Positions 1-64,000 of a stretch of 64,000 bases of DNA are shown one piece after another. The stretch lies in NCBI GenBank assembly GCA_963714695.1, contig CAVQPQ010000001.1:7880-71879 (forward strand), given 5' to 3'. The translations under genes were made by a program, and so were the position numbers. Source of the DNA: an uncultured Verrucomicrobiae bacterium. GTDB lineage: Bacteria > Verrucomicrobiota > Verrucomicrobiia > Limisphaerales > UBA11358. Position 1 is the first letter of the stretch. Each line of letters begins with the position of its first letter. The notes beneath the pieces were generated by a model, which saw nothing but the letters and a program-made list of their open reading frames with translations, ran no database searches and had not been told where the DNA came from.

Positions 1-723
1 CAATGGCAAGCAGTTTACAGCTATGCGACGAACAACGGCTACAGCTTTGTAAATGCTGGTTCTGGCGAGGCGGCGAATTATCCAGTGCAGACGGTGAACT
101 GGTATGACGTGGTGAAGTGGAGCAATGCGCGGTCGCAGCGGGCGGGTTTGACGCCAGTGTATTACACGGATGCGGGGATGACGCAGATTTATACGAACGG
201 TGAAACAGATGCAATTTATCCAAATTGGGTGGCCACCGGCTATCGGCTGCCGACGGAAGCGGAGTGGGAGAAAGCGGCGCGGGGTGGATTGAGCGGGCAA
301 CGGTTTCCGTGGGGCAATACGATATCCGAAAGTCAGGCCAACTATTACGGAAACACCAACTACTTTAGCTACGATTTGGGACCCAACTACTTCAACACCA
401 ACTTCGTAACCGGATTTTATCCCTACACGAGTCCGGTGGGCTATTTTGCGCCGAACGGATATGGGCTATACGACATGGCGGGAAATGTGTATGAGTGGTG
501 TTGGGACTGGTATGCAGCTCCGCCGTATACAGCGGGCAGTGCGTATTTGGGAGGGACCAATCCGACGGGAGCGGGGCCAGGATCGGGCTTCCGTGTGTTG
601 CGCGGCGGCTCTTGGTTCAACGACTACTACAGCGCCTACTATGCGCGGTGCGCCTTTCGCGGCGACAACTTCCCGGACAACGTCAACTACATCACTGGGT
701 TTCGCTGTGTAAGGGGGCTTTAA
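1..723 (+). CDS. FGE-sulfatase (SUMF1/formylglycine-generating enzyme fold) domain protein, 5' partial
   Basis: Frame 1 is open from base 1, so the start lies upstream of the window. Motifs RLPTEAEWEKAARGG, GNVYEWCWDWY, RVLRGGSW and GFRCV are typical of the FGE-sulfatase domain. Confidence 0.8.
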   Translation, partial: QWQAVYSYATNNGYSFVNAGSGEAANYPVQTVNWYDVVKWSNARSQRAGLTPVYYTDAGMTQIYTNGETDAIYPNWVATGYRLPTEAEWEKAARGGLSGQRFPWGNTISESQANYYGNTNYFSYDLGPNYFNTNFVTGFYPYTSPVGYFAPNGYGLYDMAGNVYEWCWDWYAAPPYTAGSAYLGGTNPTGAGPGSGFRVLRGGSWFNDYYSAYYARCAFRGDNFPDNVNYITGFRCVRGL

Positions 724-757
724 TTTTTGCTCTTTTACCCTTTAACCCTTTTTCACT

Positions 758-2194
758 GCTGACTCACAGGGATGAGGGTTGAGGTGTAAAAAAGGTTGGC
801 TTGCGGGTTTGGGCCTTGCCACAAGGTAAGGCATGAAAAATCAAACACGACACAAGCCAACCGCCAGCAAATTCTCGCTGTTGCGCCAACTTTGCAACTT
901 CATTCCGCCGCATCTGGTGCCGCGACTGGCACGCGAGACCGGCGTGGATGATCAAGCCCGCACTTTCAGTCCGTGGAGTCACGTCGTCAGTCTGCTTTAT
1001 GCCCAACTCACCCACAGCCTCGGTCTCAATAACGTCTGCGACGCCCTGCGGCTGCACTCCGGGTCGTTGTCGGCACTGCGCGGGGCCACGCCGCCGCCCA
1101 AAAACACGCTGTCGCACGCCAACCGCCGACGCGATCCGAAAATGGCCGAGCAACTGTTCTGGGCGGTGCTGGAACATTTGCAAACTTTGCAGCCCGCTTT
1201 CGGCGGCAACCGTCGCCCGAAGTTCGCCTTCCGCTTCAAGCGCCTCATCCATGTCGTGGACTCCACCACCATCCAACTGATGGCCCGCTCGCTGGACTGG
1301 GCCAAGCACCGCCGCCGCAAGGCTGCGGCCAAGTGTCATGTCCGCCTCGACCTGCAAACCTTTCTGCCCCGCTGCGCCATCGTGGCCACCGCCGGTGAGC
1401 ACGACAACCGGCGGGCACGCGAGCTTTGCGCCAATGTTCAAGCGGGTGAAATCGTCATCTTCGACAAGGCTTACCTCGATTTTGCCCATCTCGCCGACTT
1501 GTCCCAGCGCGGCGTCTTTTGGGTCACCCGCGCCAAGGACAATTTGCAATGCCGGGTCGTGCGCAAGTTTCAGGACGGCACGGAGGGTAACATTCTGCGG
1601 GATGACCTGATCGTCCTGACCAATCCGGCGGTGCAAGCCGTTTATCCGGTCGAACTGCGCCGCGTCACCGCCCTCGTCGAAGTGGACGGGCAATGGCGGG
1701 AAATGGTCTTTCTGACCAACAACCTGGAGTGGAGCGCCCAGACCATCGCCAACCTCTATCGCTGCCGCTGGAGCATCGAGGTCTTTTTCAAGGAACTCAA
1801 ACAGACCCTGCAACTGGCCGATTTCCTCGGCCACAACGCCAACGCCGTCAAATGGCAAGTCTGGACGGCACTCCTGGCCTATGTGCTCCTGCGTTTCTGC
1901 GCCCACCTGGGCCAGTGGAGCCACAGCTTTACCCGGCTCTTTGCACTGATCCGCTCGGCCCTCTGGCAAAAACTGGAACTGCGCAGCCTCTTGATATGCT
2001 ATGGGACAGCCGATGGCGGAGGGCGCTTTCTGGGCACGCCGCAACAAGCCTATCTGGCGGGATCCTGTGGGACAGCCAGCGTCCTGGCCAAACCAACGCC
2101 CGAAATTCTTAAACCGATTTTTCATTTTCCATCTCGATCCTCAAAGAAATCCGCCTCAAATTGTCGCGGAATCAATCTCTATTGGCCGACATTG
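758..2194 (+). mobile_element. IS4-family insertion sequence (ends provisional)
   Basis: Single DDE transposase ORF. An identical 13-bp direct repeat ACCCTTTTTCACT sits at 745-757 and 2195-2207, bracketing 1437 bp. That size and duplication length fit IS4-type elements. I could not identify convincing terminal inverted repeats by eye. Confidence 0.5.
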
Positions 2195-2245
2195 ACCCTT
2201 TTTCACTCACACTCGACGATAACTGTTCTTGACGTGGCCAGGTGA
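833..2245 (+). CDS. IS4-family DDE transposase
   Basis: 470-aa ORF. It has the N-terminal DUF4372-like segment (FSPWSHVVSLLYAQL), HVVDSTTI (first D), IVIFDKAYLDF (second D) and YRCRWSIEVFFKELKQ (the Y-x2-R-x3-E-x6-K signature of IS4). The ORF runs 43 bp into the convergent pseudogene, so the stop codon may lie outside the element. Confidence 0.85.
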   Translation: MKNQTRHKPTASKFSLLRQLCNFIPPHLVPRLARETGVDDQARTFSPWSHVVSLLYAQLTHSLGLNNVCDALRLHSGSLSALRGATPPPKNTLSHANRRRDPKMAEQLFWAVLEHLQTLQPAFGGNRRPKFAFRFKRLIHVVDSTTIQLMARSLDWAKHRRRKAAAKCHVRLDLQTFLPRCAIVATAGEHDNRRARELCANVQAGEIVIFDKAYLDFAHLADLSQRGVFWVTRAKDNLQCRVVRKFQDGTEGNILRDDLIVLTNPAVQAVYPVELRRVTALVEVDGQWREMVFLTNNLEWSAQTIANLYRCRWSIEVFFKELKQTLQLADFLGHNANAVKWQVWTALLAYVLLRFCAHLGQWSHSFTRLFALIRSALWQKLELRSLLICYGTADGGGRFLGTPQQAYLAGSCGTASVLAKPTPEILKPIFHFPSRSSKKSASNCRGINLYWPTLTLFHSHSTITVLDVAR

Positions 2246-2809
2246 TTCGAGTGCCGCTCGCGCTTACTTTTCCAGTATTTGGAAATCTCTTTGGTGGCCT
2301 TGTGCAGCCAGTCTTGGTCAGCCACGAGACGAATTATTTCAACGGCCGCGAACCACTTGGGCGCATTAGGAGCGGGATCGCCCAGCGGCGTCAGCTTGCC
2401 CACGGACATCAAAACCTGAATGTCATCTGCGCCTTTTCGATAGCTCAAGGCTAATTGTCTCATACCACCAAGCTGTTTTTTTAGATTGAGTTCAAGCTCT
2501 TCCTGTTCGCCATCGTCAAAGAGGATTTGATCCTTGGTATGACTTACTTCAAATCCCTCCAAAATAAGTTCGCCAAACAAACGTTGGTTGACCAGGTCGT
2601 TCGAGCCACCCTCCTGTTCACCAAATATTGTTTCCGGTCTGTAAGAGTCCGGCCAACCGGTGATGACTCTGTTCTGATTGAATAATTGAAAAGCCGGCAT
2701 CCCGGCGGCTGCCCTTTTCTAGCACACCAGCCCATCCGGAAACAAGTTTCCGGCCAACCTTGAAACGGAAATTTACCTTCGCTGGCTTGCCACTTATAAG
2801 ATGGAGCAA
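2203..2809 (-). pseudogene. C-terminal remnant of a GHKL/HATPase_c_3-type ATP-binding protein, frameshifted and 5'-truncated
   Basis: ORF 2203-2700 (..FGELILEGFEVSHTKDQILFDD..). The upstream -1 frame ORF 2618-2809 (..KVNFRFKVGRKLVSGWAGVLEKGSRRDAGF) reads straight into FQLFNQNRVITGW if one base is restored near 2695-2705. No ATPase N-domain is present upstream. Confidence 0.5.
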
Positions 2810-3132
2810 GCTGGGCGGAGTGCAGCGGTGTGCCGTTCGGTCGCGCGGGACGTCTCTGGGGAAAGCCAGTCTTTCGGCTTACGGCGTCAGCCAGTTGGCT
2901 GAAAGTCTGGCGCGGGGGCGGGGGGGCCATTTCAGCGCGACGGAACGGCACACAAGCGGAATGCAGGCCAGATATGAGTGTGCCGGCATCGGCATCTGTC
3001 GCGTTAGCGAGCAGTGGGCGAGCGTTGACCGTGCAGTGACCAGTTTCTGAGCGGGCAGCCAAACAGGTGAAGATTCCGGTGAAACTCTGACCCCGAACCA
3101 CCATAAAACCCCTATAAATAAAGGGTTTTGAT

Positions 3133-3159
3133 TGGAGGCGAGGGTCGGAATCGACCGAG
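3133..3159 (-). other. tRNA (or tmRNA) 3'-end-like fragment, possible att-site relic
   Basis: Minus strand reads CTCGG-TCGATT-CCGAC-CCTCGCC-T-CCA. That is a T-arm (4 of 5 stem pairs, loop one base short), a 7-nt acceptor strand, a discriminator and CCA. No matching 5' acceptor strand or anticodon arm was found upstream. Confidence 0.35.
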
Positions 3160-3367
3160 TCTCGTCTTCCATAAGCCACTCGAAATCAATCGTCTATGGC
3201 ATCGCTTACTGTTTGACTATAAACGAGTTGCGCTAATTGTCAACACATATCCGGCCATATCATTTTGTGCCGGTTTTTACCCTGTTAAAAGGCTCTGTGC
3301 TGGCATTTTTGCTGGCACTTTTTCCATCAGATTTTTTTCAGGCCGACGAGTTTAATAATTATTCCGT

Positions 3368-3396
3368 TTGCAGAATGGAGCGAACTTCGCTACAAT
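3368..3396 (+). promoter_or_regulatory. Candidate sigma70-type promoter with embedded palindrome upstream of abiEi
   Basis: TTGCAG (3368-3373), 17-nt spacer, TACAAT (3391-3396), 15 bp before the ATG at 3412. The spacer holds the palindrome AGCGAA-C-TTCGCT. Confidence 0.3.
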
Positions 3397-3411
3397 GTGC
3401 AAACGTAAAGA

Positions 3412-4221
3412 ATGAAGCAATCCCAATCCAAATCCCGAATGGACCGGGCGGCTGATGGTTTTATCACCCAGCGCCTGGCCTTGGGGCGCGTCGCTTTCCC
3501 GCTGGCGGATTTGGTCAAAGCGACTGGGTTGTCGGTGACGGCAGCCAGAAATCAGTTGTTGCGGTTGAAAAACCGGGTGACGAGAGTTTCGCCCCGCCAT
3601 CAGTTTTTTCTGATCGTCAGCCCTGAACACAGTGCGGTGGGGGCACCACCCGTGGCGTGGTGGCTGCACGATTATTTTCAATGGTTGGGTGAGCCGTATT
3701 ATCTGGCGCTTCAGTCGGCAGCCAGTTCACTCGGTTCAAATCCGCAGGCATTGCAAGTGACACAGGTGATGACCAGGATTTCGCGGCGTGCCGTGGAGGT
3801 AGGCCGTATTCGCATCCAGTTTTTTGTGAAACGCACTGTGGAGCAGACACCAACGCAGCCATTGGCAAATGCGTTTGCACCGTTGCAAGTCAGCACGCCA
3901 GAGGCAACCGCTTTTGATTTGATCCGATACGCTGCGCGCATCGGCGGCATTGGCCGGGCGGCGGAAACCATCGCTCCGCTGTTGCCGCTCATACGCCCGG
4001 CTGAAATGCGGCGGGTGCTGAAAATCGAAGACGAGCCGGCCACGGCGCAGCGCCTGGGGTTTGTGCTGGAAAAATTGCGGGCGACCGACTTGGCCAAAGT
4101 CGTTGAAAATTGGTTGCCGGCGGATTTGGTATTTGTGCCGCTGGTTCCGGGTGTGCGCGGTGTCGCTCCTGAAATCAAACGGTGGCGAATTCTTAACAAC
4201 GCCGGGGAGTTTGAACGATGA
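3412..4221 (+). CDS. abiEi: Type IV toxin-antitoxin / abortive infection antitoxin, AbiEi family
   Basis: 269 aa. N-terminal wHTH-like region and C-terminal AbiEi_4-like region. 4-bp ATGA overlap with the downstream AbiEii gene. Confidence 0.75.
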   Translation: MKQSQSKSRMDRAADGFITQRLALGRVAFPLADLVKATGLSVTAARNQLLRLKNRVTRVSPRHQFFLIVSPEHSAVGAPPVAWWLHDYFQWLGEPYYLALQSAASSLGSNPQALQVTQVMTRISRRAVEVGRIRIQFFVKRTVEQTPTQPLANAFAPLQVSTPEATAFDLIRYAARIGGIGRAAETIAPLLPLIRPAEMRRVLKIEDEPATAQRLGFVLEKLRATDLAKVVENWLPADLVFVPLVPGVRGVAPEIKRWRILNNAGEFER

Positions 4222-5069
4222 CAACGCCCATCACCCGCCGGGATGTCATCGCCCATCAGGCGGTCGTTCCGTGGCCGAGCCAGATTCAAGTCGAGCAAGA
4301 TTTATTGTTGTGCCGGGCGATGGTGGCGCTGTTCGATGATGCTTTTCTGCAAAGTCAGATTGCCATGCGCGGCGGCACGTTGCTGCACAAGGTTCATCTC
4401 GCGCCGCCATCACGATACAGCGAGGATATTGATCTGGTCGTGGTGGGTGATCGCCCGGAGGGTCACATTCGCAAGGCGCTCAATCGGGTTTTGAAGGGCG
4501 TGCTGGGAACTCCAAAGCAGTCCGCGTGGGCTGATCTCAAACTGGCCATTCGCAACACCGTGAAACCGTCGCGGGTGCTGCGGATGACTTACGCGATTCC
4601 TTCCCTGATGGAACCGGGAACGAACATGGAAATCGTGGTAGAGGCCAACGTCACCGAGCGCAAGCCGCATCGCCCGGTGATTAAAATCCCGTTTGAATTT
4701 CCGTTTCGGGATGCGGCGGTCAGCACACAGGTCAGCGGCCATGACATCCATGAAATGCTGGGAACAAAAATGCGGGCACTGTTTCAACGCCGACGCGGGC
4801 GGGATTTATTTGACCTGTATTGGGCGCTGACGCTGGCCAAACCAGCGGTTAATCCCGCGCAGATTATCGAGTCGTTTCAACATTATCTAAAATTGGAAGG
4901 CAGTGTTGCCGGACGGGCAGAGTATATATCGCTGCTGGACGCGCATCTGGCCAACCGTGGATTTTGTTCGGATATGAATCCATTGTTACGCGTGGGAATC
5001 ACCTACGACCCGCAGCAGGCCGGGGACTATGTGAAAACCAAACTGCTCTCCTTGTTGCCGGCACGCTGA
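4218..5069 (+). CDS. abiEii: Nucleotidyltransferase toxin, AbiEii/AbiGii family (DUF1814)
   Basis: 283 aa. Motifs MRGGTLLHKV and YSEDIDLVV (nucleotidyltransferase GS/D-x-D core) and RGRDLFDLYW are typical of AbiEii. Confidence 0.85.
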   Translation: MTTPITRRDVIAHQAVVPWPSQIQVEQDLLLCRAMVALFDDAFLQSQIAMRGGTLLHKVHLAPPSRYSEDIDLVVVGDRPEGHIRKALNRVLKGVLGTPKQSAWADLKLAIRNTVKPSRVLRMTYAIPSLMEPGTNMEIVVEANVTERKPHRPVIKIPFEFPFRDAAVSTQVSGHDIHEMLGTKMRALFQRRRGRDLFDLYWALTLAKPAVNPAQIIESFQHYLKLEGSVAGRAEYISLLDAHLANRGFCSDMNPLLRVGITYDPQQAGDYVKTKLLSLLPAR

Positions 5070-5108
5070 TGTTCAATTAACCAGACATGCAGACTTCGAG
5101 CGTGATTC

Positions 5109-5306
5109 CTAAGTGCCATCCCTTGGCGGAGCGAACGCGGTCATCGCCTTGCGCTCCAGCCAGCGGTCCATCAGTTTGCCAATCCAACGCGCGACGATGA
5201 AACCAATCACCGCCACGACGAACGCCGAAATGAGCGCGCCGCTGTGACCGATGATGTATTCGATAAGTTTGTCCTGCCAGGCTGCCAGGTTTCCGTTTTT
5301 ATTCAT
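5109..5306 (-). pseudogene. N-terminal fragment of an MscS-type mechanosensitive channel (first TM helix only)
   Basis: 65-aa ORF. AFVVAVIGFIVARWIGKLMDRWLERK resembles the MscS TM1 region and the similarity is lost right after it. It abuts the end of the AbiE module. Confidence 0.4.
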
Positions 5307-5420
5307 GGTCTCCTCAGGTTCAGGGTTGGTTGCCGGCCATTCGTTAAATCAATTCCCAGCACTTCGTCAACATCTGAATGGTTGACGCCAGCCGCCTTTG
5401 TGACAAGCTGCCAACCCAGC

Positions 5421-6329
5421 ATGACGAGGAAAACGCGCAACTGGCTCATTGTGGTCCTGCTCATTCCAACGGTGATTGTAACAGCCGTAGCTGGTCTGCT
5501 GGTCTTTCAGGAACTTCGACCGCTGCCACCAATCCAGCCTTTGCCCCAGCCCAACGGCTACACCGGCCTGGTGCAAGCCGCCGGAATGATTTCACCTGAG
5601 AGTTGGGATTACGCGGCCTTGGACGAAGCGCAACTGCGTGAAATCGTTTCGGCCAATGCCGCAGCCTTGTCGGTCGCCCGCGCCAGTATGAGCAATGAAT
5701 GCCGGGTGCCCATCCAGTTCTCACCGCCCAATTCCGAACCAGCACATCTTTCCGGATTGGCCGGCCTCAAACGGCTGGCGCAGGCATTTACGGTCGAGGG
5801 CAAGTTCGCGGAAGAGCAAAGGCGTTTCGGCGATGCCGCCGGGTCTTATTTGGATGTGATCCGTCTGGGCAACAATTCGGCGCGCGGCGGAGTTTTGATT
5901 GATAGCCTGGTCGGCCTGGCCATTGAAAACATGGGGGTGGCCGGTCTGCAAAAAATTACCGGCCAGCTCGACGCCAAAACCTGTCGTGCCGCCGCCGCAA
6001 CCCTGGAAACGCTTGAAGCCCAAAGACAATCCTGGACGGACATTTTGCAGCAGGAACAGGCCTGGTCGCGCCGGGCTTTTCCCGGCATCAAATATAGATG
6101 GGGTGAACTGGTCATGTCCTCATCATTAAAAAAAGCCGGACAAAAGGCCGGACAAAAATTCAATGGGCAGGAAAAGAAGACACGTCAATTGACAATTGAT
6201 CTGGCCGCCCGCGCCTACGAATTGGAAAATGGCCGCCGCCCGGCGAGCGTGGCCGATTTGGTGCCGAATTATCTCAAAGCCATTCCGCTAGACCCGGTCA
6301 GCAGCACGAACCTGGTTTTGACGCCGTGA
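5421..6329 (+). CDS. Hypothetical membrane-anchored protein
   Basis: Start chosen at MTRKTRNWLIVVLLIPTVIVTAVAGLL (N-terminal TM anchor). The long upstream ORF extension overlaps the opposite-strand fragment. The last codons overlap a family-C repeat arm. Confidence 0.6.
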   Translation: MTRKTRNWLIVVLLIPTVIVTAVAGLLVFQELRPLPPIQPLPQPNGYTGLVQAAGMISPESWDYAALDEAQLREIVSANAAALSVARASMSNECRVPIQFSPPNSEPAHLSGLAGLKRLAQAFTVEGKFAEEQRRFGDAAGSYLDVIRLGNNSARGGVLIDSLVGLAIENMGVAGLQKITGQLDAKTCRAAAATLETLEAQRQSWTDILQQEQAWSRRAFPGIKYRWGELVMSSSLKKAGQKAGQKFNGQEKKTRQLTIDLAARAYELENGRRPASVADLVPNYLKAIPLDPVSSTNLVLTP

Positions 6330-6374
6330 GGAGTCTCTTGTCTTTTAAATGAGTCTCGTCACTTCGTCTCCTAC
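6313..6374. repeat. Family C palindromic element (TGTAGGAG type), left arm overlapping a CDS 3' end
   Basis: The right arm GAGTCTCGTCACTTCGTCTCCTAC is intact. The left arm (..GACGCCGTGAGGAGTCTC) supplies the last codons and the stop of gene 5421-6329. Confidence 0.7.
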
Positions 6375-6385
6375 GAAAACGAAAT

Positions 6386-6748
6386 TCACTCCCCGCGATA
6401 AACCGCCCGCGCCGTGCAGGTTTCGGCCACAACCACTTCGGTGAGCAGCGGCAATCTCGGTTTCAGCTTCTTCCAGATCCACACGGCGATTTCCTCGCTC
6501 GTCGGGTTCTCCAGGCCGGGAACCTGGTTCAGGTAATTGTGGTCAATCTTTTCCCAGACGGGCTTGAATGCCGCCGTGATGTCCGCGTAATCCATCAGCC
6601 AGCCGAGTTTCGCGTCGCATTCGCCCGCCACCACGACGTCCACCTTGAAGCTGTGTCCGTGCAATCGCCGGCACTTGTGCGTCTTGGGCAAACGCGGCAG
6701 CAAATGCGCCGCCTCAAATTGAAAAGTTTTTCGTAATTCCATTTTCAT
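6386..6748 (-). CDS. queD: 6-carboxy-5,6,7,8-tetrahydropterin synthase
   Basis: 120 aa. Motifs FEAAHLLP, CRRLHGHSFKV and the C-terminal ETCTA are typical of QueD/PTPS. Confidence 0.9.
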   Translation of the reverse strand: MKMELRKTFQFEAAHLLPRLPKTHKCRRLHGHSFKVDVVVAGECDAKLGWLMDYADITAAFKPVWEKIDHNYLNQVPGLENPTSEEIAVWIWKKLKPRLPLLTEVVVAETCTARAVYRGE

Positions 6749-6760
6749 AGTTTGTAAAAT

Positions 6761-6817
6761 GTGATTCGTGAAGCGTGAAAACGTGATTGTGCATCACGCA
6801 TCACGTTTCACGTTTCA
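6761..6817. repeat. Heptanucleotide array forming a hairpin between the luxC-like stop and the queD start
   Basis: Left arm is GTGATTC GTGAAGC GTGAAAA CGTGATT. The GTGC loop is followed by the right arm ATCACGC ATCACGT TTCACGT TTCA. The array overlaps the luxC-like stop codon at 6808-6810. Confidence 0.75.
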
Positions 6818-8268
6818 AAATCGGTCCATGTCACCAAATCGCCCAGCGCGGGCCGGCCATCGTGACGCCACGTTAGCGGCGGGTTTTGCATCCGGCCCAG
6901 CGGGCACACCCGCGTCACGCCCCAGCGCGCCAGTTGCTCCGCCAATTCGCGCGCTTTTCGTTCCGGCGCGGCGATGCCAACGGTCGAAACCTGGCCGCGC
7001 ATGCACTCGGCGTTTTGCAGCATCTCGTGCAAATCCTTCACGCCCTTCACATAAACAAACCGGTTCAGGCATGACAGTTGGAAACGCGGATCCGCTTCGT
7101 AAATCACCGTCCACGCCGTTGAATCCCGGCTGTGCCACATCAAAGTTTCCGCTCCCTCGGTGCGGGCGGCCGCGCGCACCTGGTAGAACGCCCGGCGCGA
7201 CGCGATGACCGCCGCATGTTCCGTTGCCAGCTCGCCGCGCGGCTCCGTTTGCTCGCGCCGCTCCAATTCATCCGCAAGCATTTCCGCGAATTGTTCCGGC
7301 GACACTTTGCCGCCAGACTGGACGTATATTACGTGCGGCGAAAGACAGCCCAACTGGTTCCACGCCACCACGTCATCCGCCGCGTGGGAAATGATCTGCC
7401 GGGCGCTCGAAACATGTAAAACCGCGCTGTCCACATAACCAAAACTCACGCGCTGGCCGTACCCAAGAAATCGGATTTTAACCGGCAAACGCGCGCGGAT
7501 GTCCGCCAATGTCTCGTCACTGCCCGTCGCCGTCACACAATCAGCCCCGGCAAACAACGCGGTTTCCAAATCAACTTTGCCACCGCGCCACTCGGCGATT
7601 TCCAGGCAGGCGCCCAGTTTGGGGTCGGCATCATAAAGCGAGTGGGCGAACAGCCGGGGCAAAAACGCCGCGCCGCTCGCGCATTTCACAAATTGCGCCG
7701 AACGGGTCAGCAGGCCGAGCACGATGCTCATCAACGCCGGATTCGGAACGTTGCCCGGCGCGATGTGGACGATAAATTCCGGGCCGCGCCAAAAATGACG
7801 TGGGACGTGTGACGTGGGACGTGGGGAAACTGCATCGCTTGTCACCTGACACCCGTCGCCTGTCACACTGATGGCATCGCCCAATTCCTGTTCCAACAAC
7901 GCCTGTAAATTTTCAGCTGTGAGTTGCCGGAAAAAATTGTCCAGGCCCTTTTCCAACGTGGCGCGGGAAAAAACAGGTCCCGGAGCGCCGGGCACCGTCC
8001 CGGCAACCTTCAACCCCTGGCTTTGGTTCAAGCCGAGGCGGTGCCCGGCGCTCCCCGTTTGCTCCAGGGTCAGCTTGCGGAACCGGTTTTCCGCCCGCAA
8101 CCAGTCCTCCGCCACGTCGCTCAGTGTTTTTATGAGCTGTTCCGTTGAACGGCCGGCAAGATAACGCTCGCGATTGCGCTTCAGCGTCTGGCACGCCTCC
8201 GTGATCATCGCCGGCGACAACGTCGCTTCCGGCGGCAGATCGGCGAGAAAATAATTGGGCAGGCTCAT
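6808..8268 (-). CDS. LuxC-like acyl-CoA/acyl-protein reductase
   Basis: Motif HIAPGNVPNPALMSIVLGLLTRSAQFVKCASG is typical of the LuxC family. Start chosen at the ATG at 8268, which forms an ATGA overlap with the luxE-like stop. Confidence 0.8.
   Translation of the reverse strand: MSLPNYFLADLPPEATLSPAMITEACQTLKRNRERYLAGRSTEQLIKTLSDVAEDWLRAENRFRKLTLEQTGSAGHRLGLNQSQGLKVAGTVPGAPGPVFSRATLEKGLDNFFRQLTAENLQALLEQELGDAISVTGDGCQVTSDAVSPRPTSHVPRHFWRGPEFIVHIAPGNVPNPALMSIVLGLLTRSAQFVKCASGAAFLPRLFAHSLYDADPKLGACLEIAEWRGGKVDLETALFAGADCVTATGSDETLADIRARLPVKIRFLGYGQRVSFGYVDSAVLHVSSARQIISHAADDVVAWNQLGCLSPHVIYVQSGGKVSPEQFAEMLADELERREQTEPRGELATEHAAVIASRRAFYQVRAAARTEGAETLMWHSRDSTAWTVIYEADPRFQLSCLNRFVYVKGVKDLHEMLQNAECMRGQVSTVGIAAPERKARELAEQLARWGVTRVCPLGRMQNPPLTWRHDGRPALGDLVTWTDFET
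7796..7868. repeat. Heptanucleotide arrays inside luxC-like ORF
   Basis: TGACGTG GGACGTG TGACGTG GGACGTG lies at 7796-7823. After 17 bp comes GTCACCT GACACCC GTCGCCT GTCACAC (7841-7868), which is partly complementary. Confidence 0.7.
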
Positions 8269-9539
8269 TGGATTGCGGAGTGCGGAATGTGGAGTGCGGA
8301 ATGAGCCATCAGCGAACATCCGCGCGGTTCGGCCAGGGTCGCGCGGCCAATTAATTCAAATCCGTTGCCGCGACGGATCCCCAAATCTTCCGTTTGAATG
8401 GCCATGACGGAAAACCCGTTCGCCAAATCGAACACGCGAATCAAACCGGTTTCGCCATCAGCCACCTCGCGCCCCGTCTCGGGCGAAACGATCTGGACAC
8501 GAGTCCAAGGGGGAAAATGAAAAAGACGGGTGACACATTCTGGGAGCGCCGGCGTCCCGCCGGCAAGTTCCTTTGTCGCGGTTGGAAGAATTCGCCGGCG
8601 GGGCGCCGGCGCTCCCAGGTCATACGCCTGCGAACTCAACTCGCTCATGCCGTATTCGCAGATGATGTGCGATGGCGGCACACCGAGTTTTTCGGTGATG
8701 AGTCCATGCAATTCAATTTTGGGCAGGGAACGGGATCGGCCTTTGTAACCGCCGGTTTCCATCACGCGTGACCCGGCGGGCAAATCGAAACGCAGATTTT
8801 TCTCCGCCAGAAAATCAAGCAAATGCACGAAGGAAAAGGCCGTGCCCAGAATCAATTGCGGATTGCGGATTGCGGATTGCGGATTGTTGCCCAGCGCCGC
8901 AATCGCACGGTCGAATTCCAGCGTCCACGCGCCGTCCGTTGCCAGTTTGCCGACGAACGCAGTTTCCGGCGCGCCCAGGTTTTGCCGCACGGTTTCAAAC
9001 ATGCGGACGAGTGACGAGTGTGGCGCCTGCGCTGGCGGCGGCGTCAAAATTATCAGTCCGCAATCCGCAATCCGCAATCCGCAATTCTGAAACACGTTTT
9101 CCAGGAACCAAGGCAGCAATGAAGCCTCATACAATTTCAACGACTCGAGCGAATGGAAGTGGCGGCTTGGACGTTGTTCCGTCGTACCGCTGGAATGGAA
9201 AACCGCGATGCGTTCCGCCGGCGTCAGACAGGTCAAATCCAGTTCCTTGAACGCCGATGTCGGCACGGCCGGAATGCGCGCCCAATGTTCGACAACTCCT
9301 GGCGCAAGGCCACGCGATTCGCAGATTTTCCGGTAGGCGGCGTTGGATTTAAATTGCAGCGCAAAAAGTTCGCACGCAAGCCGGTTAAAAACGTTATCGC
9401 AGGAGCCGACGCAAGGAGGCTTGTTTTTTGTTCTGCCAGTGGTAGCTGGAGAAAGACTCCTCACGTCGGCTCCTACATCGGAAAAGAAAATAATGGCCTC
9501 GCGCAAACGCGCGGCAAAGTTTGAAAGTTCGGTGATCAT
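8265..9539 (-). CDS. LuxE-like acyl-protein synthetase (adenylate-forming)
   Basis: Motifs FALQFKSNAAYRKICE, IPAVPTSAFK and VFHSSGTTEQRPSRHF. Start chosen at MITELSNF (9539). The ORF contains four repeat insertions (see findings). Confidence 0.8.
   Translation of the reverse strand: MITELSNFAARLREAIIFFSDVGADVRSLSPATTGRTKNKPPCVGSCDNVFNRLACELFALQFKSNAAYRKICESRGLAPGVVEHWARIPAVPTSAFKELDLTCLTPAERIAVFHSSGTTEQRPSRHFHSLESLKLYEASLLPWFLENVFQNCGLRIADCGLIILTPPPAQAPHSSLVRMFETVRQNLGAPETAFVGKLATDGAWTLEFDRAIAALGNNPQSAIRNPQLILGTAFSFVHLLDFLAEKNLRFDLPAGSRVMETGGYKGRSRSLPKIELHGLITEKLGVPPSHIICEYGMSELSSQAYDLGAPAPRRRILPTATKELAGGTPALPECVTRLFHFPPWTRVQIVSPETGREVADGETGLIRVFDLANGFSVMAIQTEDLGIRRGNGFELIGRATLAEPRGCSLMAHSALHIPHSAIQ
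8270..8304. repeat. Heptanucleotide array at the luxE-like 3' end
   Basis: GGATTGC GGAGTGC GGAATGT GGAGTGC GGAATGA. It encodes the C-terminal ..HSALHIPHSAIQ and starts directly beside the overlapping luxE-like stop and luxC-like start codons. Confidence 0.75.
8540..8618. repeat. Family A palindromic element (WERRRPAGE type), copy inside luxE-like ORF
   Basis: Arms are CTGGGAGCGCCGGCGTCCCGCCGGC and GCCGGCGGGGCGCCGGCGCTCCCAG. The ORF stays open and reads ..APAPRRRILPTATKELAGGTPALPE.. Confidence 0.85.
8853..8887. repeat. Heptanucleotide array (GGATTGC)n inside luxE-like ORF
   Basis: CAATTGC GGATTGC GGATTGC GGATTGC GGATTGT. Confidence 0.9.
9064..9098. repeat. Heptanucleotide array (CAATCCG)n inside luxE-like ORF, inverted partner of 8853-8887
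   Basis: CAGTCCG CAATCCG CAATCCG CAATCCG CAATTCT. It is the reverse complement of the 8853-8887 array, 176 bp away. Confidence 0.9.
9397..9477. repeat. Family C palindromic element inside luxE-like ORF (81 bp)
   Basis: Arms are GCAGGAGCCGACGCAAGGAGGC and GACTCCTCACGTCGGCTCCTACA. The element translates as ..VGADVRSLSPATTGRTKNKPPCVGS.. Confidence 0.8.
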
Positions 9540-9682
9540 GCGGTTTTTGTTTGCCGGCTGGTTTTCCGCCACAGCCGGATGGAATTGTAGCAAGGAATGA
9601 CCTTCCAGCAAGTGCGATTCCGTTTCATTCGAACGCTGCGCAGGATTGCCAATGGCGCCTGTGTCCGTCACACTGCTTTTCA

Positions 9683-11239
9683 ATGAGCAAACAGTTTTAC
9701 ATCACCACCGCCATTTATTACGTCAACGGCCAGCCGCATCTCGGCCATGCCTATGAGAAAATCGTCGCCGACGTCATCGCCCGGTCGCGCCGCAGTCTCG
9801 GACAGGAAACTTTTTTCCTGACCGGGCTGGATGAACACGGCCAGAAGGTTCAGCAAGCCGCCGTCGCCGAAGGGAAAACGCCGCAGGCGTATTGCGACAA
9901 ACTGGCGGCTGACTGGAAGGCGTTCGCCAAAAAACTGGAGTTGACCAACGACGATTTCGTCCGCACCACCGAGCCGCGACACAAGGAAATCGTCCAGGCC
10001 GGCCTCGCGAAGGTGCACCAGGCTGGCCAAATTTACAAAAAAACCTACTCGGGCTTTTACTCGACCAAGGAGGAAACCTTTCTGACCGACAAGGACCGCC
10101 GTCCGGATGGAACGTTCGATCCCAGTTACGGTGAAGTCATCGAACTGCAGGAGGAGAATTATTTCTTCAAGCTGAACGAGCATCAGCAATGGCTGATTGA
10201 TTACCTGGCGGCGAATCCGACGTTCGTCCAGCCCGATCATCGCCGCAATGAGGTGCTTGGTTTTCTCAAGAACAATGAACTGGAAGACCTGTGCATCTCC
10301 CGTCCGGCGGCGCGTTTGAACTGGGGCATTCCCCTGCCCTTCGACAAGGATTTTGTCACCTACGTCTGGTTCGATGCGCTGGTGAATTACATCAGCATCG
10401 CCGCCGCCCACGGCGATCCCACCGTCTGGTCCGTCTTGTCCCCGTCAGCCCGCGCGCATCCCTCGCCGCTTTACCTCTGGCCCGCCGACGTTCACGTGAT
10501 CGGCAAGGACATTGTGAAATTTCACGCCGTCTATTGGCCGATCATGCTCAAGGCGATGGGCCTGCCGCTGCCGAAGCAAATCCTCGTGCACGGCTGGTGG
10601 CAGAAGGACGGCGCGAAAATCAGCAAAAGCACCGGCAACATTGTTGACCCGATTGCGGTCATTGACGAATGGGGCCTGGACGCCTTTCGGTTTTACGTTT
10701 TGCGCGAGCTCGACATCGGCCCGGACGGCAACTGGACTGATGCGGGATTCAAGTCACGTTATCAGGCCGAACTGGCGAACGGCTTGGGCAATCTCGTCAA
10801 CCGCTCGCTCTCGATGCTCAAACGTTACCGTAACGGAGTTGTGCCGGCCAAGAACGACGAACTCGCCGCCGCCGCCGCGAAAACCGCGGACGAAACGCGC
10901 GCCTTGCTCAAACAAAACCAGCTCCAAGCGGCCTTGCAAAGCATCTGGGGACTTGTCACGCGCGCCAATCAATACGTGGACCAGACCGCGCCGTTCAAGC
11001 TGGCCAAGGACCCGGCGCAGGCCAAACGGCTTGACGAAGTGCTCTACAATCTGACGGAAACCTGCCGGGTGCTGGCGGTTTTGCTCTGGCCGTTCCTGCC
11101 CGGCACGGCGGTGAAAATATACGCGCAACTTGGATTGACCGGCGCGCCGGACAAGCTGGACGCCGCGACCTGGGGCGGTCTGGCCGCCGGCCATAAAATC
11201 GGCGAGCCCGCGCCCCTGTTTCCGCGCAAGGAAGCCTGA
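9683..11239 (+). CDS. metG: Methionine--tRNA ligase
   Basis: Start at MSKQFYITTAIYYVNGQPHLGHAYE (HIGH-type motif). KISKS is present (GAKISKSTGN). Confidence 0.95.
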   Translation: MSKQFYITTAIYYVNGQPHLGHAYEKIVADVIARSRRSLGQETFFLTGLDEHGQKVQQAAVAEGKTPQAYCDKLAADWKAFAKKLELTNDDFVRTTEPRHKEIVQAGLAKVHQAGQIYKKTYSGFYSTKEETFLTDKDRRPDGTFDPSYGEVIELQEENYFFKLNEHQQWLIDYLAANPTFVQPDHRRNEVLGFLKNNELEDLCISRPAARLNWGIPLPFDKDFVTYVWFDALVNYISIAAAHGDPTVWSVLSPSARAHPSPLYLWPADVHVIGKDIVKFHAVYWPIMLKAMGLPLPKQILVHGWWQKDGAKISKSTGNIVDPIAVIDEWGLDAFRFYVLRELDIGPDGNWTDAGFKSRYQAELANGLGNLVNRSLSMLKRYRNGVVPAKNDELAAAAAKTADETRALLKQNQLQAALQSIWGLVTRANQYVDQTAPFKLAKDPAQAKRLDEVLYNLTETCRVLAVLLWPFLPGTAVKIYAQLGLTGAPDKLDAATWGGLAAGHKIGEPAPLFPRKEA

Positions 11240-11281
11240 GCGCGAATGGATGCCAATTATCGGTAGTTTCTCAATTAGTCA

Positions 11282-11357
11282 CGGAGCGCGGATTATCCTC
11301 AATCCGCAGCGGATGAGCGGGTTGTATATGCTGCGAGTCGGGACAACTCGCGCTCCG
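11282..11357. repeat. Palindromic element (CGGAGCGCG type) downstream of metG
   Basis: Arms are CGGAGCGCG and CGCGCTCCG, with an internal GCGGATT..AATCCGC hairpin. Single copy in the window. Confidence 0.55.
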
Positions 11358-11441
11358 GCTTTCGACTTAAAATTCAAATTATAGCACTACCCGGTTCTCT
11401 CAACACTTGACGGCGTTGCATCGCTCTTTACGATAGCCGGC

Positions 11442-13082
11442 ATGAAATTGGAAAACAAAAGTCCTTTCTTCCGTCCACTCGTCCTCGCCGCACTTGTCGT
11501 TCTCGTGCCGGTTCTCTGCGCCAGCCCCGCCCGGGCACAGGCCGACAACAATCCGCTGCCGCATCTGGTGACCCAGGACGGACGCCATGCCTTGATCGTG
11601 GACGGCGCGCCGTTCCTCATCCTCGGCGCGCAAAGCCACAACTCCAGCGCCTGGCCGGCAATGCTGCCCAAGGTCTGGCCGGCGATTGATTATCTCCACG
11701 CCAACACGCTCGAAATTCCGATTTATTGGGAACAGTTCGAGCCGGAGCCGGGAAAATTCGACACCACGATTGTGGACACCATCCTCAAGCAGGCGCGTTG
11801 GCACAACGTGCGGCTGGTGTTGCTTTGGTTCGGCACCTGGAAAAATGGCAGCTCGCATTACCTCCCGCTGTGGATGAAAAGCCAGCCCGACAAATATCCG
11901 CGCATCATCGGAAAATCTGGCCGCCGCGTGGATTCGCCGTCGCCGCATGCGCCGGCCACGCTCGCGGCGGACATCAACGCCTTCAGCGCGTTTATGCGGC
12001 ACCTGAAGGAGGCGGACACCCTGCATACGGTCATCATGGTGCAGGTTGAAAACGAGCCTGGCTCCTGGAACACCGTCCGTGACTATTCGCCCGAAGCGCA
12101 AAAACTCTTCACGGCACCAGTGCCGCCGGAACTGTTGAAGGCCATGGGCGCCAACGCGCCCATCGGCGGCGGCAACTGGTCGAAAGTCTTCGGCGCCAAC
12201 GCCGATGAATATTTTCACGCCTGGTCCGTCGCGCATTTCATCGGCCAGGTCGCCGCCGCCGGCAAGCAGGAATATCCCCTGCCGATGTATGTCAATGCCT
12301 CGTTGCGCGATCCACTGAAGCCGGGTCCCGCCAGTGGTTACGAAAGCGGCGGAGCGACCGACAACGTGCTTTGGATCTGGAAGGCTGCGGCCCCGGCGAT
12401 TGATATTCTCGCACCGGACATTTACCAGGGCGACGACATCAAGTATCGGAAGGTGCTGGAACTTTACAGCGGGCCCGACAAGCCGCTGTTCGTGCCTGAG
12501 ACCCGCGGCACCGGCGCGTCCGCCCGGATGTGTTTCGCCGCGCTGGGACAGGGAACCATTGGCTGGTCGCCCTTCGGCCTCGACTACACCAAGTACGCCA
12601 ATACCAACCAGCCGCTCGGCGCGCCCCGGGAAACGGAAAAGACACTGGCCCCGATTGCGCTGAACTACAAGATTCTGGGGCCGATCATGCGCGAAGTCGC
12701 CCGGCTCAATTTTGAGGGCAAACTCCAGGCGGTCGCCGAGGAAAAGGGTGAACTCACGCAAACGCTGGATTTTGGCAACTGGCAGGCCGTCGTCAGTTAC
12801 GGCGTGGCCCGCAACGGCAGCCCGAAAGGAAATCCCGAACTCATCGGTCGCGCTTTGGTCGCAAAAATCGGCGGGAACGAATTTCTGGTGACGGGCGCCT
12901 TCTGCCGCGTGGATTTCAAGGCGGCTTCGGGCGGACAACGCGATTTCCTGCGGGTCGAGGAAGGCGGCTATGAAAAGGGGGCCTGGCATCCGTCTTACAT
13001 CTGGAATGGCGACGAAACCGACTGGGGTCTCGACTTCAGTTCCGCGCCGCAAGTCCTGCGCGTCTCGCTGGGCACCTATTGA
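11442..13082 (+). CDS. Secreted glycoside hydrolase, GH35/GH42-like TIM barrel with DUF5597-like C-terminus (beta-galactosidase-like)
   Basis: Signal peptide. Motifs YWEQFEPEPGKFD, VLLWFGTWKNG and VQVENEPGSW (catalytic NEP). Confidence 0.7.
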   Translation: MKLENKSPFFRPLVLAALVVLVPVLCASPARAQADNNPLPHLVTQDGRHALIVDGAPFLILGAQSHNSSAWPAMLPKVWPAIDYLHANTLEIPIYWEQFEPEPGKFDTTIVDTILKQARWHNVRLVLLWFGTWKNGSSHYLPLWMKSQPDKYPRIIGKSGRRVDSPSPHAPATLAADINAFSAFMRHLKEADTLHTVIMVQVENEPGSWNTVRDYSPEAQKLFTAPVPPELLKAMGANAPIGGGNWSKVFGANADEYFHAWSVAHFIGQVAAAGKQEYPLPMYVNASLRDPLKPGPASGYESGGATDNVLWIWKAAAPAIDILAPDIYQGDDIKYRKVLELYSGPDKPLFVPETRGTGASARMCFAALGQGTIGWSPFGLDYTKYANTNQPLGAPRETEKTLAPIALNYKILGPIMREVARLNFEGKLQAVAEEKGELTQTLDFGNWQAVVSYGVARNGSPKGNPELIGRALVAKIGGNEFLVTGAFCRVDFKAASGGQRDFLRVEEGGYEKGAWHPSYIWNGDETDWGLDFSSAPQVLRVSLGTY

Positions 13083-13136
13083 TCCGATTCCATTTGCGTC
13101 AGAGAACGCGCCCGGGGGCGCGACAGCCACGTCGTG

Positions 13137-14510
13137 TCACTGCAATCTTGTCGGCAACTGGAACACGTTGTCAAAAAGCCGGGACAGGGTCTCGCCGGTG
13201 TGCTGGGCGCGCACGTTCGCTCCAAACTGGAATGTCGCCGCCGGCATGAAGTCGTGCAACACCAGACAATAGGTGTTGTTGGCCATGATCCCCAACAGCT
13301 CGCCGTTCCGGCTCAGGACCAGGTCGCCGCGCGACGGATTGAATTTTCCGAACAGCCCCTTCAACAGGTTGCGATCCAGCTTGACGTATTGCGGCGTGTT
13401 CAAATCCATCTGAAAACCGCACTGGCCGTAGTAGCCCTCCTGCGCGCCCACCAGCACCGCATCCTGGAATTTGTACGGATCGGATGAAATCGGGTAAATC
13501 TTGCAGCCGAGCTGGCCGGCTTCCGCTGGCGTGACCGGCAGGAACACCACCCGCGGGTCTTGACGGTCAAAGGACAATGCGTGGATGGGAACCTGCGCGG
13601 TGTTGTGACTCAAGGTTCCCGTGAGTCCCTCCCAATCCGTTCCGGGGTCCCACAACGTCAACGGCGTGTCCTGCACATGGCATAACGCGTAAGTGTTGAT
13701 CCCGTCGGTAACCAGCACCGTCTCGGTGGTTTTGCTCTTGCCCAAATCAATCCCGAAGATGCCAGTCCGGGAAGCGACAAACGCGGCCCGGACCCGGTTG
13801 GTGACGAACTCGCTGAAAATGGCATTGGGCGCCAAGGCGCGATTCTCCCGGATTTCCCGGCTCAAGGCGCCGGAATTGGTTGCCAGTGTATTGAAGCCTT
13901 CAGCCAGCTTGATGTTTTCGGCGTGCTCGGCCTGCACTTGCTGCTGCATCAGGGCAACTTGATCGGCAGCGGCGCGCTTCTCAACCTCGGCCAGTTGGAG
14001 CTGGCCGGCCAGTTGCTGCTCCCTCGCCAGGGCCTCCTGATTGCTCTTGGCGAGTTGCGCAAGCTGCTCCCGCAGGGCGGCGGACAAGTCGGTTTGCTTT
14101 TGGATTTCCGCCTCTTTGGCCGCGAGCTCTTCCCGCGTCAGCGTGGTTTCGGCGGCACTGCTTTGCAATTTCTGGTTGAGCGCCTGGATGCCGGCCTGGG
14201 CTGAAGCGTACTGCTGCTCAAGATTTGATTGTTTCCGCTGCAACTGCGCCTGTTGCAGCCGGGCGGCCTCCCGGACCCTCGCCAGTTCCGCCTGCAACTG
14301 TTCACGATTCTTTTGCTCCTCGCCAAGCGCCTGTTTCATCACCGCCGCAAGGTCATTCCCTCCGGCATCCGCTGTCTTGGGCAGTGCCTCCTCCTTGACG
14401 GCCGCCGTGGAACCCTCGTTCTCGCCGGCCATCTTGCTGAGGTCCGTCGAAAACGTCAGCAGGCTCAACAACAGGAAGTCGCAGATGACAATGAGAATGC
14501 TGCGGTTCAT
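13137..14510 (-). CDS. Membrane-anchored coiled-coil protein with a C-terminal globular domain (degenerate trypsin-like?)
   Basis: N-terminal TM (ILIVICDFLLLSLLTF), about 200 aa of Q/E/A/L-rich heptad sequence, then about 230 aa of non-repetitive sequence ending ..SRGDLVLSRNGELLGIMAN.. 4-bp overlap with the upstream gene. Confidence 0.65.
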   Translation of the reverse strand: MNRSILIVICDFLLLSLLTFSTDLSKMAGENEGSTAAVKEEALPKTADAGGNDLAAVMKQALGEEQKNREQLQAELARVREAARLQQAQLQRKQSNLEQQYASAQAGIQALNQKLQSSAAETTLTREELAAKEAEIQKQTDLSAALREQLAQLAKSNQEALAREQQLAGQLQLAEVEKRAAADQVALMQQQVQAEHAENIKLAEGFNTLATNSGALSREIRENRALAPNAIFSEFVTNRVRAAFVASRTGIFGIDLGKSKTTETVLVTDGINTYALCHVQDTPLTLWDPGTDWEGLTGTLSHNTAQVPIHALSFDRQDPRVVFLPVTPAEAGQLGCKIYPISSDPYKFQDAVLVGAQEGYYGQCGFQMDLNTPQYVKLDRNLLKGLFGKFNPSRGDLVLSRNGELLGIMANNTYCLVLHDFMPAATFQFGANVRAQHTGETLSRLFDNVFQLPTRLQ

Positions 14511-16183
14511 GACGTTGTGACGGGCATTGGCGCGGCGGTCCCGGCGGCTTCGGCTTCGGCTTCCAAGAGCAATCGCCGGCGGGCCGGGCGCAGGTTGAAA
14601 ATTTTAAACACGCAAACGAAGATGATGCCGAACGACGTGGATGAGTAGGCGGCCATCAAACTGAATTTGATGACCCCCATCGAGACGAGGATCAGCGAGA
14701 TGATGGTGCCGACGAAGCCCAGGTACAGGCCGGCGTCGAACAGGTGGTCTTCGTTTTCGAGCAGCCTGAGCTTGAAGCGCGGCGTGACGTTCTGCCGGCG
14801 GATTTCCGCCAGCTTCACGAGGCAGGCAATATAGATCAGCGCTTGCAGCACGAAGAACAGCAGCAGGGTCAGCAGGATCATGTTGTTCATAATGTTGGGA
14901 TGATTGCGGGCAAATCCGGCCAGGACCACATGGCCCGTCGTGGGCACGTGCAGTCGAAAGATAAACTCCTCCTTCCGTGTGTCCTGGGCGAGAAACGGCT
15001 CGCTCAGAAGCAGCACCACCAGCAGGAAACCCAGCGCAAACAAACTTTCGCGGACCACATGGAACCCGCGCACCTGCAACGGCCGTTCCAGGGACGATAC
15101 GGCCGGCCGCGCAAAGTGCAGCGACGCGGCCAGAAGAAATCCACTCGACAAATAGGCCAGCCATTTCAGCGCGAACGCCAGCCATGGCATCCGCCAGCTC
15201 CAATCCACTCCCAGATGCCGGCGCGGACCGGAACGGTAAAGCAACTGGTCGCGCGCCAACAGTTCGTTCACCGCACCCGCGCCGAACCGGAGACTGAAAC
15301 TAAGATCGTTCAACGCGGTTTTATTGAAACGCGCAACATATTTCGCCACCGCCGCCGGCTGGCCGGAAAGCGCCACGGCGGAGAAAAGCACGGGCAACTG
15401 TCCGCCAGCATCGCGAACCTGGCCGGCGAGAGCATGCATCGTCCCGCCGTCCTCGAGGCGTCCGGTGAACGCCACAAGCTGGTCCCAATTGAATCGCCGG
15501 CCCAGCGACATGAAATCCATCAGCACCTGCTCCAGCGGTTGCGAGTTCCCGCCGCGGTTGGCGGCCGAGGCCAGTTTGAAAATGTCGTCGCCCAAATCCG
15601 TCGTCAGCCGTCCTTCCTCCACCAGCAGTCCGCAAATCGTCACCGCCGCATCAAAGGCCTGGCCGGAGGCTGACGGCGACGGCGGGAACAGGGTGGTGCC
15701 GGTCAACTCGCGGCAGCGCAGCAACTCCTGCACGGTGGGACTGGCCGAAGCGCGCAGCCGGCCCAGCGCCGCCTCACGGTTTTTTTGCCGGACGATGAAA
15801 CTGGTGAAAGGTTCCGGCGATGGGGAATCGTTTCCGAAGAGGCGCTTCAATGCGGAATCGTTGCCCCAAACCAGCCAGTCGGGATGCTGCCGCATGGCAT
15901 TGGTCACGGCCAGTCCGAGCCGGCCCCGGCCGGGAATTCCCTCCGCTTGCGCCGCCTGCAAAAACAACCAGGCGGTTCCCAAGTTCTGCTGGTTCGCCAG
16001 CGACAGCCCTTGGGTGATCAAGGCCGGCGTGTCGCGCCCGGCCCGTTGGATGACATTGTCATCCACCGCCCGCAAATATGCCGGCACCCGCAAACCGCAA
16101 GACAGCAGCAGTAAGCCGGAAATCGCACAAGCCAAAGCCCATAGCCAGCGGTTAATCATGTGTTCAATCCATCCTAATTTCAC
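14507..16183 (-). CDS. Polytopic membrane protein with a MotA/TolQ/ExbB-like C-terminal channel region
   Basis: 558 aa. The C-terminal helices FDAGLYLGFVGTIISLILVSMG and LMAAYSSTSFGIIFVCVFKIF resemble the PLLGLLGTV / ALxTTxxGL motifs of the family. Call made by eye only. Confidence 0.55.
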   Translation of the reverse strand: MKLGWIEHMINRWLWALACAISGLLLLSCGLRVPAYLRAVDDNVIQRAGRDTPALITQGLSLANQQNLGTAWLFLQAAQAEGIPGRGRLGLAVTNAMRQHPDWLVWGNDSALKRLFGNDSPSPEPFTSFIVRQKNREAALGRLRASASPTVQELLRCRELTGTTLFPPSPSASGQAFDAAVTICGLLVEEGRLTTDLGDDIFKLASAANRGGNSQPLEQVLMDFMSLGRRFNWDQLVAFTGRLEDGGTMHALAGQVRDAGGQLPVLFSAVALSGQPAAVAKYVARFNKTALNDLSFSLRFGAGAVNELLARDQLLYRSGPRRHLGVDWSWRMPWLAFALKWLAYLSSGFLLAASLHFARPAVSSLERPLQVRGFHVVRESLFALGFLLVVLLLSEPFLAQDTRKEEFIFRLHVPTTGHVVLAGFARNHPNIMNNMILLTLLLFFVLQALIYIACLVKLAEIRRQNVTPRFKLRLLENEDHLFDAGLYLGFVGTIISLILVSMGVIKFSLMAAYSSTSFGIIFVCVFKIFNLRPARRRLLLEAEAEAAGTAAPMPVTTS

Positions 16184-16294
16184 TTAGACTGCACGTTGCA
16201 AACTCCTGTTCAAGCACGAATAATGCCCGTTGGAGCGCCGGCGACGATTTGCGGGATAATAACAATCAAAGGGTTTTCGGTTGGCGGGTGCAAT

Positions 16295-16377
16295 CCTGGA
16301 GCGCTGCCGTCCCGGCGGCGAGACGTTGGAAGGGACCCCGCCGTGAAAAACGCCGGCGGGACGCCTGCGCTCCCAGG
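16295..16377. repeat. Family A palindromic element
   Basis: Arms are CCTGGAGCGCTGCCGTCCCGGCGGCG and CGCCGGCGGGACGCCTGCGCTCCCAGG. Intergenic. Confidence 0.85.
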
Positions 16378-16436
16378 GCGCGACCTATATTAAATTGTCA
16401 ATGCCACCGGCGATTTTGCCGCACCCCGGCCAGATT

Positions 16437-16910
16437 TTACAGAGCCGCCAGGACCTCGGCGGCATGCTCCTCCGGCTTCACCTTCGGCCAGATTTTTTTG
16501 ATGCGGCCGTCCGGCCCGATGAGAAACGTCACGCGGTGCGTTCCGAGGTATTTGCGGCCCATGAAACTTTTCTCGCCCCAAACGCCGTAAGCCTGGACGA
16601 TCTTTTTATCCTCATCTGCCAGCAGGGTGAAGGGCAGTTTGAATTTTACTGCGAACTTATCGTGTGATTTCACCGGGTCGGTGCTGACGCCCAGCACCAC
16701 CGCCCCGGCCTTTTTGAATTCGGCAAAATGATCGCGGAACGCGCAGGCCTCCTTCGTGCAACCCGGCGTGTCGTCTCTGGGATAAAAATACAGAACAACT
16801 TCTTTACCCCGAAGATCGGTAAGCGAAACTTTGCCGCCGCCGTTCGTCGCCGCCGAAAATTCCGGCGCGGGATCACCTTCCTTCAATTTCAATTCGATTT
16901 CCTTGGCCAT
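16437..16910 (-). CDS. bcp: Thioredoxin-dependent peroxiredoxin Bcp
   Basis: Motifs YFYPRDDTPGCTKEAC and LGVSTD. Confidence 0.9.
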   Translation of the reverse strand: MAKEIELKLKEGDPAPEFSAATNGGGKVSLTDLRGKEVVLYFYPRDDTPGCTKEACAFRDHFAEFKKAGAVVLGVSTDPVKSHDKFAVKFKLPFTLLADEDKKIVQAYGVWGEKSFMGRKYLGTHRVTFLIGPDGRIKKIWPKVKPEEHAAEVLAAL

Positions 16911-17048
16911 AATTGTTTACCACGGATGGACACAGGTGAACACGGATAGAAAAAGGCTTTCGGTAATGCAAACAAATTCGCCAATCAGTGAGCCGCCCGG
17001 GCTTGCTGAAGAAGCTCTTGTCTTGCCTTGATCCGTGTCCATCCGTGG

Positions 17049-17651
17049 TTAATTGACTTTTGTTGTTGGGGTCGGCGAACTGGCCGGATGCGAGCCGAGC
17101 TGTTTTACGCCGTCCCAAACATACAGCAGCCCTGACATACCGGTGCATATCGCCGCTCCGAGCGTCCAGATTTTGAGCCAGCGCGCATTTAAATCGCGGT
17201 CCCAGTCCAGCAAAATCCAGATGACCACGATCATTTGCAAGACGGTCGCGATTTTGCCCATGATGCGCGGGCGCACCACCACTTTGCCGACGGTGAGCCG
17301 GATGACGGCGATGCCGATGAGCAGCAACAAATCGCGTCCGAGGATGGTGCCGGTGAGCCAAAGCGGAATTTGCCCGATATACGACCCGTGGTTGAAACTC
17401 AACGTGATGATGGCCGACACAAGCAGCAGTTTGTCCGCCAGCGGATCAAGGATGGCGCCCAGCTCGCTTTTTTGGTTGTAGCGCCGCGCGACGTAACCAT
17501 CCACACCGTCCAGAATCGCCGTGACCGCAAACGTTAGGAGCGCCAGCAGCCGGTGAACTTCGTTGCCGGTTTCGAGGTAATAAAGCAATTCGACGACAAA
17601 AAACGGAATCAGCAGGATCCGTAGAATCGTGATTTTGTTGGCGGTCGTCAT
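17049..17651 (-). CDS. pgsA: CDP-alcohol phosphatidyltransferase (PgsA-like)
   Basis: The signature DGVDGYVARRYNQKSELGAILDPLADK matches D-G-x2-A-R-x8-G-x3-D-x3-D. Confidence 0.85.
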   Translation of the reverse strand: MTTANKITILRILLIPFFVVELLYYLETGNEVHRLLALLTFAVTAILDGVDGYVARRYNQKSELGAILDPLADKLLLVSAIITLSFNHGSYIGQIPLWLTGTILGRDLLLLIGIAVIRLTVGKVVVRPRIMGKIATVLQMIVVIWILLDWDRDLNARWLKIWTLGAAICTGMSGLLYVWDGVKQLGSHPASSPTPTTKVN

Positions 17652-17669
17652 GGCCGTACACCAGCACTT

Positions 17670-17706
17670 TTAACGCAAAGATGCAAAGATGCAAAGCCGC
17701 AAAAAG
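17670..17706. repeat. TTAACGCAAAG-type octamer array (family E)
   Basis: TTAAC followed by GCAAAGAT GCAAAGAT GCAAAGCC GCAAAAAG. Confidence 0.7.
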
Positions 17707-17756
17707 ATTATCGCAGTTCGTCGGAAAGCAGCCGGCGATTGGACCGGCAGCCCCGT

Positions 17757-17830
17757 CCTGGGAGCGCCGGCGGCTCGCCGGCAGGTTAATCTCACGCGCA
17801 ACTCGCCGGCGGGACGCCGGCGCTCCCAGG
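17757..17830. repeat. Family A palindromic element
   Basis: Arms are CCTGGGAGCGCCGGCGGCTCGCCGGC and CGCCGGCGGGACGCCGGCGCTCCCAGG. Lies between pgsA and purE. Confidence 0.9.
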
Positions 17831-17924
17831 AATAATACTGGCGGCTGGGCAAACTGCTTCCCGTTGGATTGCCGCCAATTTCAAGGGATGACTTTTGGTT
17901 TTGAAATGGGTAATTTGTCTGCCA

Positions 17925-18425
17925 ATGAAAACGAGTGAATCCAAACCTTTGATCGGTATTTTGATGGGCAGCGACTCGGACTGGCCGACGATGAAAGCCG
18001 CTGCCGATACGCTCACCGAATTCGGTATCGCCAGCGAGGCCAAGGTCATCTCGGCGCACCGCGATCCGCATGGCCTGGAGAAATATGCCGGCAGCGCGAT
18101 CAAACGCGGCCTGCGCGTCATCATCGCCGGCGCGGGCGGCGCTGCGCACTTGCCGGGCGTGACGGCGGCATTCACCACCCTGCCCGTCATCGGCGTGCCC
18201 ATCGAAAGCAAATCGCTCAAGGGCCTCGACTCGCTGCTCTCCATCGTGCAAATGCCGCCGGGTGTGCCGGTGGCCACCGTTGGCATCGGCGCGGCCAGAA
18301 ACGCCGGGCTGCTTGCCGTGCAAATCCTGGCCGTGGGCGACGCTCGATTGCAAAAGGCGCTGGCCGGCTTCAAGCAAAAGCTCGCCTCAGAATCGCGCGC
18401 GAAAAACAAAACCCTCGCCGCCTGA
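17925..18425 (+). CDS. purE: N5-carboxyaminoimidazole ribonucleotide mutase
   Basis: Motifs [15 protein letters not shown] and AGGAAHLPG. Confidence 0.95.
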
Positions 18426-18618
18426 CCCTCCCCCAGGTTGATTTCAAGACAACGTGTCTCGGCAGCAGAAATCCCGAAAATCCCGCCCATTCCCTTGCCA
18501 TTGACTGCCTTAACCCAGCGGCAACTTTTTCGGTTGTCTGGTATGAAGGTTGCTATTTTGAGACAGTGACCTAGACAGCCATCCCGGAGGGTGGAGGAAA
18601 ATTTGACATTTTGTAATC

Positions 18619-18777
18619 ATGACTAAATATCTTTTAAACCACACGAGCAAGCTGCTGTTCCCGCATTTGGCACGCGACCAGCGCAAACAACAGTTGAAAG
18701 TCATCATGCTCGTTTTCATCACCAGTCTTTGCTGCGCCGGCTCGTTGGCAATGTGGATGATTTTGGGACGACGCTGA
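18619..18777 (+). CDS. Small hydrophobic ORF (52 aa) inside the purE-proximal insert, speculative
   Basis: Peptide MTKYLLNHTSKLLFPHLARDQRKQQLKVIMLVFITSLCCAGSLAMWMILGRR has a basic N-half and one C-terminal TM helix. It is too short for the ORF track. The local GC is lower than the surroundings. Confidence 0.25.
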   Translation: MTKYLLNHTSKLLFPHLARDQRKQQLKVIMLVFITSLCCAGSLAMWMILGRR

Positions 18778-18863
18778 CGCACACTGACAGTTTAATATCT
18801 GTCCGCCCGGGTTATAGCGCCGGGTATGCCGGACGCAACCATCAGGGTTGGCGCGCAGAGTAG

Positions 18864-18980
18864 GCCAGGCTGCCGGTTATGCAAATCCTGGCGGGGCGAC
18901 GCGAGATTGCAAAAGGCGCTGGCCGGTTTCAAAAAAGCTTGCCGTGAAATCACGCGCGAAGAACAAATCGCTGGCGCGAC
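18864..18980 (+). pseudogene. Decayed duplicate of the purE 3' end
   Basis: About 80% identical by eye to 18303-18422, with indels. It still encodes [13 protein letters not shown], which matches the purE C-terminus. Confidence 0.7.
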
Positions 18981-19112
18981 AACCCTGTTTTATAAGGGAA
19001 AAGGTCCAGTCGCCCGCCCGCCGCTCCGGGTTGTCCATTATAATTTTCTTCGATGTTTTCAGTTGTGGTTCGGACGCCGGGATGATTATTCTCGCCGCAC
19101 AACCTCAATTCC

Positions 19113-19424
19113 ATGAAAACAAAACTACGCCCCCTGTTGTTTTTCTCATCCACGCTGTTCATCGCGCCGCCGTTGTTCGCGGCGGACACCGCACCCGCCG
19201 CCACCTGGCGCGCGCAATCACTCGGCATGGCCATCGGCAACGTGCTGATTTTTGCCGCCATCGGCATTGTCGCCGCCATCATCGGCTTCAAGGTGTTCGA
19301 CAAATGCACGCCGGGACATTTGGAGAAGGAGATCCTCGAAAACAAAAATGTTGCCGCCGCCATCATCGCCGCCGCGGTGATCCTGGGGGTCAGCATCATC
19401 ATCGCCGCGTCCATGCTGGGTTAA
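19113..19424 (+). CDS. DUF350 (YjfL-like) inner membrane protein
   Basis: 103 aa with a signal/TM segment plus two further TM helices. It shows the NVAAAII pattern typical of DUF350. Confidence 0.75.
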   Translation: MKTKLRPLLFFSSTLFIAPPLFAADTAPAATWRAQSLGMAIGNVLIFAAIGIVAAIIGFKVFDKCTPGHLEKEILENKNVAAAIIAAAVILGVSIIIAASMLG

Positions 19425-19437
19425 GCGGGCTTGCGAA

Positions 19438-19818
19438 ATGAAACGGAGCCAACGCATCCGCTTGATTTTGCTGGGCGGCCTGTCCGTCGGCGCGCTGACG
19501 GGCTGCGAGCAGAAGCCGTCCATCAGCGCGGAGAATGTTTATACGAACAATTTTTACATTCCCGGCGCCGGTTATTATCACGCGCCGTTTCGCAACTGGT
19601 ATTCGCTGCCTTACAATCATTTTGACGCGCAGAAAAATCTTTATTTTTACGGCGGCCAGTGGGGCGCGCAGCCGTTTGAGAGCATCACCAACATTTCCTC
19701 GCCCACACCCCAGGCCGCGCAGTTCGCGCAAAATTCGCGCACGGACATTTCGCGCGGCGGCTTTGGCGGTTTTGGGAGCGGACATTATTCCGGCGGCGGC
19801 TGGGGATTTTACTCCTGA
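19438..19818 (+). CDS. DUF1190 (YjfM-like) lipoprotein
   Basis: Lipobox LTGC after MKRSQRIRL. The Gly-rich C-terminal RGGFGGFG resembles E. coli YjfM. Confidence 0.6.
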   Translation: MKRSQRIRLILLGGLSVGALTGCEQKPSISAENVYTNNFYIPGAGYYHAPFRNWYSLPYNHFDAQKNLYFYGGQWGAQPFESITNISSPTPQAAQFAQNSRTDISRGGFGGFGSGHYSGGGWGFYS

Positions 19819-21023
19819 TGAAACGCCATCTGTGCCAACCCCGCTCCGACTGGCGCGAAAAAGTTGAAAGCGTCGGCCTGACGTTTCATTCGCACGACAC
19901 CGGGCCATACTGGGACGAATCCGCCTGCTACGAACTCACCCGCGCCGAGGTGGATGAACTGGAACGGGCCGCGAACACGCTGCATTTTCTTTGCATTGAC
20001 GCCGCCGAGGCGGTCATCCAGAACAACTGGTGGGCGCGGCTGGAAATTCCCGAAGCCGCTGTGCCGTGCATCTTGAAATCATGGGAACGCGATGACTTCA
20101 GCCTCTATGGCCGGTTCGATTTTGCCTACGACGGCGTCACCCCGCCGAAACTGCTTGAATACAACGCCGACACGCCAACCGCACTGGTCGAGGCCGCCGT
20201 CGCCCAATGGTTCTGGCTGCTGGAAACCCATCCCGGCGCGGACCAATTCAATTCCATCCACGAGCGGCTCATCGCGGCGTGGAAGCGGTTGGCCGGAGCG
20301 CCGAGCCCCGGCTCGGCACGGGCGAACGAATTTTCCCAACTCGCCGGGTCGGAGACCGGCACTCCGAGTTTGCAGACACAGCCGATAATTCATTTCAGTT
20401 GCGTCAAGGAACTCGCCGAAGACGAGATGACGGTGCTCTATTTGCGCGACACCTGCGAGCAGGCCGGCGTGAAAACAAAGGCGGTTTTCATTGACGACAT
20501 CGGCTGGCATCGGACGAAAAAGATTTTCGTGGATCTCGACGAGGATCCCATTCAACGCTGCTTCAAGCTGTATCCGTGGGAATGGCTGTGGCAGGAGGAA
20601 TTCAGCGCGCATCTGGCGGACGACTGCCTGCTATTCATCGAGCCGGCGTGGAAGATGCTTTTGAGCAACAAGGGGCTGCTGCCGGTGCTGTGGGAATTGT
20701 TTCCCGGCCATCCGAATCTGCTTCCGGCGTTTGAATTCGCCGCGCCGCTGGGCAGCCGCTACGTCCGCAAACCGAAATTGAGCCGCGAAGGCTGCAACGT
20801 CTCCTGGGTCGAGGGCGGCGTAGTGGTCGAGGAAAACGGCGGCAACTATGGCGAGGAAGGGTTTGTTTTCCAATCGCCCGCCGCGCTGCCGGACTTTGAC
20901 GGCAATCATCCGGTGTTTGGCGTGTGGGTGGTGGATCACGAAGCCGCCGGGCTAGGCCTCCGCGAAGACACGCGGCGCATCACCGGCAACCTCAGCCGGT
21001 TCGTGCCGCACTTTTTCCCATGA
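19818..21023 (+). CDS. Glutathionylspermidine synthase-like ATP-grasp protein (YjfC/YgiC family)
   Basis: Motifs YGRFDFAYDG, LLEYNADTPT and LLSNKGLLPVLW. Confidence 0.9.
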   Translation: MKRHLCQPRSDWREKVESVGLTFHSHDTGPYWDESACYELTRAEVDELERAANTLHFLCIDAAEAVIQNNWWARLEIPEAAVPCILKSWERDDFSLYGRFDFAYDGVTPPKLLEYNADTPTALVEAAVAQWFWLLETHPGADQFNSIHERLIAAWKRLAGAPSPGSARANEFSQLAGSETGTPSLQTQPIIHFSCVKELAEDEMTVLYLRDTCEQAGVKTKAVFIDDIGWHRTKKIFVDLDEDPIQRCFKLYPWEWLWQEEFSAHLADDCLLFIEPAWKMLLSNKGLLPVLWELFPGHPNLLPAFEFAAPLGSRYVRKPKLSREGCNVSWVEGGVVVEENGGNYGEEGFVFQSPAALPDFDGNHPVFGVWVVDHEAAGLGLREDTRRITGNLSRFVPHFFP

Positions 21024-22219
21024 GCTTTGACAATCCAACCCGGCTCCGCATCGGAATGCACGGAAACTTTGCCGGCAAGGATTACCGTGTCGCCGGCCGC
21101 GTCGTCATGGGTGAGACCGAAGGCGGCGAAACTTACTATTGGAACGAATTCAACCTTGAATCCACGGACGGCAGTTACGCGGATCTGGTGTTTGAAGAAA
21201 CCGAACGCGGCGGCGAGTGGCGGCTGTTCACCCTGTTCGAGCCGGAATATCCGATGACCGCCGCGGATGCCGCCACCAAGCGCGTCGGCGACCACCTCAA
21301 TCTCACCGGCGAAGACGTCCGCATCACGCTGCGCAGCGCTTCGCGCGTTTATCACATCGAAGGCCAGGCGCCCGAAGGCGTCGAGGTCGGTGACGTGGCG
21401 AACTATTTCAACGCCGAGGCCGGCAACATTATGCAGGTCGTGAGCTGGACCGGCGACGAGGTGGAGTATTACAACGGCGTGAACATCCCGCAAAGTGTTG
21501 TCGCCGGCGCCTTCAATATACCACGCGCCTCCAATGCCAGCTCCTTCAGCGGCGGCGATTCGTCATGGCTGGGGGGAAATGACGAAAATTACAATAGCGG
21601 CGTCAAAATTTCCCTGAAGGTGGCTCTCGTCATTTTTATTTTCATCATTTTCTTTGGCCGGTTTTTTTCCTTCTCGACAAGTTACGAATCCGAACCGGTG
21701 AAAAAGATTCCCGCCGGTGCGCCGCCGCTGGCCGTCGGCGCGGGCGGCAAATTGAACGATAAGCATTATCGCGTCATCGGCCACGCCGTGGTCGAAATCG
21801 CCGAGGTCGGTTTGGATTTTGAGCGGCACGAATATCAACTGACGGATGACGATGGCATAACCGGCCTGCTGGTCTGCGGCCTGAAGCCGGGCGAAACAAA
21901 CTGGACGCTGTTTACGCCGCTTTCCAATCCATTGCCCCCAAGCCCGCAGCAATGCGCCGCCAAAAAAGCCGGCGACATGGTGAACATTGACAGCGTGATC
22001 GCCTTTGTCCACGAACTGTTTCTGTCCACCACCCGGCAGGTGGAGGGCACGGCATCAGCGGACTGGCAGCCCGGCGATATGCGCTTCGGCTTTGAGGCGC
22101 AGGGGGTAAACGATTTGCTGCTGGCCCGCTGGAATGCCGCCGCGGTCAACTTCCAGCGCGGATTGAACGTTTCAGCCAAGGATGCCACCAACGCCTTTGC
22201 TCCGTCGTCCAAGCAGTAA
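21020..22219 (+). CDS. DUF4178 domain protein (two DUF4178-like halves around a TM segment)
   Basis: ATGA overlap with the upstream gene. GKDYRVAGRVVM..YYWNEF recurs as DKHYRVIGHAVV..ERHEYQL after the TM VALVIFIFIIFFGRFF. Confidence 0.65.
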   Translation: MSFDNPTRLRIGMHGNFAGKDYRVAGRVVMGETEGGETYYWNEFNLESTDGSYADLVFEETERGGEWRLFTLFEPEYPMTAADAATKRVGDHLNLTGEDVRITLRSASRVYHIEGQAPEGVEVGDVANYFNAEAGNIMQVVSWTGDEVEYYNGVNIPQSVVAGAFNIPRASNASSFSGGDSSWLGGNDENYNSGVKISLKVALVIFIFIIFFGRFFSFSTSYESEPVKKIPAGAPPLAVGAGGKLNDKHYRVIGHAVVEIAEVGLDFERHEYQLTDDDGITGLLVCGLKPGETNWTLFTPLSNPLPPSPQQCAAKKAGDMVNIDSVIAFVHELFLSTTRQVEGTASADWQPGDMRFGFEAQGVNDLLLARWNAAAVNFQRGLNVSAKDATNAFAPSSKQ

Positions 22220-22275
22220 CTGGCAGTAGCTGGTTTGCCATCCTGCTGGCTTTCGGTTAATCTCCGGGCCGACAA

Positions 22276-24087
22276 ATGAACAATCCGAACACAGAAAATC
22301 CGCCGCCCGCCGCCCCGTCCGATTTTATCCGCGACATCGTGGAAAAACACGTCGCTGAGAAGAAATATCCGCGCATCCACACGCGTTTTCCGCCCGAACC
22401 GAACGGCTACCTGCACATCGGCCATGCCAAGAGCATCTGCCTGAACTTTGGCATCGCGCGCGAATTCGGCGGCATCTGCAACCTGCGCATGGACGACACC
22501 AACCCGGCCAAGGAAGACGTCGAATACGTGGATTCCATCATCGAAGATGTGAACTGGCTCATCAGCGCCTGGGCCGATAAAAATCTTGGCCTCAAGCCGA
22601 AAGGGAAAACGCCCGAAGCTGTCACGTCAAACGGCAAGCCGGATTTTTATCTGGGAGCAGTTACGGGAACATCCAACATCCAACATCCAACATCCAACAT
22701 CCAAGTCGAAGCGTTTTACGCCTCGGACTACTTCGACCAGATTTACGAATACGCCGTCGCGCTCATCAAGAAAGGCAAGGCCTACGTCTGCGACCTGACG
22801 CCGGACCAGACGGATGAATACCGCCGCAACGCCAAGGAAAGCCCGTTCCGCAACCGCAGCATCGAGGAAAGTCTCGACCTGTTTACGCGAATGAAGAACG
22901 GCGAGTTCCCCGATGGCACGCGCACGCTGCGCGCGAAGATTGACGTGACCGCGCCGAACATCTGGATGCGCGACCCGCTCATTTACCGCATCCGCCACGC
23001 CGAACATCATCACACCGGCGGCAAATGGTGCATTTATCCGATGTACGATTTCGCGCATTGCCTGAGCGATTATCTCGAAGGCATTACGCACAGCATTTGC
23101 ACGCTGGAATTCGAGGTGCATCGCCCGCTGTACGACTGGATATTGGAGAACCTGGATCTGCCGCGTCCCCTACCCCATCAATATGAATTCGCGCGTCTCA
23201 GCCTCACCTACACCATCATGAGCAAACGCAAGCTCATGCAGCTTGTGAACGAAAAACTCGTAACCGGCTGGGACGACCCGCGCATGCCCACCATCAGCGG
23301 CATCCGGCGGCGCGGCGTCACTGCGGAAGCCCTGCGCGCGTTTGCCTACAACATCGGCATCACCAAATACAACGGCCTCACCGACGTGGCCGTGCTGGAA
23401 TTCGCCATCCGCGAAGACCTGAACAAACGCGCCCTGCGCCGCCTCGCCGTGCTGCGCCCAATCAAGGTCATCATCACGAATTTTCCGGAAGGCAAAACCG
23501 AGGAATTGGATGCCGTCAACAACCCCGAGGATGAAAACGCGGGCAAACGGACAATTCCTTTCAGCCGCGAACTATTCATCGAGCAGGACGATTTCAAGGA
23601 AGTTGCCGTGCCGAAATATTTCCGGTTGAAACCCGGCGGCGAAGTCCGGCTGAAATACGCCTACATCATCAAATGCGACGAAGTGGTGAAGGACGCCGCC
23701 GGCAACATCACCGAGCTGCGCTGCACCGCCGATCTCGACAGCAAGAGTGGCGGAGCCACGGCGGCGCGCAAAGTTAAGGGAACAATTCATTGGGTAAGCG
23801 CCGCGCACGCCGTGGATGCCGAAGTACGCCTCTACGACCGCCTGTTCACCGAAGCCGAGCCGGAAAAAGATGGTCGCGATTTCAAGTCCGTGCTCAACCC
23901 GCACTCGCTCGAAGTGGTGACGGCCAAATGCGAGCCGAGCCTGAAAGACGTAAAACCGGAACTGCGCTATCAATTCGAGCGCCTCGCCTACTTCGCGTCG
24001 GACAAAGACACCACGCCCGGCAAGCTGGTTTTGAATCGGACGATAACGCTGAAAGACACTTGGGCGAAGGAAGCGCAGAAAGGTTAA
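22276..24087 (+). CDS. glnS: Glutamine--tRNA ligase
   Basis: Motifs [17 protein letters not shown] (HIGH) and VMSKRK-type TIMSKRKL. It is collinear with E. coli GlnRS as I recall it, apart from an insertion after DVNWL. Confidence 0.95.
22668..22705. repeat. Heptanucleotide array (ATCCAAC)n inside glnS ORF
   Basis: Four exact ATCCAAC units plus ATCCAAG. It translates as [12 protein letters not shown]. Confidence 0.9.
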
Positions 24088-24094
24088 CCCAAAG

Positions 24095-24337
24095 ATGAGC
24101 GTCGAGAAAACATTGGAAAAGCTGCTGCGCGGAGAATCCGATGCCAACATCCGCTTTGAGGAGCTTTGCCATTTGCTCCAGGCCAAAGGTTTTCGGATGC
24201 GCATATCGGGCAGCCATCATATTTTCACCCAGCCCGGCGTGTTGGAGCGCATCAATCTCCAACGCGAAAGCTCAAAGGCAAAACCATATCAGGTTCGACA
24301 AGTGCGAAAGATTCTGGCAAACTACAGAATGTTATGA
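24095..24337 (+). CDS. hicA: HicA-family mRNA interferase toxin
   Basis: 80 aa. [18 protein letters not shown] is typical of HicA/YcfA. ATGA overlap with hicB. Confidence 0.8.
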
Positions 24338-24549
24338 AACAGAACACATACGAGATGATTATCTGGTGGAGCGCCGAAGACGGTGCCTACGTGGTGGATG
24401 TGCCGGAGCTTCCCGGCTGCATGGCTCACGGCTCGACGCGGCAGGAAGCCATAAAAAACGCCGAGGACGCCATCAAGTTCTGGCTCAAGACCGCGAAGGA
24501 CGACGGTCTGGAAATCCCGCAACCGCGCGGGCGGCTGGTTTTTGCGTGA
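24334..24549 (+). CDS. hicB: HicB-family antitoxin
   Basis: 71 aa. [29 protein letters not shown] is typical of the HicB N-domain. Confidence 0.8.
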
Positions 24550-24716
24550 CGGCGAAGTGCGAACCGAGCCTGAAAGACGCGAAGCCGAAGCTGCGTTATC
24601 AATTCGAGCGCCTCGCCTATTTCGCGTTGGACAAAGACAGCGCGCCCGGTAAGTTGGTTTTGAATCGTACGATCACGTTAAAAGACACCTGAGCGAAGGA
24701 AGCGCAGAAAGGGTAA
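24546..24716 (+). pseudogene. Displaced duplicate of the last 57 codons of glnS
   Basis: 171 bp, collinear with 23917-24087 without indels. 149 of 171 bases are identical by my count. TGG (Trp) is replaced by TGA. Confidence 0.85.
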
Positions 24717-24723
24717 ATGCTTG

Positions 24724-25686
24724 ATGATCACAAGCCCGATCCGAAAGCTACGAAACCTACTTATCCTGTTTGCCTGCCTGCTGACGGCGCTGGTGTTGGT
24801 CGCTGTTCCATTTTGTAACAGGGAACCACGCTACCAGGGCCACTCCCTGAGTTACTGGGTCACGCTTTACGGCGACACCGCTTGGGATGAAGGCGGCGAC
24901 CCGAAAGCACGGGAAGCGATTTCTCACATCGGGACTAACGCCTTACCGTTTCTATTGAATTGGATCCGTTATGAGCAACAACCATCTTGGGTTAGAACCG
25001 CATCCATATCTTTTTTCTCGCGCAGAGTACCAAAGGCTATCACATCCGAAGCACTTGTGAAATGGGTATGCGAGGATAAGGAAGAATCCAGAGCGGATGG
25101 TGCGGCCCACGCTTTCTATGCTCTTGGTCCCCAGGTCCAGCCTGCGCTTCCCGAGCTCTTCAGACTGATGAACGACCGCAGTTCCACCAACGTCTCTCCC
25201 CGGCCTCAACTTGCTCCATGCGAGCGGGCTGAACTTGCCCTGCTCTATTCCAGAAACGATGACGCTATACCATTGTTCCTCGCACACATCGCCAACACGA
25301 ACGCCCCGAACCGCGCCGAAGTGGTCTTTTTGGTAGGTCTCTACGATCTGACAACAAATGCCGGACCCGCCGTACCAATGCTTATCCAATGCCTCATAGA
25401 CAATGATCCCGAAGTGATAAAAGAGGCGGCCAGGGCACTTACCAAATGCGACCTCAAGCCAGGATTCATCTTGCCAGCACTGACTAACTGTCTTGTGACT
25501 TCTACCAACCCTCTTCTTCGCAGCCGGGCAATCTGGGTACTTGGCAACTTCAAACCCCAAGTCCGCTTGACCCAACCGTTTCTCATCGCGGCACTCCAGG
25601 ATCCTGACGCCAACGTGCGCAAGCAAGCAACGAACGCCCTCCTGAAAATCGCTCCTGAGGTATTCACCAACACGCCAACACAGTAA
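24724..25686 (+). CDS. HEAT-repeat protein with N-terminal membrane anchor
   Basis: TM LLILFACLLTALVLVAV. HEAT-like repeats include DPEVIKEAARALTK and DANVRKQATNALLKI. Confidence 0.65.
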   Translation: MITSPIRKLRNLLILFACLLTALVLVAVPFCNREPRYQGHSLSYWVTLYGDTAWDEGGDPKAREAISHIGTNALPFLLNWIRYEQQPSWVRTASISFFSRRVPKAITSEALVKWVCEDKEESRADGAAHAFYALGPQVQPALPELFRLMNDRSSTNVSPRPQLAPCERAELALLYSRNDDAIPLFLAHIANTNAPNRAEVVFLVGLYDLTTNAGPAVPMLIQCLIDNDPEVIKEAARALTKCDLKPGFILPALTNCLVTSTNPLLRSRAIWVLGNFKPQVRLTQPFLIAALQDPDANVRKQATNALLKIAPEVFTNTPTQ

Positions 25687-25733
25687 TTTGTCACCGACTG
25701 ATCAAGCGCGTTGCCGGAGTTGCGATTCATTTT

Positions 25734-25863
25734 TTAACGCAAAGACGCCAAGATGCAGAGAAAAGACCGGGGTTCATTTGGAGTGCGGTGACAGGTCACC
25801 GCTTTTCAATGACGCGACATGTCGCGTCAAACCAAAGCGCCGTCATGCCGGTGCACTCCAAAA
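25734..25863. repeat. Family E head plus an 86-bp palindromic element
   Basis: The head is TTAACGCAAAGACGCCAAGATGCAGAGAAAAG. It is followed by TTTGGAGTGCGGTGACAGGTCACCGC ... GGTGCACTCCAAA. The centre is the perfect 20-bp palindrome TGACGCGACATGTCGCGTCA (25810-25829). Confidence 0.7.
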
Positions 25864-26211
25864 CCCATTGCCGCTCCGCGGTCGGGCGAACAAATCAGCC
25901 GCTTATGCCTGGTACGCTTATCACGCTGAACAATGGAACAAATTGAATGAGTTGATCCCCAAACTGGGAACGGTGAATTATAAATATTTTGGCGGCGAAG
26001 ATGAGTTCAACAAAATGCTCCGGCTCGCCAAAGAACACGCCGAAAAAACCTAAATAGTAGCTCTCGTCCCAGCAGGGACACCGGAAATTAGCCCGGCACA
26101 TGTGCCGGGTTTATCGCCCAACATTTAAATCCGTCCTGCCGTGTCGCGCCCGCACTTGCTGGAGCATTGAGCCTGTGGCTCGACCCTGTAGCCAAGGCAG
26201 ATTTTTTTTGA

Positions 26212-26374
26212 CGCCCGCCCTCACCTTTTATCCTCTCCCCCGGGGAGAGGAAATAGCTGTTGGCCAGTTCCGGTTTTCAGGATGGCCAGCCGGCAAATCC
26301 CGTCGCAGGTTTCTCAATTGGACTGCGGACGATTCACCCTCTCCCGGGGGAGAGGGCCGGGGTGAGGGCGAGCG
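26212..26374. repeat. Two family B hairpin elements in inverted orientation (composite palindrome)
   Basis: CGCCCGCCCTCACC-N6-CCTCTCCCCCGGGGAGAGG lies at 26212-26250. CCCTCTCCCGGGGGAGAGGG-CCGG-GGTGAGGGCGAGCG lies at 26337-26374. Confidence 0.85.
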
Positions 26375-26476
26375 TCTCCCACAACCAACTTTGCTTTTCC
26401 ATCGTCCCGCCGGTACTTGACATATTCTTCACGCCAACCGGGACGTTGTCCCCGGCTAATCTCCGTTGCCGCTCCG

Positions 26477-26507
26477 CAGCCTTTGCGACTTTGCGCCTTC
26501 GCGTTAA
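26477..26507. repeat. Family E array, reverse orientation
   Basis: GCAGCCTTTGCGACTTTGCGCCTTCGCGTTAA is the reverse complement of TTAACGCGAAGGCGCAAAGTCGCAAAGGCTGC. Confidence 0.7.
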
Positions 26508-26519
26508 ACCTGTTCAGTG

Positions 26520-26969
26520 TCAAAAGAGCCTCGAGATTCCGGCGATGACGGCCAGAACCGCCGCAAAAACGACCAGGATAATGATCGCCGTCTGGAAATG
26601 GCCGAAAAACAGGGACACACCCAGACAACCAATGACAATCTGAAAAACCAGCAGCAAAAGAACCTCGAAGCGGCCCCAATCTTCAAAGTGGGCGACCTTG
26701 TAAATCAGGGCCACGACCAGGGCGGGGAAAATCATTGCGCGGGCCCCAGCCGGGACAAACGTCACCACCAACCAAAGAGATGCGGCTTCAATGAGCGAGG
26801 CGATGACGGCAATTACCGCTTCCTTTCCCAAGCCGAGCAATTCGAGGCCGTCGCCGATCAAACCGTAAAATATGTTCAGCAACACGAGCGCTGTGCAAAG
26901 CGACAGAAAAGCCATCACCCAAAACACCGAAAGCTGTATCGCAGCGTGCATGATTAGCCTGACGACCAC
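26520..26969 (-). CDS. Hypothetical polytopic membrane protein
   Basis: 149 aa with four or five hydrophobic helices and coding-like composition. The start could instead be the internal Met at 26951. Confidence 0.5.
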   Translation of the reverse strand: MVVRLIMHAAIQLSVFWVMAFLSLCTALVLLNIFYGLIGDGLELLGLGKEAVIAVIASLIEAASLWLVVTFVPAGARAMIFPALVVALIYKVAHFEDWGRFEVLLLLVFQIVIGCLGVSLFFGHFQTAIIILVVFAAVLAVIAGISRLF

Positions 26970-27088
26970 CCAATTTTGCGTTTACCGTTTCCGTCGTTGC
27001 GTTCAATCTTCTCCCTCGTTTGCGTCACGCGCCGACCATTCAAAGACTGGTCCCAAAACTGTTGAGCGCGCTGCTGACAGATGTTTGG

Positions 27089-27559
27089 CTAGCGATGCAG
27101 GCGATCGGAATTTGAAATGCCCACCAATCCCAGCGGCACATCGTCCACACGCGGGCGAAAGACTTTCTCAATGGCATCCAGCAGTACAGTCCGGTTGATC
27201 GGTTTTCGCAAGTAGCCCACTGCGCCGGCGGCCAGACAACGATTCCTAAATTCCGCCGGGTCAGCCCCGGAAATGACGATGATGGGGATGCGTCTGGCCT
27301 GGGGGTTCATGCGTTTGATCCAATGAATGATCAGAAAGGCATCCCAGGTGTTGCCGCTCTCAAAGCCATCGGATGAAAAGAAAATATCGAGCAGGATGAG
27401 GTCCAGCTTTTCCTGGCGCACGATGGCAAAGGCTTCGGGACCGTCAACGGCGGTAAACACCTCGTAAAACTTGGGTTTGAGGGCCAGCGACAAGACTTTT
27501 AAAGCCACCGGATTGTCGTCAACAACCAGTATCTTTTTGGTTGGAAAACTTAACGCCAT
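27089..27559 (-). CDS. Stand-alone response regulator receiver protein
   Basis: Start at MALSFPTKKILVVDD. Motifs LILLDIFF and IIVISG, with GYLRKP at the end of the REC fold. Confidence 0.8.
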   Translation of the reverse strand: MALSFPTKKILVVDDNPVALKVLSLALKPKFYEVFTAVDGPEAFAIVRQEKLDLILLDIFFSSDGFESGNTWDAFLIIHWIKRMNPQARRIPIIVISGADPAEFRNRCLAAGAVGYLRKPINRTVLLDAIEKVFRPRVDDVPLGLVGISNSDRLHR

Positions 27560-27633
27560 AACAACAGAAACAGCATGCAAAATGCGCCAGAAAAAGGGAA
27601 GACAAATTTTTGGCCATTTGCCTATGGCGATGG

Positions 27634-27664
27634 GAGCGTGACAGGTCGCATTTTTTTGCGTTAA
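27634..27664. repeat. Family E-related fragment, reverse orientation
   Basis: GAGCGTGACAGGTCGCATTTTTTTGCGTTAA shares the GTGACAGGTC and GCGTTAA parts with 25734-25863. Confidence 0.5.
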
Positions 27665-27677
27665 ATCTTTTGTCTCG

Positions 27678-28058
27678 ATGGCGGATGAATCGTTCAAAGA
27701 ATTTGTGCTGGACCAGTTGCGCGCATTGCCGGATGTGCGTGCCAAGGCGATGTTCGGCGCGCATGGACTGTATCAAGACGAACATTTCTTCGGGATTTTG
27801 GACGAGGGCCGGTTGTTTTTCAAAACGGACGCGCAATCGCAGGCGGATTATGTGGCGCGCGGCATGGAACCCTTCACTTACGAATCGAGGGGGCGCACGC
27901 TGACGATGAGTTATCACGAAGTGCCGCTGGACGTGCTGGAAAATGCGCCGGAACTGGCGGCTTGGGCGCGCCGGGCAATCGAGGTGGCCGCCCGCAGCGG
28001 GAAATCTCGGAAACCATCCCGCCGGAACAAAGGAAATCAGTCCGACGCGCCGGTGTAA
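27678..28058 (+). CDS. TfoX/Sxy N-terminal domain protein
   Basis: FKEFVLDQL..VRAKAMFGAHGLYQDEHFFGIL..GRLFFKTD is typical of TfoX_N. Confidence 0.75.
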   Translation: MADESFKEFVLDQLRALPDVRAKAMFGAHGLYQDEHFFGILDEGRLFFKTDAQSQADYVARGMEPFTYESRGRTLTMSYHEVPLDVLENAPELAAWARRAIEVAARSGKSRKPSRRNKGNQSDAPV

Positions 28059-28363
28059 CGGATGCGCCAGAGGCAGTTCGGCGCCTTGGGCCAGGCCCCG
28101 GCCGGGCGCGGCACAAGGTGCGGCCCGTTGTCACTGGCACTGGTGGCGTAAGGCCGGGGCAGATCGCCGACGGTAATGAGACGGCGCACACCGGGCGCAT
28201 CGGTGGTCCAATCGCCCATGGCCACCGCTCCCTTGAGCAAATCGCCGGATGCTTCACCCGCCCGGGCAACGGCAAAACTGCAGGGCAGCGACCCGACGCC
28301 GATGGCAACAACCAGAGCCAGGCAACCCAACGTGTTAAGCGAAATGTGTTTTGATTTACACAT
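28037..28363 (-). pseudogene. N-terminal fragment of a PQQ-dependent sugar (sorbosone/glucose) dehydrogenase-like protein
   Basis: A signal peptide is followed by GDWTTDAPGVRRLITVGDLPRPYATSASDNGPHLVPRPAGAWPKAP. The ORF then stops after 108 aa and overlaps the tfoX 3' end. Confidence 0.4.
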
Positions 28364-28469
28364 TGCTCGTATTTATTGCCGGTTTGGGAGCGTCGTCAAG
28401 AGCGGGTTTGTCGAAAGCAAACCGGCCTTCCAACAAAGGCCCCGTGCCGGAGGCGCGCGACCTTTCTTT

Positions 28470-28525
28470 TGTAGCGGCGGTTTGTGACCGCCGCCATCCT
28501 CCGACGCTCACCGAGCGCCGCTACA
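28470..28525. repeat. Palindromic element (TGTAGCGGCG type)
   Basis: Arms are TGTAGCGGCGG and GCGCCGCTACA, with an internal GGCGGTTTGTGACCGCC hairpin. Single copy in the window. Confidence 0.6.
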
Positions 28526-28527
28526 AC

Positions 28528-28806
28528 CTACTTTTTGTAATGGCAGAGGTAGGCCACGTCCGCCGTGGCCTCGACATCGAAAGAAGCATGAGCCGGGACG
28601 ACAAAGAACTGGCCTTTGGAAAATGTCTGCCATGCGGCGCCCGGCAATTTTGCCTTCAACGTGCCGGCAACGACTTGCATCCGCTCTTCCGAGTCGGTCT
28701 TGAAGGTGTATTTGCCCGGCTCGATGACCCCGGCCGTGGCCGGCCCTTCCGGGGTGTTCACGGCCAGACTCTGAACTTTTCCGTCAAAATATGAATTATG
28801 TTTCAT
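28528..28806 (-). CDS. ppnP: Pyrimidine/purine nucleoside phosphorylase PpnP (DUF1255)
   Basis: Start at MKHNSYFDGKVQS. The 92-aa cupin-like protein is typical of PpnP/YaiE. Confidence 0.85.
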   Translation of the reverse strand: MKHNSYFDGKVQSLAVNTPEGPATAGVIEPGKYTFKTDSEERMQVVAGTLKAKLPGAAWQTFSKGQFFVVPAHASFDVEATADVAYLCHYKK

Positions 28807-28901
28807 GGGCAACAGTGTTGCCGGTTCGAAGGCAATTGGCAATCCAACACCCGGCGGCAGACTTGTGTTTCGCTGACCGTACGCGTAGAACACTTGGCGC
28901 C

Positions 28902-29258
28902 ATGACCGTAAATGACGAAAAAAACAGTCCGGTTTCATCCTCCAAGCGGGGCTCTCGGCTCCGGCTGACTGGCATCATCGTGCTGCTGCTGGGAATCGGC
29001 GGGGCGGGCGTGGTTTATTGGCTGGGGACGCGTTCTCCGGATGTGTCGGATGACCTTTCCATGGTGGGATACAACAAAGCCCAGACGCGGCAAATGGGAA
29101 TGCTTTACGGAAAAATGGGCCCGGTGATTGAGGAGTGGTGCGATGATTTGAAACAGCCCGGCACACAGGCGAAAATCATCGTGGGGGTTTCAATCCTCAT
29201 TGCGGCCGGCTGTTTTTACTTCGCCCGGTTGTTGGGCCATGACGACGAACCGCGCTGA
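28902..29258 (+). CDS. Hypothetical two-TM membrane protein
   Basis: Start at MTVNDEKN. TM helices IIVLLLGIGGAGVVYWL and IIVGVSILIAAGCFYFA. Confidence 0.5.
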   Translation: MTVNDEKNSPVSSSKRGSRLRLTGIIVLLLGIGGAGVVYWLGTRSPDVSDDLSMVGYNKAQTRQMGMLYGKMGPVIEEWCDDLKQPGTQAKIIVGVSILIAAGCFYFARLLGHDDEPR

Positions 29259-29309
29259 CGGAGTTGCGCGCCATGTCGAGGCACAGTCTCGACGCTACAA
29301 CACGGAAGG

Positions 29310-30185
29310 CTATACGCCGGGCTGCGCCGGCGCGCCACCCTTCACCACTGGCGCGTGTTTGACCGGAGTAGCGGCTTTTGCCAGGTCTTCCTTGCTCATG
29401 AGTTCAGTGTAGCTTTGCTGCTCCGCTTCAGCTTCCTCGATGTTCTTTCTGAGGGATTCCAGTTCGTTTGAGAGGATGGTTTGCTCATTGGCCAGATGTT
29501 CGGCCAGTTCCGCGATATACACCGGCAGCTTTTGGCCTCTCGGATCGCGCGCCATGAAGTTGCTTAGATCCTTCACATGTTCGCGTATCAGGTTGCCGAC
29601 ATGCACGACATTGGCGATCTTGGATTGCTTGACCTGGTCGGAAGCCAGGCCGGCAGAAACATCGGCATTCTTGAGCATGTTGCCCACATTGCGCATCACG
29701 CTGGCGGCTATCTCCACCATCCCCGCCTGACGGGAAGCCGCGAGAAGTTCCTTCTGCGTCCTCTCGATTTCCGCCTCCATTTGTTTGCGCCCGTCAATTT
29801 CCATCTGTAGTTCCTCAATGGCTCTGATCAAGTGCGCTGTTTTCTTTTTAACTTCCGATTCCAATTCGGCCCGCAAACGCTGTTCCTCGCGCTCCAGCCG
29901 CAAGCGCTCATTGAGCAAGGTTTCAATGTGGACCATGCCGGTCAGCATCAGCAGCGATATGAGCGCATACATCACTTCAACCTCAACCCCTAAAGGCGCG
30001 CCGGCATTGAACAACGCGATGGATTGAAACAAGTGGAGCAGTGCGAGGAGCGAGAAAGCCCAGAACAGCGACCAACCCACGCGCGCCGTTCCGAAGATCC
30101 GGTTAAGTCGCAGGGCGTAGCCGGCGACGACGAATTGCAGCGCAGTGGCAATGAAACCCATGACCTCTTGCAAATTAAAATTCAT
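29310..30185 (-). CDS. Membrane-anchored sensor-kinase-like protein lacking a catalytic ATPase domain
   Basis: Start at MNFNLQEV, preceded by AAGGGGGA. Three TM helices and a coiled coil are followed by AGMVEIAASVMRNVGNMLKN (a DHp-like segment of some kinases, with no His at the usual place). No HATPase_c follows. Confidence 0.55.
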   Translation of the reverse strand: MNFNLQEVMGFIATALQFVVAGYALRLNRIFGTARVGWSLFWAFSLLALLHLFQSIALFNAGAPLGVEVEVMYALISLLMLTGMVHIETLLNERLRLEREEQRLRAELESEVKKKTAHLIRAIEELQMEIDGRKQMEAEIERTQKELLAASRQAGMVEIAASVMRNVGNMLKNADVSAGLASDQVKQSKIANVVHVGNLIREHVKDLSNFMARDPRGQKLPVYIAELAEHLANEQTILSNELESLRKNIEEAEAEQQSYTELMSKEDLAKAATPVKHAPVVKGGAPAQPGV

Positions 30186-30546
30186 ACGATCCCCCTTTGC
30201 GTATTGGCAGCAGAGCCGGCCTCTGGAACACAGTTGCGTCCAGAATTTAGACATGCCGTGCCCTCACCCTGTGAGCTTTGTCTTTTATAGTTTGTTCCCA
30301 TTATAAGCACACCCTTGGTAAAGCATTTGGAGAGCCAATCGTGAACCGCTGGCGCAGACACTCTGGCATTATTCCCGGCGCCAGCCAAATTCATCGCCTG
30401 TGCCAGTTCGCGACTCGGGCGATGAAAAACATATTGAACATGCGCAATCCCAGGAAGTCCAAGTAACGTTCGTCGCCGTTTGATTTGGCTTGCGGCGGCT
30501 GGACAACCGTGTTTTGCTGAAATGAGGCCAATTCCAATCATCAACC

Positions 30547-31362
30547 ATGATAAATAAAGTTGCCACCATTCTGGGAGTCGCGGTGCTGTTGTTGTCGGGT
30601 CAACGCGCCTTCACCGCCGACGCCACGGTTGAACTCAAGACTTTGGTCGAGAAAATCAGGTCCGATATGACCGCCGGTAAAACGAACTCGATTGATCTGG
30701 CCGATGACCTGAAGCAATTCGATATGCTGCTCGCTGAACACCAGGGTGAAAAAACGGATGCCGTGGCCGGGGTTGTGTACATGAAGGCCATGTTTTATGA
30801 TCAGGTTCTTCACGATCAGGCAAAAGCCGCCGAACTAGTGAAACAACTCAAGACCGACTTCCAAGGCACTGAATTTGTCGCCACACTGGAAAAACGCGAA
30901 GCGGCTCAGTTGGCGGCCCAACAAATCCAGGCCGGACTGGTGGTGGGAGCAAAATTCCCCGACTTCAATGAAACGGACGTGGCCGGCAAACCACTTTCCA
31001 TCGCCAATGACAAGGGCAAGGTGGTCCTCATAGATTTCTGGGCAACCTGGTGTGCGCCGTGCCGCGCCGAACTGCCCAACGTCCTTGCCACCTACAGAAA
31101 ATATCACGACCAGGGATTTGAGATCATCGGCATCAGCCTGGATCAGGATCAGACAAAACTCACCAGCTTCACCAAATCCATGAACATGACCTGGCCGCAA
31201 TTTTTTGACGGGCAGGGCTGGGGCAACAAACTGGCGGCGAAATATGGCATTGACAGCATTCCCGCCACTTTCCTGCTCGATGGCGAGGGTAAAATTATCG
31301 GCCGGGATTTGCGCGGTGAAGATCTGCAAGCGGCGGTGGCCAAAGCTCTGGCGAAAAAGTAG
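30547..31362 (+). CDS. TlpA/ResA-family thiol:disulfide oxidoreductase
   Basis: Signal peptide. Motifs VLIDFWATWCAPCRAELP and GIDSIPATFLLD. Confidence 0.85.
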   Translation: MINKVATILGVAVLLLSGQRAFTADATVELKTLVEKIRSDMTAGKTNSIDLADDLKQFDMLLAEHQGEKTDAVAGVVYMKAMFYDQVLHDQAKAAELVKQLKTDFQGTEFVATLEKREAAQLAAQQIQAGLVVGAKFPDFNETDVAGKPLSIANDKGKVVLIDFWATWCAPCRAELPNVLATYRKYHDQGFEIIGISLDQDQTKLTSFTKSMNMTWPQFFDGQGWGNKLAAKYGIDSIPATFLLDGEGKIIGRDLRGEDLQAAVAKALAKK

Positions 31363-31535
31363 CCTGTGTTTTTTACCGCAAGTTGCCGGACTGGCAGGCC
31401 GGGGCAAAGTCGCTGTTTGGTTGCCGCGTTGAGCCTTGTGACTCAATTTGTGAAGAATCAAGGCAGCGCCCCGACACCACGCGCAAATGTTTTTTGCTTT
31501 TCTTCCACGAACACCGGAAGGATTATCGCGCCGCC

Positions 31536-32249
31536 ATGAAACTGATTTTTATTCTCTTCGCGCTGGTTTGCGCCGCCACCATCGCGCGGGCCGATCTGGT
31601 CATGCAACAGCAAATCACGGTCTCAACCAACAACAGCATTGCCACGATGAAAGTCAAGGGGGCCAAAGTCCGCCTGGATTTGTATGCCGGCCAACCGCGA
31701 GCCATAAGCACCATCACGGATTTGAAGACGGGCGACGCCATCACCCTGCTGCACAACCAGAAAATGTTTGTAAAAACGTCCGGGGCGCCGACGAAGCAAA
31801 CCAAACCGTCGGGCAATGGCGCCAACACGAACACCGCACCCAAACCGCCCGTCCCGCAAGCCACGGGTAAAACCGAAAAAGTGGGCGGTTACAACACTGA
31901 GATTTACACGTGGTCGAATTCCCGCGGCATCACCGGAACGGCCTGGGTGGCCAAAAACTATCCGGATTACGCACGGATCCAGACCGACCTCGCCTTGCTG
32001 GACAAAGCCGCCGCCGATGCGAACAACACCCAGAATCCCGAGTTGAGCAAGCTGCCGGGCATGGTGGTGAGGTCACAAGTTGCCGGAGGCAAACAGACCA
32101 TTACAGTGACATTGGTTTCCGCCAGGGAAGAATCCATGGACGCATCGCTCTTTCAGATACCCGCCGGCTATAAAGAAATGCCGCAGCCAAAACCGTTTGT
32201 CCGCCCGGCTCCCAAGGTCGCGCCTGGCAACACCGCGCCCGGCAAATAA
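31536..32249 (+). CDS. DUF4412-like secreted protein
   Basis: Start at MKLIFILFALVCAATIARA (signal peptide). The beta-rich body has the VKGAKVRLD pattern. Confidence 0.6.
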   Translation: MKLIFILFALVCAATIARADLVMQQQITVSTNNSIATMKVKGAKVRLDLYAGQPRAISTITDLKTGDAITLLHNQKMFVKTSGAPTKQTKPSGNGANTNTAPKPPVPQATGKTEKVGGYNTEIYTWSNSRGITGTAWVAKNYPDYARIQTDLALLDKAAADANNTQNPELSKLPGMVVRSQVAGGKQTITVTLVSAREESMDASLFQIPAGYKEMPQPKPFVRPAPKVAPGNTAPGK

Positions 32250-32292
32250 GCGGCTCATTAGAGCGTCCGGCAACCGTTCGCGCCCATTTCAT

Positions 32293-35200
32293 TTACGGTG
32301 TGGCGGAACGGTAAAACTGGACCGGATGGCTGCCGGCATTCGTATCGGTGAATTGCCATGCGCCCGCGGGTCCGGCCACGTTGGTGCAGATGGGTTGCCA
32401 GATGACCGGCGGGGTCAGATTGGTGGCTGCGAAGACACGGCTGCCGATGTTCGGAGCGGTCAGCAAATTGAGCGTCACGCTGCCGTCCGGATTGAAAACG
32501 GACTTTGAAATGAGCGGCGCGGTGGCCACGCTCAACGTGACCAAGCTGCTGGTGAAGCTGCCGTAAGGACCGGTGACGATGACGGAATAATTACCGCTAT
32601 TGTTCATGGTGATATTGTTCAGGGTCAGCGTGGGATAGCTGGCAAACAGGCTCACTTTACAGATACGGTTGTTGAGTGTGTCTGCGATCAACAGATTGCC
32701 GGAGGCGTCCGTTTCCACGCCTCCAGTGAGATTAAAACTCGCATTGGTGATGGCGCCATTGCCCGCTACGGTGGTGATCACGCCGTTCGTGTCCACTTTA
32801 CGAATGCAGTTGTTGAGCCAATCCGCAATGAACAAATTGCCGAAGGGGTCCAATACGACGCCTGTCGGCAGATTTAGCATGGCATTGGTGGCCGCGCCAC
32901 CGTCACCGGAATAACCGCGTGTGCCGTTGCCTGCAACGGCGGTGATGATACCGTTGACATCCACTTTACGGATGCAGTTATTGCCTGTATCTGCAAAAAA
33001 CAGATTGCCGGAGATGTCAAACACGAGGTTTTCAGGATTATGCAGGATGGCATTGGTGGCCGCGCCACCGTTGCCGGAATAACCGCCTGTACCATTGCCC
33101 GCAACACTTGTAATAATGCCACTGCTGTCCACTTTGCGGATACAGTTGTTGAAATAGTCCCCAATGAACAGATTGCCGAAGGCATCCAAGGCCACACCGA
33201 AAGGACCGTGCAGTCCGGCATTAGTCGCCGGGCCACCATCACCGAAATAGCCGCCTGAACCATTGCCTGCCATAGTGGTGATCATGCCGTTGGTATTTAT
33301 TTTGCGGATGCGGTTGTTGGCGTAATCCCCAATGAACAGGTTCCCGTTGGCGTCCACGGTTACACCGTAGGGTGCGTTCAGACTGGCATTGGTGGCCGCG
33401 CCGCCGTCACCGGAAAAGCCGTTTATGCCGTTGCCTGCCACAGTGGTGATGATGCCATTGACGCTCAATTTGCGGATCCGATTATTGGATGCATCCGCGA
33501 TGAACAGGTTGCCGAAGGCATCCCAGGCCATACCCAAGGGGCTGTTCAGCATGGCATTGGTGGCCGGACCGTCGTCGCCGGAAAAGCCGGGACTGCCGTT
33601 GCCTGCCACGGTGGTCATGCCGTATGGCAGATTAGTGCCGTTCAACTGCCATTGATAGGTGAACGGGCCGGTATCGAAAATTTCTACATTGAATGTCGCC
33701 TTGCCGCCCATCATCACCAATTGATTGGCCGGCTCAACAGACACTAATTCGCCTCTCAAATGAGCCACACTGCTGGTCACACTGCCCCACATATTGGTGA
33801 TGATAACCGTATAATCACCCACGTCATTGGTGGCGGTGGCGTTCAGGAGCAGGTTGGTTGTCGTCGAACCAGAAAGGTTGCCATCATCGGCCAGATTCGC
33901 CCCGTTTTTCTGCCATTGAAAATGAAAAGGCACCGTGCCAATGACGGAAACACCAAATGAGGCCGGCGTCCCATATCGGACTGCAAGATTTTGAGGTTGA
34001 GACACAATGATCGGCGGCGACGAGGCCACAGTCAACGTGACAATACTGCTGGTAAAGCTGCCGTAGGGAGTGGTGATGATTACGGAATAATTGCCGGCGT
34101 CGCGCGCGGTGACGTTGTTCAGGGCAAGGGTGGGATAACTGGCAAACAATGCCACTTTCCGGACGCGGTTGTTGCTGGTGTCCGCAATAAACAGGTTGCC
34201 GAAAGTGTCCACCGCCACACCCAATGGTTGATACAGGCTGGTATTGGTGGCTGCGCCACCGTCACTGGAATAACCGGAACTGCCATTGCCCGCCACGGTC
34301 GTAATCATGCCATCAATACTTACTTTGCGGATGCGGCTGTTGATGTCGTCCGCGATGAACAGGTTGCCGGAAGCATCCAAGGCCACACCGTATGGAAAAT
34401 ACAGCTTGGCATTGGTGGCCGCGCCACCGTCGCCGGAATAGCCGTTTATGCCGTTGCCCGCCACAGTGGTGATGATGCCGTTGATGTCCACTTTCCGAAC
34501 GCGAAAGTTTAACGAGTCTGAAATGAACAAATTGCCGAAGGCATCCAAGGCCACACCAAAGGGATGATTCAGGCTGGCATTGGTGGCTGTCCCACCGTCG
34601 CCGGAATAACTGCCTGTGCCATTACCCGCTACTGTGTTAATCATGCCATTGGTGTCCATTTTGCGAACCCGGTTATTTAAGAAATCCGCAATGTACAGGT
34701 TGCCTAAATTGTCAAATGTTATGCCGTAGGGGTGGTTCAGGCTGGCATTGGTGGCGGGGCCGCCATCGCCGGAATAACTATTTGTACCGTTGCCGGCCAC
34801 AGTCGTAATGATGCCATTGGTGTCCACTTTGCGAATCCTATTGTTGTTATAGTCTGCAATGAAAAGATTGCCGGAAGGATCCGTAACGGTGCTTCCGGAG
34901 GAAGACAGGCTGGCATTGGTTGCAGGGCCGCCATCGCCGGAATAACTGTTTGTCCCGTTGCCCGCCACGGTGGTAATCACGCCGTTGACACTTACTTTGC
35001 GAATGCGATTGCTTGAGCCTGTAATGAACAAATTGCCGGAGATGTCCAAGAACACACTGAAGGGATGCACGGAGGCATTGGTAGCGGGACCGCCGTCGCC
35101 GGAAAAAGCATTTGTGCCGTTGCCGGCCACGGTGGTAATGATGCCATCCGGCAAATTGGTGCCATTCAACTGCCATTGAAAGGTGAACGGGCCGGCGCCG

Positions 35201-36870
35201 GCAACAGCTACAGTAAATGTCGCCGTGCCTCCCGCCATCACGGTTTGATCGGCCGGCTCGGCCGGCATCATGACCACCAAGCTGGCCGCGCTGCTGGTCA
35301 CACTGCCCCACACATTGGTGATGATGACCGTGTAACCGCCCGCGTCATTGGTGGCGGCGGCGGTCACAAACAGGTTGTTCGTCGCCGAACCGGAAAGGTT
35401 GCCGTCATCAGTCAGATTCACCCCGTTTTTTTGCCATTGAAAATGAAACGGCGTGGTGCCGACAACGGAGACGCCAAACGAGGCCGGCGCTCCACCCAGC
35501 ACGGCAAGGCTTTGAGGTTGGGACACAATGATGGGCGGTGATAAAACCGTCAACGTGACATTGCTGCTGGTCACGCTGCCGTCGGGACCGGTGATGACGA
35601 TGGAATAATTTCCTTCGTTGTATGGACCCACATTGTTCAGGGTGAGCGTGGGGTTACTGGCAAACAACACCACTTCCCGGACGCGTTCGTTGCCCAAATC
35701 CGCCAGGAACAGGTTGCCGGTGCTGTCCAACGCCACGCCGGAAGGCAGATTCAGGGTGGCATTGGTGGCCATTCCGCCGTCGCCGGAATAACCCCAGTTG
35801 TCATTGCCCGCCACGGTCGTGATGATGCCGAAAGAGTCCACTTTGCGGATGCGATCGTTCGATGAGTCCGCAAAAAACAAATTGCCGAAGGCATCCACAG
35901 CCACGCCATAAGGCGCGTCCAGGCAGGCGTTGGTGGCCAGTCCGCCATCGCCGGAATAATCCAGGCTGCCGTTGCCGGCCACAGTCGTAATGATGCCATT
36001 GGTGTCCACTTTGCGAATGCGATTATTGTCCATGTCCGCAATGAACAGATTGCCGGTGGCATCCACAGCCACACCATAAGGCGCATTCAGGCTGGCGTTG
36101 GTGGCCGGGCCACCATCGCCGGAATAGCTTCCGTAAACAGCGGGGCCTTTGCCGGCCACCGTGGTGATGATGCCGTTGGTGTCCACTTTGCGGATGCGAT
36201 TGTTGTCCGTATCCGCAATAAACAGATTGCCGGAGCCGTCCACGTCCACGGCTTCAACGTAAGCCAGGCTGGCGCTGGTGGCCGGGCCACCGTCGCCGGA
36301 ATAGCCGGGACTGCCATTGCCGGCCACGGTCGTGATGATGCCGTTGGTGTCCACCTTGCGAACGCGGTTGTTGTTCCAATCCGCGATGAAGAGGTTGCCT
36401 GAGGCGTCCAGCGCCACCCCGGCAGGACGGATGGTGGCATTGGTGGCAGCGACGCCATCGCCGGAGTAACCGGTGCTGCCGTTGCCCGCGACCGTCGTGA
36501 TGATCCCGTTGGTGGTTACCTTGCGGATGCGATTGTTGACAAAGTCGGCAATGAACAGGTTGCCGGCGGCGTCAAAAGCCGCACCCTCAGGATAATACAG
36601 GCTGGCATTGGTGGCCGGTCCGCCGTCGCCGGAATAACCGCCACTGCCATTGCCGGCCACGGTGGTGATAATGCCATTGGGCAGATTGGTGCCATTGAAT
36701 TGCCATTGGCAGGTAAACGGGCCGTCACCGGAAACCGCCACGCTCAACTTCGTCATGCTTCCGGCCATCACTGTCTGGTTGGTCGGCTGGGTGGTGATGG
36801 TTTGTGCGGACAAAATCGTCGCCGCAAAGGCCGGTGCCGCTGCCGCCCAAAAAAACATTTTCAGTTTCAT
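32293..36870 (-). CDS. Giant secreted NHL-repeat protein with interspersed Ig-like domains
   Basis: 1525 aa with a signal peptide. More than 25 units of IITTVAGNGxxGYSGDGGPATNAxLxxPxGVAxDxxGNLFIADxxNNRIRKV are grouped in four propeller blocks. Each block is followed by an Ig-like segment (FxWQxNGxNL). Confidence 0.9.
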   Translation of the reverse strand: MKLKMFFWAAAAPAFAATILSAQTITTQPTNQTVMAGSMTKLSVAVSGDGPFTCQWQFNGTNLPNGIITTVAGNGSGGYSGDGGPATNASLYYPEGAAFDAAGNLFIADFVNNRIRKVTTNGIITTVAGNGSTGYSGDGVAATNATIRPAGVALDASGNLFIADWNNNRVRKVDTNGIITTVAGNGSPGYSGDGGPATSASLAYVEAVDVDGSGNLFIADTDNNRIRKVDTNGIITTVAGKGPAVYGSYSGDGGPATNASLNAPYGVAVDATGNLFIADMDNNRIRKVDTNGIITTVAGNGSLDYSGDGGLATNACLDAPYGVAVDAFGNLFFADSSNDRIRKVDSFGIITTVAGNDNWGYSGDGGMATNATLNLPSGVALDSTGNLFLADLGNERVREVVLFASNPTLTLNNVGPYNEGNYSIVITGPDGSVTSSNVTLTVLSPPIIVSQPQSLAVLGGAPASFGVSVVGTTPFHFQWQKNGVNLTDDGNLSGSATNNLFVTAAATNDAGGYTVIITNVWGSVTSSAASLVVMMPAEPADQTVMAGGTATFTVAVAGAGPFTFQWQLNGTNLPDGIITTVAGNGTNAFSGDGGPATNASVHPFSVFLDISGNLFITGSSNRIRKVSVNGVITTVAGNGTNSYSGDGGPATNASLSSSGSTVTDPSGNLFIADYNNNRIRKVDTNGIITTVAGNGTNSYSGDGGPATNASLNHPYGITFDNLGNLYIADFLNNRVRKMDTNGMINTVAGNGTGSYSGDGGTATNASLNHPFGVALDAFGNLFISDSLNFRVRKVDINGIITTVAGNGINGYSGDGGAATNAKLYFPYGVALDASGNLFIADDINSRIRKVSIDGMITTVAGNGSSGYSSDGGAATNTSLYQPLGVAVDTFGNLFIADTSNNRVRKVALFASYPTLALNNVTARDAGNYSVIITTPYGSFTSSIVTLTVASSPPIIVSQPQNLAVRYGTPASFGVSVIGTVPFHFQWQKNGANLADDGNLSGSTTTNLLLNATATNDVGDYTVIITNMWGSVTSSVAHLRGELVSVEPANQLVMMGGKATFNVEIFDTGPFTYQWQLNGTNLPYGMTTVAGNGSPGFSGDDGPATNAMLNSPLGMAWDAFGNLFIADASNNRIRKLSVNGIITTVAGNGINGFSGDGGAATNASLNAPYGVTVDANGNLFIGDYANNRIRKINTNGMITTMAGNGSGGYFGDGGPATNAGLHGPFGVALDAFGNLFIGDYFNNCIRKVDSSGIITSVAGNGTGGYSGNGGAATNAILHNPENLVFDISGNLFFADTGNNCIRKVDVNGIITAVAGNGTRGYSGDGGAATNAMLNLPTGVVLDPFGNLFIADWLNNCIRKVDTNGVITTVAGNGAITNASFNLTGGVETDASGNLLIADTLNNRICKVSLFASYPTLTLNNITMNNSGNYSVIVTGPYGSFTSSLVTLSVATAPLISKSVFNPDGSVTLNLLTAPNIGSRVFAATNLTPPVIWQPICTNVAGPAGAWQFTDTNAGSHPVQFYRSATP

Positions 36871-37024
36871 GGAAGAATGTTCCTTTGGGCATCATTTTAG
36901 TTTTTTAGGTTTTAATGTAAATGGTTAATCTTCCAACGAGTTTGTCTTGTCGGCCCGAAGCATCGTGAAGTTGGACGTTGAAATGGCATTGAGTGTTTGT
37001 GCCGCTGCGATATAGTTTGCGGTG

Positions 37025-38485
37025 ATGCCAGTTCAAAACCGCATTGTCAAAGTTCAGAAACGCAACCGGGCGCTGGTCAAATTTGATTCGGACCGCATCC
37101 GCAAGGTCATCTTGTGGGCCGCGGAATCCATCGGCGGTTTTCACGGCGATTTTCTGCCGGGGGTGAACGACAAGATTTTCAGCGCGCAAGGTTCGGATGA
37201 AAACATCGCGGGCTTTCTGGCGGACGCGGCCATTGTCTGCCTCAACTCCGATCCCCATCACCTGATTTCAAATTTTCCGCCGACGATCGAGACCATCCAG
37301 GACGAGGTGTTGCACGCGCTGCGCAGCTATGGTTTCCAAAACACCGCCGACGCCTACGAGTGTTATCGCTGGGGACGGCATTGGCTGCGGGAAGGAGCGC
37401 TGACGCCGGATAAATTCTCCGGCAACGGCTTTCCGCTCGAACGCATGAAGCAAATCCTCGACTGGAACCGCCAGAATGGCGTGGACACGGTGGCCGGCCT
37501 GAATGAGGCGGTGCGCAGCGGGCGCATCAAGGAGGTCATCGCCGCGTCGCTGGCCGTTTATGAGTCGTCGCTGGACGACGCCGCGCGGAAGGTTTTGTCC
37601 CGCCTGAACGCCGGCAACCGTTTGCGAATGATGTGGGTGAGCGGCCCCAGTTCCTCCGGCAAGACCACCACCACGGTCAAGCTGACCCAGCGGCTCGAAA
37701 AGCAGGGCCTCCGGTTTTTGATGCTCAATCTCGACGACTATTTCTGGTCGCTGGTCGAGCATCCTACCGACTGGATCAATGACCGGAATTACGAAACGCC
37801 GGAAGCGCTGGACATTCAGTTGTTGAATCAGCATCTCCGCGCGCTGCTCGACGGCCAGACGATTGAAAAACCGGTTTACAGTTTCAAGGAAGGCGGGCGC
37901 GTGGGCACCAAGCCGGTCAGGCTGGAGCCGGACCAGATTCTGTTGCTGGATTGTCTGCACGGATTTTATCCGCCCATTACCGAGGGCATTGACGCCTCCG
38001 CGCAATTCCGTCTCTACATCGAAACACTGAACGTGATGTACGAAGGCGACGGGAGCACCAAACGGCTCACGCAACTCACCGACGTGCGCCTCATCCGGCG
38101 GATGTTGCGGGACGCGCGCCATCGCAATCACAGCGCGCTGCGCACGATTTTGCACTGGCATTACGTGCGCTACGGCGAGCTGTTCAGCATCATCCCGCTG
38201 ATGGGACTATGCGATTGCATTATCAATGGCGGATTCCCCTTTGATTTGCCCGCGCTCAAACCGTTCTTCATCGGTGAAGGCGGCCTCCTGCCCAAGCCGG
38301 AGGATTTCGCGCCTTATTCGGGTTTTCTCGACGCGCGCATCCGTTACGACCGGGTCAAGGCGCTGCTCGAATCGGTGGAAGGGTTCACGGAGAAACAGAT
38401 TGCCACCGGCGACCTCATCCCGGGCGACGCCGTGATCCGGGAATTCATCGGCGGAAGCACAATTCAGATTCCACACAACGAATAG
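37025..38485 (+). CDS. ATP-cone domain fused to a uridine kinase/phosphoribulokinase-family P-loop kinase
   Basis: N-terminus IVKVQKRNRALVKFDSDRIRKVI is ATP-cone-like. The Walker A GPSSSGKTTT and the ETPEALD and LLLDCLHG patterns fit the Udk/PRK family. Confidence 0.7.
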   Translation: MPVQNRIVKVQKRNRALVKFDSDRIRKVILWAAESIGGFHGDFLPGVNDKIFSAQGSDENIAGFLADAAIVCLNSDPHHLISNFPPTIETIQDEVLHALRSYGFQNTADAYECYRWGRHWLREGALTPDKFSGNGFPLERMKQILDWNRQNGVDTVAGLNEAVRSGRIKEVIAASLAVYESSLDDAARKVLSRLNAGNRLRMMWVSGPSSSGKTTTTVKLTQRLEKQGLRFLMLNLDDYFWSLVEHPTDWINDRNYETPEALDIQLLNQHLRALLDGQTIEKPVYSFKEGGRVGTKPVRLEPDQILLLDCLHGFYPPITEGIDASAQFRLYIETLNVMYEGDGSTKRLTQLTDVRLIRRMLRDARHRNHSALRTILHWHYVRYGELFSIIPLMGLCDCIINGGFPFDLPALKPFFIGEGGLLPKPEDFAPYSGFLDARIRYDRVKALLESVEGFTEKQIATGDLIPGDAVIREFIGGSTIQIPHNE

Positions 38486-38537
38486 CGGCCTGGCGCATCT
38501 GCACTTGGATGGCGGTGCAATTTGCCGCATCCCAAAA

Positions 38538-39290
38538 TCACTTCAACATTCCCTCCAGCGCCGGTTCCATCGCTGCGGCCCAGATCTGATAGCCGCGTTC
38601 GTTGGGATGCAGTAAATCCGGCATGATTTCCCGGGGCAACGTGCCGTCGGCTTCCAGAAATTTTGGGCCAATGTCGAGATACTTCACCATTTTGCCATCA
38701 TCGAGCTTGGCGATGACGGTGTTGATCAGGGCGACCTGGGCGCGTTGCGGATCGTCCAGCGTGCCGCGCGGGAAAATGGCGAGCAGCAGGATTTTGCTGT
38801 CCGGCAGTTTCGCGTGCAATTCTTGGACAACCGCCTGCACCCCGGCAATCGTCTCGGGAACGTTGTTGCGGATTTTGCCGGTGTCCTTTTCCTTGCCGGT
38901 GTTGTTGGTGCCAATCATGAGCACAACCACCTTCGGCTTGACGCCGTCGAGTTCACCGTGGTCCATGCGCCAGAGAACGTGCTGGGTGCGATCGCCGCTG
39001 ATGCCAAAGTTGGCCGCGTGGCGCGACACATAATATTTGTTCCACACGTTCAAGCCTTGGTTCCGCCATCCGTCCGTGATGGAATCGCCCAGGAACAACA
39101 CATCAATGCCGCCTTTTCGGGCCTCCCGCACAAAAACTTCGTGACGGGCAACCCATTGGGAATCGCGCGGCACCGGAACGATGGCAGTGTTTTGAACAAC
39201 TTCATTCGTGTTTTGCGCAAACGATCCGGGGGCGGTTGAAAAAATGAACAACGCGGCACCGAAAACCCATAACGAGGAGATTCTCTTCAT
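38538..39290 (-). CDS. SGNH/GDSL hydrolase (PAF-acetylhydrolase-like)
   Basis: Signal peptide. Motifs FLGDSITDGW, GISGDRT, IGTNN and DLLHPNERGY (blocks I, II, III and V). Confidence 0.8.
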   Translation of the reverse strand: MKRISSLWVFGAALFIFSTAPGSFAQNTNEVVQNTAIVPVPRDSQWVARHEVFVREARKGGIDVLFLGDSITDGWRNQGLNVWNKYYVSRHAANFGISGDRTQHVLWRMDHGELDGVKPKVVVLMIGTNNTGKEKDTGKIRNNVPETIAGVQAVVQELHAKLPDSKILLLAIFPRGTLDDPQRAQVALINTVIAKLDDGKMVKYLDIGPKFLEADGTLPREIMPDLLHPNERGYQIWAAAMEPALEGMLK

Positions 39291-39421
39291 GCGCGGAAAA
39301 TAGAAATTCATGAGGGCGCAGACAATTTTAATTTTTGAGCGCTGTTCGTAACAGTGGTCGGCAGGCCGCCGAATGATTAGGGGAATTTGACCGGTGCGGC
39401 CTTCTGCCGAAAGACATTTTA

Positions 39422-39449
39422 CTCTCAACCTTCAACCCTCAACCCTCAA
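39422..39449. repeat. Heptanucleotide array (CTCAACC)n, intergenic
   Basis: CTCAACC TTCAACC CTCAACC CTCAACT. Its complement GAGGGTTGA also occurs at about 775-787 and 41097-41106. Confidence 0.8.
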
Positions 39450-39457
39450 CTTTTTCC

Positions 39458-40255
39458 TCACGTGCTCGCGCTGGTGTAGCGGCGAATCGAGAAACGCCAG
39501 AACCATTCGGAAATGAGCGCCCAAACAACACCCAGGCCGATCAGCACCAACCAGGTAGCGGGCGAAGTCAATTTGTCCGCCAGCACGCGCACGGGCACGT
39601 TGGACACCAGCAGCACGGGCAGCGCGAAAGTGAACACGGCCTTGAACAGGCCCCGAAACGCCTCGTCCGGCATCCGTGCGATGTTGAACAGACTGTAGTA
39701 GCCCCACACGATGCCTTGCGCGCGCACCGTCCAAAAGCTCACCGAGGCCAGCATGAACATCAGCGAATAATGCACCAGCAATCCCACCGCGCATAACGCG
39801 CCGAAGCCGAGGAACTGCGCGGCCGTCGGGTGCAAATGCAATTTCCCCGCCGCATAGGTCATGACGCAAACGGCGAACGCGGCGTTGGCAAACGATGGGA
39901 TGTCCACCTGCCGCAAGGAAACCAAAAAGCGCGTGTTGACCGGCAACAACAACAGGAAATCCATTTTGCCGGTCCGCACGAGTTCGGAAAGGTTTGTGCA
40001 GTTCACGAGGAAAAACGCCTGGTAAATCTGCTGGATGAAACTGCTCGTGCCGGTGAGCAGCACCACCTGCCAGACCGTCCAGGTGCCGACGGTGGTGGTC
40101 TGGCTGAAAATCACGCCGACGAACGCGAGTTGCAGCCCGAACCAGGCCAGCTCGACGATGATCCACAGGAGGAAATTGCCCTTGAACGACATCTCGCGCG
40201 TGACGGAAGTCCGCCACAACACTCCGTAAATCGTGAGATAACGATTCAAGTTCAT
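39458..40255 (-). CDS. ABC-2 family transporter permease (DUF990-like)
   Basis: Six predicted TM helices. MDFLLLLPVNTRFLV is typical of the family. Confidence 0.7.
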   Translation of the reverse strand: MNLNRYLTIYGVLWRTSVTREMSFKGNFLLWIIVELAWFGLQLAFVGVIFSQTTTVGTWTVWQVVLLTGTSSFIQQIYQAFFLVNCTNLSELVRTGKMDFLLLLPVNTRFLVSLRQVDIPSFANAAFAVCVMTYAAGKLHLHPTAAQFLGFGALCAVGLLVHYSLMFMLASVSFWTVRAQGIVWGYYSLFNIARMPDEAFRGLFKAVFTFALPVLLVSNVPVRVLADKLTSPATWLVLIGLGVVWALISEWFWRFSIRRYTSAST

Positions 40256-40320
40256 TTGTCCGCCGCAAAACTTAACATCAGGTAAAACGGAAGCCAACTC
40301 TTTGGCGCTTACAATTAGAG

Positions 40321-40342
40321 CTTTCTCACGTCGCCTCCTACA
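40321..40342. repeat. Family C half element
   Basis: CTTTCTCACGTCGCCTCCTACA. Only a single arm is present. Confidence 0.6.
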
Positions 40343-40349
40343 TCATGGG

Positions 40350-40450
40350 GAATTTGAGAACTGGGCCGTCATCGCCCTCGGCGGCATCCCGAACAAGGTG
40401 CAGGTGGGCGACATGGGCGTGGATGGCCGCATTGCCGGAAGCGTGAATGC
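40350..40450 (+). pseudogene. Short C-terminal fragment resembling DNA methyltransferase-associated domain
   Basis: The frame reads EFENWAVIALGGIPNKVQVGDMGVDGRIAGS. The G-D-x-G-(I/V)-D-G motif recalls C-termini of some N4/N6 DNA methylases. There is no upstream coding context. Confidence 0.3.
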
Positions 40451-40456
40451 TAAAGT

Positions 40457-40494
40457 CCTCTCCTCGGGGGAGAGGATTTAGGTGCGGGCGAGCG
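40457..40494. repeat. Family B hairpin element
   Basis: CCTCTCCTCGGGGGAGAGG followed by ATTTAGGTGCGGGCGAGCG. Confidence 0.8.
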
Positions 40495-40541
40495 TCAAAA
40501 CAAACTTTTCAGTCTTCCCATCAATAATCTAAATTCCCGTC

Positions 40542-40936
40542 ATGGCCGACATTGAACGCGCCCGCCAGCTTCGTAAAAAAAAACATGGGCGGAAAAACTC
40601 ATGTGGCGCTGGCTGCGCGCCCGGCGGTTCAGTGGCTACAAATTCCGCCGCCAGCATCCCTGCGGCATTTACTATCTCGATTTCTGTTGCAAGGAGGCGA
40701 ATTTGAATGTGGAACTGGACGGCAGCCAGCACGGTTTTCCCGACCAGCGCAAACATGATTTGGAACGCGAAAAGTTTCTGCAATCGCTCGGTATCAAGAC
40801 GCTGCGGTTCTGGAATTCGCATTTGCGCCGCAATGCCCAAAGCATCCGTGACACAATCTTTAACGAATTGCAGGCACGCGCACCACATCCGTTGCCGGAA
40901 TATACGAGGCCGATGAAACCTGAAAAGAAAAGTTAG
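40542..40936 (+). pseudogene. DUF559 (Vsr-like) endonuclease gene interrupted by a frameshift in an A9 run
   Basis: MADIERARQLRKKK in one frame continues as (K)TWAEKLMWRWLRARRFSGYKFRRQHP..LDFCC..VELDGSQH in the -1 frame. A 10th A at 40575-40583 would fuse the two frames. Confidence 0.65.
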
Positions 40937-40944
40937 TTGAATGT

Positions 40945-40978
40945 CCTCCCTCACCCAACCCTCTCCCCAAGGAGAGGG
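40945..40978. repeat. Family B hairpin element (opposite orientation)
   Basis: CCTCCCTCACCCAA followed by CCCTCTCCCCAAGGAGAGGG. Confidence 0.8.
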
Positions 40979-41064
40979 CTTTCACGTCCACCGTCCCCTT
41001 GAAAATCCGCGCGCCGGGATTGCCGGACAGTCAATCAAATCACCGAGACCGTGATTGCCAAAAT

Positions 41065-41100
41065 CCTCTCCCCGGGGTAGAGGACACAGGTGAGTAGAGG
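41065..41100. repeat. Family B hairpin element
   Basis: CCTCTCCCCGGGGTAGAGG followed by ACACAGGTGAGTAGAGG. Confidence 0.75.
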
Positions 41101-41155
41101 GTTGAAGGCTAATGGTCAGCAGCCGGAATGAGAAATCGTTCCGGCCGTTTTTTGT

Positions 41156-41962
41156 TCATCCGCCGAAAGCCGCGTATTTTTTGATGCCGCGCCGCCAGGC
41201 GAATCGCGCCAGCGCATACGCGAGCAGCAACCAAAGCAATTGCGTCAGCAATCCGAGCCAGATGCCGGCTCCGGTGATCTTGCCCATGTAAATGGCGATG
41301 GGTACGTAAAGCATGTACGGAAACGGCGTGAAGAAAAGCGCGTGGCCAATCACGGGCGGCAACAGGTCGAGCGGGAATAAATGGCCGCTGGCCAGATATT
41401 CGAGCGCGAACAGGATGAAGATGAACGTGGAAATTTCCAGCATCCAGAACGCCAGCATGGCCATGGTGTAGGAAATGAAAAATTGCAGCAACGCCGTCAG
41501 CACTAGCGAAATCACAAAGGCGGCCAGCGCCTCGCCGCCGACCGGAAAAACCACATAATCCCGGAAACAGAAAATAAAAACCGCCAGCGGCACGCACGCC
41601 ATGGAGATGAATGCGATGCGCCCGGAAAAGAACAGGCACAACCGGTACCACAGGTAATCAATTGGCTTAAGCAGGAACTGGCTGATGTTACCTTCGCGGA
41701 TGTCCGCGGCAATCTGCCAGTCATCCTCGTTCACCGCCGTCAGCACGTCCACGACCGCGACCATGAGGTAGTAAAATATCATCTGCGCCTGGGTGTAACC
41801 AGAGAGAGAGCTTCCCTGCCCTTTCCCCGCGTAAATCGTGCGCCAGAGCGACAGCATGGCGAACAGCGGGATGAAACTGAACAGCGTTCGCGTCACGTAA
41901 TTGACGCGATACGTCAGGTTGTTCTGGATCCCGATGCCGATGACGTGCCAGTATTTTTTCAT
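41156..41962 (-). CDS. ABC-2 family transporter permease (DUF990-like)
   Basis: 268 aa with six TM helices. It is a paralogous partner of 39458-40255. Confidence 0.7.
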   Translation of the reverse strand: MKKYWHVIGIGIQNNLTYRVNYVTRTLFSFIPLFAMLSLWRTIYAGKGQGSSLSGYTQAQMIFYYLMVAVVDVLTAVNEDDWQIAADIREGNISQFLLKPIDYLWYRLCLFFSGRIAFISMACVPLAVFIFCFRDYVVFPVGGEALAAFVISLVLTALLQFFISYTMAMLAFWMLEISTFIFILFALEYLASGHLFPLDLLPPVIGHALFFTPFPYMLYVPIAIYMGKITGAGIWLGLLTQLLWLLLAYALARFAWRRGIKKYAAFGG

Positions 41963-42150
41963 TCCTCTGCGAATGCCGGGAATTTAGCCGCGTTCCGCCA
42001 TTTTGCGAATGGAAATTTTCCGCGGCTGATTGATGCTTGTGTCCATTCTCGGGACTGAGCCGTTCACAACCCGGTGGGACGGCGGTGAAAATAGTTCGGG
42101 ATTTTCATTGAAATAATCCGCCACTGGCCTAGATATTGCGCGCATTCACA

Positions 42151-43602
42151 ATGGTCTTTAGTTCTCCCATATTCCTGTTTTTGTTCCTGCCGATTGCGCT
42201 CACGGTTTATGTGTTGCTGCCGGGCATAAAACTCAGAAATTTCTGGCTCCTGTTGATGAGCCTGGCGTTTTATGCGTGGGGCCAGATTGATTTCATTCTT
42301 CTGTTGCTGGCCTCCACGCTGATGAACTACGGCCTCGGCTTGTGGGTGGACCGCAGCGAACGCGCCGCCGGCCGCAAACTCGCCATCGCCGTCGCGGTGT
42401 TCGTGAACATCGGCCTGCTCGCTTTTTTCAAATATGCGGATTTCGTTGTCCGCCTGCTCAATTCCGCATTGCCTCTGGCGGGCATCGCTCCGATTCATGC
42501 GCCGCACATCCCGCTGCCGATTGGCATTTCGTTTTTCACCTTCCATGCGTTGTCCTACGTGATGGACGTGTATCGCCGCAAATGGAAGGCGACGACCAAC
42601 CCCGGGCACGTGGCGCTTTACATCTTCTTTTTTCCCCAGCTCATCGCCGGCCCGATTTTGCGCTGGAGTTCCATCGGCCCGCAACTGTTGCAACGCGCGG
42701 CCAGCCTGGACGGGTTTGCGGAGGGGATTCGCCGGTTTGCCGGCGGCCTGGCCAAGAAAACCCTTGTCGCCAATACGGTCGCCCTGCCCGCCGACCAGAT
42801 ATTCTCCCTGCCGGCCAATGAGCTTTCCGCCCCGGTGGCCTGGTTCGGAGCGCTTTGCTACACAATCCAAATTTACTTCGATTTCTCGGGTTATTCGGAC
42901 ATGGCCGTCGGGATGGGCAAAATGTTCGGCTTCACTTTCATGGAAAACTTCAATTTTCCCTACGTGGCGCAGTCCATCAGGGATTTTTGGCGGCGCTGGC
43001 ACATCTCGCTGTCAACCTGGTTTCGCGATTACCTTTACCTGCCGCTGGGAGGCAATCGCGTTTCCGAGGCGCGAACCTACCTGAATCTCATCGTGGTCTT
43101 CTTCCTGTGCGGTTTGTGGCACGGCGCCAGTCTGACGTTTGTGGTGTGGGGCCTTTATCACGGTTTCTTCCTGGTGTTGGAGCGAACCCGCTTCGGAAAC
43201 CTCCTGGCGAAGCTCCCCCAATCCCTCCGGCACCTGTACACGGTCCTGGTGGTGATGATGGGCTGGGTGATTTTCCGCGCCGCCACTTTCAAGGCGGCCG
43301 GGAGTTATTTCACGGTGCTGTTCGGGCGGGGCCACGCGCCGTTCGCACAACCGCTTCCTTTTTACCTGACGAACGAGGTCCTCGCGGCGGTCTTTGTTGG
43401 CATCGCGTTCAGCGGACCCATGTGGCAATGGATTAAAACCGCCTGCGTGAAACTGGCACAAGCCCTGCCGGCGGCAGGTCAAACCGTTGCGCTGAATTCG
43501 GGCAGGATCCTGGAAATTCTGTTGGTGCTCGGGCTGCTCCTGATTTCGTCAGCCTGGCTGGCGGCCAACACGTACAATCCCTTCATTTATTTCCGCTTTT
43601 GA
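42151..43602 (+). CDS. MBOAT-family O-acyltransferase (AlgI/DltB-like)
   Basis: MVFSSPIFLFLFLP N-terminus. Motifs FSGYSDMAVGMGKMFGF, FWRRWHISLSTWFRDYLYLPLGGNR and LCGLWHGA (conserved His). Confidence 0.9.
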   Translation: MVFSSPIFLFLFLPIALTVYVLLPGIKLRNFWLLLMSLAFYAWGQIDFILLLLASTLMNYGLGLWVDRSERAAGRKLAIAVAVFVNIGLLAFFKYADFVVRLLNSALPLAGIAPIHAPHIPLPIGISFFTFHALSYVMDVYRRKWKATTNPGHVALYIFFFPQLIAGPILRWSSIGPQLLQRAASLDGFAEGIRRFAGGLAKKTLVANTVALPADQIFSLPANELSAPVAWFGALCYTIQIYFDFSGYSDMAVGMGKMFGFTFMENFNFPYVAQSIRDFWRRWHISLSTWFRDYLYLPLGGNRVSEARTYLNLIVVFFLCGLWHGASLTFVVWGLYHGFFLVLERTRFGNLLAKLPQSLRHLYTVLVVMMGWVIFRAATFKAAGSYFTVLFGRGHAPFAQPLPFYLTNEVLAAVFVGIAFSGPMWQWIKTACVKLAQALPAAGQTVALNSGRILEILLVLGLLLISSAWLAANTYNPFIYFRF

Positions 43603-43608
43603 TTGGCC

Positions 43609-44757
43609 ATGAATCCCGCCCCAACCAGTTTAACCTGGACCCGCCGGCTGAATGTCCTCCTGATTGTGATGTTCGGCGTGTTGCTTTGGCTGCCAACCCT
43701 CGACACATTTTTTTATATTGACCACACGCCGGTCATTGATGAAAAGCGGATCCCGGCGCAACTGCCGTATCTCAAATCCTTCCCCGGGGGCCTTAAGGAA
43801 TACCTCGTCGGCCTGGAAGCCTGCTTCAACGACCATTTTGGCTGCCGCAACCAGCTCATCCGCTGGCAAATGGACTGGCGCCAAATCATTCGCGCCACGG
43901 GTGAAAACGCGCACGATGTCATCATCGGCAGTGACGGCTGGCTGTTTATTTCCCAGAACCAGATGGTGGAGCATTACCGGGGCATGCGGCAATTCGTGCC
44001 GCAGAACCTGCGCCACTGGCAGGCGCTGCTCGAATATCGCCGCGACTGGCTGGCCGGGCGCGGAATCAAATACATCTTCGTGGTCGCCCCGGACAAACAG
44101 TCAATCTATTCCGAATACCTGCCGCCCTGGATGACGAAACTGCGGCCGGAAACAAAACTCGACCAGCTCTGCAGTTACATGCGCGCCCATTCAAGCGTTG
44201 AGGTGGTTGACCTGCGGCCGGCCCTGCTCGACGCCCGCCGGATTGCGCCAACGTATTACAAAACGGACACCCATTGGAATGCGTTCGGCGGTTTTATGGC
44301 CTGTCAGGAAATTGTAAAAAAACTGCCCGGACTGGAGCCGCTGTCATTGGATTCGTTTGAACTGGGAAAAACTCCCGCCCCCGGCGGCGATCTGGCCATC
44401 ATGTTGGGATTGAAAACAGCCGAGGAAAACGCCGTTTCCCTGACTCCCAAACCCGGCCTGCCCCCGCTGGAGATGAGTTCTAAAGATCTGGTCAAACATC
44501 CTGAATATCGCGGACCCTCCTTTACGAAAAACTCCCAGGCGACGGGCGCCGCGCTGCTGTTTTGCGACTCCTTCGGGACAGCTCTCATCCCCTTCCTGGG
44601 CTGGCACTTTGGCAAAGTCACCCATCTTCGAAGATACACGCTGGATGCGCGATGGATCGAGCAGGAAAAACCGGACGTGGTCATCAGTGAAATGGTCGAG
44701 CGGGAATTTAACACGACGGATCCAAAATATTTGAAAACCGAAGAGGTGTTGCCGTAA
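43609..44757 (+). CDS. AlgJ/AlgX-like SGNH O-acetyltransferase partner
   Basis: N-terminal TM. VVAPDKQSIY and YYKTDTHWN motifs. Immediately downstream of the MBOAT gene. Confidence 0.7.
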   Translation: MNPAPTSLTWTRRLNVLLIVMFGVLLWLPTLDTFFYIDHTPVIDEKRIPAQLPYLKSFPGGLKEYLVGLEACFNDHFGCRNQLIRWQMDWRQIIRATGENAHDVIIGSDGWLFISQNQMVEHYRGMRQFVPQNLRHWQALLEYRRDWLAGRGIKYIFVVAPDKQSIYSEYLPPWMTKLRPETKLDQLCSYMRAHSSVEVVDLRPALLDARRIAPTYYKTDTHWNAFGGFMACQEIVKKLPGLEPLSLDSFELGKTPAPGGDLAIMLGLKTAEENAVSLTPKPGLPPLEMSSKDLVKHPEYRGPSFTKNSQATGAALLFCDSFGTALIPFLGWHFGKVTHLRRYTLDARWIEQEKPDVVISEMVEREFNTTDPKYLKTEEVLP

Positions 44758-44834
44758 CCGGTTTAATGACTTGAACATTAGCCCGGAATGCGCGATAAAC
44801 GGATACAGAAGCTGCAAAGACAAACCGGAGACGA

Positions 44835-45710
44835 ATGACTATGAAAACTTATGCCGAACCATCTCATCCCGAACCCCAAAACCCTGGCACACGCGAACGC
44901 GCCTTCACGTTGACCGATTTGCTGGTCGTCATGGCCACGCTCGCCATTCTGGCCGCGGTGATTTTGCCGGTGCTGGCCAGGTCCGGCGACAACGGCATGA
45001 GGATGGTCTGCCTCAACAACCTGAGGCAGATGGGAACGGCCCAGAATATGTATTTAACCGACGACCAGGATTATATGCCCTGGCCAAATTGGGGTTGTGA
45101 CGGAGACTGCCCGGCGGGATGGTTATATTCCCCGAATCCCAATACGCCCAATAACCTTAATCAAGGGCTGGCTCTGGATACCGCGAATTGGTCCACCGGT
45201 CGGGTGGCCAACCTTAAAACCGGCGTTTATTGGCAATACCTTCAAAACCCTGACGTGTTTATGTGCCCGGTTTTCGCCGCGACTTTGGTGGGATCCGTAA
45301 TTTGGGAACAATATAACAACAAGTTATCCACTTATTGCATGAATGGTGCGAGCGCCTTCTTTCCTGCGGTATCTCCTGCCAACACTTACGGATACCGGAC
45401 TGCCAAGGCGAGCCAGATTTGGAGCCCCTTGTGCATCATCCAATGGGAACCGTCAGGGACCTCTGGGAACGACAATGGTTACAATGACGGCGCCAACTAC
45501 CCGGATATAAATGAAGGTGTTAGCAGTCTTCATGTCACAGGCGCCCCTGTGTTGGCAGTGGGCGGCAACAGCAGGTTTATGTCGTTCGCCGATTTTACTG
45601 CTGAAATGCATAATCCTCCGAATCAGTGGATGTACAATATTTGCACCGTATCAAAAGGGTTGTTGTGGTGGAATCCCCAACTGTGTGACGGGCATGGAAT
45701 TCAAGAATAA
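44835..45710 (+). CDS. Prepilin-type N-terminal cleavage/methylation domain protein (pseudopilin-like)
   Basis: RAFTLTDLLVVMATLAILAAVILP is followed by CLNNLRQMG, as in the DUF1559-like proteins of PVC bacteria. Confidence 0.8.
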   Translation: MTMKTYAEPSHPEPQNPGTRERAFTLTDLLVVMATLAILAAVILPVLARSGDNGMRMVCLNNLRQMGTAQNMYLTDDQDYMPWPNWGCDGDCPAGWLYSPNPNTPNNLNQGLALDTANWSTGRVANLKTGVYWQYLQNPDVFMCPVFAATLVGSVIWEQYNNKLSTYCMNGASAFFPAVSPANTYGYRTAKASQIWSPLCIIQWEPSGTSGNDNGYNDGANYPDINEGVSSLHVTGAPVLAVGGNSRFMSFADFTAEMHNPPNQWMYNICTVSKGLLWWNPQLCDGHGIQE

Positions 45711-45740
45711 ACCCTCATTATTCAACCCGGAAAAGAACTT

Positions 45741-48700
45741 ATGAAAAGCCCATTTTCAATCTGGAGAACGGCGCTTCGTTTCCAACGTGCGCAACTCGAC
45801 GCTGCCCCTGTTCGGAGTTCCACCTTCAAGCGGTTCGGACGGGCAACCGCGTTTGGCCGCCTGCCTTTTGTAGGAGACGAGGTAACGAGTCTCAATTTTC
45901 TTCAGAAACCACCGATTGGCGGCGAGAAGCAAGCCTCCTCACGTCGGCTCCTGCGGTTTTTCGCCCTCGCCGTTTTTTGCCTCGCCGTTCCAGCCCTGGC
46001 AACGCCGCTTCAACTGGTCACCACCATTGATCCTTCCGTGGGTCCGCCCGCAAGCGGCGGCGGCAACTCCATGAACCCCATCATCACACCGGACGGACGT
46101 TACGTCCTGTTTGCCAGCACGGCCAACAATCTGGCCTTGACCAGCAGCAACACTCCGTTCCTGGCCCAAGGCTCGCCCAAAATAAATGTGTTCCTGCGCG
46201 ACCGCACCAACGGAACCACGACCCTGGTCAGCGTCAACCTCACCGGCACGGGCGGCGGCAACGGCGATTCCATGCCCATCGGGCTTTCCACCAACGGGCA
46301 GTATGCGCTTTATGAAAGCATCGCCAGCGACCTGGCGCCCGGCGACACCAACAATGCCAACGATGTGTTCGTGCGTGACCTGGTCCACGGGACGAACATT
46401 CTGGTGAGCATCAGCACGAACGGCGGCTGTGCCAACAGCGTGTCCGGGGAATCGGCCATGACGCCCGACGGACGTTACGTGGCATTCGCCAGCACCGCCA
46501 GCAATCTCGTGCCGGGTGACACGAATGGCGTCCGGGACATCTTTGTCCGTGATTTGCAGAATGGTACAACCGTCCGTGCCAGTTCCGACGCGATGGGTGG
46601 AATGGTTGCTGTACCTATAGACGTCCCCGCTTCTTATTGCACGATCCAAGCCATCAGTTCGGATTCACCTGAGATTACGCCGGACGGGCGCTGTGTTGCC
46701 TTTATTACCGCTTTCAACTTTTCTTCTCAAGAAAGAGCATATAATTTGGGAATATCGCAAGGGGTCGTCGTTAGTGATTTGGTAATCGGTACCAAGACTT
46801 TGGTCAACAGTAATTTATTTGTTGCCGCTTACCCCCCTTGGTACGACTCAGCTAATCCCTCCTACAACCATGCCATCAGCGACAACGGCCAATTCATTGC
46901 CTTCGAGACCTTGACGAATGCTTCAGGCGGCAATGGAGTCATTCAACGATACAACCTTCAAACCGGTTTCACGGACATCGTGTGTACCAATGCCATCGCA
47001 CTTCAGACCAGCCCCTTTTTCCGGGACATGGATATCACTCCGGATGGGCGGTTCATTGCCTTTGTCGTCAACTCTAATAACTACACGTATTCATCCGTTT
47101 ACGTCTGGGACGCCCAGACGGCGACGACAACTCTGGTGAGTTGCAATACCAACAACGCAGTGCCGACGAACTCGTTCAGCTACCAGCCAGCCATTGATTC
47201 CAGCGGACAGTTTGTTGTTTTCCTCAGCAACGCCTCCGGTTTGACCACCAATGCCATGGCCGGCGGTTTTCACCTGTATCTCCGCGATCTCCTGGCCGGC
47301 ACCACCACCCTGCTGGATGCCGACACCAACGGCTTCGGCTTCAGCAAGGATTTCATGAACCCCGCCCGCCTGACGCCGGATGGACGTTATGTGGCTTTCG
47401 ATTGCACCGGGGAAATGCCCGCAACGAACGTCTATAACCAGCCTTATGCCATCGCCAATCGCAGCCTTATGCCGGGCGACAACAATCGCGCTTTTGACGT
47501 GTTTCTGCGCGATCTCACCACCAATACGACTGAGTTGGTTTCCGTCCGCCAGCCGGCTTTGCCATCGCAAACCCCCGGCGGTTCCGGTGCCGCGCCGATT
47601 TTCTCCGTGGATACCGGGGGCCGGTTCATCGCCTTTGCCAGCGCCGCCAACAGCCTCGTGCCCAATTACACCAATCTTTATCGCGGCGTGTTCGTGCAGG
47701 ATCTTCTGAACGGAACAAATGTCCTGGTGAGCGCCGACACCAACGGTCTCGCCAACGCCGGCGGCATGTCTTCAGACCCGTCCATCAGCGGCGATGGCCG
47801 TTATGTGGTGTTTGCCAGCAGCGCCTCCAACCTGACTCCGGGTGACAACAAGTCAACTGCCACCGCCGCGCAGGACGTATTTCTCCGCGATCAGCAGACC
47901 GGAATCACCACCCTCATCAGCACCAACGCCACCGGCTCCGGTCCGGGCAATGGCGATTCCTATTCACCGGTGATCAGCGCCAACGGTCGTTTCGTTCTCT
48001 TCCACAGCAAGGCGAACAATCTCGCCGCAAATGGCCCGTCTTGCACATGTACCGAAAACTTGTTTTTGCGGGACCTGCAAGCCGGCACAACTTACACCTT
48101 GACCACAGCCGGCATATCCTTCACCGCGATGACTCCGGATGGTCATTTCGTTGTATTCGGTGGATCACCTTTGTATGTTTGGGATTCGCAGGCTGCCACC
48201 ACGGTTTACAGCGTTAACGCAACCGCAAACAACGCAGCCATCAGCCCCGACGGGAACCGGATCGTGTATTCCACCAGCGCCGGATTCTACGCTGTGGACC
48301 GCGCCGCCAATGCCAACTGGCAGATTGGCGCTTCCGTTTCCGGTTCCCATTCCGGATTGCAATTCAGCGGTGACGCGCGGTTTCTGGTTTATTCCACCAC
48401 CAACGCCCAAGTCGCCTTCGACACCAACAGCATCGCCGATGTTTATCTCTATGACTTTGTCACTCGCAGCAATTTCCTCGTCAGTCAGGGCAATCCGCCC
48501 GGCGCGGCCAGCGGCCCGTCCGATTCACCGGTTATCAGCAACGACGGACGGTTTGTGGCCTATCACAGCACCGCCGCCAACCTCGTCGCCGGCGCCACCA
48601 ACGGTCTGCCGAATGTGTTCCTCTATGACCGGCAAACCGGCGTCACGACACTTCTGAGCGCCAACACTTCTGGTCTGGCCGGCAACAGCCGCTCGCTCAC

Positions 48701-49052
48701 ACCCATGTTCAGCGGCGACGGCCAGACGGTCGTGTTCCAAAGCTGGGCTTCGGATCTGATTCCGCAGGATTACAATCAGGCCAACGATTTGGTCGCAATC
48801 AAGATTGCCACGTCCAATCCCACGCCGGTGTTCGTCGGCCAGATGGTATTCGCTCCCGCAACCCTTCAAAGCCCGACGCTGACCTGGCCGGCGGTGAACG
48901 GGAAGACCTATCAAGTCCAGTTCAAGAACAGCCCGGCCGATGCCGTCTGGCAGACATTGAGCGGCAACGTGTGGGTGAGCGGCAGCCAAGGTTACGCCAC
49001 CGACCTCGCGCCCAACGCCAGCCTGCGGATTTATCGCGTCGTTGCCTTTTGA
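45741..49052 (+). CDS. Giant PD40/TolB-like beta-propeller repeat protein
   Basis: More than 15 units of (I/M)(T/S)PDGRYVAFxSxASNLVPGDTNxxxDVFVRDL. A signal-peptide-like segment LLRFFALAVFCLAVPALA appears only at residue about 70. The first 70 codons are largely repeat-element sequence, so the true start is uncertain. Confidence 0.8.
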   Translation: MKSPFSIWRTALRFQRAQLDAAPVRSSTFKRFGRATAFGRLPFVGDEVTSLNFLQKPPIGGEKQASSRRLLRFFALAVFCLAVPALATPLQLVTTIDPSVGPPASGGGNSMNPIITPDGRYVLFASTANNLALTSSNTPFLAQGSPKINVFLRDRTNGTTTLVSVNLTGTGGGNGDSMPIGLSTNGQYALYESIASDLAPGDTNNANDVFVRDLVHGTNILVSISTNGGCANSVSGESAMTPDGRYVAFASTASNLVPGDTNGVRDIFVRDLQNGTTVRASSDAMGGMVAVPIDVPASYCTIQAISSDSPEITPDGRCVAFITAFNFSSQERAYNLGISQGVVVSDLVIGTKTLVNSNLFVAAYPPWYDSANPSYNHAISDNGQFIAFETLTNASGGNGVIQRYNLQTGFTDIVCTNAIALQTSPFFRDMDITPDGRFIAFVVNSNNYTYSSVYVWDAQTATTTLVSCNTNNAVPTNSFSYQPAIDSSGQFVVFLSNASGLTTNAMAGGFHLYLRDLLAGTTTLLDADTNGFGFSKDFMNPARLTPDGRYVAFDCTGEMPATNVYNQPYAIANRSLMPGDNNRAFDVFLRDLTTNTTELVSVRQPALPSQTPGGSGAAPIFSVDTGGRFIAFASAANSLVPNYTNLYRGVFVQDLLNGTNVLVSADTNGLANAGGMSSDPSISGDGRYVVFASSASNLTPGDNKSTATAAQDVFLRDQQTGITTLISTNATGSGPGNGDSYSPVISANGRFVLFHSKANNLAANGPSCTCTENLFLRDLQAGTTYTLTTAGISFTAMTPDGHFVVFGGSPLYVWDSQAATTVYSVNATANNAAISPDGNRIVYSTSAGFYAVDRAANANWQIGASVSGSHSGLQFSGDARFLVYSTTNAQVAFDTNSIADVYLYDFVTRSNFLVSQGNPPGAASGPSDSPVISNDGRFVAYHSTAANLVAGATNGLPNVFLYDRQTGVTTLLSANTSGLAGNSRSLTPMFSGDGQTVVFQSWASDLIPQDYNQANDLVAIKIATSNPTPVFVGQMVFAPATLQSPTLTWPAVNGKTYQVQFKNSPADAVWQTLSGNVWVSGSQGYATDLAPNASLRIYRVVAF
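45869..45954. repeat. Family C palindromic element inside the 5' part of the PD40 ORF
   Basis: Arms are TGTAGGAGACGAGGTAACGAGTCTC and GCCTCCTCACGTCGGCTCCTGC. Confidence 0.8.
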
Positions 49053-49060
49053 GCGTAGCG

Positions 49061-49202
49061 CCAACCTGGGAGCGCTGGCGTCTCGCCGGCGAGTTTCGCG
49101 ATGAAGAATTTCCTCATCCACTCGCCGCCGGGACGCCGGCGCTCCCGGGAGAGCAATCGTCAGCGGTGGCTCTTTGATTGTTTGTCAAAGACATAATCCC
49201 GC
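49061..49202. repeat. Family A element, long 142-bp variant
   Basis: Family A palindrome plus a conserved tail TGGCTCTTTGATTGTTTGTCAAAGACATAATCCCGC. Collinear with 56181-56322. Confidence 0.85.
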
Positions 49203-49340
49203 TGTTTATTTTAACGCAACTGTCCGCGCGCGCGAATTGCGATTCAATTTTTATTTGCCGAACCGCGCACCCGCAATTATTGTCTGCGCCGTTGGCCGGC
49301 CATTGGCGCCGGCCAGCGCAACATTTAGGATCAAAGACGT

Positions 49341-51518
49341 ATGACAAGGAAACCTCTCGCGGGCGCGGAATTGGACCGGCTGGTGGCCGGCCTGAACAAG
49401 TTGTCCCGCAATTTGTGGTGGAGCTGGGACCAGGAGGCGCAGGATTTGTTTCAGGAACTCTCGCCGCGCGCCTGGCAGAATCTTTATCACAACGCCGCCG
49501 CCATTTTGCGCGAAGTCTCCGAATACGAACTCCGCATGCGCCTGCAGGACGCCGACTTTGAGCGGCGCGCGCGGACGGTATTGCAGAATTTCGAGGAATA
49601 TCTCGCCGCCAAAAACACCTGGGGACAGGTGAACGCGCCGCAATTGCTCCAAAACCCCGTCGCGTACTTTTCCGCCGAATTCGGCTTTCACGAGTCGCTG
49701 CCGATTTCGGCGGGCGGCCTCGGCATCCTGGCCGGCGACCACGCGAAATCCGCCAGCGACCTCGGTCTCGGCTTCGTCGGCGTCGGTTTGTTTTACCGCG
49801 AGGGTTATTTCCAGCAGGCCATTGACTCGAACAACTGGCAGACCGAATTCTACAATCTGATTCATCCGGAAAATGTGCCGCTCGAACCCGTGCTGGATGC
49901 CGGCGGCCAGCCCCTGGTGTGCGAAGTGGAAATTGACATGAACCGCGTTCTTTTTCAGGTCTGGCGCGTGAATGTCGGGCGCGTGCCGGTCTATTTGCTG
50001 GACGCCAACCGGCCGGAAAACGCCCAGCATTTCCGCGATTTGACCGCGCGCGTTTATGGCGGCGACAACACCATGCGCGTCATGCAGGAAATGCTGCTCG
50101 GCATCGGCGGCGTGCGCCTGCTGCGCAAGCTTGGCGTGCAACCGTCGGTCTTTCACATGAACGAAGGGCACGCGGCCTTCCTGGCGGTGGAATTAATCCG
50201 CGAAAAACTGGTGGCCAGACAAACATTTGCCGACGCGCTCGCCGCCACCAAGGCGCAATGTATTTTCACCACCCACACGCCGGTGGAAGCCGGCCACGAC
50301 CGCTTCCCTCTGGAATTGATGGATTTCGCCTTCATGCTGTACCAGCACCAGTTGCCCGTGCCGTTTCAGGATATCCTGCCGCTGGGCCGCGTGCATCCGG
50401 AAAACGCGCAGGAGCCGTTTTGCATGACCGTCCTCGCGCTCAAGATGTCGCGCGCCGCCAACGGCGTGAGCGAACTCCACGGCGACGTCAGCCGCCACAT
50501 GTGGCAATCCCTTTATCCCGGCACGCCCGTTGAAAAAGTCCCCATCGGCCACATCACCAACGGCATCCACCTGCTCGGCTGGATGAAAGGTTCCGTGCGC
50601 CAGTTTTGGCGGGAAAAAATGAAGGACAAAAAAGAGGGCGTGGTCAAGATGTGGAATGAAAAGTACGGACAAGATTGGGCGTCGGCGATTCACCACCCTG
50701 AATTCTGGGAAAAAATGGCCGACGCGTCGTTTGTTTCCGACGAGGAGCTTTGGGCGTTGCGCTACAAATTGCGGCGCGAGATGATCGAGTTCATCCGCCG
50801 CCGGCTGCTGCTCCAAAACCAGCGCATGACCCAGGGCGATTTCATCCGCTTCGACAGCCTGCTGAATCCCGACGCGCTGACCATCGGCTTCGCGCGCCGC
50901 TTTGCGACTTACAAGCGCGCGCCGCTGATTTTCCAGCAGTTCGACAACATCGTGAAACTCGCGCATGACCAGCAGCGGCCCGTGCAATTTATTTTCGCCG
51001 GCAAGGCGCATCCGCGCGACGACGAGGGCAAGCGCTTCATCCAGCAAATCATTCACCTGAGCAAACACGGCGGATTGGCAGGCTGCGTGGTGTTTGTCGA
51101 AAACTACGACGTTCACATCGCACGGCAGATGGTTTCCGGCTGCGACGTGTGGCTGAACAACCCGCGCCGTCCGCTGGAAGCGTCCGGCACCAGCGGCATG
51201 AAGGCCGGCTGCAATGGCTGCCTGAATTTTAGCATTCTCGACGGCTGGTGGCGCGAAGGCTACGACGGCGCCAACGGTTTTGCCATCGGCGGCGATTCCA
51301 ACCCGAATAATGTCGAGGAGCAGGACCGCGTGGACAGCGCCAATCTTTACCGGACGCTCACCGAGCAGGTCGTTCCGATGTTCTTCGACCGCGACGAACA
51401 GGGCATTCCGCGCCAGTGGATTCAGCGCATCCGCCGCGCAATGGTCACACTCGTGCCGCAATTCACCACCGATCGCATGGTCAAGGAATACACCCGGAAA
51501 TATTATCTGACGAAGTGA
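49341..51518 (+). CDS. glgP: Alpha-glucan phosphorylase (GT35, GlgP family)
   Basis: Motifs WSWDQEA, FSAEFGFHESLPISAGGLGILAGDH and EASGTSGMKA (PLP lysine region). Confidence 0.9.
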   Translation: MTRKPLAGAELDRLVAGLNKLSRNLWWSWDQEAQDLFQELSPRAWQNLYHNAAAILREVSEYELRMRLQDADFERRARTVLQNFEEYLAAKNTWGQVNAPQLLQNPVAYFSAEFGFHESLPISAGGLGILAGDHAKSASDLGLGFVGVGLFYREGYFQQAIDSNNWQTEFYNLIHPENVPLEPVLDAGGQPLVCEVEIDMNRVLFQVWRVNVGRVPVYLLDANRPENAQHFRDLTARVYGGDNTMRVMQEMLLGIGGVRLLRKLGVQPSVFHMNEGHAAFLAVELIREKLVARQTFADALAATKAQCIFTTHTPVEAGHDRFPLELMDFAFMLYQHQLPVPFQDILPLGRVHPENAQEPFCMTVLALKMSRAANGVSELHGDVSRHMWQSLYPGTPVEKVPIGHITNGIHLLGWMKGSVRQFWREKMKDKKEGVVKMWNEKYGQDWASAIHHPEFWEKMADASFVSDEELWALRYKLRREMIEFIRRRLLLQNQRMTQGDFIRFDSLLNPDALTIGFARRFATYKRAPLIFQQFDNIVKLAHDQQRPVQFIFAGKAHPRDDEGKRFIQQIIHLSKHGGLAGCVVFVENYDVHIARQMVSGCDVWLNNPRRPLEASGTSGMKAGCNGCLNFSILDGWWREGYDGANGFAIGGDSNPNNVEEQDRVDSANLYRTLTEQVVPMFFDRDEQGIPRQWIQRIRRAMVTLVPQFTTDRMVKEYTRKYYLTK

Positions 51519-51529
51519 ATGAAAGGTGG

Positions 51530-51557
51530 GGCGCGTCACTCCGTGCGCGCCGTTTTA
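51530..51557 (+). terminator. Candidate intrinsic terminator after glgP
   Basis: GGCGCG stem (51530-51535 pairing with 51546-51551), a 10-nt loop, then GTTTTAGGTTT. Confidence 0.35.
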
Positions 51558-51722
51558 GGTTTCAATAAGGAATCCATGAAACCATGAAGAGGCTTTGCTT
51601 CCGCCTTCCTGGTTTCCTTATTCAATAAACCAACACCAGCGCCGCCTCGTGTTGCGTTGACTTTATCGTGCATTGAGTTTCAGAGACAGGCGCGACACCA
51701 TGTCTTGCGGCATGGATACAAC

Positions 51723-53555
51723 TCAGTGTGCGCCCAGTTCAAAAGCCCCAATGTCGCTGCCATCGCCGCCCGGCGCATTGGGAATGGAGGGATAATCGTA
51801 AGGCCGATAATAACCGCGCTGGTCGGTATGAATCCCGAAGCTGTTGCCCTGATCAACCGCCGGACTGCCGGGCAAAAGCGCATGGGTGGGTGTGGGTCCG
51901 CCATTCATTTGCAGCGGACCGATGAACGGATCAATCGGTGAGGCGATGCTGCCCACCTGGTCGGCGTTCACACCGTTGACAAAGCCGATGCTGCCGTCAG
52001 CCATGCCAATCAAGTTGAATCCTTGTGAAGTAAAATCGCCGGCCAAGTCAGGGCCGAAGCCCTCAGAACCAGCATCCCCTATCGTTGCTTGTTGCCCATA
52101 ATAATTACCATTGGTTCCGCCCAATCCTCCAGCGCTGGTTGTGTTTAACGCAATCAAAGTGTTGCGCAAAATAACATTTGTGGTGCTGGTATCATTCAAA
52201 ACACCACCGCCGTCGCCACCTTGTCCGCCCGAAGAAACTGCTGAAGAACTGTTAAAAAAACTGCTAACAGTATTTCCGCCATTGCCGCCAGCTCCAGTCT
52301 GATTCAACGCAATCGTGCATGAAGTCAAATCCAATGAACCAGCGTTACAAATTCCGCCGCCACCACCACCACTGGCGCCACTGGCGCCACCACCTAAATC
52401 GCCAGACCCGCCCGCACCGCCATTACCACAGATATTTCCACTAATGGTGCAGGTGTTAAGGCTTGACTGACCCGCGTTAAAAATGCCCGCACCACCGCCT
52501 CCCGCACCAGCATTCCCGCCTGTGCCAAAACTGCCGCCGTCTCCGCCATTGCCACACGAATTGCCATTAACCGTGGAAAAATTTAGCCGCATTTGTCCGG
52601 CATTATAGATGCCAGAACCGTCGCCACCTGAGCCGCCCCATCCTCCCGGAAAATAAATTGTAACTATACCACTTGGACCGCTTCCACTGCTTCCCTGTCC
52701 GCTTATGTTGTCGCTGACGATGCAATTGTTAAAAACGATTGTTCCGGCATTATAAACCCCTCCGCCGTTCCCACCGCTGCCACCAAAGCCTTCAGAATTG
52801 CCATCCGGCCCGCCACCATTGCCGCTATGATTTTCACAAATAACACAATCTGTTAAGAGACACGTTCCGTCATTTTTAATACCGCCGCCGTTTCCCCCGG
52901 GAGCACCATCTGCGCCAGTGCCTGATAAATTCCCAGCCACGATACAATTGTTCATCGTCAGCGTTCCCGAATTATAAATGCCACCACCATCGCCGCCGCC
53001 CGTGCCGCCAGCATTGCCTTCAGGAAAATTTCCGCCGCCACTGGAATTGTTGGTGATGATGCAATTTTCCAAAGATAAAGCTCCAGCATTGTAAATCGCC
53101 CCGCCCGATTCCCCGTCCTCAAACCAGGCATCTCCGTTTCCCGGAGCCGTTCCGCCGGTGATGATGAGGTTTTTAAGCTTCAAACTGGCTCTCGGAAAAA
53201 CTTGAAACACCCGGTCTCCCAAACCGGTCGCGTCAATGGTCACATCGGCACCGACACCGTTGATGGTCAGGCTGCCATTGGTGATGTCCAAATCGCCCGT
53301 GCGCGCCGCATCCTCGTCCGCGCCGGAAAGGGTCAGCCGATACGTTAGCCGCCGCCGCGACTGGCCAAGCATGATGGTGTTGTTTCCGCCATGACTGTTC
53401 GCGTCCATGATGGCGCCGCGCAGACTGCTGATCTTGGTTGTGTCGTTTGTGTTGGTGATTACGTAAATGCGGCCTTGCGCCTGCAGGCTGAACAACAACA
53501 GTAAGGCAAAAACACCCAAAAAAGGGCGAGCACCATTTTTGAAGCGGTCTTTCAT
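51723..53555 (-). CDS. Secreted right-handed beta-helix protein with choice-of-anchor-Q C-terminal domain
   Basis: Signal peptide. Repeated GGAIYNAGxLxLxNCIxxxN units. The C-terminal FIGPLQMNGGPTPTHALLPGSPAVDQG..DQRG..R..GDGSDIGAFE is typical of choice-of-anchor Q. Confidence 0.8.
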   Translation of the reverse strand: MKDRFKNGARPFLGVFALLLLFSLQAQGRIYVITNTNDTTKISSLRGAIMDANSHGGNNTIMLGQSRRRLTYRLTLSGADEDAARTGDLDITNGSLTINGVGADVTIDATGLGDRVFQVFPRASLKLKNLIITGGTAPGNGDAWFEDGESGGAIYNAGALSLENCIITNNSSGGGNFPEGNAGGTGGGDGGGIYNSGTLTMNNCIVAGNLSGTGADGAPGGNGGGIKNDGTCLLTDCVICENHSGNGGGPDGNSEGFGGSGGNGGGVYNAGTIVFNNCIVSDNISGQGSSGSGPSGIVTIYFPGGWGGSGGDGSGIYNAGQMRLNFSTVNGNSCGNGGDGGSFGTGGNAGAGGGGAGIFNAGQSSLNTCTISGNICGNGGAGGSGDLGGGASGASGGGGGGICNAGSLDLTSCTIALNQTGAGGNGGNTVSSFFNSSSAVSSGGQGGDGGGVLNDTSTTNVILRNTLIALNTTSAGGLGGTNGNYYGQQATIGDAGSEGFGPDLAGDFTSQGFNLIGMADGSIGFVNGVNADQVGSIASPIDPFIGPLQMNGGPTPTHALLPGSPAVDQGNSFGIHTDQRGYYRPYDYPSIPNAPGGDGSDIGAFELGAH

Positions 53556-53719
53556 AAAGAAGTGTTGTTGTATGCTATCAGGATTATCAGCCATGTCAAT
53601 AATTCAGTGTTGATGATTACAGCGGCTGGCACTTGCGTATTGCCAACGTTTGGAGTTCCGCCTTCAGGCGGCTCAGGGCATTCACCACCCATCGCCGCGT
53701 AAAGAGCCGGTGAAATCAT

Positions 53720-53806
53720 TGTAGGAGCCGACGTGAGGAGGCTTGTTTCCCGCCGCAAATCACAGGTTTCCGAAGACGATTGAGACTCGTTACCTCGTCT
53801 CCTACA
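53720..53806. repeat. Family C palindromic element (intergenic, upstream of aminotransferase)
   Basis: Arms are TGTAGGAGCCGACGTGAGGAGGC and GAGACTCGTTACCTCGTCTCCTACA. Confidence 0.85.
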
Positions 53807-53869
53807 GATCGCAGGAATTCCTTTCTTGCACTCCCCTGCCCGGCTCGTAATCTTTCCGCGATTAAAATT

Positions 53870-55045
53870 ATGAATTACAAAATTTCTCAACGCGCCGCGT
53901 CGCTGTCACCGTCACTCACCCTCGCCATTGACGCCAAGGCCAAGGCCATGAAGGCCGCGGGCGAGGACGTCGTGGGCTTCGGCGCCGGCGAGCCGGATTT
54001 CGACACGCCGCAACACATCAAGGACGCCGCCGCCAAGGCGCTCGCCGCCGGGTTCACCAAATACACGCCGTCCAGCGGCATCCCGGAATTGCGCCAGGCC
54101 ATCGCCGACAAGTTCCAGCGCGAGAACGGCCTCACTTACAAGCCCTCGCAAATCATCGTGAGCAGCGGCGGCAAGCATTCCTGCTACAACGTCATTCTGA
54201 CAACGTGCCAGGAAGGCGATGAGGTCATCATCCCCGCGCCGTATTGGTTGAGTTATCCGGAAATGGTGAAACTCGCCAGCGCCAAGCCGGTGATTGTGCA
54301 AACCACCGACCAGAACGAATTCAAAGTCACGCCCGCGCAACTTCGCGCCGCCATCACGCCCAAGACACGTTTGTTCATCCTGAATTCGCCGAGCAACCCG
54401 ACGGGCAGCGTTTATACGCCGGAGGAAACCAAGGCGCTGGGCGACATCTGCGTTGAAAAGGGCGTGCTCATCATGAGCGACGAAATTTACGAGCACCTGC
54501 TTTATGACGGCGCGAAAGTAAAAAGCGTTGCCAGCTTCTCGCCGGCGCATCAGGAACACACCATCATCGTTCACGGCTTCGCCAAGGCGTGGAGCATGAC
54601 CGGCTGGCGGCTGGGTTTCCTGGCCGCGCCGGAACCGATTGCGAAAGCGATTGACGCGATTCAAAGCCACAGCACGAGCAACCCAACGTCGTTCGCCCAA
54701 AAAGGCGGCGTCGCCGCGCTCACCGGTCCGCAGGACCATCTGAAAGCCTGGCTGTCGGAATTCGACAAGCGCCGCCGTTTCGCGCACCAGAAGTTGAACG
54801 CCATTCCGGGCATTTCGTGCGTCAATGCCAAAGGGGCGTTCTATCTCTTCCCGAACATTTCCAAGACCGGCCTCAAGTCCACCGATTTCTGCGCAAGGCT
54901 GCTCGAAGCGGAAAAAGTCGCCGCCGTGCCCGGCATCGCTTTCGGCGCGGATGATTATATCCGCATCAGCTACGCCACCAGCATGGCGAACCTGGAGAAG
55001 GGACTGGAGCGGATTGATAAATTCGCGCGCAGTCTGGCAAAATAA
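53870..55045 (+). CDS. Class I pyridoxal-phosphate aminotransferase (aspartate aminotransferase-like)
   Basis: Motifs GEPDFDTP, NSPSNPTG and FAKAWSMTGWRLG (PLP lysine). Confidence 0.9.
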   Translation: MNYKISQRAASLSPSLTLAIDAKAKAMKAAGEDVVGFGAGEPDFDTPQHIKDAAAKALAAGFTKYTPSSGIPELRQAIADKFQRENGLTYKPSQIIVSSGGKHSCYNVILTTCQEGDEVIIPAPYWLSYPEMVKLASAKPVIVQTTDQNEFKVTPAQLRAAITPKTRLFILNSPSNPTGSVYTPEETKALGDICVEKGVLIMSDEIYEHLLYDGAKVKSVASFSPAHQEHTIIVHGFAKAWSMTGWRLGFLAAPEPIAKAIDAIQSHSTSNPTSFAQKGGVAALTGPQDHLKAWLSEFDKRRRFAHQKLNAIPGISCVNAKGAFYLFPNISKTGLKSTDFCARLLEAEKVAAVPGIAFGADDYIRISYATSMANLEKGLERIDKFARSLAK

Positions 55046-55063
55046 AATTGCGCGCGGCGTAAT

Positions 55064-55999
55064 TTAAATTTGCGGCGTTGAAAGCTGTTCGAGTTTCGCG
55101 CCTTCACGCCGCAAGAGGATGGCTTCCACCCGGGGCACATACATCTGTGTTTCAGCAGGCAGATGTCCGGCGATGACGTCATAACTGCGCGCTTTATAGC
55201 GATCCAAAAGTTTTTGCACCGTGCTCTCACCGGCGTTGTAGGCGGCCAGAGCGAGCCGCCAATCCTTGAAATGGTCGTGAAGATGTTTCAGATACCGGGC
55301 GGAGGCGGTCGCGCTCGGTTCCGGTTGATAACGCTGGTCGCGCGGCCACAGGGAAAGACCGAACCGTTTGGCCGTGTCCGGCATCAATTGAAACAATCCC
55401 GCCGCTCCCGCCGGACTCCGGGCGCGGCGGTCAAACGATGATTCCACTTCCGCCATCCAGACCAGCTCCGACGGAATCTTTTGCGCGACGAAAATTGGCT
55501 TCAACTCCGGCACATATTCTTTTGCCAGGGCCGGCCAGGGCCGGCCGGAAACTTTTCTCACCCAAATCTCGCGTTCCTTCTGCGGCGGGGGATTGGAAAC
55601 CGGCTGGGTCGGCTGGTTCGTTTCAACTTTTGGCGGCGGGATCGTGAGCCGGATTTCGTCCGCGACCTCCAGGTAATCCATCCGCGCCTTGAGCCACGCG
55701 GCGTAGGGCTGGGTTTCCTCGTGACTTTCCAGCAACGGCAGGACAGTGCGCGCGGTCTGCCGCAGCGCCGCAAGATCCACCACGTAGTCGCCTTGAAAAC
55801 TCTGCTGCACTTCGCGAAAAAATTGCTGGACGGCGCGTTCGTCCACCTCGGACAGCGCGTTGAGAACATTCGTGTCGAGATTTTCCTGCGCCCAGTCTTG
55901 CGCGCCTTGAACCAGTTCCGGCAACGTAACCGTGCCGTCATCCGCCCGCGCCACGAGCAAACCCGCCAAAAACAACACGAGGACGCCGTACATTTTCAT
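55064..55999 (-). CDS. Lytic transglycosylase (SLT domain)
   Basis: Signal peptide. Motifs AEVESSFDRRARSPAGAAGLFQLMPDTA and AAYNAG. Confidence 0.85.
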   Translation of the reverse strand: MKMYGVLVLFLAGLLVARADDGTVTLPELVQGAQDWAQENLDTNVLNALSEVDERAVQQFFREVQQSFQGDYVVDLAALRQTARTVLPLLESHEETQPYAAWLKARMDYLEVADEIRLTIPPPKVETNQPTQPVSNPPPQKEREIWVRKVSGRPWPALAKEYVPELKPIFVAQKIPSELVWMAEVESSFDRRARSPAGAAGLFQLMPDTAKRFGLSLWPRDQRYQPEPSATASARYLKHLHDHFKDWRLALAAYNAGESTVQKLLDRYKARSYDVIAGHLPAETQMYVPRVEAILLRREGAKLEQLSTPQI

Positions 56000-56180
56000 G
56001 ATTTCATCCCTGTTCCTCTTTCGAGGCGGCGGAACCACAAACGGCGGGAAACAGGAAATTCCCGCGCGTCCAACGACTCGCCTGAAATGTTTCCGAAGGC
56101 ATGATCGTATCATAGGTCGAAGCGCCGGCGGGGCAACGGATTTTTCATCAGGTTAAACTGATCAAGCTGAAGCTTGAACT

Positions 56181-56322
56181 CCAACCTGGGAGCGCTGGCG
56201 TCTCGCCGGCGTGTTTCGCTGCGAAGCATTCCCCAAACACTCGCCGCCGGGACGGCGGCGCTCCCAGGCTTGCAACCGTCAAGTTATGGCTCCTTGATTG
56301 TTTGACAAAGACATAATCCCGC
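56181..56322. repeat. Family A element, long 142-bp variant
   Basis: Same length and order as 49061-49202. The 36-bp tail differs at 2 positions. Confidence 0.85.
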
Positions 56323-56337
56323 AACCGCGTATAAACG

Positions 56338-56859
56338 TCATTTCAAAAAATCGCCTTGAAGCATCTGTATCAAATCCCGATAGCTGGTCATCAATTTCCC
56401 CGGCCGCCCGGCTGACGCTTTCCCGGCGGACAAATCAACCGGCTTGCTCATGGCCCGCACGTAGCGTTCACTCAAGGCGAGCCGCTCGTCATCCGAACCC
56501 ATCCGGCGCAAAAGTTCACAAACTATTTCCTCCTGCCGTTTGGCTTGGGCGATCTTCTTCAACGCTGCATCCGTGCCCAACTCACCGGCCTGAACGCGCT
56601 TCAACAAACCGCATTCAAACGTCCGGCAACGCACGGGACGTTCCGCATAAACCCGGCACAGCTTGCCATCGAAACAGGCGCATGGCTGCGCGAAAACCTG
56701 CTTGCGGCCCTTTTTCACCAGCGACAATCCAAGATCAGCAAGCCGTTCGGCATCATCGCCTGTTCGCAATTCCACGTCGGCAAACAAAACGCCATTGCAG
56801 CACAGGCCGCACTTCGGGCAAAGTTGTGAAACAAAGTTGGTTGAGAGATTTTTGTTCAT
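56338..56859 (-). CDS. YkgJ-family cysteine-cluster protein (UPF0153)
   Basis: CPKCGLCCNG and C..C..C patterns. Start at MNKNLSTN. Confidence 0.75.
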   Translation of the reverse strand: MNKNLSTNFVSQLCPKCGLCCNGVLFADVELRTGDDAERLADLGLSLVKKGRKQVFAQPCACFDGKLCRVYAERPVRCRTFECGLLKRVQAGELGTDAALKKIAQAKRQEEIVCELLRRMGSDDERLALSERYVRAMSKPVDLSAGKASAGRPGKLMTSYRDLIQMLQGDFLK

Positions 56860-56881
56860 CGCGCACTGTCCTCTTCTCACA

Positions 56882-56921
56882 CCCTCTCCCCGCCAAACGG
56901 GGAGAGGGACGGGGCGAGGGG
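56882..56921. repeat. Family B hairpin element
   Basis: CCCTCTCCCCGCCAAACGGGGAGAGGG followed by ACGGGGCGAGGGG. Lies between the ykgJ-like start and the hrpB stop. Confidence 0.8.
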
Positions 56922-56953
56922 TTCGTTCACTTCACATATAAAAATTCCTGATT

Positions 56954-59638
56954 TCATCGCCACAGATGTTTCGGATATTTCCGCTGCAACTCGGATTTGA
57001 TGCGCGGATAGTGCTCGCGCCAGAAATTGGCCAGGTCCTGCGTTATCTGGATCGGTTTCATGCCCGGCGTCAAAATGTGAACCAGCACCGGCACGCGCCC
57101 CAGCGCAATCTTCGGAGTCTGGGTCACGTCGTAAAGTTCCTGGATGCGCAACGAAATATACGGCGAACCGGTTGCCTCGTAAGCGACCTTCGGCGTGCGC
57201 CCGTTCGGCAGCGTCAACCGCTCCGGCGCGTGCTTGTCCAGCAACGCGCGTTGCGACTCGGACAGCCACGACATCACAACCGGTTTCACTTCGCGTTCCT
57301 TGATGTCCTTGTAGCTCACCGCGCCGTGGCAAAGCTGCCCGATGATGTGCTTGCGGTCGTCTTCGGTAATGGGCGGAAGCTGAAGCTCGGGACAATGCTG
57401 GCAAAGCAGCCTCAGCCGCAACAGCCATTGCTCGACGCTGTGATCCCAGTTCGGCAGCGGCAATCGTCCGGCAATAATCTCACCGGCCAGTATCCGTGCC
57501 GCCGCGTCAGCCGGCGGCGGTTCAACGCGTTTGGCCGACAACGCCAAACCGCGAAATTTCACCAACTCCGCGGCTTGCACCCGTCTGGCCGTTGAATCGA
57601 ACTGGACGTGCAGGTCGGATTCCATGTCTTCGGGGTAAAGTTCGCGCAACCAGTCCGCTTCAATGGCGGTGGCCAGGGAAAGAATGGTGTTCACTTCCCG
57701 GCCCTCGACTTCGCGGACTTCGGTGGCGACGAACAAAGGACTGTGTTGCACGGAGCTTTCGCGCGCCAGTACACCGCGTCGTCCGTGAACGAGTTCGCAA
57801 CGCAGCGTGCCCTGGTCCAGCCGCCGCGCCACGCGGTCGGAAAACCCGATGAGAATGCATTTTTGCAACGCCTCGTCCTTCACCTCGCGCGGTTTCACAT
57901 CGAGTCCCTCGCGTTCGGCGATGCGCACGAATTGTTCTAACAATGGCCCGACCTGACGTGCGGTCACGGCGTGGATGCCGAGCCGGCGGCAAGCATCGAG
58001 ACGGAACTGGTTTTTGGCCGCATAAGTCCACGCGCGCATGAGAATCCAGAAATCCGACGATGCTTTCTCCCCCAGCAAATCCTCGCGAAGTGAGTTTGTA
58101 TCGCGGTCCACATTGCGCAGCAGCAGGTCGCGTCCCTGTGTGAGCGCGGCAACGAGGCAGGCTTGATGAACGCAGCCATACTCGTGGGCGGCGAGCAACA
58201 TGCGCGAGTAGCGCGGATGCAGCGGAAACGCGAGCATCTTGCGGCCGATGGCGGTGATGGTAGTGGCACAGGCGTCTCGCCTGTGAGTTTCCGTCTGTTC
58301 CGCCGCACCTGAAACACACAGGCGAGACGCCTGTGCCACTTTCAGCGCCCCCAAATCCAGCAACAATTCCTCCGCATGGACCAGGCTTTGTTCATCCGGC
58401 GGTTCGAGCCAGCGGAACTTCCGCAAATCTTCGACACCGGCGGCTTTGAGTGTGAGCACCACTTCAGCCAGATCAAGCCGCTTGATTTCCGGCAGTTCCT
58501 GAACCAACCGATGGCCATGTTCCTCCCGCAACCAAAGCCTCATGCAGACGCCCGGCGCGGTGCGGCCCGCCCGGCCCGTGCGCTGGTCCGCCGATGATTG
58601 GCTGATCTTCTCGATGAGCAGCGTATTGAAGCCCCGACACGAGTCGTGTCGGGGAATGCGTGCCAGCCCGCTGTCAATCACCAGCCGGATGCCGTCAATG
58701 GTCAGCGAGGTCTCGGCGACATTGGTGGAAACGACCACTTTGCGCTGGCCGTAACGCGCCACCGCGGCGTCCTGGTCTTTGGGGGAAAGTTCGCCGTGCA
58801 ACGGAAGCAGAATAAAACCTTTTGACTCCGAGGTGTGCCGAATGGCCTCGATGGTTTGCGAAATTTCATACCCGCCCGGCATGAACACCAGCACGTCACC
58901 CTCCCCGCCAGAACCAACGTAGCGGCTGAAGGCCTCGGCGGCCTGCTCCCAAACCGGGCGTTTGTCCACGTAACCCGGCTGCGCGGCGTATTCGATTTCG
59001 ACCGGAAACACGCGGCCTTCGGAGGAAAGGATGGAGCAGGATAATTTATTTGTAGGAGACGACGTGAGGAGTCTCTGATTTATGTCTTTTGAAGTGTGAG
59101 CCTCGTCACCTCGGCACCTACATTTCGACAAATAATCCCCTAGCAACTCCACATCCAACGTGGCGGACATGACGATGAGATTCAGGTCGGGCCGGTGCTG
59201 TTCCTGCAAATCCAAAGACCGCGCCAGCGTGATATCGCCGTAAAGATGCCTTTCGTGAAACTCGTCGAAGATAAGAACGGAAACGCCGCGCAATTGTGGA
59301 TCGTCAATCATTTGCCGGAGTAAAACCCCTTCCGTTACAAACCGGATTTTCGTCCGCGGCGACGTTACGTTCTCGAAACGGATTTGGTAGCCGACTTCGT
59401 TACCAAGCTGGACGCCGAGCTCCTGTGCCACGCGCGACGCGAGCAACCGCGTAGCCAGCCTGCGCGGCTGGAGGATGACAACTTGCCCGTCGCCGAGCAA
59501 TCCGTGCCGGAGCAGCATCTGCGGGACTTGCGTGGATTTGCCGGAACCGGTTGGCGCGGACAAAATCAGTCGCCGGTCGGTTTTCAGCCGGGCAACGATG
59601 TCGCGCTCGATTTCGTAAATGGGCAAATGGTCAGCCAT
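56954..59638 (-). CDS. hrpB: ATP-dependent RNA helicase HrpB (DEAH box)
   Basis: Motifs APTGSGKST, DEFHER, MSATL and QRTGRAGR, plus a C-terminal HrpB_C-like region. Two palindromic repeats lie within the ORF. Confidence 0.9.
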   Translation of the reverse strand: MADHLPIYEIERDIVARLKTDRRLILSAPTGSGKSTQVPQMLLRHGLLGDGQVVILQPRRLATRLLASRVAQELGVQLGNEVGYQIRFENVTSPRTKIRFVTEGVLLRQMIDDPQLRGVSVLIFDEFHERHLYGDITLARSLDLQEQHRPDLNLIVMSATLDVELLGDYLSKCRCRGDEAHTSKDINQRLLTSSPTNKLSCSILSSEGRVFPVEIEYAAQPGYVDKRPVWEQAAEAFSRYVGSGGEGDVLVFMPGGYEISQTIEAIRHTSESKGFILLPLHGELSPKDQDAAVARYGQRKVVVSTNVAETSLTIDGIRLVIDSGLARIPRHDSCRGFNTLLIEKISQSSADQRTGRAGRTAPGVCMRLWLREEHGHRLVQELPEIKRLDLAEVVLTLKAAGVEDLRKFRWLEPPDEQSLVHAEELLLDLGALKVAQASRLCVSGAAEQTETHRRDACATTITAIGRKMLAFPLHPRYSRMLLAAHEYGCVHQACLVAALTQGRDLLLRNVDRDTNSLREDLLGEKASSDFWILMRAWTYAAKNQFRLDACRRLGIHAVTARQVGPLLEQFVRIAEREGLDVKPREVKDEALQKCILIGFSDRVARRLDQGTLRCELVHGRRGVLARESSVQHSPLFVATEVREVEGREVNTILSLATAIEADWLRELYPEDMESDLHVQFDSTARRVQAAELVKFRGLALSAKRVEPPPADAAARILAGEIIAGRLPLPNWDHSVEQWLLRLRLLCQHCPELQLPPITEDDRKHIIGQLCHGAVSYKDIKEREVKPVVMSWLSESQRALLDKHAPERLTLPNGRTPKVAYEATGSPYISLRIQELYDVTQTPKIALGRVPVLVHILTPGMKPIQITQDLANFWREHYPRIKSELQRKYPKHLWR
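58263..58339. repeat. Family D palindromic element inside hrpB ORF
   Basis: Arms are GTGGCACAGGCGTCTCGCCTGTG and CACAGGCGAGACGCCTGTGCCAC (23-bp perfect inverted arms, 31-bp spacer). Confidence 0.85.
59051..59122. repeat. Family C palindromic element inside hrpB ORF (72 bp = 24 codons)
   Basis: Arms are TGTAGGAGACGACGTGAGGAGTCTC and GAGCCTCGTCACCTCGGCACCTACA. The element translates as ..RCRGDEAHTSKDINQRLLTSSPTN.. Confidence 0.85.
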
Positions 59639-59709
59639 GCGCCTCAATCGTAACTGGCGGAGGAAGCTTCTGGCGAAATGATTTTTTCACCGGACGCAGT
59701 TCGACACCG

Positions 59710-59792
59710 CCTGGGAGCGCTGGCGTCCCGCCGGCGTGTTGGAGATGTCTGTCGCAACGCAGCAAGCTGGCGGGACGCCGGCGCTCCCAAGG
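59710..59792. repeat. Family A palindromic element
   Basis: Arms are CCTGGGAGCGCTGGCGTCCCGCCGGCG and GCTGGCGGGACGCCGGCGCTCCCAAGG. Lies upstream of hrpB. Confidence 0.85.
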
Positions 59793-59999
59793 CACAAAAT
59801 CCAGTTCCGTAGAAACATTGCAATTGGCAGCGGTGCCGGTTTTGGAGATTGACTTGACGCAGGGAATTGGTAATAAAAGGAAAAACTCAGAAAGTCTTGG
59901 CGCAGTTGGAAATCAACCCTGTATGAACGGACTCAAATGTCATAATTCTAGGACTGACCCTTTCATTTTCTTCCATTAAAATAAACTAGAACTAAAATT

Positions 60000-60608
60000 A
60001 TGAAAATCCGTCCTTTATTAATATTGATAGCTTGTTTATCCTGCTTGCCTTCGGCTTTTGCAACTGCTTTTTCAAATCCAACTAATGGGATTTACTTGGC
60101 GATTACAGAAAACGTATCGGGATTGGGGATACCCAGCACAAACGAGCCATTCCATTTCAATGACAACCTTAATTGGGCGACGTATTGCAACACTGGTAAG
60201 ATTAGTATTTGGTATCCGGTAGATCATGCTTATGGAGTTAAAATTAAAATGTTCGCTCCAGATGGTAAAGAGGTGCCAAAGACTGCATTGGGCGATAGTT
60301 TTGGTTCAAAGTGGGACAGGCTGCATGACTATAAAAGCACTCGATTGCAGCCTATTTACGCTTGGGGATCATTTAAGGAAAATCAGGGTGAATCAAGTGG
60401 TGGAATTCTTCCTGCGCCAAAAGAGCTATTTGAGATGAAAGACCCCGGCCTTTATACGATGGAGATTGAAATGCAGATGTTTCGTTATGTTGCCACTAGA
60501 GACACTGATGTATGGTTTCGAAACTTGCTTTGCTTTTCTCCAATTAGAATCAAAGTGGAAAATCCGCCGGAAGCAAAAACAAAATTGAACTCGACACGCC
60601 AACCATAG
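60000..60608 (+). CDS. Hypothetical secreted protein in a low-GC islet
   Basis: Signal peptide MKIRPLLILIACLSCLPSAFA. The region is markedly AT-richer than its neighbours. I recognise no family. Confidence 0.5.
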   Translation: MKIRPLLILIACLSCLPSAFATAFSNPTNGIYLAITENVSGLGIPSTNEPFHFNDNLNWATYCNTGKISIWYPVDHAYGVKIKMFAPDGKEVPKTALGDSFGSKWDRLHDYKSTRLQPIYAWGSFKENQGESSGGILPAPKELFEMKDPGLYTMEIEMQMFRYVATRDTDVWFRNLLCFSPIRIKVENPPEAKTKLNSTRQP

Positions 60609-60689
60609 CACGCGTGATGCCAATGAAAGTTGAACGCTGGAACGGCTTCTCGGTTATGAACGCTTCATAAAACGAAGCCAAGCTCACCC

Positions 60690-60815
60690 ACATCAAACTG
60701 AACCGCCAAACGCGTTGCCCTCCTCGTGGCGCTGTCCCGGTTACCCATCGTCGTTTTGAGATCGCGCAGACACACCTCCAAACGCCACCGGCGGCAATAG
60801 AGCGCCATCATCATT
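60690..60815 (-). pseudogene. Relic of an IS4-like transposase
   Basis: Minus strand translates ALYCRRWRLEVCLRDLKTTMG. This is the same Y-x2-R-W-x-(I/L)-E signature block as the intact transposase (YRCRWSIEVFFKELKQT). There is no surrounding ORF. Confidence 0.5.
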
Positions 60816-60914
60816 CCCGCCCCCGGCCTGGCCGAATTTCAAAAACTGCTGGAAGAAAAGATCAAGACGTCAAACGAATTGCCGGAGAAAAACCTGCCGG
60901 AGACGTAACGCGGT

Positions 60915-61997
60915 TCAATCACCAAGGGAAATCCCAAGGGCGCGCGCCGTCCGCGCCATGTTGCCATCGGGGGGAACGGTTTTCAACCGGCCGACGGCAT
61001 CGGCTATCGGCACGGAACCAACGTGCTGGCCGGTGAACGCAACCATTTTGCCGAAGCCGCCGGCGGCAATCAGTTCCACGGCGACCGCGCCAAACATGGA
61101 ACAGAGCACGCGATCAAAAGTCGTCGGGCTGCCGCCGCGCTGGAGATGGCCGAGCACACAGCAGCGTGCCTCCTTGCCCGTGCGTTTTTCCAGTTCGGCG
61201 GTGACCACCGCGCCGATGCCGCCCAACCGGGCCTCGCGATTGGCTTCCTGGGCGCCGGTTGTGACGAAGCCGCCGGCCTTTTCCCGCGCACCCTCCGCCG
61301 CAACCACGAGCGTGAACTTTTTTCCCTTGGCCTCGCGCTCGCGAATTTTGGCGCAGATGCTGTCGTAGGTGAACGGGATTTCCGGAATCAGAATCACATC
61401 CGCGCCGCCCGCCACTCCGGCGTAAAGCGCAATCCAGCCCGCGTACCGGCCCATGACTTCGAGCACCATCACGCGGTTGTGGCTCTCGGCGGTGGTATGG
61501 AGCCGGTCCAGGGCGTCGGTCGCGCAAGCCACGGCGGAATCGAATCCGAAGGTCAGCAGCGTGCCATCGAGGTCGTTGTCAATTGTCTTGGGCACGCCGA
61601 CGATGGGAATGCCGTGTTCAAGCATCTGCAGGGCAATGCTGAGCGAGCCGTCACCGCCGATGGACACCAGCGCCGAGAGGCCGAGGGCATCCATGCCGGC
61701 CTTGGTGGCATCGAGCAATTCCTTCGGCAATTGCCGGCCTTCGCCGTGGCCGGTCTTGGCGGAGAATTTCCCGCGGTTGGCGGTGCCAAGAATGGTGCCG
61801 CCGCGGGTAAGCAATCCGCCCAGGGCGTTGTAGTCGAGCAGACGGAACTGGCGCGGTTCCAGCAGGCCTTCATAGCCGCCGATGATGCCGAAGGTTTCCC
61901 AACCGCGCATGGCGGCCGCCTTGGCCACGGCACGGATGACCGCGTTGAGTCCGGGGCAATCGCCGCCGCCGGTGACAATGCCGATTTTTTTATTCAT
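60915..61997 (-). CDS. pfkA: 6-phosphofructokinase
   Basis: Motifs GIVTGGGDCPGLNAVIR, IGGDGS, PKTIDND and MGRYAG. Confidence 0.9.
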   Translation of the reverse strand: MNKKIGIVTGGGDCPGLNAVIRAVAKAAAMRGWETFGIIGGYEGLLEPRQFRLLDYNALGGLLTRGGTILGTANRGKFSAKTGHGEGRQLPKELLDATKAGMDALGLSALVSIGGDGSLSIALQMLEHGIPIVGVPKTIDNDLDGTLLTFGFDSAVACATDALDRLHTTAESHNRVMVLEVMGRYAGWIALYAGVAGGADVILIPEIPFTYDSICAKIREREAKGKKFTLVVAAEGAREKAGGFVTTGAQEANREARLGGIGAVVTAELEKRTGKEARCCVLGHLQRGGSPTTFDRVLCSMFGAVAVELIAAGGFGKMVAFTGQHVGSVPIADAVGRLKTVPPDGNMARTARALGISLGD

Positions 61998-62070
61998 GGC
62001 TGATGCTCGAAATGAAGTTCCTGGTCAGATTGCAAAAGTTGGCGTCCAATGTCACGCAACAGTTGCACGA

Positions 62071-62097
62071 CATGAACATTCAACATCGAACATCCAA
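62071..62097. repeat. Degenerate heptanucleotide array (CATCCAA-like), intergenic
   Basis: CATGAA CATTCAA CATCGAA CATCCAA. It lies immediately 3' of the AI-2E transporter stop and uses the same unit as the glnS array. Confidence 0.7.
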
Positions 62098-63180
62098 TCA
62101 GGACACGGCGGGCGGCGGTGATGGAACTGATTCGGTACGGTGGGTGGAAATCCATTCGGCCACCAGCCGGTAACCGACGGCCAGCAGCGTCGGGCCAAGA
62201 AAAACGCCGATGAAGCCGAATGTCAGCGCACCGCCCACCACGCCGAAGAAAATCAGGATGAATGGCAGGTCGCTGCCTTGGCTGATGAGCCACGGCTTGA
62301 CAAAGTTGTCAATGTTGGCGACGCCCACGCCCCAGACGAGCAGGAAGACGCCCCAGCCGGTCAGGCCTTGATGAAAAAGCCAGAGGGCGGCGGGAATCCA
62401 GATCAAACCGGTCCCCACCACCGGCACCACGGAGGCGAAAAAGGTCAGCAGCGCCAGCAGCATGGCCCCCGGCACGCCGGCGATGAGCAGGCCGATGCCC
62501 GTCGTAATCGCCTGCAGGAGCGCAGTGCCCAGGATGCCATAGACGACCCCGCGAACCGTCTTGCCGGCGACGGTCAGTAGGTGTTTGCCCGGTTCGCCGG
62601 CGATCCGATCAACCGCCGTGGTCAAAAGTCCACCGGCGGCAACACCATCGCGGAACAGGAAGAACGCGACAAAAATGCTCAAGGTCAGTTGGATCAGGCC
62701 GCCGCCCAGCGCCAGGCCGCCCTTGAGCAGCCACGCACCCGCCGGTTCGACAAAGCGTTGGGCTTCCGTCCACAACTTCGAGGTGTCCGCCGCCATGCTT
62801 TGCCAGTAGGCCGCCGCTTGTGGTCCGACGACGGGTACTTTGGCCAGCCAATCGGGCGGAGCCGGCGGACCGTTTTCGATCCAGTGTTTTGTCGCGTCGG
62901 TAAGCTGGTTGATATTGTCGGCGAGCGTCATGCCCACGACGACGAAAGGCAGCAGGATGACGAGCACCATTGCGAGTGTCATCAGGAGGGCGGCCAGCGT
63001 GCGCCGGTTGCCAAGCAGTGCAAGCAGCCGGCGATAGACGGGCCAGCTCGAAATACTGAGCACCACCGCCCAGAGCAGGGCGGACACGAAGGGGCGCAAC
63101 ACGAGCAGGCAGCCGGCCAGCAGGACCAGCAGGACAATCCAGCCAAGGTTTTGTTCCAGTTTCGATCGCAATGGATTCAT
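62098..63180 (-). CDS. AI-2E family transporter (PerM/UPF0118)
   Basis: Eight TM helices. The VPVVGTGLIWIPAALWL pattern is typical of the family. Confidence 0.85.
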   Translation of the reverse strand: MNPLRSKLEQNLGWIVLLVLLAGCLLVLRPFVSALLWAVVLSISSWPVYRRLLALLGNRRTLAALLMTLAMVLVILLPFVVVGMTLADNINQLTDATKHWIENGPPAPPDWLAKVPVVGPQAAAYWQSMAADTSKLWTEAQRFVEPAGAWLLKGGLALGGGLIQLTLSIFVAFFLFRDGVAAGGLLTTAVDRIAGEPGKHLLTVAGKTVRGVVYGILGTALLQAITTGIGLLIAGVPGAMLLALLTFFASVVPVVGTGLIWIPAALWLFHQGLTGWGVFLLVWGVGVANIDNFVKPWLISQGSDLPFILIFFGVVGGALTFGFIGVFLGPTLLAVGYRLVAEWISTHRTESVPSPPPAVS

Positions 63181-63440
63181 CGGGGCGGTTTCCGTGCAAC
63201 GGATGCAGCCAGTTCATCATGGACGCACCGGGGGTTCAATGCTGTTTTTTCGCTCCCGCCGTCCGGGGGCCGCCCTTCACGCACCGCCCGGGAGCGCGGC
63301 CGTGTCGAAGAACAGCCGCAGCAGTTGCAAAACGTCCGCTGGAAGGCGACCACAACGTCCAGCGCGCATCGGACGGAACTCGTCACGCTGATTGAACACG
63401 CGCCCTGACTCCGTTTCGTGCTCCTGGCATGGCGATGAAT

Positions 63441-64000
63441 CTATTTTCCCGCCGCCTTAAACTCCCGCACCAGTTTTTCAGCGGTGGCAATCTGATCTGC
63501 GGTCATTGAGGCAGAGCACGTTTTCAATTCATTGGCAGCCTCTTCGTTCCCCTGGAGTTCCGCCAACTTCAGCCACTTGCAGGCTTCCACGTAATCCGGT
63601 TTAACTCCCCGCCCCAATTCGTACATTTTGGCGAGATCTATTTGTGCCTGGGCATGACCAAGCTCTGCGGCTTTTTGGAACCATTGCCCCGCCAGTTCAT
63701 AATTCTGCCGGACCCCCAGGCCGTTGCGATGGAGGACGCCGAGATTATACTGGGCGTCGGCATTTCCTTGGGCGGCCGCCCGCTCAAACCATGGGGCGGC
63801 GCCCGCATAATCCCGCCCCATCGCCAGCAGCATGGCCAGACTGTTCTGCGCGTCGCTGTGTCCCTTCTCCGCCGCCCGTTGATACCAGACGGCCGCCTCG
63901 GCCAGGTCCCGTTTCACCCCGAAGCCGTTTTGATAGGCCCGCCCAAGATTGTATTGTGCCTCCAGGTCGCCTTTCGGCGCGGCGGAAATCAAATCCAAAA
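63441..64000 (-). CDS. Sel1-repeat (TPR-like) protein, 5' partial (start beyond window)
   Basis: Repeated AQYNLGxxYxNGxGVxxDxxxAxxWxxKAAxxG units. The ORF is open to the window edge. Confidence 0.8.
   Translation of the reverse strand, partial: LDLISAAPKGDLEAQYNLGRAYQNGFGVKRDLAEAAVWYQRAAEKGHSDAQNSLAMLLAMGRDYAGAAPWFERAAAQGNADAQYNLGVLHRNGLGVRQNYELAGQWFQKAAELGHAQAQIDLAKMYELGRGVKPDYVEACKWLKLAELQGNEEAANELKTCSASMTADQIATAEKLVREFKAAGK

Follow-up and report, generated by a model that had tools for sequence, protein, structure and literature searches.

C-terminal displacement has been described for rhs, cdiA and T6SS effector-immunity systems (Jackson et al. 2009, as cited in PMC5361080; Kirchberger et al. 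2017, PMC5361080). The arrays found at Vibrio T6SS and rhs loci were attributed to homology-facilitated illegitimate recombination and sequential displacement (PMC5361080). Streptococcal CIMEs and microCIMEs are built by the tandem accretion of decayed elements, and the remnant lying at the greatest distance from the gene is the oldest (PMC7563491). [quoted passage not shown]

The locus described here lies in a window of 64,000 nucleotides (64 kb), which is the whole stretch of DNA analyzed, from an uncultured Verrucomicrobiae bacterium. An intact glnS gene (22276-24087, forward strand; glutaminyl-tRNA synthetase, 603 aa) was identified as an open reading frame matching Pfam PF00749, PF03950 and PF20974 with E-values down to 5e-103; its product had 8000 homologues, the best being 92% identical. 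The other features of the locus are on the same strand. The hicA toxin gene (24095-24337, 80 aa) starts 7 nt after the glnS stop codon and is followed directly by the hicB antitoxin gene (24334-24549, 71 aa), the two overlapping at ATGA (24334-24337). The functional 3' end of glnS, 57 codons including the stop (copy A, 23917-24087), recurs as a displaced, non-functional 3' end (copy B, 24546-24716), and the hicB stop codon TGA (24547-24549) falls inside its first four bases, where the original prediction had put it. A HEAT-repeat gene (24724-25686; Pfam HEAT_2/HEAT and gene calls) starts 7 nt past the TAA of copy B, so that the relic keeps the original junction of glnS with its next gene. No promoter- or terminator-like site was predicted between glnS and position 25785, and no tRNA or tmRNA gene was found in the 64-kb window.

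Copies A and B were aligned by sequence comparison. They are collinear with zero indels; of the 171 bases, 22 differ, which corresponds to 87.1% identity. Thirteen of the 19 differing codons are synonymous, five are missense (copy A/copy B: V/A, E/K, S/L, T/S and T/A) and one is a change of TGG to TGA at 24690-24692 in copy B. Homology sets in exactly at 23917/24546 (17 of the 60 bases upstream match) and ends exactly after the TAA (14 of the 60 bases downstream match). The numbers that had been given in the original prediction were all reproduced. Only two copies were detected by blastn (E=5e-57), with no third copy of the tail and no larger island in the window. Substitution rates were calculated by the Nei-Gojobori method with the stop codon left out: 16 synonymous differences at 38 sites and 5 nonsynonymous differences at 127 sites gave dS=0.62, dN=0.040 and dN/dS=0.065 (Fisher P=3e-8). 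Simulation of 22 random substitutions at the observed transition/transversion ratio yielded 14.1 +/- 1.9 codons changed at the amino-acid level vs 6 observed (P=5e-5). A dN/dS of this size at such a dS indicates that the copies diverged as working genes in separate lineages, and that one tail derives from another lineage. The claim that each tail had served as the end of a functional glnS in a lineage of its own thus stood, under strong purifying selection; the synonymous bias on which it was based held in the formal test, and decay of a duplicate in place, which had been argued against, is incompatible with these values.

The peptide encoded by copy B matches the C-terminal consensus of 120 GlnS relatives at every residue but two, the changes being E to K (24588-24590) and W to stop (24690-24692). 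Copy A departs from the family consensus at four residues (V, S, T and T) that are unique among the same 120 relatives. Copy B is a decaying relic. The view that the old end had been left behind as a relic was borne out by the TGA in the window, by indels and stops in the corresponding relic of one related contig (L179) and by truncated relics in two others (L086 and L093).

HicA matched PF07927 at the borderline (E=4e-6, 27.2 bits against a cut-off of 27.0) and carries a GSHH motif; its family comprises 1754 homologues, nearly all of 80 aa, several of which are called HicA by JGI and NCBI. HicB matched PF15919 with 48.8 bits over profile positions 2-58 of 123. NCBIfam models gave zero matches to HicA, HicB or the zeta-like protein of L093. 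The pair resembles type II HicAB systems in its toxin-first order, small proteins, overlapping genes and Pfam matches above threshold. It differs from them in that the 71-aa HicB consists of the N-terminal HicB domain only, the C-terminal DNA-binding (RHH/HTH) domain being missing, and in that the 7 nt after the glnS stop are too little for a promoter of its own. The pair is presumed to be active as a toxin-antitoxin. In alignments of the cassette family, conservation ran from about 10-20 nt before the hicA ATG to the hicB stop, and no flanking repeats common to the family members were seen in two alignments. Copies of hicAB linked to scpB and pheA (L183, L184 and L186) were found without a duplicated tail, so that not every member of the family has a relic. 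The window holds a second toxin-antitoxin pair, AbiEi/AbiEii (3412-5069), and no relic repeats were found flanking it.

More than 16 independent contigs, taken from ENA, NCBI, JGI and Logan assemblies, carry the glnS-hicAB-relic arrangement; with four sources and several assemblers, it is no assembly artefact. A search for other hicAB pairs directly after glnS, which the original prediction had proposed, recovered L090, L086 and L179, all with relics at the same junction, and hicAB without a distal copy was seen in zero glnS-linked cases. Across these related Verrucomicrobiota contigs the locus is a recombination mosaic. L090 differs from the window at 44 positions in 23338-23661 (13.6%), at none in 23662-24553 and at 8 in 24554-24599. 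The identical block of 892 nt (23662-24553, flanks about 14% diverged on contig comparison) comprises the last 426 nt of glnS, hicA, hicB and the first 8 nt of copy B; beyond it, the L090 relic is 14.5% diverged from that of the window, with 5 of the 8 differences synonymous. The block was exchanged recently, and it shows that the cassette and adjoining glnS sequence move horizontally together. Its left breakpoint (23661/23662) lies 255 nt upstream of the repeat, a position that would be expected of homologous recombination and not of an att site. The earlier proposal that the tail had arrived together with the 458-bp hicAB is supported as to block transfer; what was transferred is not a fixed unit of 171 nt plus 458 nt.

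In L086 the pattern is a different one. Its hicAB differs from that of the window at 3 of 458 bases and its relic at 4 of 113, vs 11 of 171 for the functional tail and about 6.5% for the whole of glnS, with divergence uneven along the gene; its flanks are unlike those of the window, with HepT/MNT and an LRR gene upstream. The conserved block is thus hicAB plus relic in L086 and glnS tail plus hicAB in L090, from which it follows that any sub-block is exchangeable. Copy B has derived changes in common with the L086 relic and is nearer to it (3.5% apart) than the two functional glnS tails are to each other (6.4%), which shows that the relic can travel with hicAB. The L179 relic is 73% identical, with indels. 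The gene after the relic varies: it is the HEAT-repeat gene in the window and a 349-aa ORF in L179, and in L086 the relic is followed by unrelated AT-rich DNA.

An empty site in the same species was not found among 12 contigs with an identical downstream HEAT protein. Those reaching upstream carried hicAB and the relic, and the two shortest contained only the last 90 nt of the relic; the direction of the event in the lineage of the window is therefore one that we infer. The nearest GlnS relatives (92% and 89% identical) have glnS without hicAB, which supports the original prediction, and their downstream regions are not syntenic. None of 80 GTDB species representatives or 80 metagenome loci had hicAB after glnS; among them a relic occurred in L093 only, with different cargo.

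The same layout was found at another gene and with other cargo. In L192, ilvD is followed by hicAB and a relic. L196/L197 contain ilvD, hicAB, relic1, an Rv0078B-like antitoxin with a 189-aa ORF, and relic2, which makes three ilvD tails; in L196 the more decayed relic is the one farthest from ilvD. Three copies of the ilvD tail are present in L182, and in L093 a zeta toxin stands between glnS and its relic. The later counts were made by eye on alignments, among them that of relic1 in L196/L197 (6 synonymous and 2 missense changes). Repeats measured 171, about 140 and about 83 nt, and both lengths and junction sequences vary by target. Serial arrays of displaced ends occur in these relatives (L196/L197 and L182), and the window has two copies only. 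The riding of such cassettes on housekeeping genes is recurrent and apparently recombinase-free.

The junction sequence GTGAC (24546-24550) is common to the end of hicB (GCG TGA C) and to glnS at 23917-23921; it measures 5 nt including the stop codon and so may reflect chance or later trimming. It is possibly the microhomology of the founding join. The junction of hicB with the relic is identical in four lineages, and the relics themselves differ almost from their first bases. A constant junction with differing relics is explained more simply by a site-specific crossover than by a right-hand homologous crossover, against which it counts because a stretch of donor type should remain after such a crossover. 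In glnS and in ilvD (L196), two independent targets, the relic starts 0-5 nt past the hicB stop, an onset that a random illegitimate join does not predict. The glnS junction (GTGACGGC) has no sequence in common with the ilvD junctions (L196, L182 and L192). The end of hicB resembles an internal glnS site (15 of 19 bases), which was considered as a recombination site and left as unexplained or due to chance. The truncation point of the L086 relic coincides with this internal site.

Mobility machinery was looked for at several levels. Pfam scans of 42 ORFs in the 64-kb window detected no integrase, transposase or recombinase domain, in line with the original prediction that no integrase was nearby, and at about 25 related loci none of the genes called was an integrase. 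No conserved att- or attC-like sequence was seen at the locus or among the cassette family, and no conserved non-coding cassette ends were seen beyond the hicA and hicB genes. Viral contigs with this HicA or with a glnS tail fragment were not found, and there were no plasmid matches. An integron gene cassette was rejected, as the hicB stop abuts the relic with no non-coding 3' sequence, and neither a conserved structure nor an integrase is present. The features of 3'-end displacement were present, namely an intact gene with a replaced 3' end, cargo and an orphan 3' fragment, and breakpoints inside the glnS anchor were seen against L090 and in the uneven divergence from L086.

A serious rival, though one that we hold to be less likely, is a decayed integrative element: a tyrosine- or serine-integrase island at the glnS 3' end, carrying a replacement tail and since eroded to hicAB. 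Copies A and B would be attL and attR, an integrase elsewhere might still mobilize the remnant, and tandem accretion of such remnants would have given the ilvD arrays. Elements inserted at the 3' ends of tRNA or protein genes have exactly this architecture, with flanking direct repeats of the target 3' end (171 nt, 87% identical), a constant junction and lineage-specific relics. The array of L196 is ordered as in streptococcal CIMEs and microCIMEs (PMC7563491), and when an island erodes, its TA modules are what would be expected to survive (PMC13617665). Against it stand the missing integrase, both in the scanned ORFs of the window and at the related loci, and the viral contigs looked for in vain. 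The glnS and ilvD insertion sites have no common core, and the non-coding ends of the cassette are not conserved. The L090 tract, moreover, is not bounded by the repeats, starting well upstream of the would-be att, and the hicAB shared by the window and L086 co-varies with the relic instead of with the supposedly element-borne tail. The data fit gene-anchored recombination better than a site-specific integrase; the likeness to tRNA-targeting integrative elements drawn in the original prediction thus holds for the architecture and less probably for the mechanism.

One old insertion event, in an ancestor common to all glnS-hicAB lineages, would account for the one junction in all glnS-linked cases, the native 7-nt spacing of the relic to the next gene with no terminator between, and the strong decay of the L179 relic. 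The relics would have diverged vertically, glnS-hicAB would have been homogenized later by homologous recombination, and the relic might be kept for the ribosome binding site or promoter of the downstream gene. This history is improbable: most differences between the window relic and the L090 relic are synonymous and copy B is almost the consensus peptide, so that these relics were functional tails until recently and not old neutral DNA, and the downstream genes are not the same between lineages. Tandem duplication of the glnS tail in place, with hicAB insertion and decay, can yield direct repeats around a small insert, but the dN/dS and dS of the copies are incompatible with decay of a duplicate, and a chimeric assembly is contradicted by the independent contigs. 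Both are regarded as refuted, with a negligible probability.

With moderate confidence, we read the locus as displacement of the 3' end of an essential gene by a hitch-hiking TA cassette, through recombination anchored in glnS and later homologous reshuffling. A short hicAB operon resides directly 3' of a housekeeping gene that is conserved and reads in the same direction; with no recognizable promoter of its own, it would be expressed by read-through from glnS. DNA from a hicAB-bearing genome would enter a related lineage, and recombination anchored by glnS would place a complete foreign glnS tail and hicAB ahead of the resident tail. The far join would form where a short stretch of homology exists, which would be GTGAC or else the beginning of a relic that the donor already carries, and the founding join was presumably illegitimate or of short homology. 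The glnS gene would remain intact, and the redundant tail would turn into a relic and decay. Left glnS and right relic would then form two homology arms, both aimed at glnS, by which ordinary homologous recombination could swap blocks of glnS tail with hicAB, or of hicAB with relic, between lineages. A dedicated recombinase would not be required. A further step, possible but doubtful, is to regard the duplicated tail as the working part of a recombinase-free mobile unit, with a replacement tail on the left, a relic on the right and two arms on one conserved essential gene. The recombination system of the host could insert such a unit into any related genome, regardless of the downstream sequence. 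Its cassette, expressed from the transcript of the essential gene, would be hard to lose through addiction, and serial use would build TA arrays behind glnS and ilvD in Verrucomicrobiota.

The locus and its relatives provide a sequence-level footprint of TA movement, made up of a synonymously diverged displaced tail, datable transfer tracts and serial arrays. It can be searched for systematically, as a short relic of the tail of the upstream gene behind a small cargo. The data suggest that, in this little-studied phylum of soil and peat, selfish or defence cassettes insert preferentially in hot spots at the 3' flanks of genes for aminoacyl-tRNA synthetases and biosynthesis.

Among the described systems, CIMEs and microCIMEs (PMC7563491) share with the locus the direct repeats of the 3' end of a gene, with the intact gene left and the displaced end right, and a tandem accretion in which the oldest remnant lies at the end distal to the gene. 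They differ in that the searches made here yielded neither an integrase nor a relaxase nor an att core, in that repeat lengths and junctions vary by target, and in that the tracts are not repeat-bounded. TA islets (PMC13617665) and the minimal mobile elements of Neisseria (PMC3082526) are likewise tiny cassettes without mobility genes between core genes, moving from strain to strain by flank recombination. In the present case, however, conservation between lineages is confined to the left flank, and the right homology is a duplicated piece of the left gene, an arrangement of which no description was found in the literature searched. The displacement known from rhs, cdiA and T6SS loci resembles the locus in using the conserved 5' part of a gene as recombination anchor, in bringing an incoming 3' end and a small toxin or protector cargo ahead of the old end, and in the survival of that end as an orphan fragment. 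Repeated events lead to arrays (here at ilvD, L196 and L182), and homology-facilitated illegitimate recombination with subsequent homologous spread has been proposed for both. The host here is an essential housekeeping enzyme (glnS, ilvD) and not a polymorphic toxin, and where those loci have an effector tip and an immunity gene, the cargo here is an intracellular type II TA pair. The new tip is equivalent to the old one in function, with mostly synonymous differences, so that the change of tip itself brings no gain. C-terminal displacement, known from polymorphic-toxin loci, would thereby extend to essential housekeeping genes.

Gene glnS occupies positions 22276-24087 of the forward strand and encodes 603 aa with the Pfam tRNA-synt_1c and both anticodon-binding domains. 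The closest genome match to this GlnS was 85% identical, and the organism was placed within Verrucomicrobiota. Gene hicA (24095-24337, forward; 80 aa; PF07927, barely over threshold) starts 7 bases past the glnS TAA, and hicB (24334-24549, forward; 71 aa; PF15919) follows with an ATGA overlap. The last 57 codons of glnS (copy A, 23917-24087) are repeated on the same strand at 24546-24716 (copy B, the relic), the hicB TGA (24547-24549) lying within the first four bases of the repeat; these were the only two copies of the tail in the window. A HEAT-repeat gene (24724-25686, forward) starts 7 bases past the copy B TAA. Within the glnS coding sequence, the 7-nt unit AACATCC is also repeated perfectly in tandem 5.3 times (22668-22704), encoding part of a loop of varying length among relatives (GlnS of 595-648 aa); repeat units not divisible by three are unusual within an essential gene.

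The two tails aligned without indels and differed at 22 of 171 bases, the codon differences comprising 13 synonymous, 5 missense and one TGG>TGA change, and homology started exactly at 23917/24546 and ended exactly at the stop codon. All of these values reproduced the original prediction, which had further suggested that both tails evolved as functional glnS in different lineages and that one arrived by horizontal transfer together with hicAB. By the Nei-Gojobori method dS was 0.62, dN 0.040 and dN/dS 0.065 (Fisher P=3e-8), and random placement of 22 substitutions led to an expectation of 14.1 +/- 1.9 protein-level codon changes where 6 were observed (P=5e-5). Both tails therefore diverged under the selection of a working glnS, and the core of the earlier proposal, including transfer with hicAB, holds. 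The synonymous bias excluded in-place decay of a duplicated tail, and an assembly artefact was ruled out by the presence of the arrangement on >16 contigs from four data sources. The polarity of the changes was read against the C-termini of 120 GlnS relatives (84-92% identical). Copy B matched this consensus save for E>K and W>stop, and in the functional copy A four residues (V, S, T, T) were unique; the relic is thus an ordinary tail, almost intact and with decay only begun, and it is the working tail that is unusual. The 3' end of hicB (CGCGCGGGCGGCTGGTTTT, 24524-24542) was alike at 15 of 19 bases to a site within the glnS tail (24014-24032, 24643-24661), a similarity which could be due to chance or to a recombination-prone sequence.

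Related loci carrying glnS-hicAB-relic were compared with the window. In L090 (JGI 3300038619), 44 of 324 glnS bases differed over 23338-23661 (13.6%), and none differed over the 892 bases of 23662-24553, a stretch that begins with the final 426 nt of glnS, takes in hicA and hicB and stops 8 nt into the relic. In the relic 8 of 55 bases differed (14.5%; 5 of the 8 synonymous). Identity across this block against about 14% divergence in its flanks, relics included, thus shows a recent movement of the glnS tail and hicAB between the two lineages. On its left side the block extends 255 nt beyond the repeat. A second relative, L086 (ERZ25039479; glnS about 93.5% identical), was similarly distant from the window on either side of 23662 (5.2% upstream, 4.7% downstream), so L090 was probably the recipient.

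In L086 the functional tail was of the consensus type and differed from copy A at 11 of 171 bases, hicAB differed at only 3 of 458 bases, and the relic differed from copy B at 4 of 113 bases with the derived E>K common to both. The block co-varying between L086 and the window was therefore hicAB plus relic. After 113 nt the L086 relic gives way to unrelated AT-rich DNA, and its cut (~4564) falls exactly at the glnS-tail site that resembles the hicB 3' end. Upstream of glnS the genes were quite unlike those of the window (a HepT/MNT toxin-antitoxin pair and a BspA-type LRR gene, L086 1-1935). The L086 glnS call was split into 536 + 65 aa by a 1-nt deletion (~3718), probably a long-read assembly error and not a real frameshift, the gene being essential; the AACATCC repeat was unchanged in length. 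A further pair of contigs, L179/L180, had the same order, a HicA 95% identical and the same GTGAC junction as the window, with a far more decayed relic (73% identity, indels and an internal stop). These comparisons show a mosaic produced by frequent homologous recombination, in which a relic may stem from the displaced tail of its own lineage or have been imported as a passenger; with relics of either origin, either copy may be the immigrant in the lineage of the window.

Neither hicAB nor a second glnS tail was present in any of 80 species representatives, and both were absent from 79 of 80 metagenome loci. The two closest full-length GlnS relatives were empty sites; the 92% relative had no gene adjoining glnS, the 89% relative had a lipase gene directly after it, and another locus, L092, had a DUF7380/DUF4209 gene. 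What lies 3' of glnS thus varies within this group. Among contigs sharing the downstream gene of the window no conspecific empty site was found. The exceptional metagenome locus, L093 (Ga0224554_1000674, 3745-4545), carried a zeta-toxin-like gene (PF06414) beginning where glnS stops, then a small ORF and a truncated glnS relic of about 86 nt, which was nearer to the family consensus and to copy B than to the functional tail of L093 itself.

The HicA family gave 1754 matches and >120 clusters at 83-95% identity, with a length of 80 aa in almost all. In the sampled contexts the gene directly ahead of hicAB was glnS, ilvD, scpB or one of unknown identity, and in every case it had the same orientation as hicAB. 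The gene-hicAB-relic architecture was found three times behind ilvD. L192 (2866-3632) had ilvD, hicAB, an 80-nt fragment and an ilvD tail relic (83-87% identical, 1-nt deletion). In L196/L197 (L196 2834-4469) hicAB was followed by a relic of about 139 nt beginning 5 nt past the hicB stop (its last 100 nt matching the ilvD tail at 93%; by eye, 6 changes were synonymous and 2 missense), by cargo comprising an Rv0078B-like antitoxin and a 189-aa ORF, and by a second relic of about 70 nt. In L182 (2559-3760) the ilvD tail was present three times, and two of the copies (91.6% identical) flanked hicAB and a 65-aa ORF. With their duplicated or triplicated tails, these loci form serial displacement arrays downstream of a second housekeeping gene. 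The scpB-linked and pheA-linked hicAB copies showed no duplicated tail.

The hicA leaders of L182 (2968-3000, ilvD-linked) and L183 (2960-3000, scpB-linked) contained AAAGAAGCACAG..TAAC, the last glnS codons and stop, as if these cassettes had formerly resided behind glnS. L192 (3453-3533) and L093 (~4305-4380) had in common a fragment ...KKDDFIAPARRAFRRV..., encoding MKNG..KKDDFIAPAR(R/K)AFRRV and overlapping the preceding stop codon by ATGA in both. Its fusion to the ilvD relic in L192 suggests recombination between different cassettes; the shared fragment and the glnS codons of the L182 leader show that cassettes drag pieces of former neighbours along. The displacement pattern recurs with at least two target genes and at least three cargo types in soil and peat Verrucomicrobiota. 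G-rich palindromic elements (GGTGAGGG..., GEGRGEGE in one frame) occurred in intergenic DNA of the window (26210-26376) and of L182 (2775-2815), there between ilvD and the first tail relic.

HicA and HicB are presumably an mRNA-cleaving toxin and its protein antitoxin, as expected from PF07927/PF15919. Since the 7 nt between the glnS stop and hicA held no promoter- or terminator-like signal and HicB was without a DNA-binding domain, read-through from glnS probably accounts for hicAB transcription. Through the relic, the HEAT gene keeps its original spacing and the sequence that preceded it, which may make such an insertion tolerable. An AbiEi/AbiEii type IV toxin-antitoxin (abortive infection) pair at 3412-5069 was without duplicated gene ends on its flanks, and LuxC-like acyl-CoA reductase and LuxE-like acyl-protein synthetase genes adjoin metG (6808-11239).

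Alignments of the hicAB family were conserved from about 10-20 nt before the hicA ATG to the hicB stop; they lacked terminal repeats, whether inverted or direct, and any attC-like element. Scans of 42 ORFs across the window gave no integrase, transposase or other recombinase domain, nor did the called genes of related loci; the window had no tRNA gene, and none of the phage and plasmid records carried the cassette or a glnS tail fragment. The glnS and ilvD junction sequences had nothing in common. In a founding step, recombination of the homology-facilitated illegitimate type, with a long anchor in the housekeeping gene and the far end joined at a short homology (here GTGAC), would place a complete foreign tail and cargo ahead of the resident tail. 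Ordinary homologous recombination, with the gene as left arm and the relic as right arm, could then reshuffle occupied loci and also insert the cassette into empty ones. These two steps form the simplest account. A TfoX_N-domain gene (27678-28058; TfoX being a family of competence regulators) lies 3 kb downstream beside a response regulator, a pair kept in L179, and is weak, circumstantial support for natural competence.

A decayed integrative element is the main competing explanation. The hicB-relic junction was constant in four lineages in which the relics differ almost from their first bases, and the L196 relic also begins within 5 nt of the hicB stop; such constancy is a direct prediction of a site-specific crossover. 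Tandem arrays of tiny att-flanked integrative-element remnants (CIMEs, microCIMEs) are known at gene 3' ends (PMC7563491), and on this precedent a decayed element is retained as an unlikely but serious origin. Anchored recombination needs one of two additions to account for the junction: very short right-hand tracts, which would be permitted with the left side anchored, as they are in homology-facilitated illegitimate recombination, or exchange between occupied loci with crossovers halting where identity falls at the relic.

The likeness to tRNA-targeting islands drawn in the original prediction is formal and, on present evidence, not mechanistic. Displacement of 3' ends is already known; its occurrence at essential housekeeping genes with toxin-antitoxin cargo is new here. 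Anchored recombination in two steps agrees with the spread of tiny toxin-antitoxin islets through recombination in adjoining core genes, as recently proposed (PMC13617665), and the mechanism proposed for hicAB is that already put forward for the orphan arrays of rhs loci and Vibrio T6SS clusters (PMC5361080).

Follow-up and report, generated by a model that had tools for sequence, protein, structure and literature searches.

Two palindromic repeats lie within the hrpB gene of the window (the whole 64-kb stretch of DNA analysed here), raising the question of what these elements are and how a conserved helicase came to carry them. The gene is a single open frame of 897 codons counted from the TTG at 59647, and the ATG at 59638, which gives 894 codons, is the likely start. 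The database protein P0001 (894 aa) is 100% identical to the window HrpB. Domain searches of the translation identified DEAD, Helicase_C, HA2_C and HrpB_C in Pfam (131.9 bits for HrpB_C), and the RecA1 and RecA2 core, WH/HA2, OB and HrpB_C parts of an HrpB protein are all present. The closest solved structure, the best by both sequence and structure, is that of E. coli HrpB (6eud/6heg, E = 1e-106). As the first-pass annotation held, neither element breaks the frame, which remains one ORF with all HrpB domains, and both peptides that it quoted occur in the translation. The coordinates of the features are collected in Table 1.

Table 1. Positions of hrpB, its two elements and inserted blocks, and the further family C copies in the window.
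Feature	Position	Strand	Description
hrpB (DExH-box ATP-dependent RNA helicase HrpB)	56954..59647	minus	ORF list, Pfam, 6eud/6heg, P0001, codon-position bias
Element 1 (el1), REPIN-type palindrome	58263..58339	minus	inverted REP pair, 23-nt perfect arms, 31-nt spacer
Site 2 inserted block	58259..58342	minus	28 codons, KVAQASRLCVSGAAEQTETHRRDACATT; against empty orthologs such as L008
Element 2, decayed REPIN-type palindrome, family C	59051..59122	minus	TGTAGG...CCTACA; 25-nt arms, 22-nt spacer
Site 1 inserted block	59039..59128	minus	30 codons, SKCRCRGDEAHTSKDINQRLLTSSPTNKLS; against empty orthologs such as L008
Family C copy	53720..53806	.	intergenic, non-coding reference, between ORFs 51723-53594 (-) and ~53780-55045 (+)
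Family C copy	45869..45952	.	upstream of signal-peptide-like start of PD40-repeat protein
Family C copy	9399..9477	.	N-terminal or 5' region of luxE-like gene
Short family C copy	6320..6374	.	3' end of ORF 5244-6329
Family C half copy	40325..40342		

The 77-nt el1 was confirmed with its perfect 23-nt inverted arms: GTGGCACAGGCGTCTCGCCTGTG occurs at 58263-58285 on the plus strand and at 58317-58339 on the minus strand with 0 mismatches, 0 being expected from shuffles. Imperfect pairing reaches further, over 58249-58353, with 43-nt arms that are 86% complementary. The REP unit of el1 is GTGG-CACAGGCG-TCT-CGCCTGTG (23 nt), with an 8-bp stem either side of TCT. The arms of element 2 (59051-59075 and 59098-59122) are 25 nt long and 80% complementary, its 72 nt make exactly 24 codons, as first described, with both ends on codon boundaries, and the family C unit, (T)GTAG-GAGCC-N10-GGCTC, has a weaker stem of 5 bp. 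Strong mRNA hairpins had been expected from both elements. This holds for el1 (-59.2 kcal/mol over 77 nt, z = -10), but element 2, with a fold of -24.5 kcal/mol and z = -3.2, is a moderate rather than a strong hairpin.

Both hrpB elements are best classed as REPIN-type, being inverted pairs of GTAG/GTGG-tagged REP hairpins. In el1 and in family C, a GTAG/GTRG tag is followed by an imperfect palindrome within a 20-40-nt unit, as in REPs, and in each element an inverted REP pair across a short spacer forms a long hairpin, as in REPINs. The inserts in orthologs have arms of mostly 20-27 nt that start with GTAG. At the junctions (marked by slashes) AAA/GTGG...CCAC/TACC of el1 and TCGAAA/TGTAGG...CCTACA/AATAAA of element 2, no target-site duplication or direct repeat is visible, which is consistent with, though not diagnostic of, HUH/Y1-type single-strand transposition. 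The initial label 'MITE/REP-like' is accordingly narrowed: the REP part stands and is refined to REPIN-type, whereas an IS-derived MITE is rejected by the lack of target-site duplications at either junction and by ends that are REP hairpins.

Copies of both repeats occur outside hrpB. The 64-kb window holds six family C copies including the one in hrpB, of which three to four are non-coding; the copy previously cited as non-coding DNA indeed sits between ORFs, and that before the PD40-repeat protein gene is probably in its 5' UTR. No second el1 copy was found within the window, and none in ~100 kb of the closest relatives. At least 120 metagenome contigs match the el1 REP 23-mer exactly. It occurs 99 times in the 80 contigs fetched, 0 times in hrpB and mostly outside long ORFs; in-frame copies were also found in RibD, PanC and a chorismate-binding enzyme. 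On metagenome contig L119, the ORF 928-1515 matches the NCBIfam model of REP-associated tyrosine transposases (RAYT; NF047646) with 97.4 bits (cut-off 80 bits). This contig has el1 REPs at 785-807 and 896-918 and a one-mismatch copy upstream, and they flank the RAYT ORF on both sides. A motif scan found no RAYT gene in the 64-kb window; this, like the lack of a second el1 copy, counts against reading the hrpB elements as mobile. We infer RAYT-driven mobility for them in the source genome. An assembly artefact was rejected, as the same alleles were found again in independent assemblies.

Comparison with orthologs supports the proposed lineage-specific insertion, since both segments are absent in E. 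coli HrpB and many relatives. At site 1, which holds element 2, 30 codons stand in place of two (K/A-P), making 28 extra; the empty site of locus L008 reads 'TAC TTA AAG CCA TGC', and the short protein form is 'YL(K/A)PC'. At site 2, which holds el1, 28 codons stand in place of the 5-codon turn DxxGx, making 23 extra, with 'LGAL-DKHGA-IA' in L008 and 'LGAL-DxxGx-IT' as the general short form. The 2-codon and the 5-codon forms are the ancestral states. Short forms at both sites were found in ~50 of the 80 species-level loci and in nearly all of the proteins P0121-P0240, and most Verrucomicrobiota HrpB proteins are without inserts. The stretch from MSATL to FP spans 56 aa in the window and 28 aa in ~50 loci, and site 1 has 31 residues compared with three in E. 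coli HrpB (6eud). The original size argument also holds: subtracting 51 codons from 897 gives 846, compared with 844-845 aa in relatives without both inserts (~845 aa). When set against empty-site orthologs, the inserted blocks at both sites extend beyond the palindromes themselves.

The AlphaFold model of the window HrpB (mean pLDDT 70.3, residues in the 894-aa numbering) has E. coli HrpB as its top PDB match. It was computed with relatives at least 80% identical plus a 70-81% set; a run with only the relatives at least 80% identical reached a mean pLDDT of 47.7 and was discarded. Both inserts are modelled as low-confidence loops between well-predicted secondary-structure elements, in agreement with the surface loops that had been anticipated. 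The site 1 loop (176-196, pLDDT < 50) is flanked by helix 163-171 and strand 200-205, and is placed by the model in the RecA1-RecA2 linker, from the last RecA1 helix to the first RecA2 strand. The site 2 loop (437-455, pLDDT < 50) lies between strands 432-434 and 459-461, at a predicted beta-hairpin turn of the winged-helix domain.

As judged from sequence, the inserts would be translated with the gene. That they are untranslated, because hrpB is a pseudogene or because the hairpins are excised from the transcript or skipped during translation, is highly improbable, the very stable hairpin being the only point in its favour. A disrupted hrpB had been named as the alternative at the outset, but tblastn found 78 full-length orthologous loci, and every one of them is a single uninterrupted ORF; 19 of these loci carry an insert at site 1 and 46 at site 2. 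Most backbone differences to relatives fall in the third position of a codon (for example, 40:17:168 at first, second and third positions), and the backbone is under strong purifying selection. Thus, hrpB is not a pseudogene, because all 78 loci are intact and the backbone differences are concentrated at third positions. All inserts in the 78 loci and in ~230 database proteins are in frame and free of stops; with at least 75 insert kinds all in frame, the keeping of the frame is not due to chance. No Rfam family matches the region at the gathering score, and the generic miRNA-precursor hairpin matches were dismissed as sub-threshold and present on both strands.

Two one-off insertions, as first assumed, are contradicted by the orthologs, in which both codon positions are recurrent hotspots in the clade. 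Among ~310 orthologs, insertions of at least 6 aa relative to the empty reference are concentrated at two positions (140 sequences at one and 162 at the other), with a minor third site (15) and a handful elsewhere. The inserts comprise at least 23 distinct peptide kinds at site 1 and at least 52 at site 2, ranging from 8 to > 60 aa with differing stabilities, and nested and hybrid inserts are present. In pairs with backbones at least 95% identical, the insert families differ in 81% (site 1) and 75% (site 2), and the insert kind is nearly independent of backbone similarity. Sites 1 and 2 are occupied in 118/119 and 116/120 members of the close clade, respectively, and in 1/114 and 22/114 of the sister set. 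The luxE-like gene, also in the window, shows the same multi-family behaviour at one fixed site. Comparison of the flanks of filled and empty loci showed that empty-site loci are often, though not always, palindrome-poor, a pattern that may fit both occupied sites attracting elements and REPIN-poor genomes staying empty.

Ordinary hypervariable low-complexity linkers, non-mobile and diverging in place, would also be expected in loops of low model confidence, and some ortholog inserts are indeed non-palindromic and of low complexity (e.g. 'KPVSQLSTINSQ' and 'SKSEIGNRKSEIQK'). However, such linkers account neither for palindromic DNA with GTAG/GTGG tags nor for the recurrence of these sequences as non-coding repeats in relatives and at other places in the window, nor for the RAYT gene flanked by the el1 REP. 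That one family turned into another by diverging in place is rejected by relatives whose genes are 88-89% identical and carry unrelated inserts with sharp boundaries, and we regard this explanation as extremely improbable.

The two elements differ in how they evolve. Homologous copies of element 2 occupy the same place in L081, L084, L085 and L207 and diverge at approximately the backbone rate. Differences in the family C insert (21:6:23 by codon position) show little third-position bias, as expected for a weakly constrained loop, and element 2 evolves nearly neutrally. El1 differs from its counterpart in L207 by one change in 84 nt, while the backbone differs by 22%; the palindrome is identical at 76/77 positions, synonymous ones included. 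In L208, the arms are identical at 46/46 positions at 23% gene divergence. El1 is thus much better conserved than its host gene and is not a purely neutral passenger, so that either selection on the hairpin or a recent short-tract transfer is needed. The block of high identity spans only ~150-160 nt, the element plus ~40 nt per side, which rules out long-tract allele transfer. The el1 spacer was looked for outside hrpB and not found; most hrpB copies of el1 therefore derive from one insertion event.

Conservation far above that of the backbone in both L207 and L208 would be expected if the inserts were retained for the usefulness of their hairpins, which could slow the ribosome at a domain boundary for co-translational folding or control mRNA decay or processing, or of their loops, which could tune the helicase. 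The high stability of the el1 hairpin, the rarity of empty sites in the close clade and the position of site 1 exactly at the RecA1/RecA2 boundary point the same way. However, the clean flanks of el1 fit short-tract conversion or recombination equally well, and the arms of the nearly neutral element 2 are decayed. The occupants are interchangeable members of dozens of unrelated families of varied length and stability, most Verrucomicrobiota HrpB proteins dispense with them, and the pattern recurs in the unrelated luxE-like enzyme. Retention for usefulness is therefore considered unlikely.

The reading that we hold with high, though not full, confidence is that both segments are mobile REP/REPIN palindromes that became in-frame translated loops at tolerated sites, and that these sites are clade-wide landing pads whose occupants are exchanged. 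The elements would be non-autonomous, of the kind that REP-associated tyrosine (HUH/Y1) transposases mobilise, each landing at an hrpB position that tolerates extra residues and forming a flexible loop of ~30 (site 1) or 28 (site 2) residues. Only insertions that kept the frame and lacked a stop codon would have survived. Persistence only with a tolerated frame and length, as already suggested in the first-pass annotation, agrees with inserts that are all in frame, stop-free and in loops. This filter would be easily passed because G+C-rich REPs have few stops; read off the sequence, the el1 REP has none in any of the six frames. The two codon positions would be long-standing landing pads in a Limisphaerales-type Verrucomicrobiota clade, site 1 having been filled probably once, in the clade ancestor, and occupied ever since, with residents at both sites repeatedly swapped for other REPIN families. 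For this exchange we infer two possible routes: a new element may insert into or beside the resident palindrome, which is later lost, or alleles may undergo short-tract recombination. Repeated exchange would leave insert identity almost unlinked to backbone relatedness.

A more tentative proposal, which we rate as less likely than not, is that intragenic REPINs in these Verrucomicrobiota are not leftovers of random insertion scattered over genes, but that a protein offers a few fixed landing pads and the resident palindrome itself directs the next arrival. Directed arrival could work by cassette exchange at GTAG-tagged hairpins, through a transposase or through recombination, which would result in rapid site-specific loop turnover and in a filled site never being emptied. 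If true, the luxE-like gene and the two hrpB sites would serve as natural reporters of REPIN target choice and turnover rate, and REPINs would steadily supply conserved enzymes with varied loops. The usual view of REPs and REPINs is of extragenic, slow-evolving, vertical passengers; here, they are apparently translated parts of a conserved helicase, at two positions that exchange occupants faster than the backbone changes. The locus offers a countable system for REPIN target choice, for turnover rate and for the question of whether hairpins recruit hairpins. It also shows that unstructured sequence is tolerated by a DExH helicase at the RecA1-RecA2 linker and the winged-helix beta-hairpin. Such inserts lengthen proteins and give spurious low-complexity 'domains' in metagenome annotation.

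Among known systems, IS-derived MITEs in genes (ERIC, Correia/NEMIS and QMITE1 of Coxiella; review PMC10969869) are, like the hrpB elements, small non-autonomous repeats able to fuse in frame with host ORFs, but have IS-type terminal inverted repeats and target-site duplications instead of GTAG/GTGG-tagged hairpin ends. Rickettsia palindromic elements (RPEs; Ogata et al. 2000 Science 290:347) sit in frame within numerous unrelated genes that appear functional, with a peptide segment judged fold-compatible, and the available text of these sources does not describe multi-family turnover at one site (PMC10969869, PMC3733652). RPE-4 and RPE-6 are CGTC-type (PMC3733652). RPEs form Rickettsia-specific families of ~100-150 bp, whereas the hrpB elements are 72-77 nt long, of another tag type and from another phylum. 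Membership among the RPEs was rejected, as there is no sequence relation to CGTC-type RPE-4/RPE-6 and the likeness is in behaviour only. We know of no RAYT link for RPEs.

REPIN-RAYT systems were reportedly treated by Nunvar et al. (2010). They likewise consist of REP doublets in inverted orientation that fold into a long hairpin and occur as multi-copy families (Bertels and Rainey 2011, PMC3116915), and their Y1/HUH transposase gene is single-copy with its own REPs on either side, an arrangement seen here for the el1 REP in L119. In the text available, REPINs are said to lie outside genes, to be inherited vertically and to persist for long at their loci. The hrpB REPINs, unlike those described, are intragenic and apparently translated, and their occupants differ between backbones at least 95% identical.

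The closest precedent is the survey of Di Nocera, De Gregorio and Rocco (2013, BMC Genomics 14:522, PMC3733652), in which intragenic GTAG REPs or REP dimers encoding 20-30 aa are most numerous in Opitutus terrae. The O. terrae REPs lie wholly within ORFs of known proteins, with HrpA and a DEAD/DEAH-box protein among the hosts, and in one family the GTAG tag is mutated to GTGG. In addition, recB of two Xanthomonas species carries different REPs at about the same site (PMC3733652). The O. terrae REPs share with the window the phylum, the tag and the short hairpin type, and are often inverted dimers. The O. terrae GTAG-19 peptides GTGVSPV, WHGRLAR and HGRDARAT match the other reading frames of an el1-like REP that, to judge from the peptides only, would be a single compensated stem pair away from el1. 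HrpB is absent from the host list of that survey, and the families in the window are different sequences. Surveying single genomes, it does not show one codon position with dozens of families in close relatives, nor does it report near-complete occupancy or the non-correlation of insert and backbone. Since in-frame REPs are known from Verrucomicrobia (Opitutus terrae) and in-frame elements from Rickettsia, the hrpB inserts belong to a known kind; the hotspot behaviour of the two hrpB codon positions is the less expected result.

The hrpB product carries the Pfam domains DEAD, Helicase_C, HA2_C and HrpB_C. Its closest solved structure is E. coli HrpB (6eud and 6heg), and the most similar proteins in the database belong to metagenome bins of Limisphaerales/Verrucomicrobiota. 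As the first-pass annotation had noted, the frame is open throughout and contains two palindromes, element 1 (77 nt, 58263-58339) and element 2 (72 nt, family C). The perfect 23-nt arms of element 1 were confirmed, with no such pairing in shuffles of the window, and weaker pairing around them reaches 58249-58353. As mRNA, element 1 folds with -59.2 kcal/mol (z = -10) and element 2 with -24.5 kcal/mol (z = -3.2). An Rfam search returned no family for either. In each arm, a GTAG or GTGG tag precedes a small hairpin of its own, and one arm is inverted relative to the other, which is the anatomy of REPs arranged as REPINs, inverted pairs of these short hairpins. The inserts of orthologs at both hrpB sites are built alike, for example GTAGGACAGGCGTCGCGCCTGTC, GTAGGGCGGGCTGTCCCCAGCCCGCC, CGTAGCAGCGGACGTGAGTCCGCTC and GGAGCGCCGAACTCCGATTCGGCG.

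Palindromic elements in and around hrpB and elsewhere in the window
Feature	Position	Strand	Description
hrpB ORF	56954-59647	minus	897 codons from TTG; 894 from ATG at 59638
Element 1, left arm	58263-58285		GTGGCACAGGCGTCTCGCCTGTG; exact reverse complement at 58317-58339
Element 2	59051-59122		arms 25 nt, 80% complementary
Family C copy	6320-6374
Family C copy	9399-9477		inside longest ORF of luxE-like gene, N-terminal region
Family C half copy	near 40325
Family C copy	45869-45952		inside longest ORF of 1103-aa PD40-repeat protein, upstream of signal-peptide-like segment
Family C copy	53720-53806
REPIN GGAGCGCCGGGCACCG...	7979-8057	minus (ORF)	ORF 6808-8319; in frame, N-terminal part of luxC-like acyl-CoA reductase next to luxE-like gene
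Family A REPIN	8540-8618	minus (ORF)	arms CTGGGAGCGCCGGCGTCCCGCCGGC; ORF 8265-9683; in frame in LuxE domain, luxE-like acyl-protein synthetase
Family A REPIN	56181-56272		beyond small gene downstream of hrpB
Hairpin CCCTCTCCCCG-CCAAA-CGGGGAGAGGG then GGGGCGAGGGG	56880-56925		just downstream of hrpB stop
Family A REPIN	59710-59791		63 nt upstream of hrpB TTG start

Comparisons with orthologs showed that both segments are lineage-specific insertions. Between the end of RecA1 and the start of RecA2, 31 residues of the window stand in place of 3 in E. coli HrpB. Among 80 fetched species-level loci, site 1 has the short form MSATL..L..YL(K/A)PC..L.S.GR.FP in ~50 (28 residues versus 56 in the window) and site 2 the short form LGAL-DxxGx-IT.IGRKMLAFPLHP in many (31 versus 54); inserts were counted in 19 loci at site 1 and 46 at site 2. 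Relative to the empty DNA of the reference locus L008 (TAC TTA AAG CCA TGC at site 1, CTC GAC AAG CAC GGC GCC ATC at site 2), 2 codons are replaced by 30 at site 1 (59039-59128) and 5 by 28 at site 2 (58259-58342). The proposal that removing both elements restores the usual HrpB length also held, as 897 - 28 - 23 codons leave 846 and most of the 120 relatives from a second protein search have 844-845 aa. No target-site duplication was found at either insert in the DNA-level comparison with the empty sites. None of the six frames of the element 1 REP contains a stop codon, and GTAG-type REPs close only one frame; survival in frame is therefore undemanding.

The gene itself is intact rather than a pseudogene, with a single unbroken ORF in 78 of 78 full-length loci (tblastn). 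Outside the inserts, differences between the window and its relatives show a strong third-position bias (40:17:168 by codon position for locus L082), indicating purifying selection. This bias is nearly lost in the family C insert (21:6:23 in four comparisons), which fits a weakly constrained loop. A first AlphaFold model of HrpB was poor. The second (mean pLDDT 70.3, pTM 0.57; best PDB match E. coli HrpB) places site 1 in a low-confidence loop (176-196, 894-aa numbering) between helix 163-171 and strand 200-205, and site 2 in another (437-455) between strands 432-434 and 459-461. In terms of DEAH/RHA helicase architecture, the former is the RecA1-RecA2 linker and the latter the turn of the beta-hairpin 'wing' of the winged-helix domain. 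The earlier idea of MITE/REP-like elements tolerated as in-frame loops is supported by the REP anatomy, the empty orthologs and the loop positions, and can be sharpened: elements 1 and 2 are probably of the REPIN type and are translated as loops, at two positions where the protein is permissive.

Alignment of ~200 orthologs to the empty reference showed that insertions of at least 6 residues are almost confined to the two sites (140 and 162 sequences); 15 sequences share a minor third site, and a few further insertions are scattered. The third site (~585 of the L008 reference) holds a 21-26-aa insert, YLDSSSSRRESALTSGGKNEPAYAGC, without counterpart in the window; its carriers include the database proteins P0010, P0048, P0061-P0066, P0071-P0073, P0112 and P0114 and locus L020. 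Clustering of inserted peptides from ~310 orthologs gave at least 23 kinds at site 1 (median 31 residues) and at least 52 at site 2 (median 29 residues), and the same families occur at both sites, read in the same frame. Among relatives whose gene DNA is 87.5-89.5% identical to that of the window, site 1 holds five unrelated, sharply bounded elements and site 2 holds four. Between proteins with backbones at least 95% identical, the insert family differs in 81% of pairs at site 1 and 75% at site 2. Occupancy tracks clade: in the close clade (P0001-P0120, 79-100% identical) site 1 is filled in 118/119 and site 2 in 116/120, versus 1/114 and 22/114 in the sister set (P0121-P0240). At site 1, L002 has an outer palindrome with arms of different subtypes and an inner one nested in its spacer, and L019 has a composite insert; at site 2, L002 has a tandem duplication including 12 nt of flank. 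Taken together, these observations are more compatible with one early insertion at site 1 and a series of later replacements than with multiple hits on an unoccupied site. Differing REPIN load may be an alternative to the early insertion, since lineages with empty sites are often poorer in nearby palindromes. The recurrence of the same sites may be due to a selection filter alone, to resident hairpins acting as targets, or to shuffling of alleles.

Element 1 is far better conserved than its host gene. The window and L207 differ by one change in the 84-nt block, and the ~40 nt flanking it on either side are almost free of changes too, whereas the backbone is 22% diverged (39% at third positions). 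Compared with L208, the arms are identical (46/46), the spacer is ~30% diverged and one extra codon lies at the left junction; L209 has two changes in the left arm. The spacer is found solely in hrpB copies, indicating that most of these have one origin. Two explanations of the conservation remain: selection on the hairpin or the REP sequence itself, and short-tract recombination spreading the element 1 allele. Unlike element 1, element 2 behaves as a decaying passenger.

The element 1 23-mer has no match in the rest of the window or in the flanks of close relatives. A metagenome scan covering many habitats found exact matches in at least 120 contigs; 80 fetched contigs hold 99 occurrences, none of them within hrpB and the majority not within long open frames. 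In the AT-rich contig L119 (region 785-1515), an ORF with the exact G+C-rich REP on either side scores 97.4 bits against the NCBIfam model NF047646 for REP-associated tyrosine transposases (RAYT; cut-off 80). Thus, at least one organism has the element 1 REP as the cognate repeat of a RAYT, and together with the contig matches this suggests that REP and RAYT either are widely conserved as a pair or have spread horizontally. The REP also lies in frame within RibD, where it splits the RibD_C domain, within a chorismate-binding enzyme and within PanC (pantoate-beta-alanine ligase) in contigs L105, L113 and L152, where different frames are used (VAQASRLC, TGETPVP, GTGVPPV). Upstream of a beta-lactamase-family ORF, contig L115 (427-593) has four tandem REPs, of which three are spaced by 36 nt and the fourth follows after 72 nt; one of their frames gives a WHRRLACGVVAQ repeat. 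In L008, two Y1_Tnp (IS200-like) ORFs (13820-14359 and 18157-19092), ~4 kb apart and identical over their first ~170 residues, lie downstream of the hrpB with both sites empty; their score of 45 bits is below the RAYT cut-off of 80.

In-frame REPINs also occur in other genes of the window. That of the luxE-like protein is read as LGAPAPRRRILPTATKELAGGTPALPE; at its position, between ELSSQAYD and FHFPPW, LuxE orthologs (n = 120) have at least 8 insert kinds of 8-63 residues, and there are two or three more hotspots in the same protein. The luxC-like REPIN is read as ...KVAGTVPGAPGP... and precedes the stretch matching the Pfam LuxC model. The family C elements noted earlier outside hrpB were recovered as four copies and one half copy. 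Those in the luxE-like and PD40-repeat ORFs are likely in 5' UTRs, as the true starts are probably downstream. Family A is the commonest family of the window (11 arm matches), yet not the one within hrpB here. The hairpin downstream of the hrpB stop is a 'HPLPAKRGEGRGEG' repeat, a kind that lies within hrpB site 1 in P0021 and P0054.

A literature search returned no account of close relatives exchanging multiple insert families at fixed codon positions, which does not prove that none exists. The in-frame REPINs themselves are of a kind already known from Rickettsia and Opitutus terrae. Rickettsia provides the classic case of palindromic repeats inserted in frame (RPE, Ogata et al. 2000, summarised in PMC10969869). 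Intragenic GTAG-tagged REPs were catalogued by Di Nocera et al. 2013 (PMC3733652), with the highest number in the verrucomicrobium Opitutus terrae, where REP dimers encode 20-30 residues and the hosts include HrpA and a DEAD/DEAH-box helicase. A GTGG-tagged family was reported too. The O. terrae GTAG-19 peptides GTGVSPV, WHGRLAR and HGRDARAT in that catalogue match, in a comparison by peptides only, other frames of an element 1-like REP. The same catalogue describes two Xanthomonas recB genes with different REPs at about the same site.
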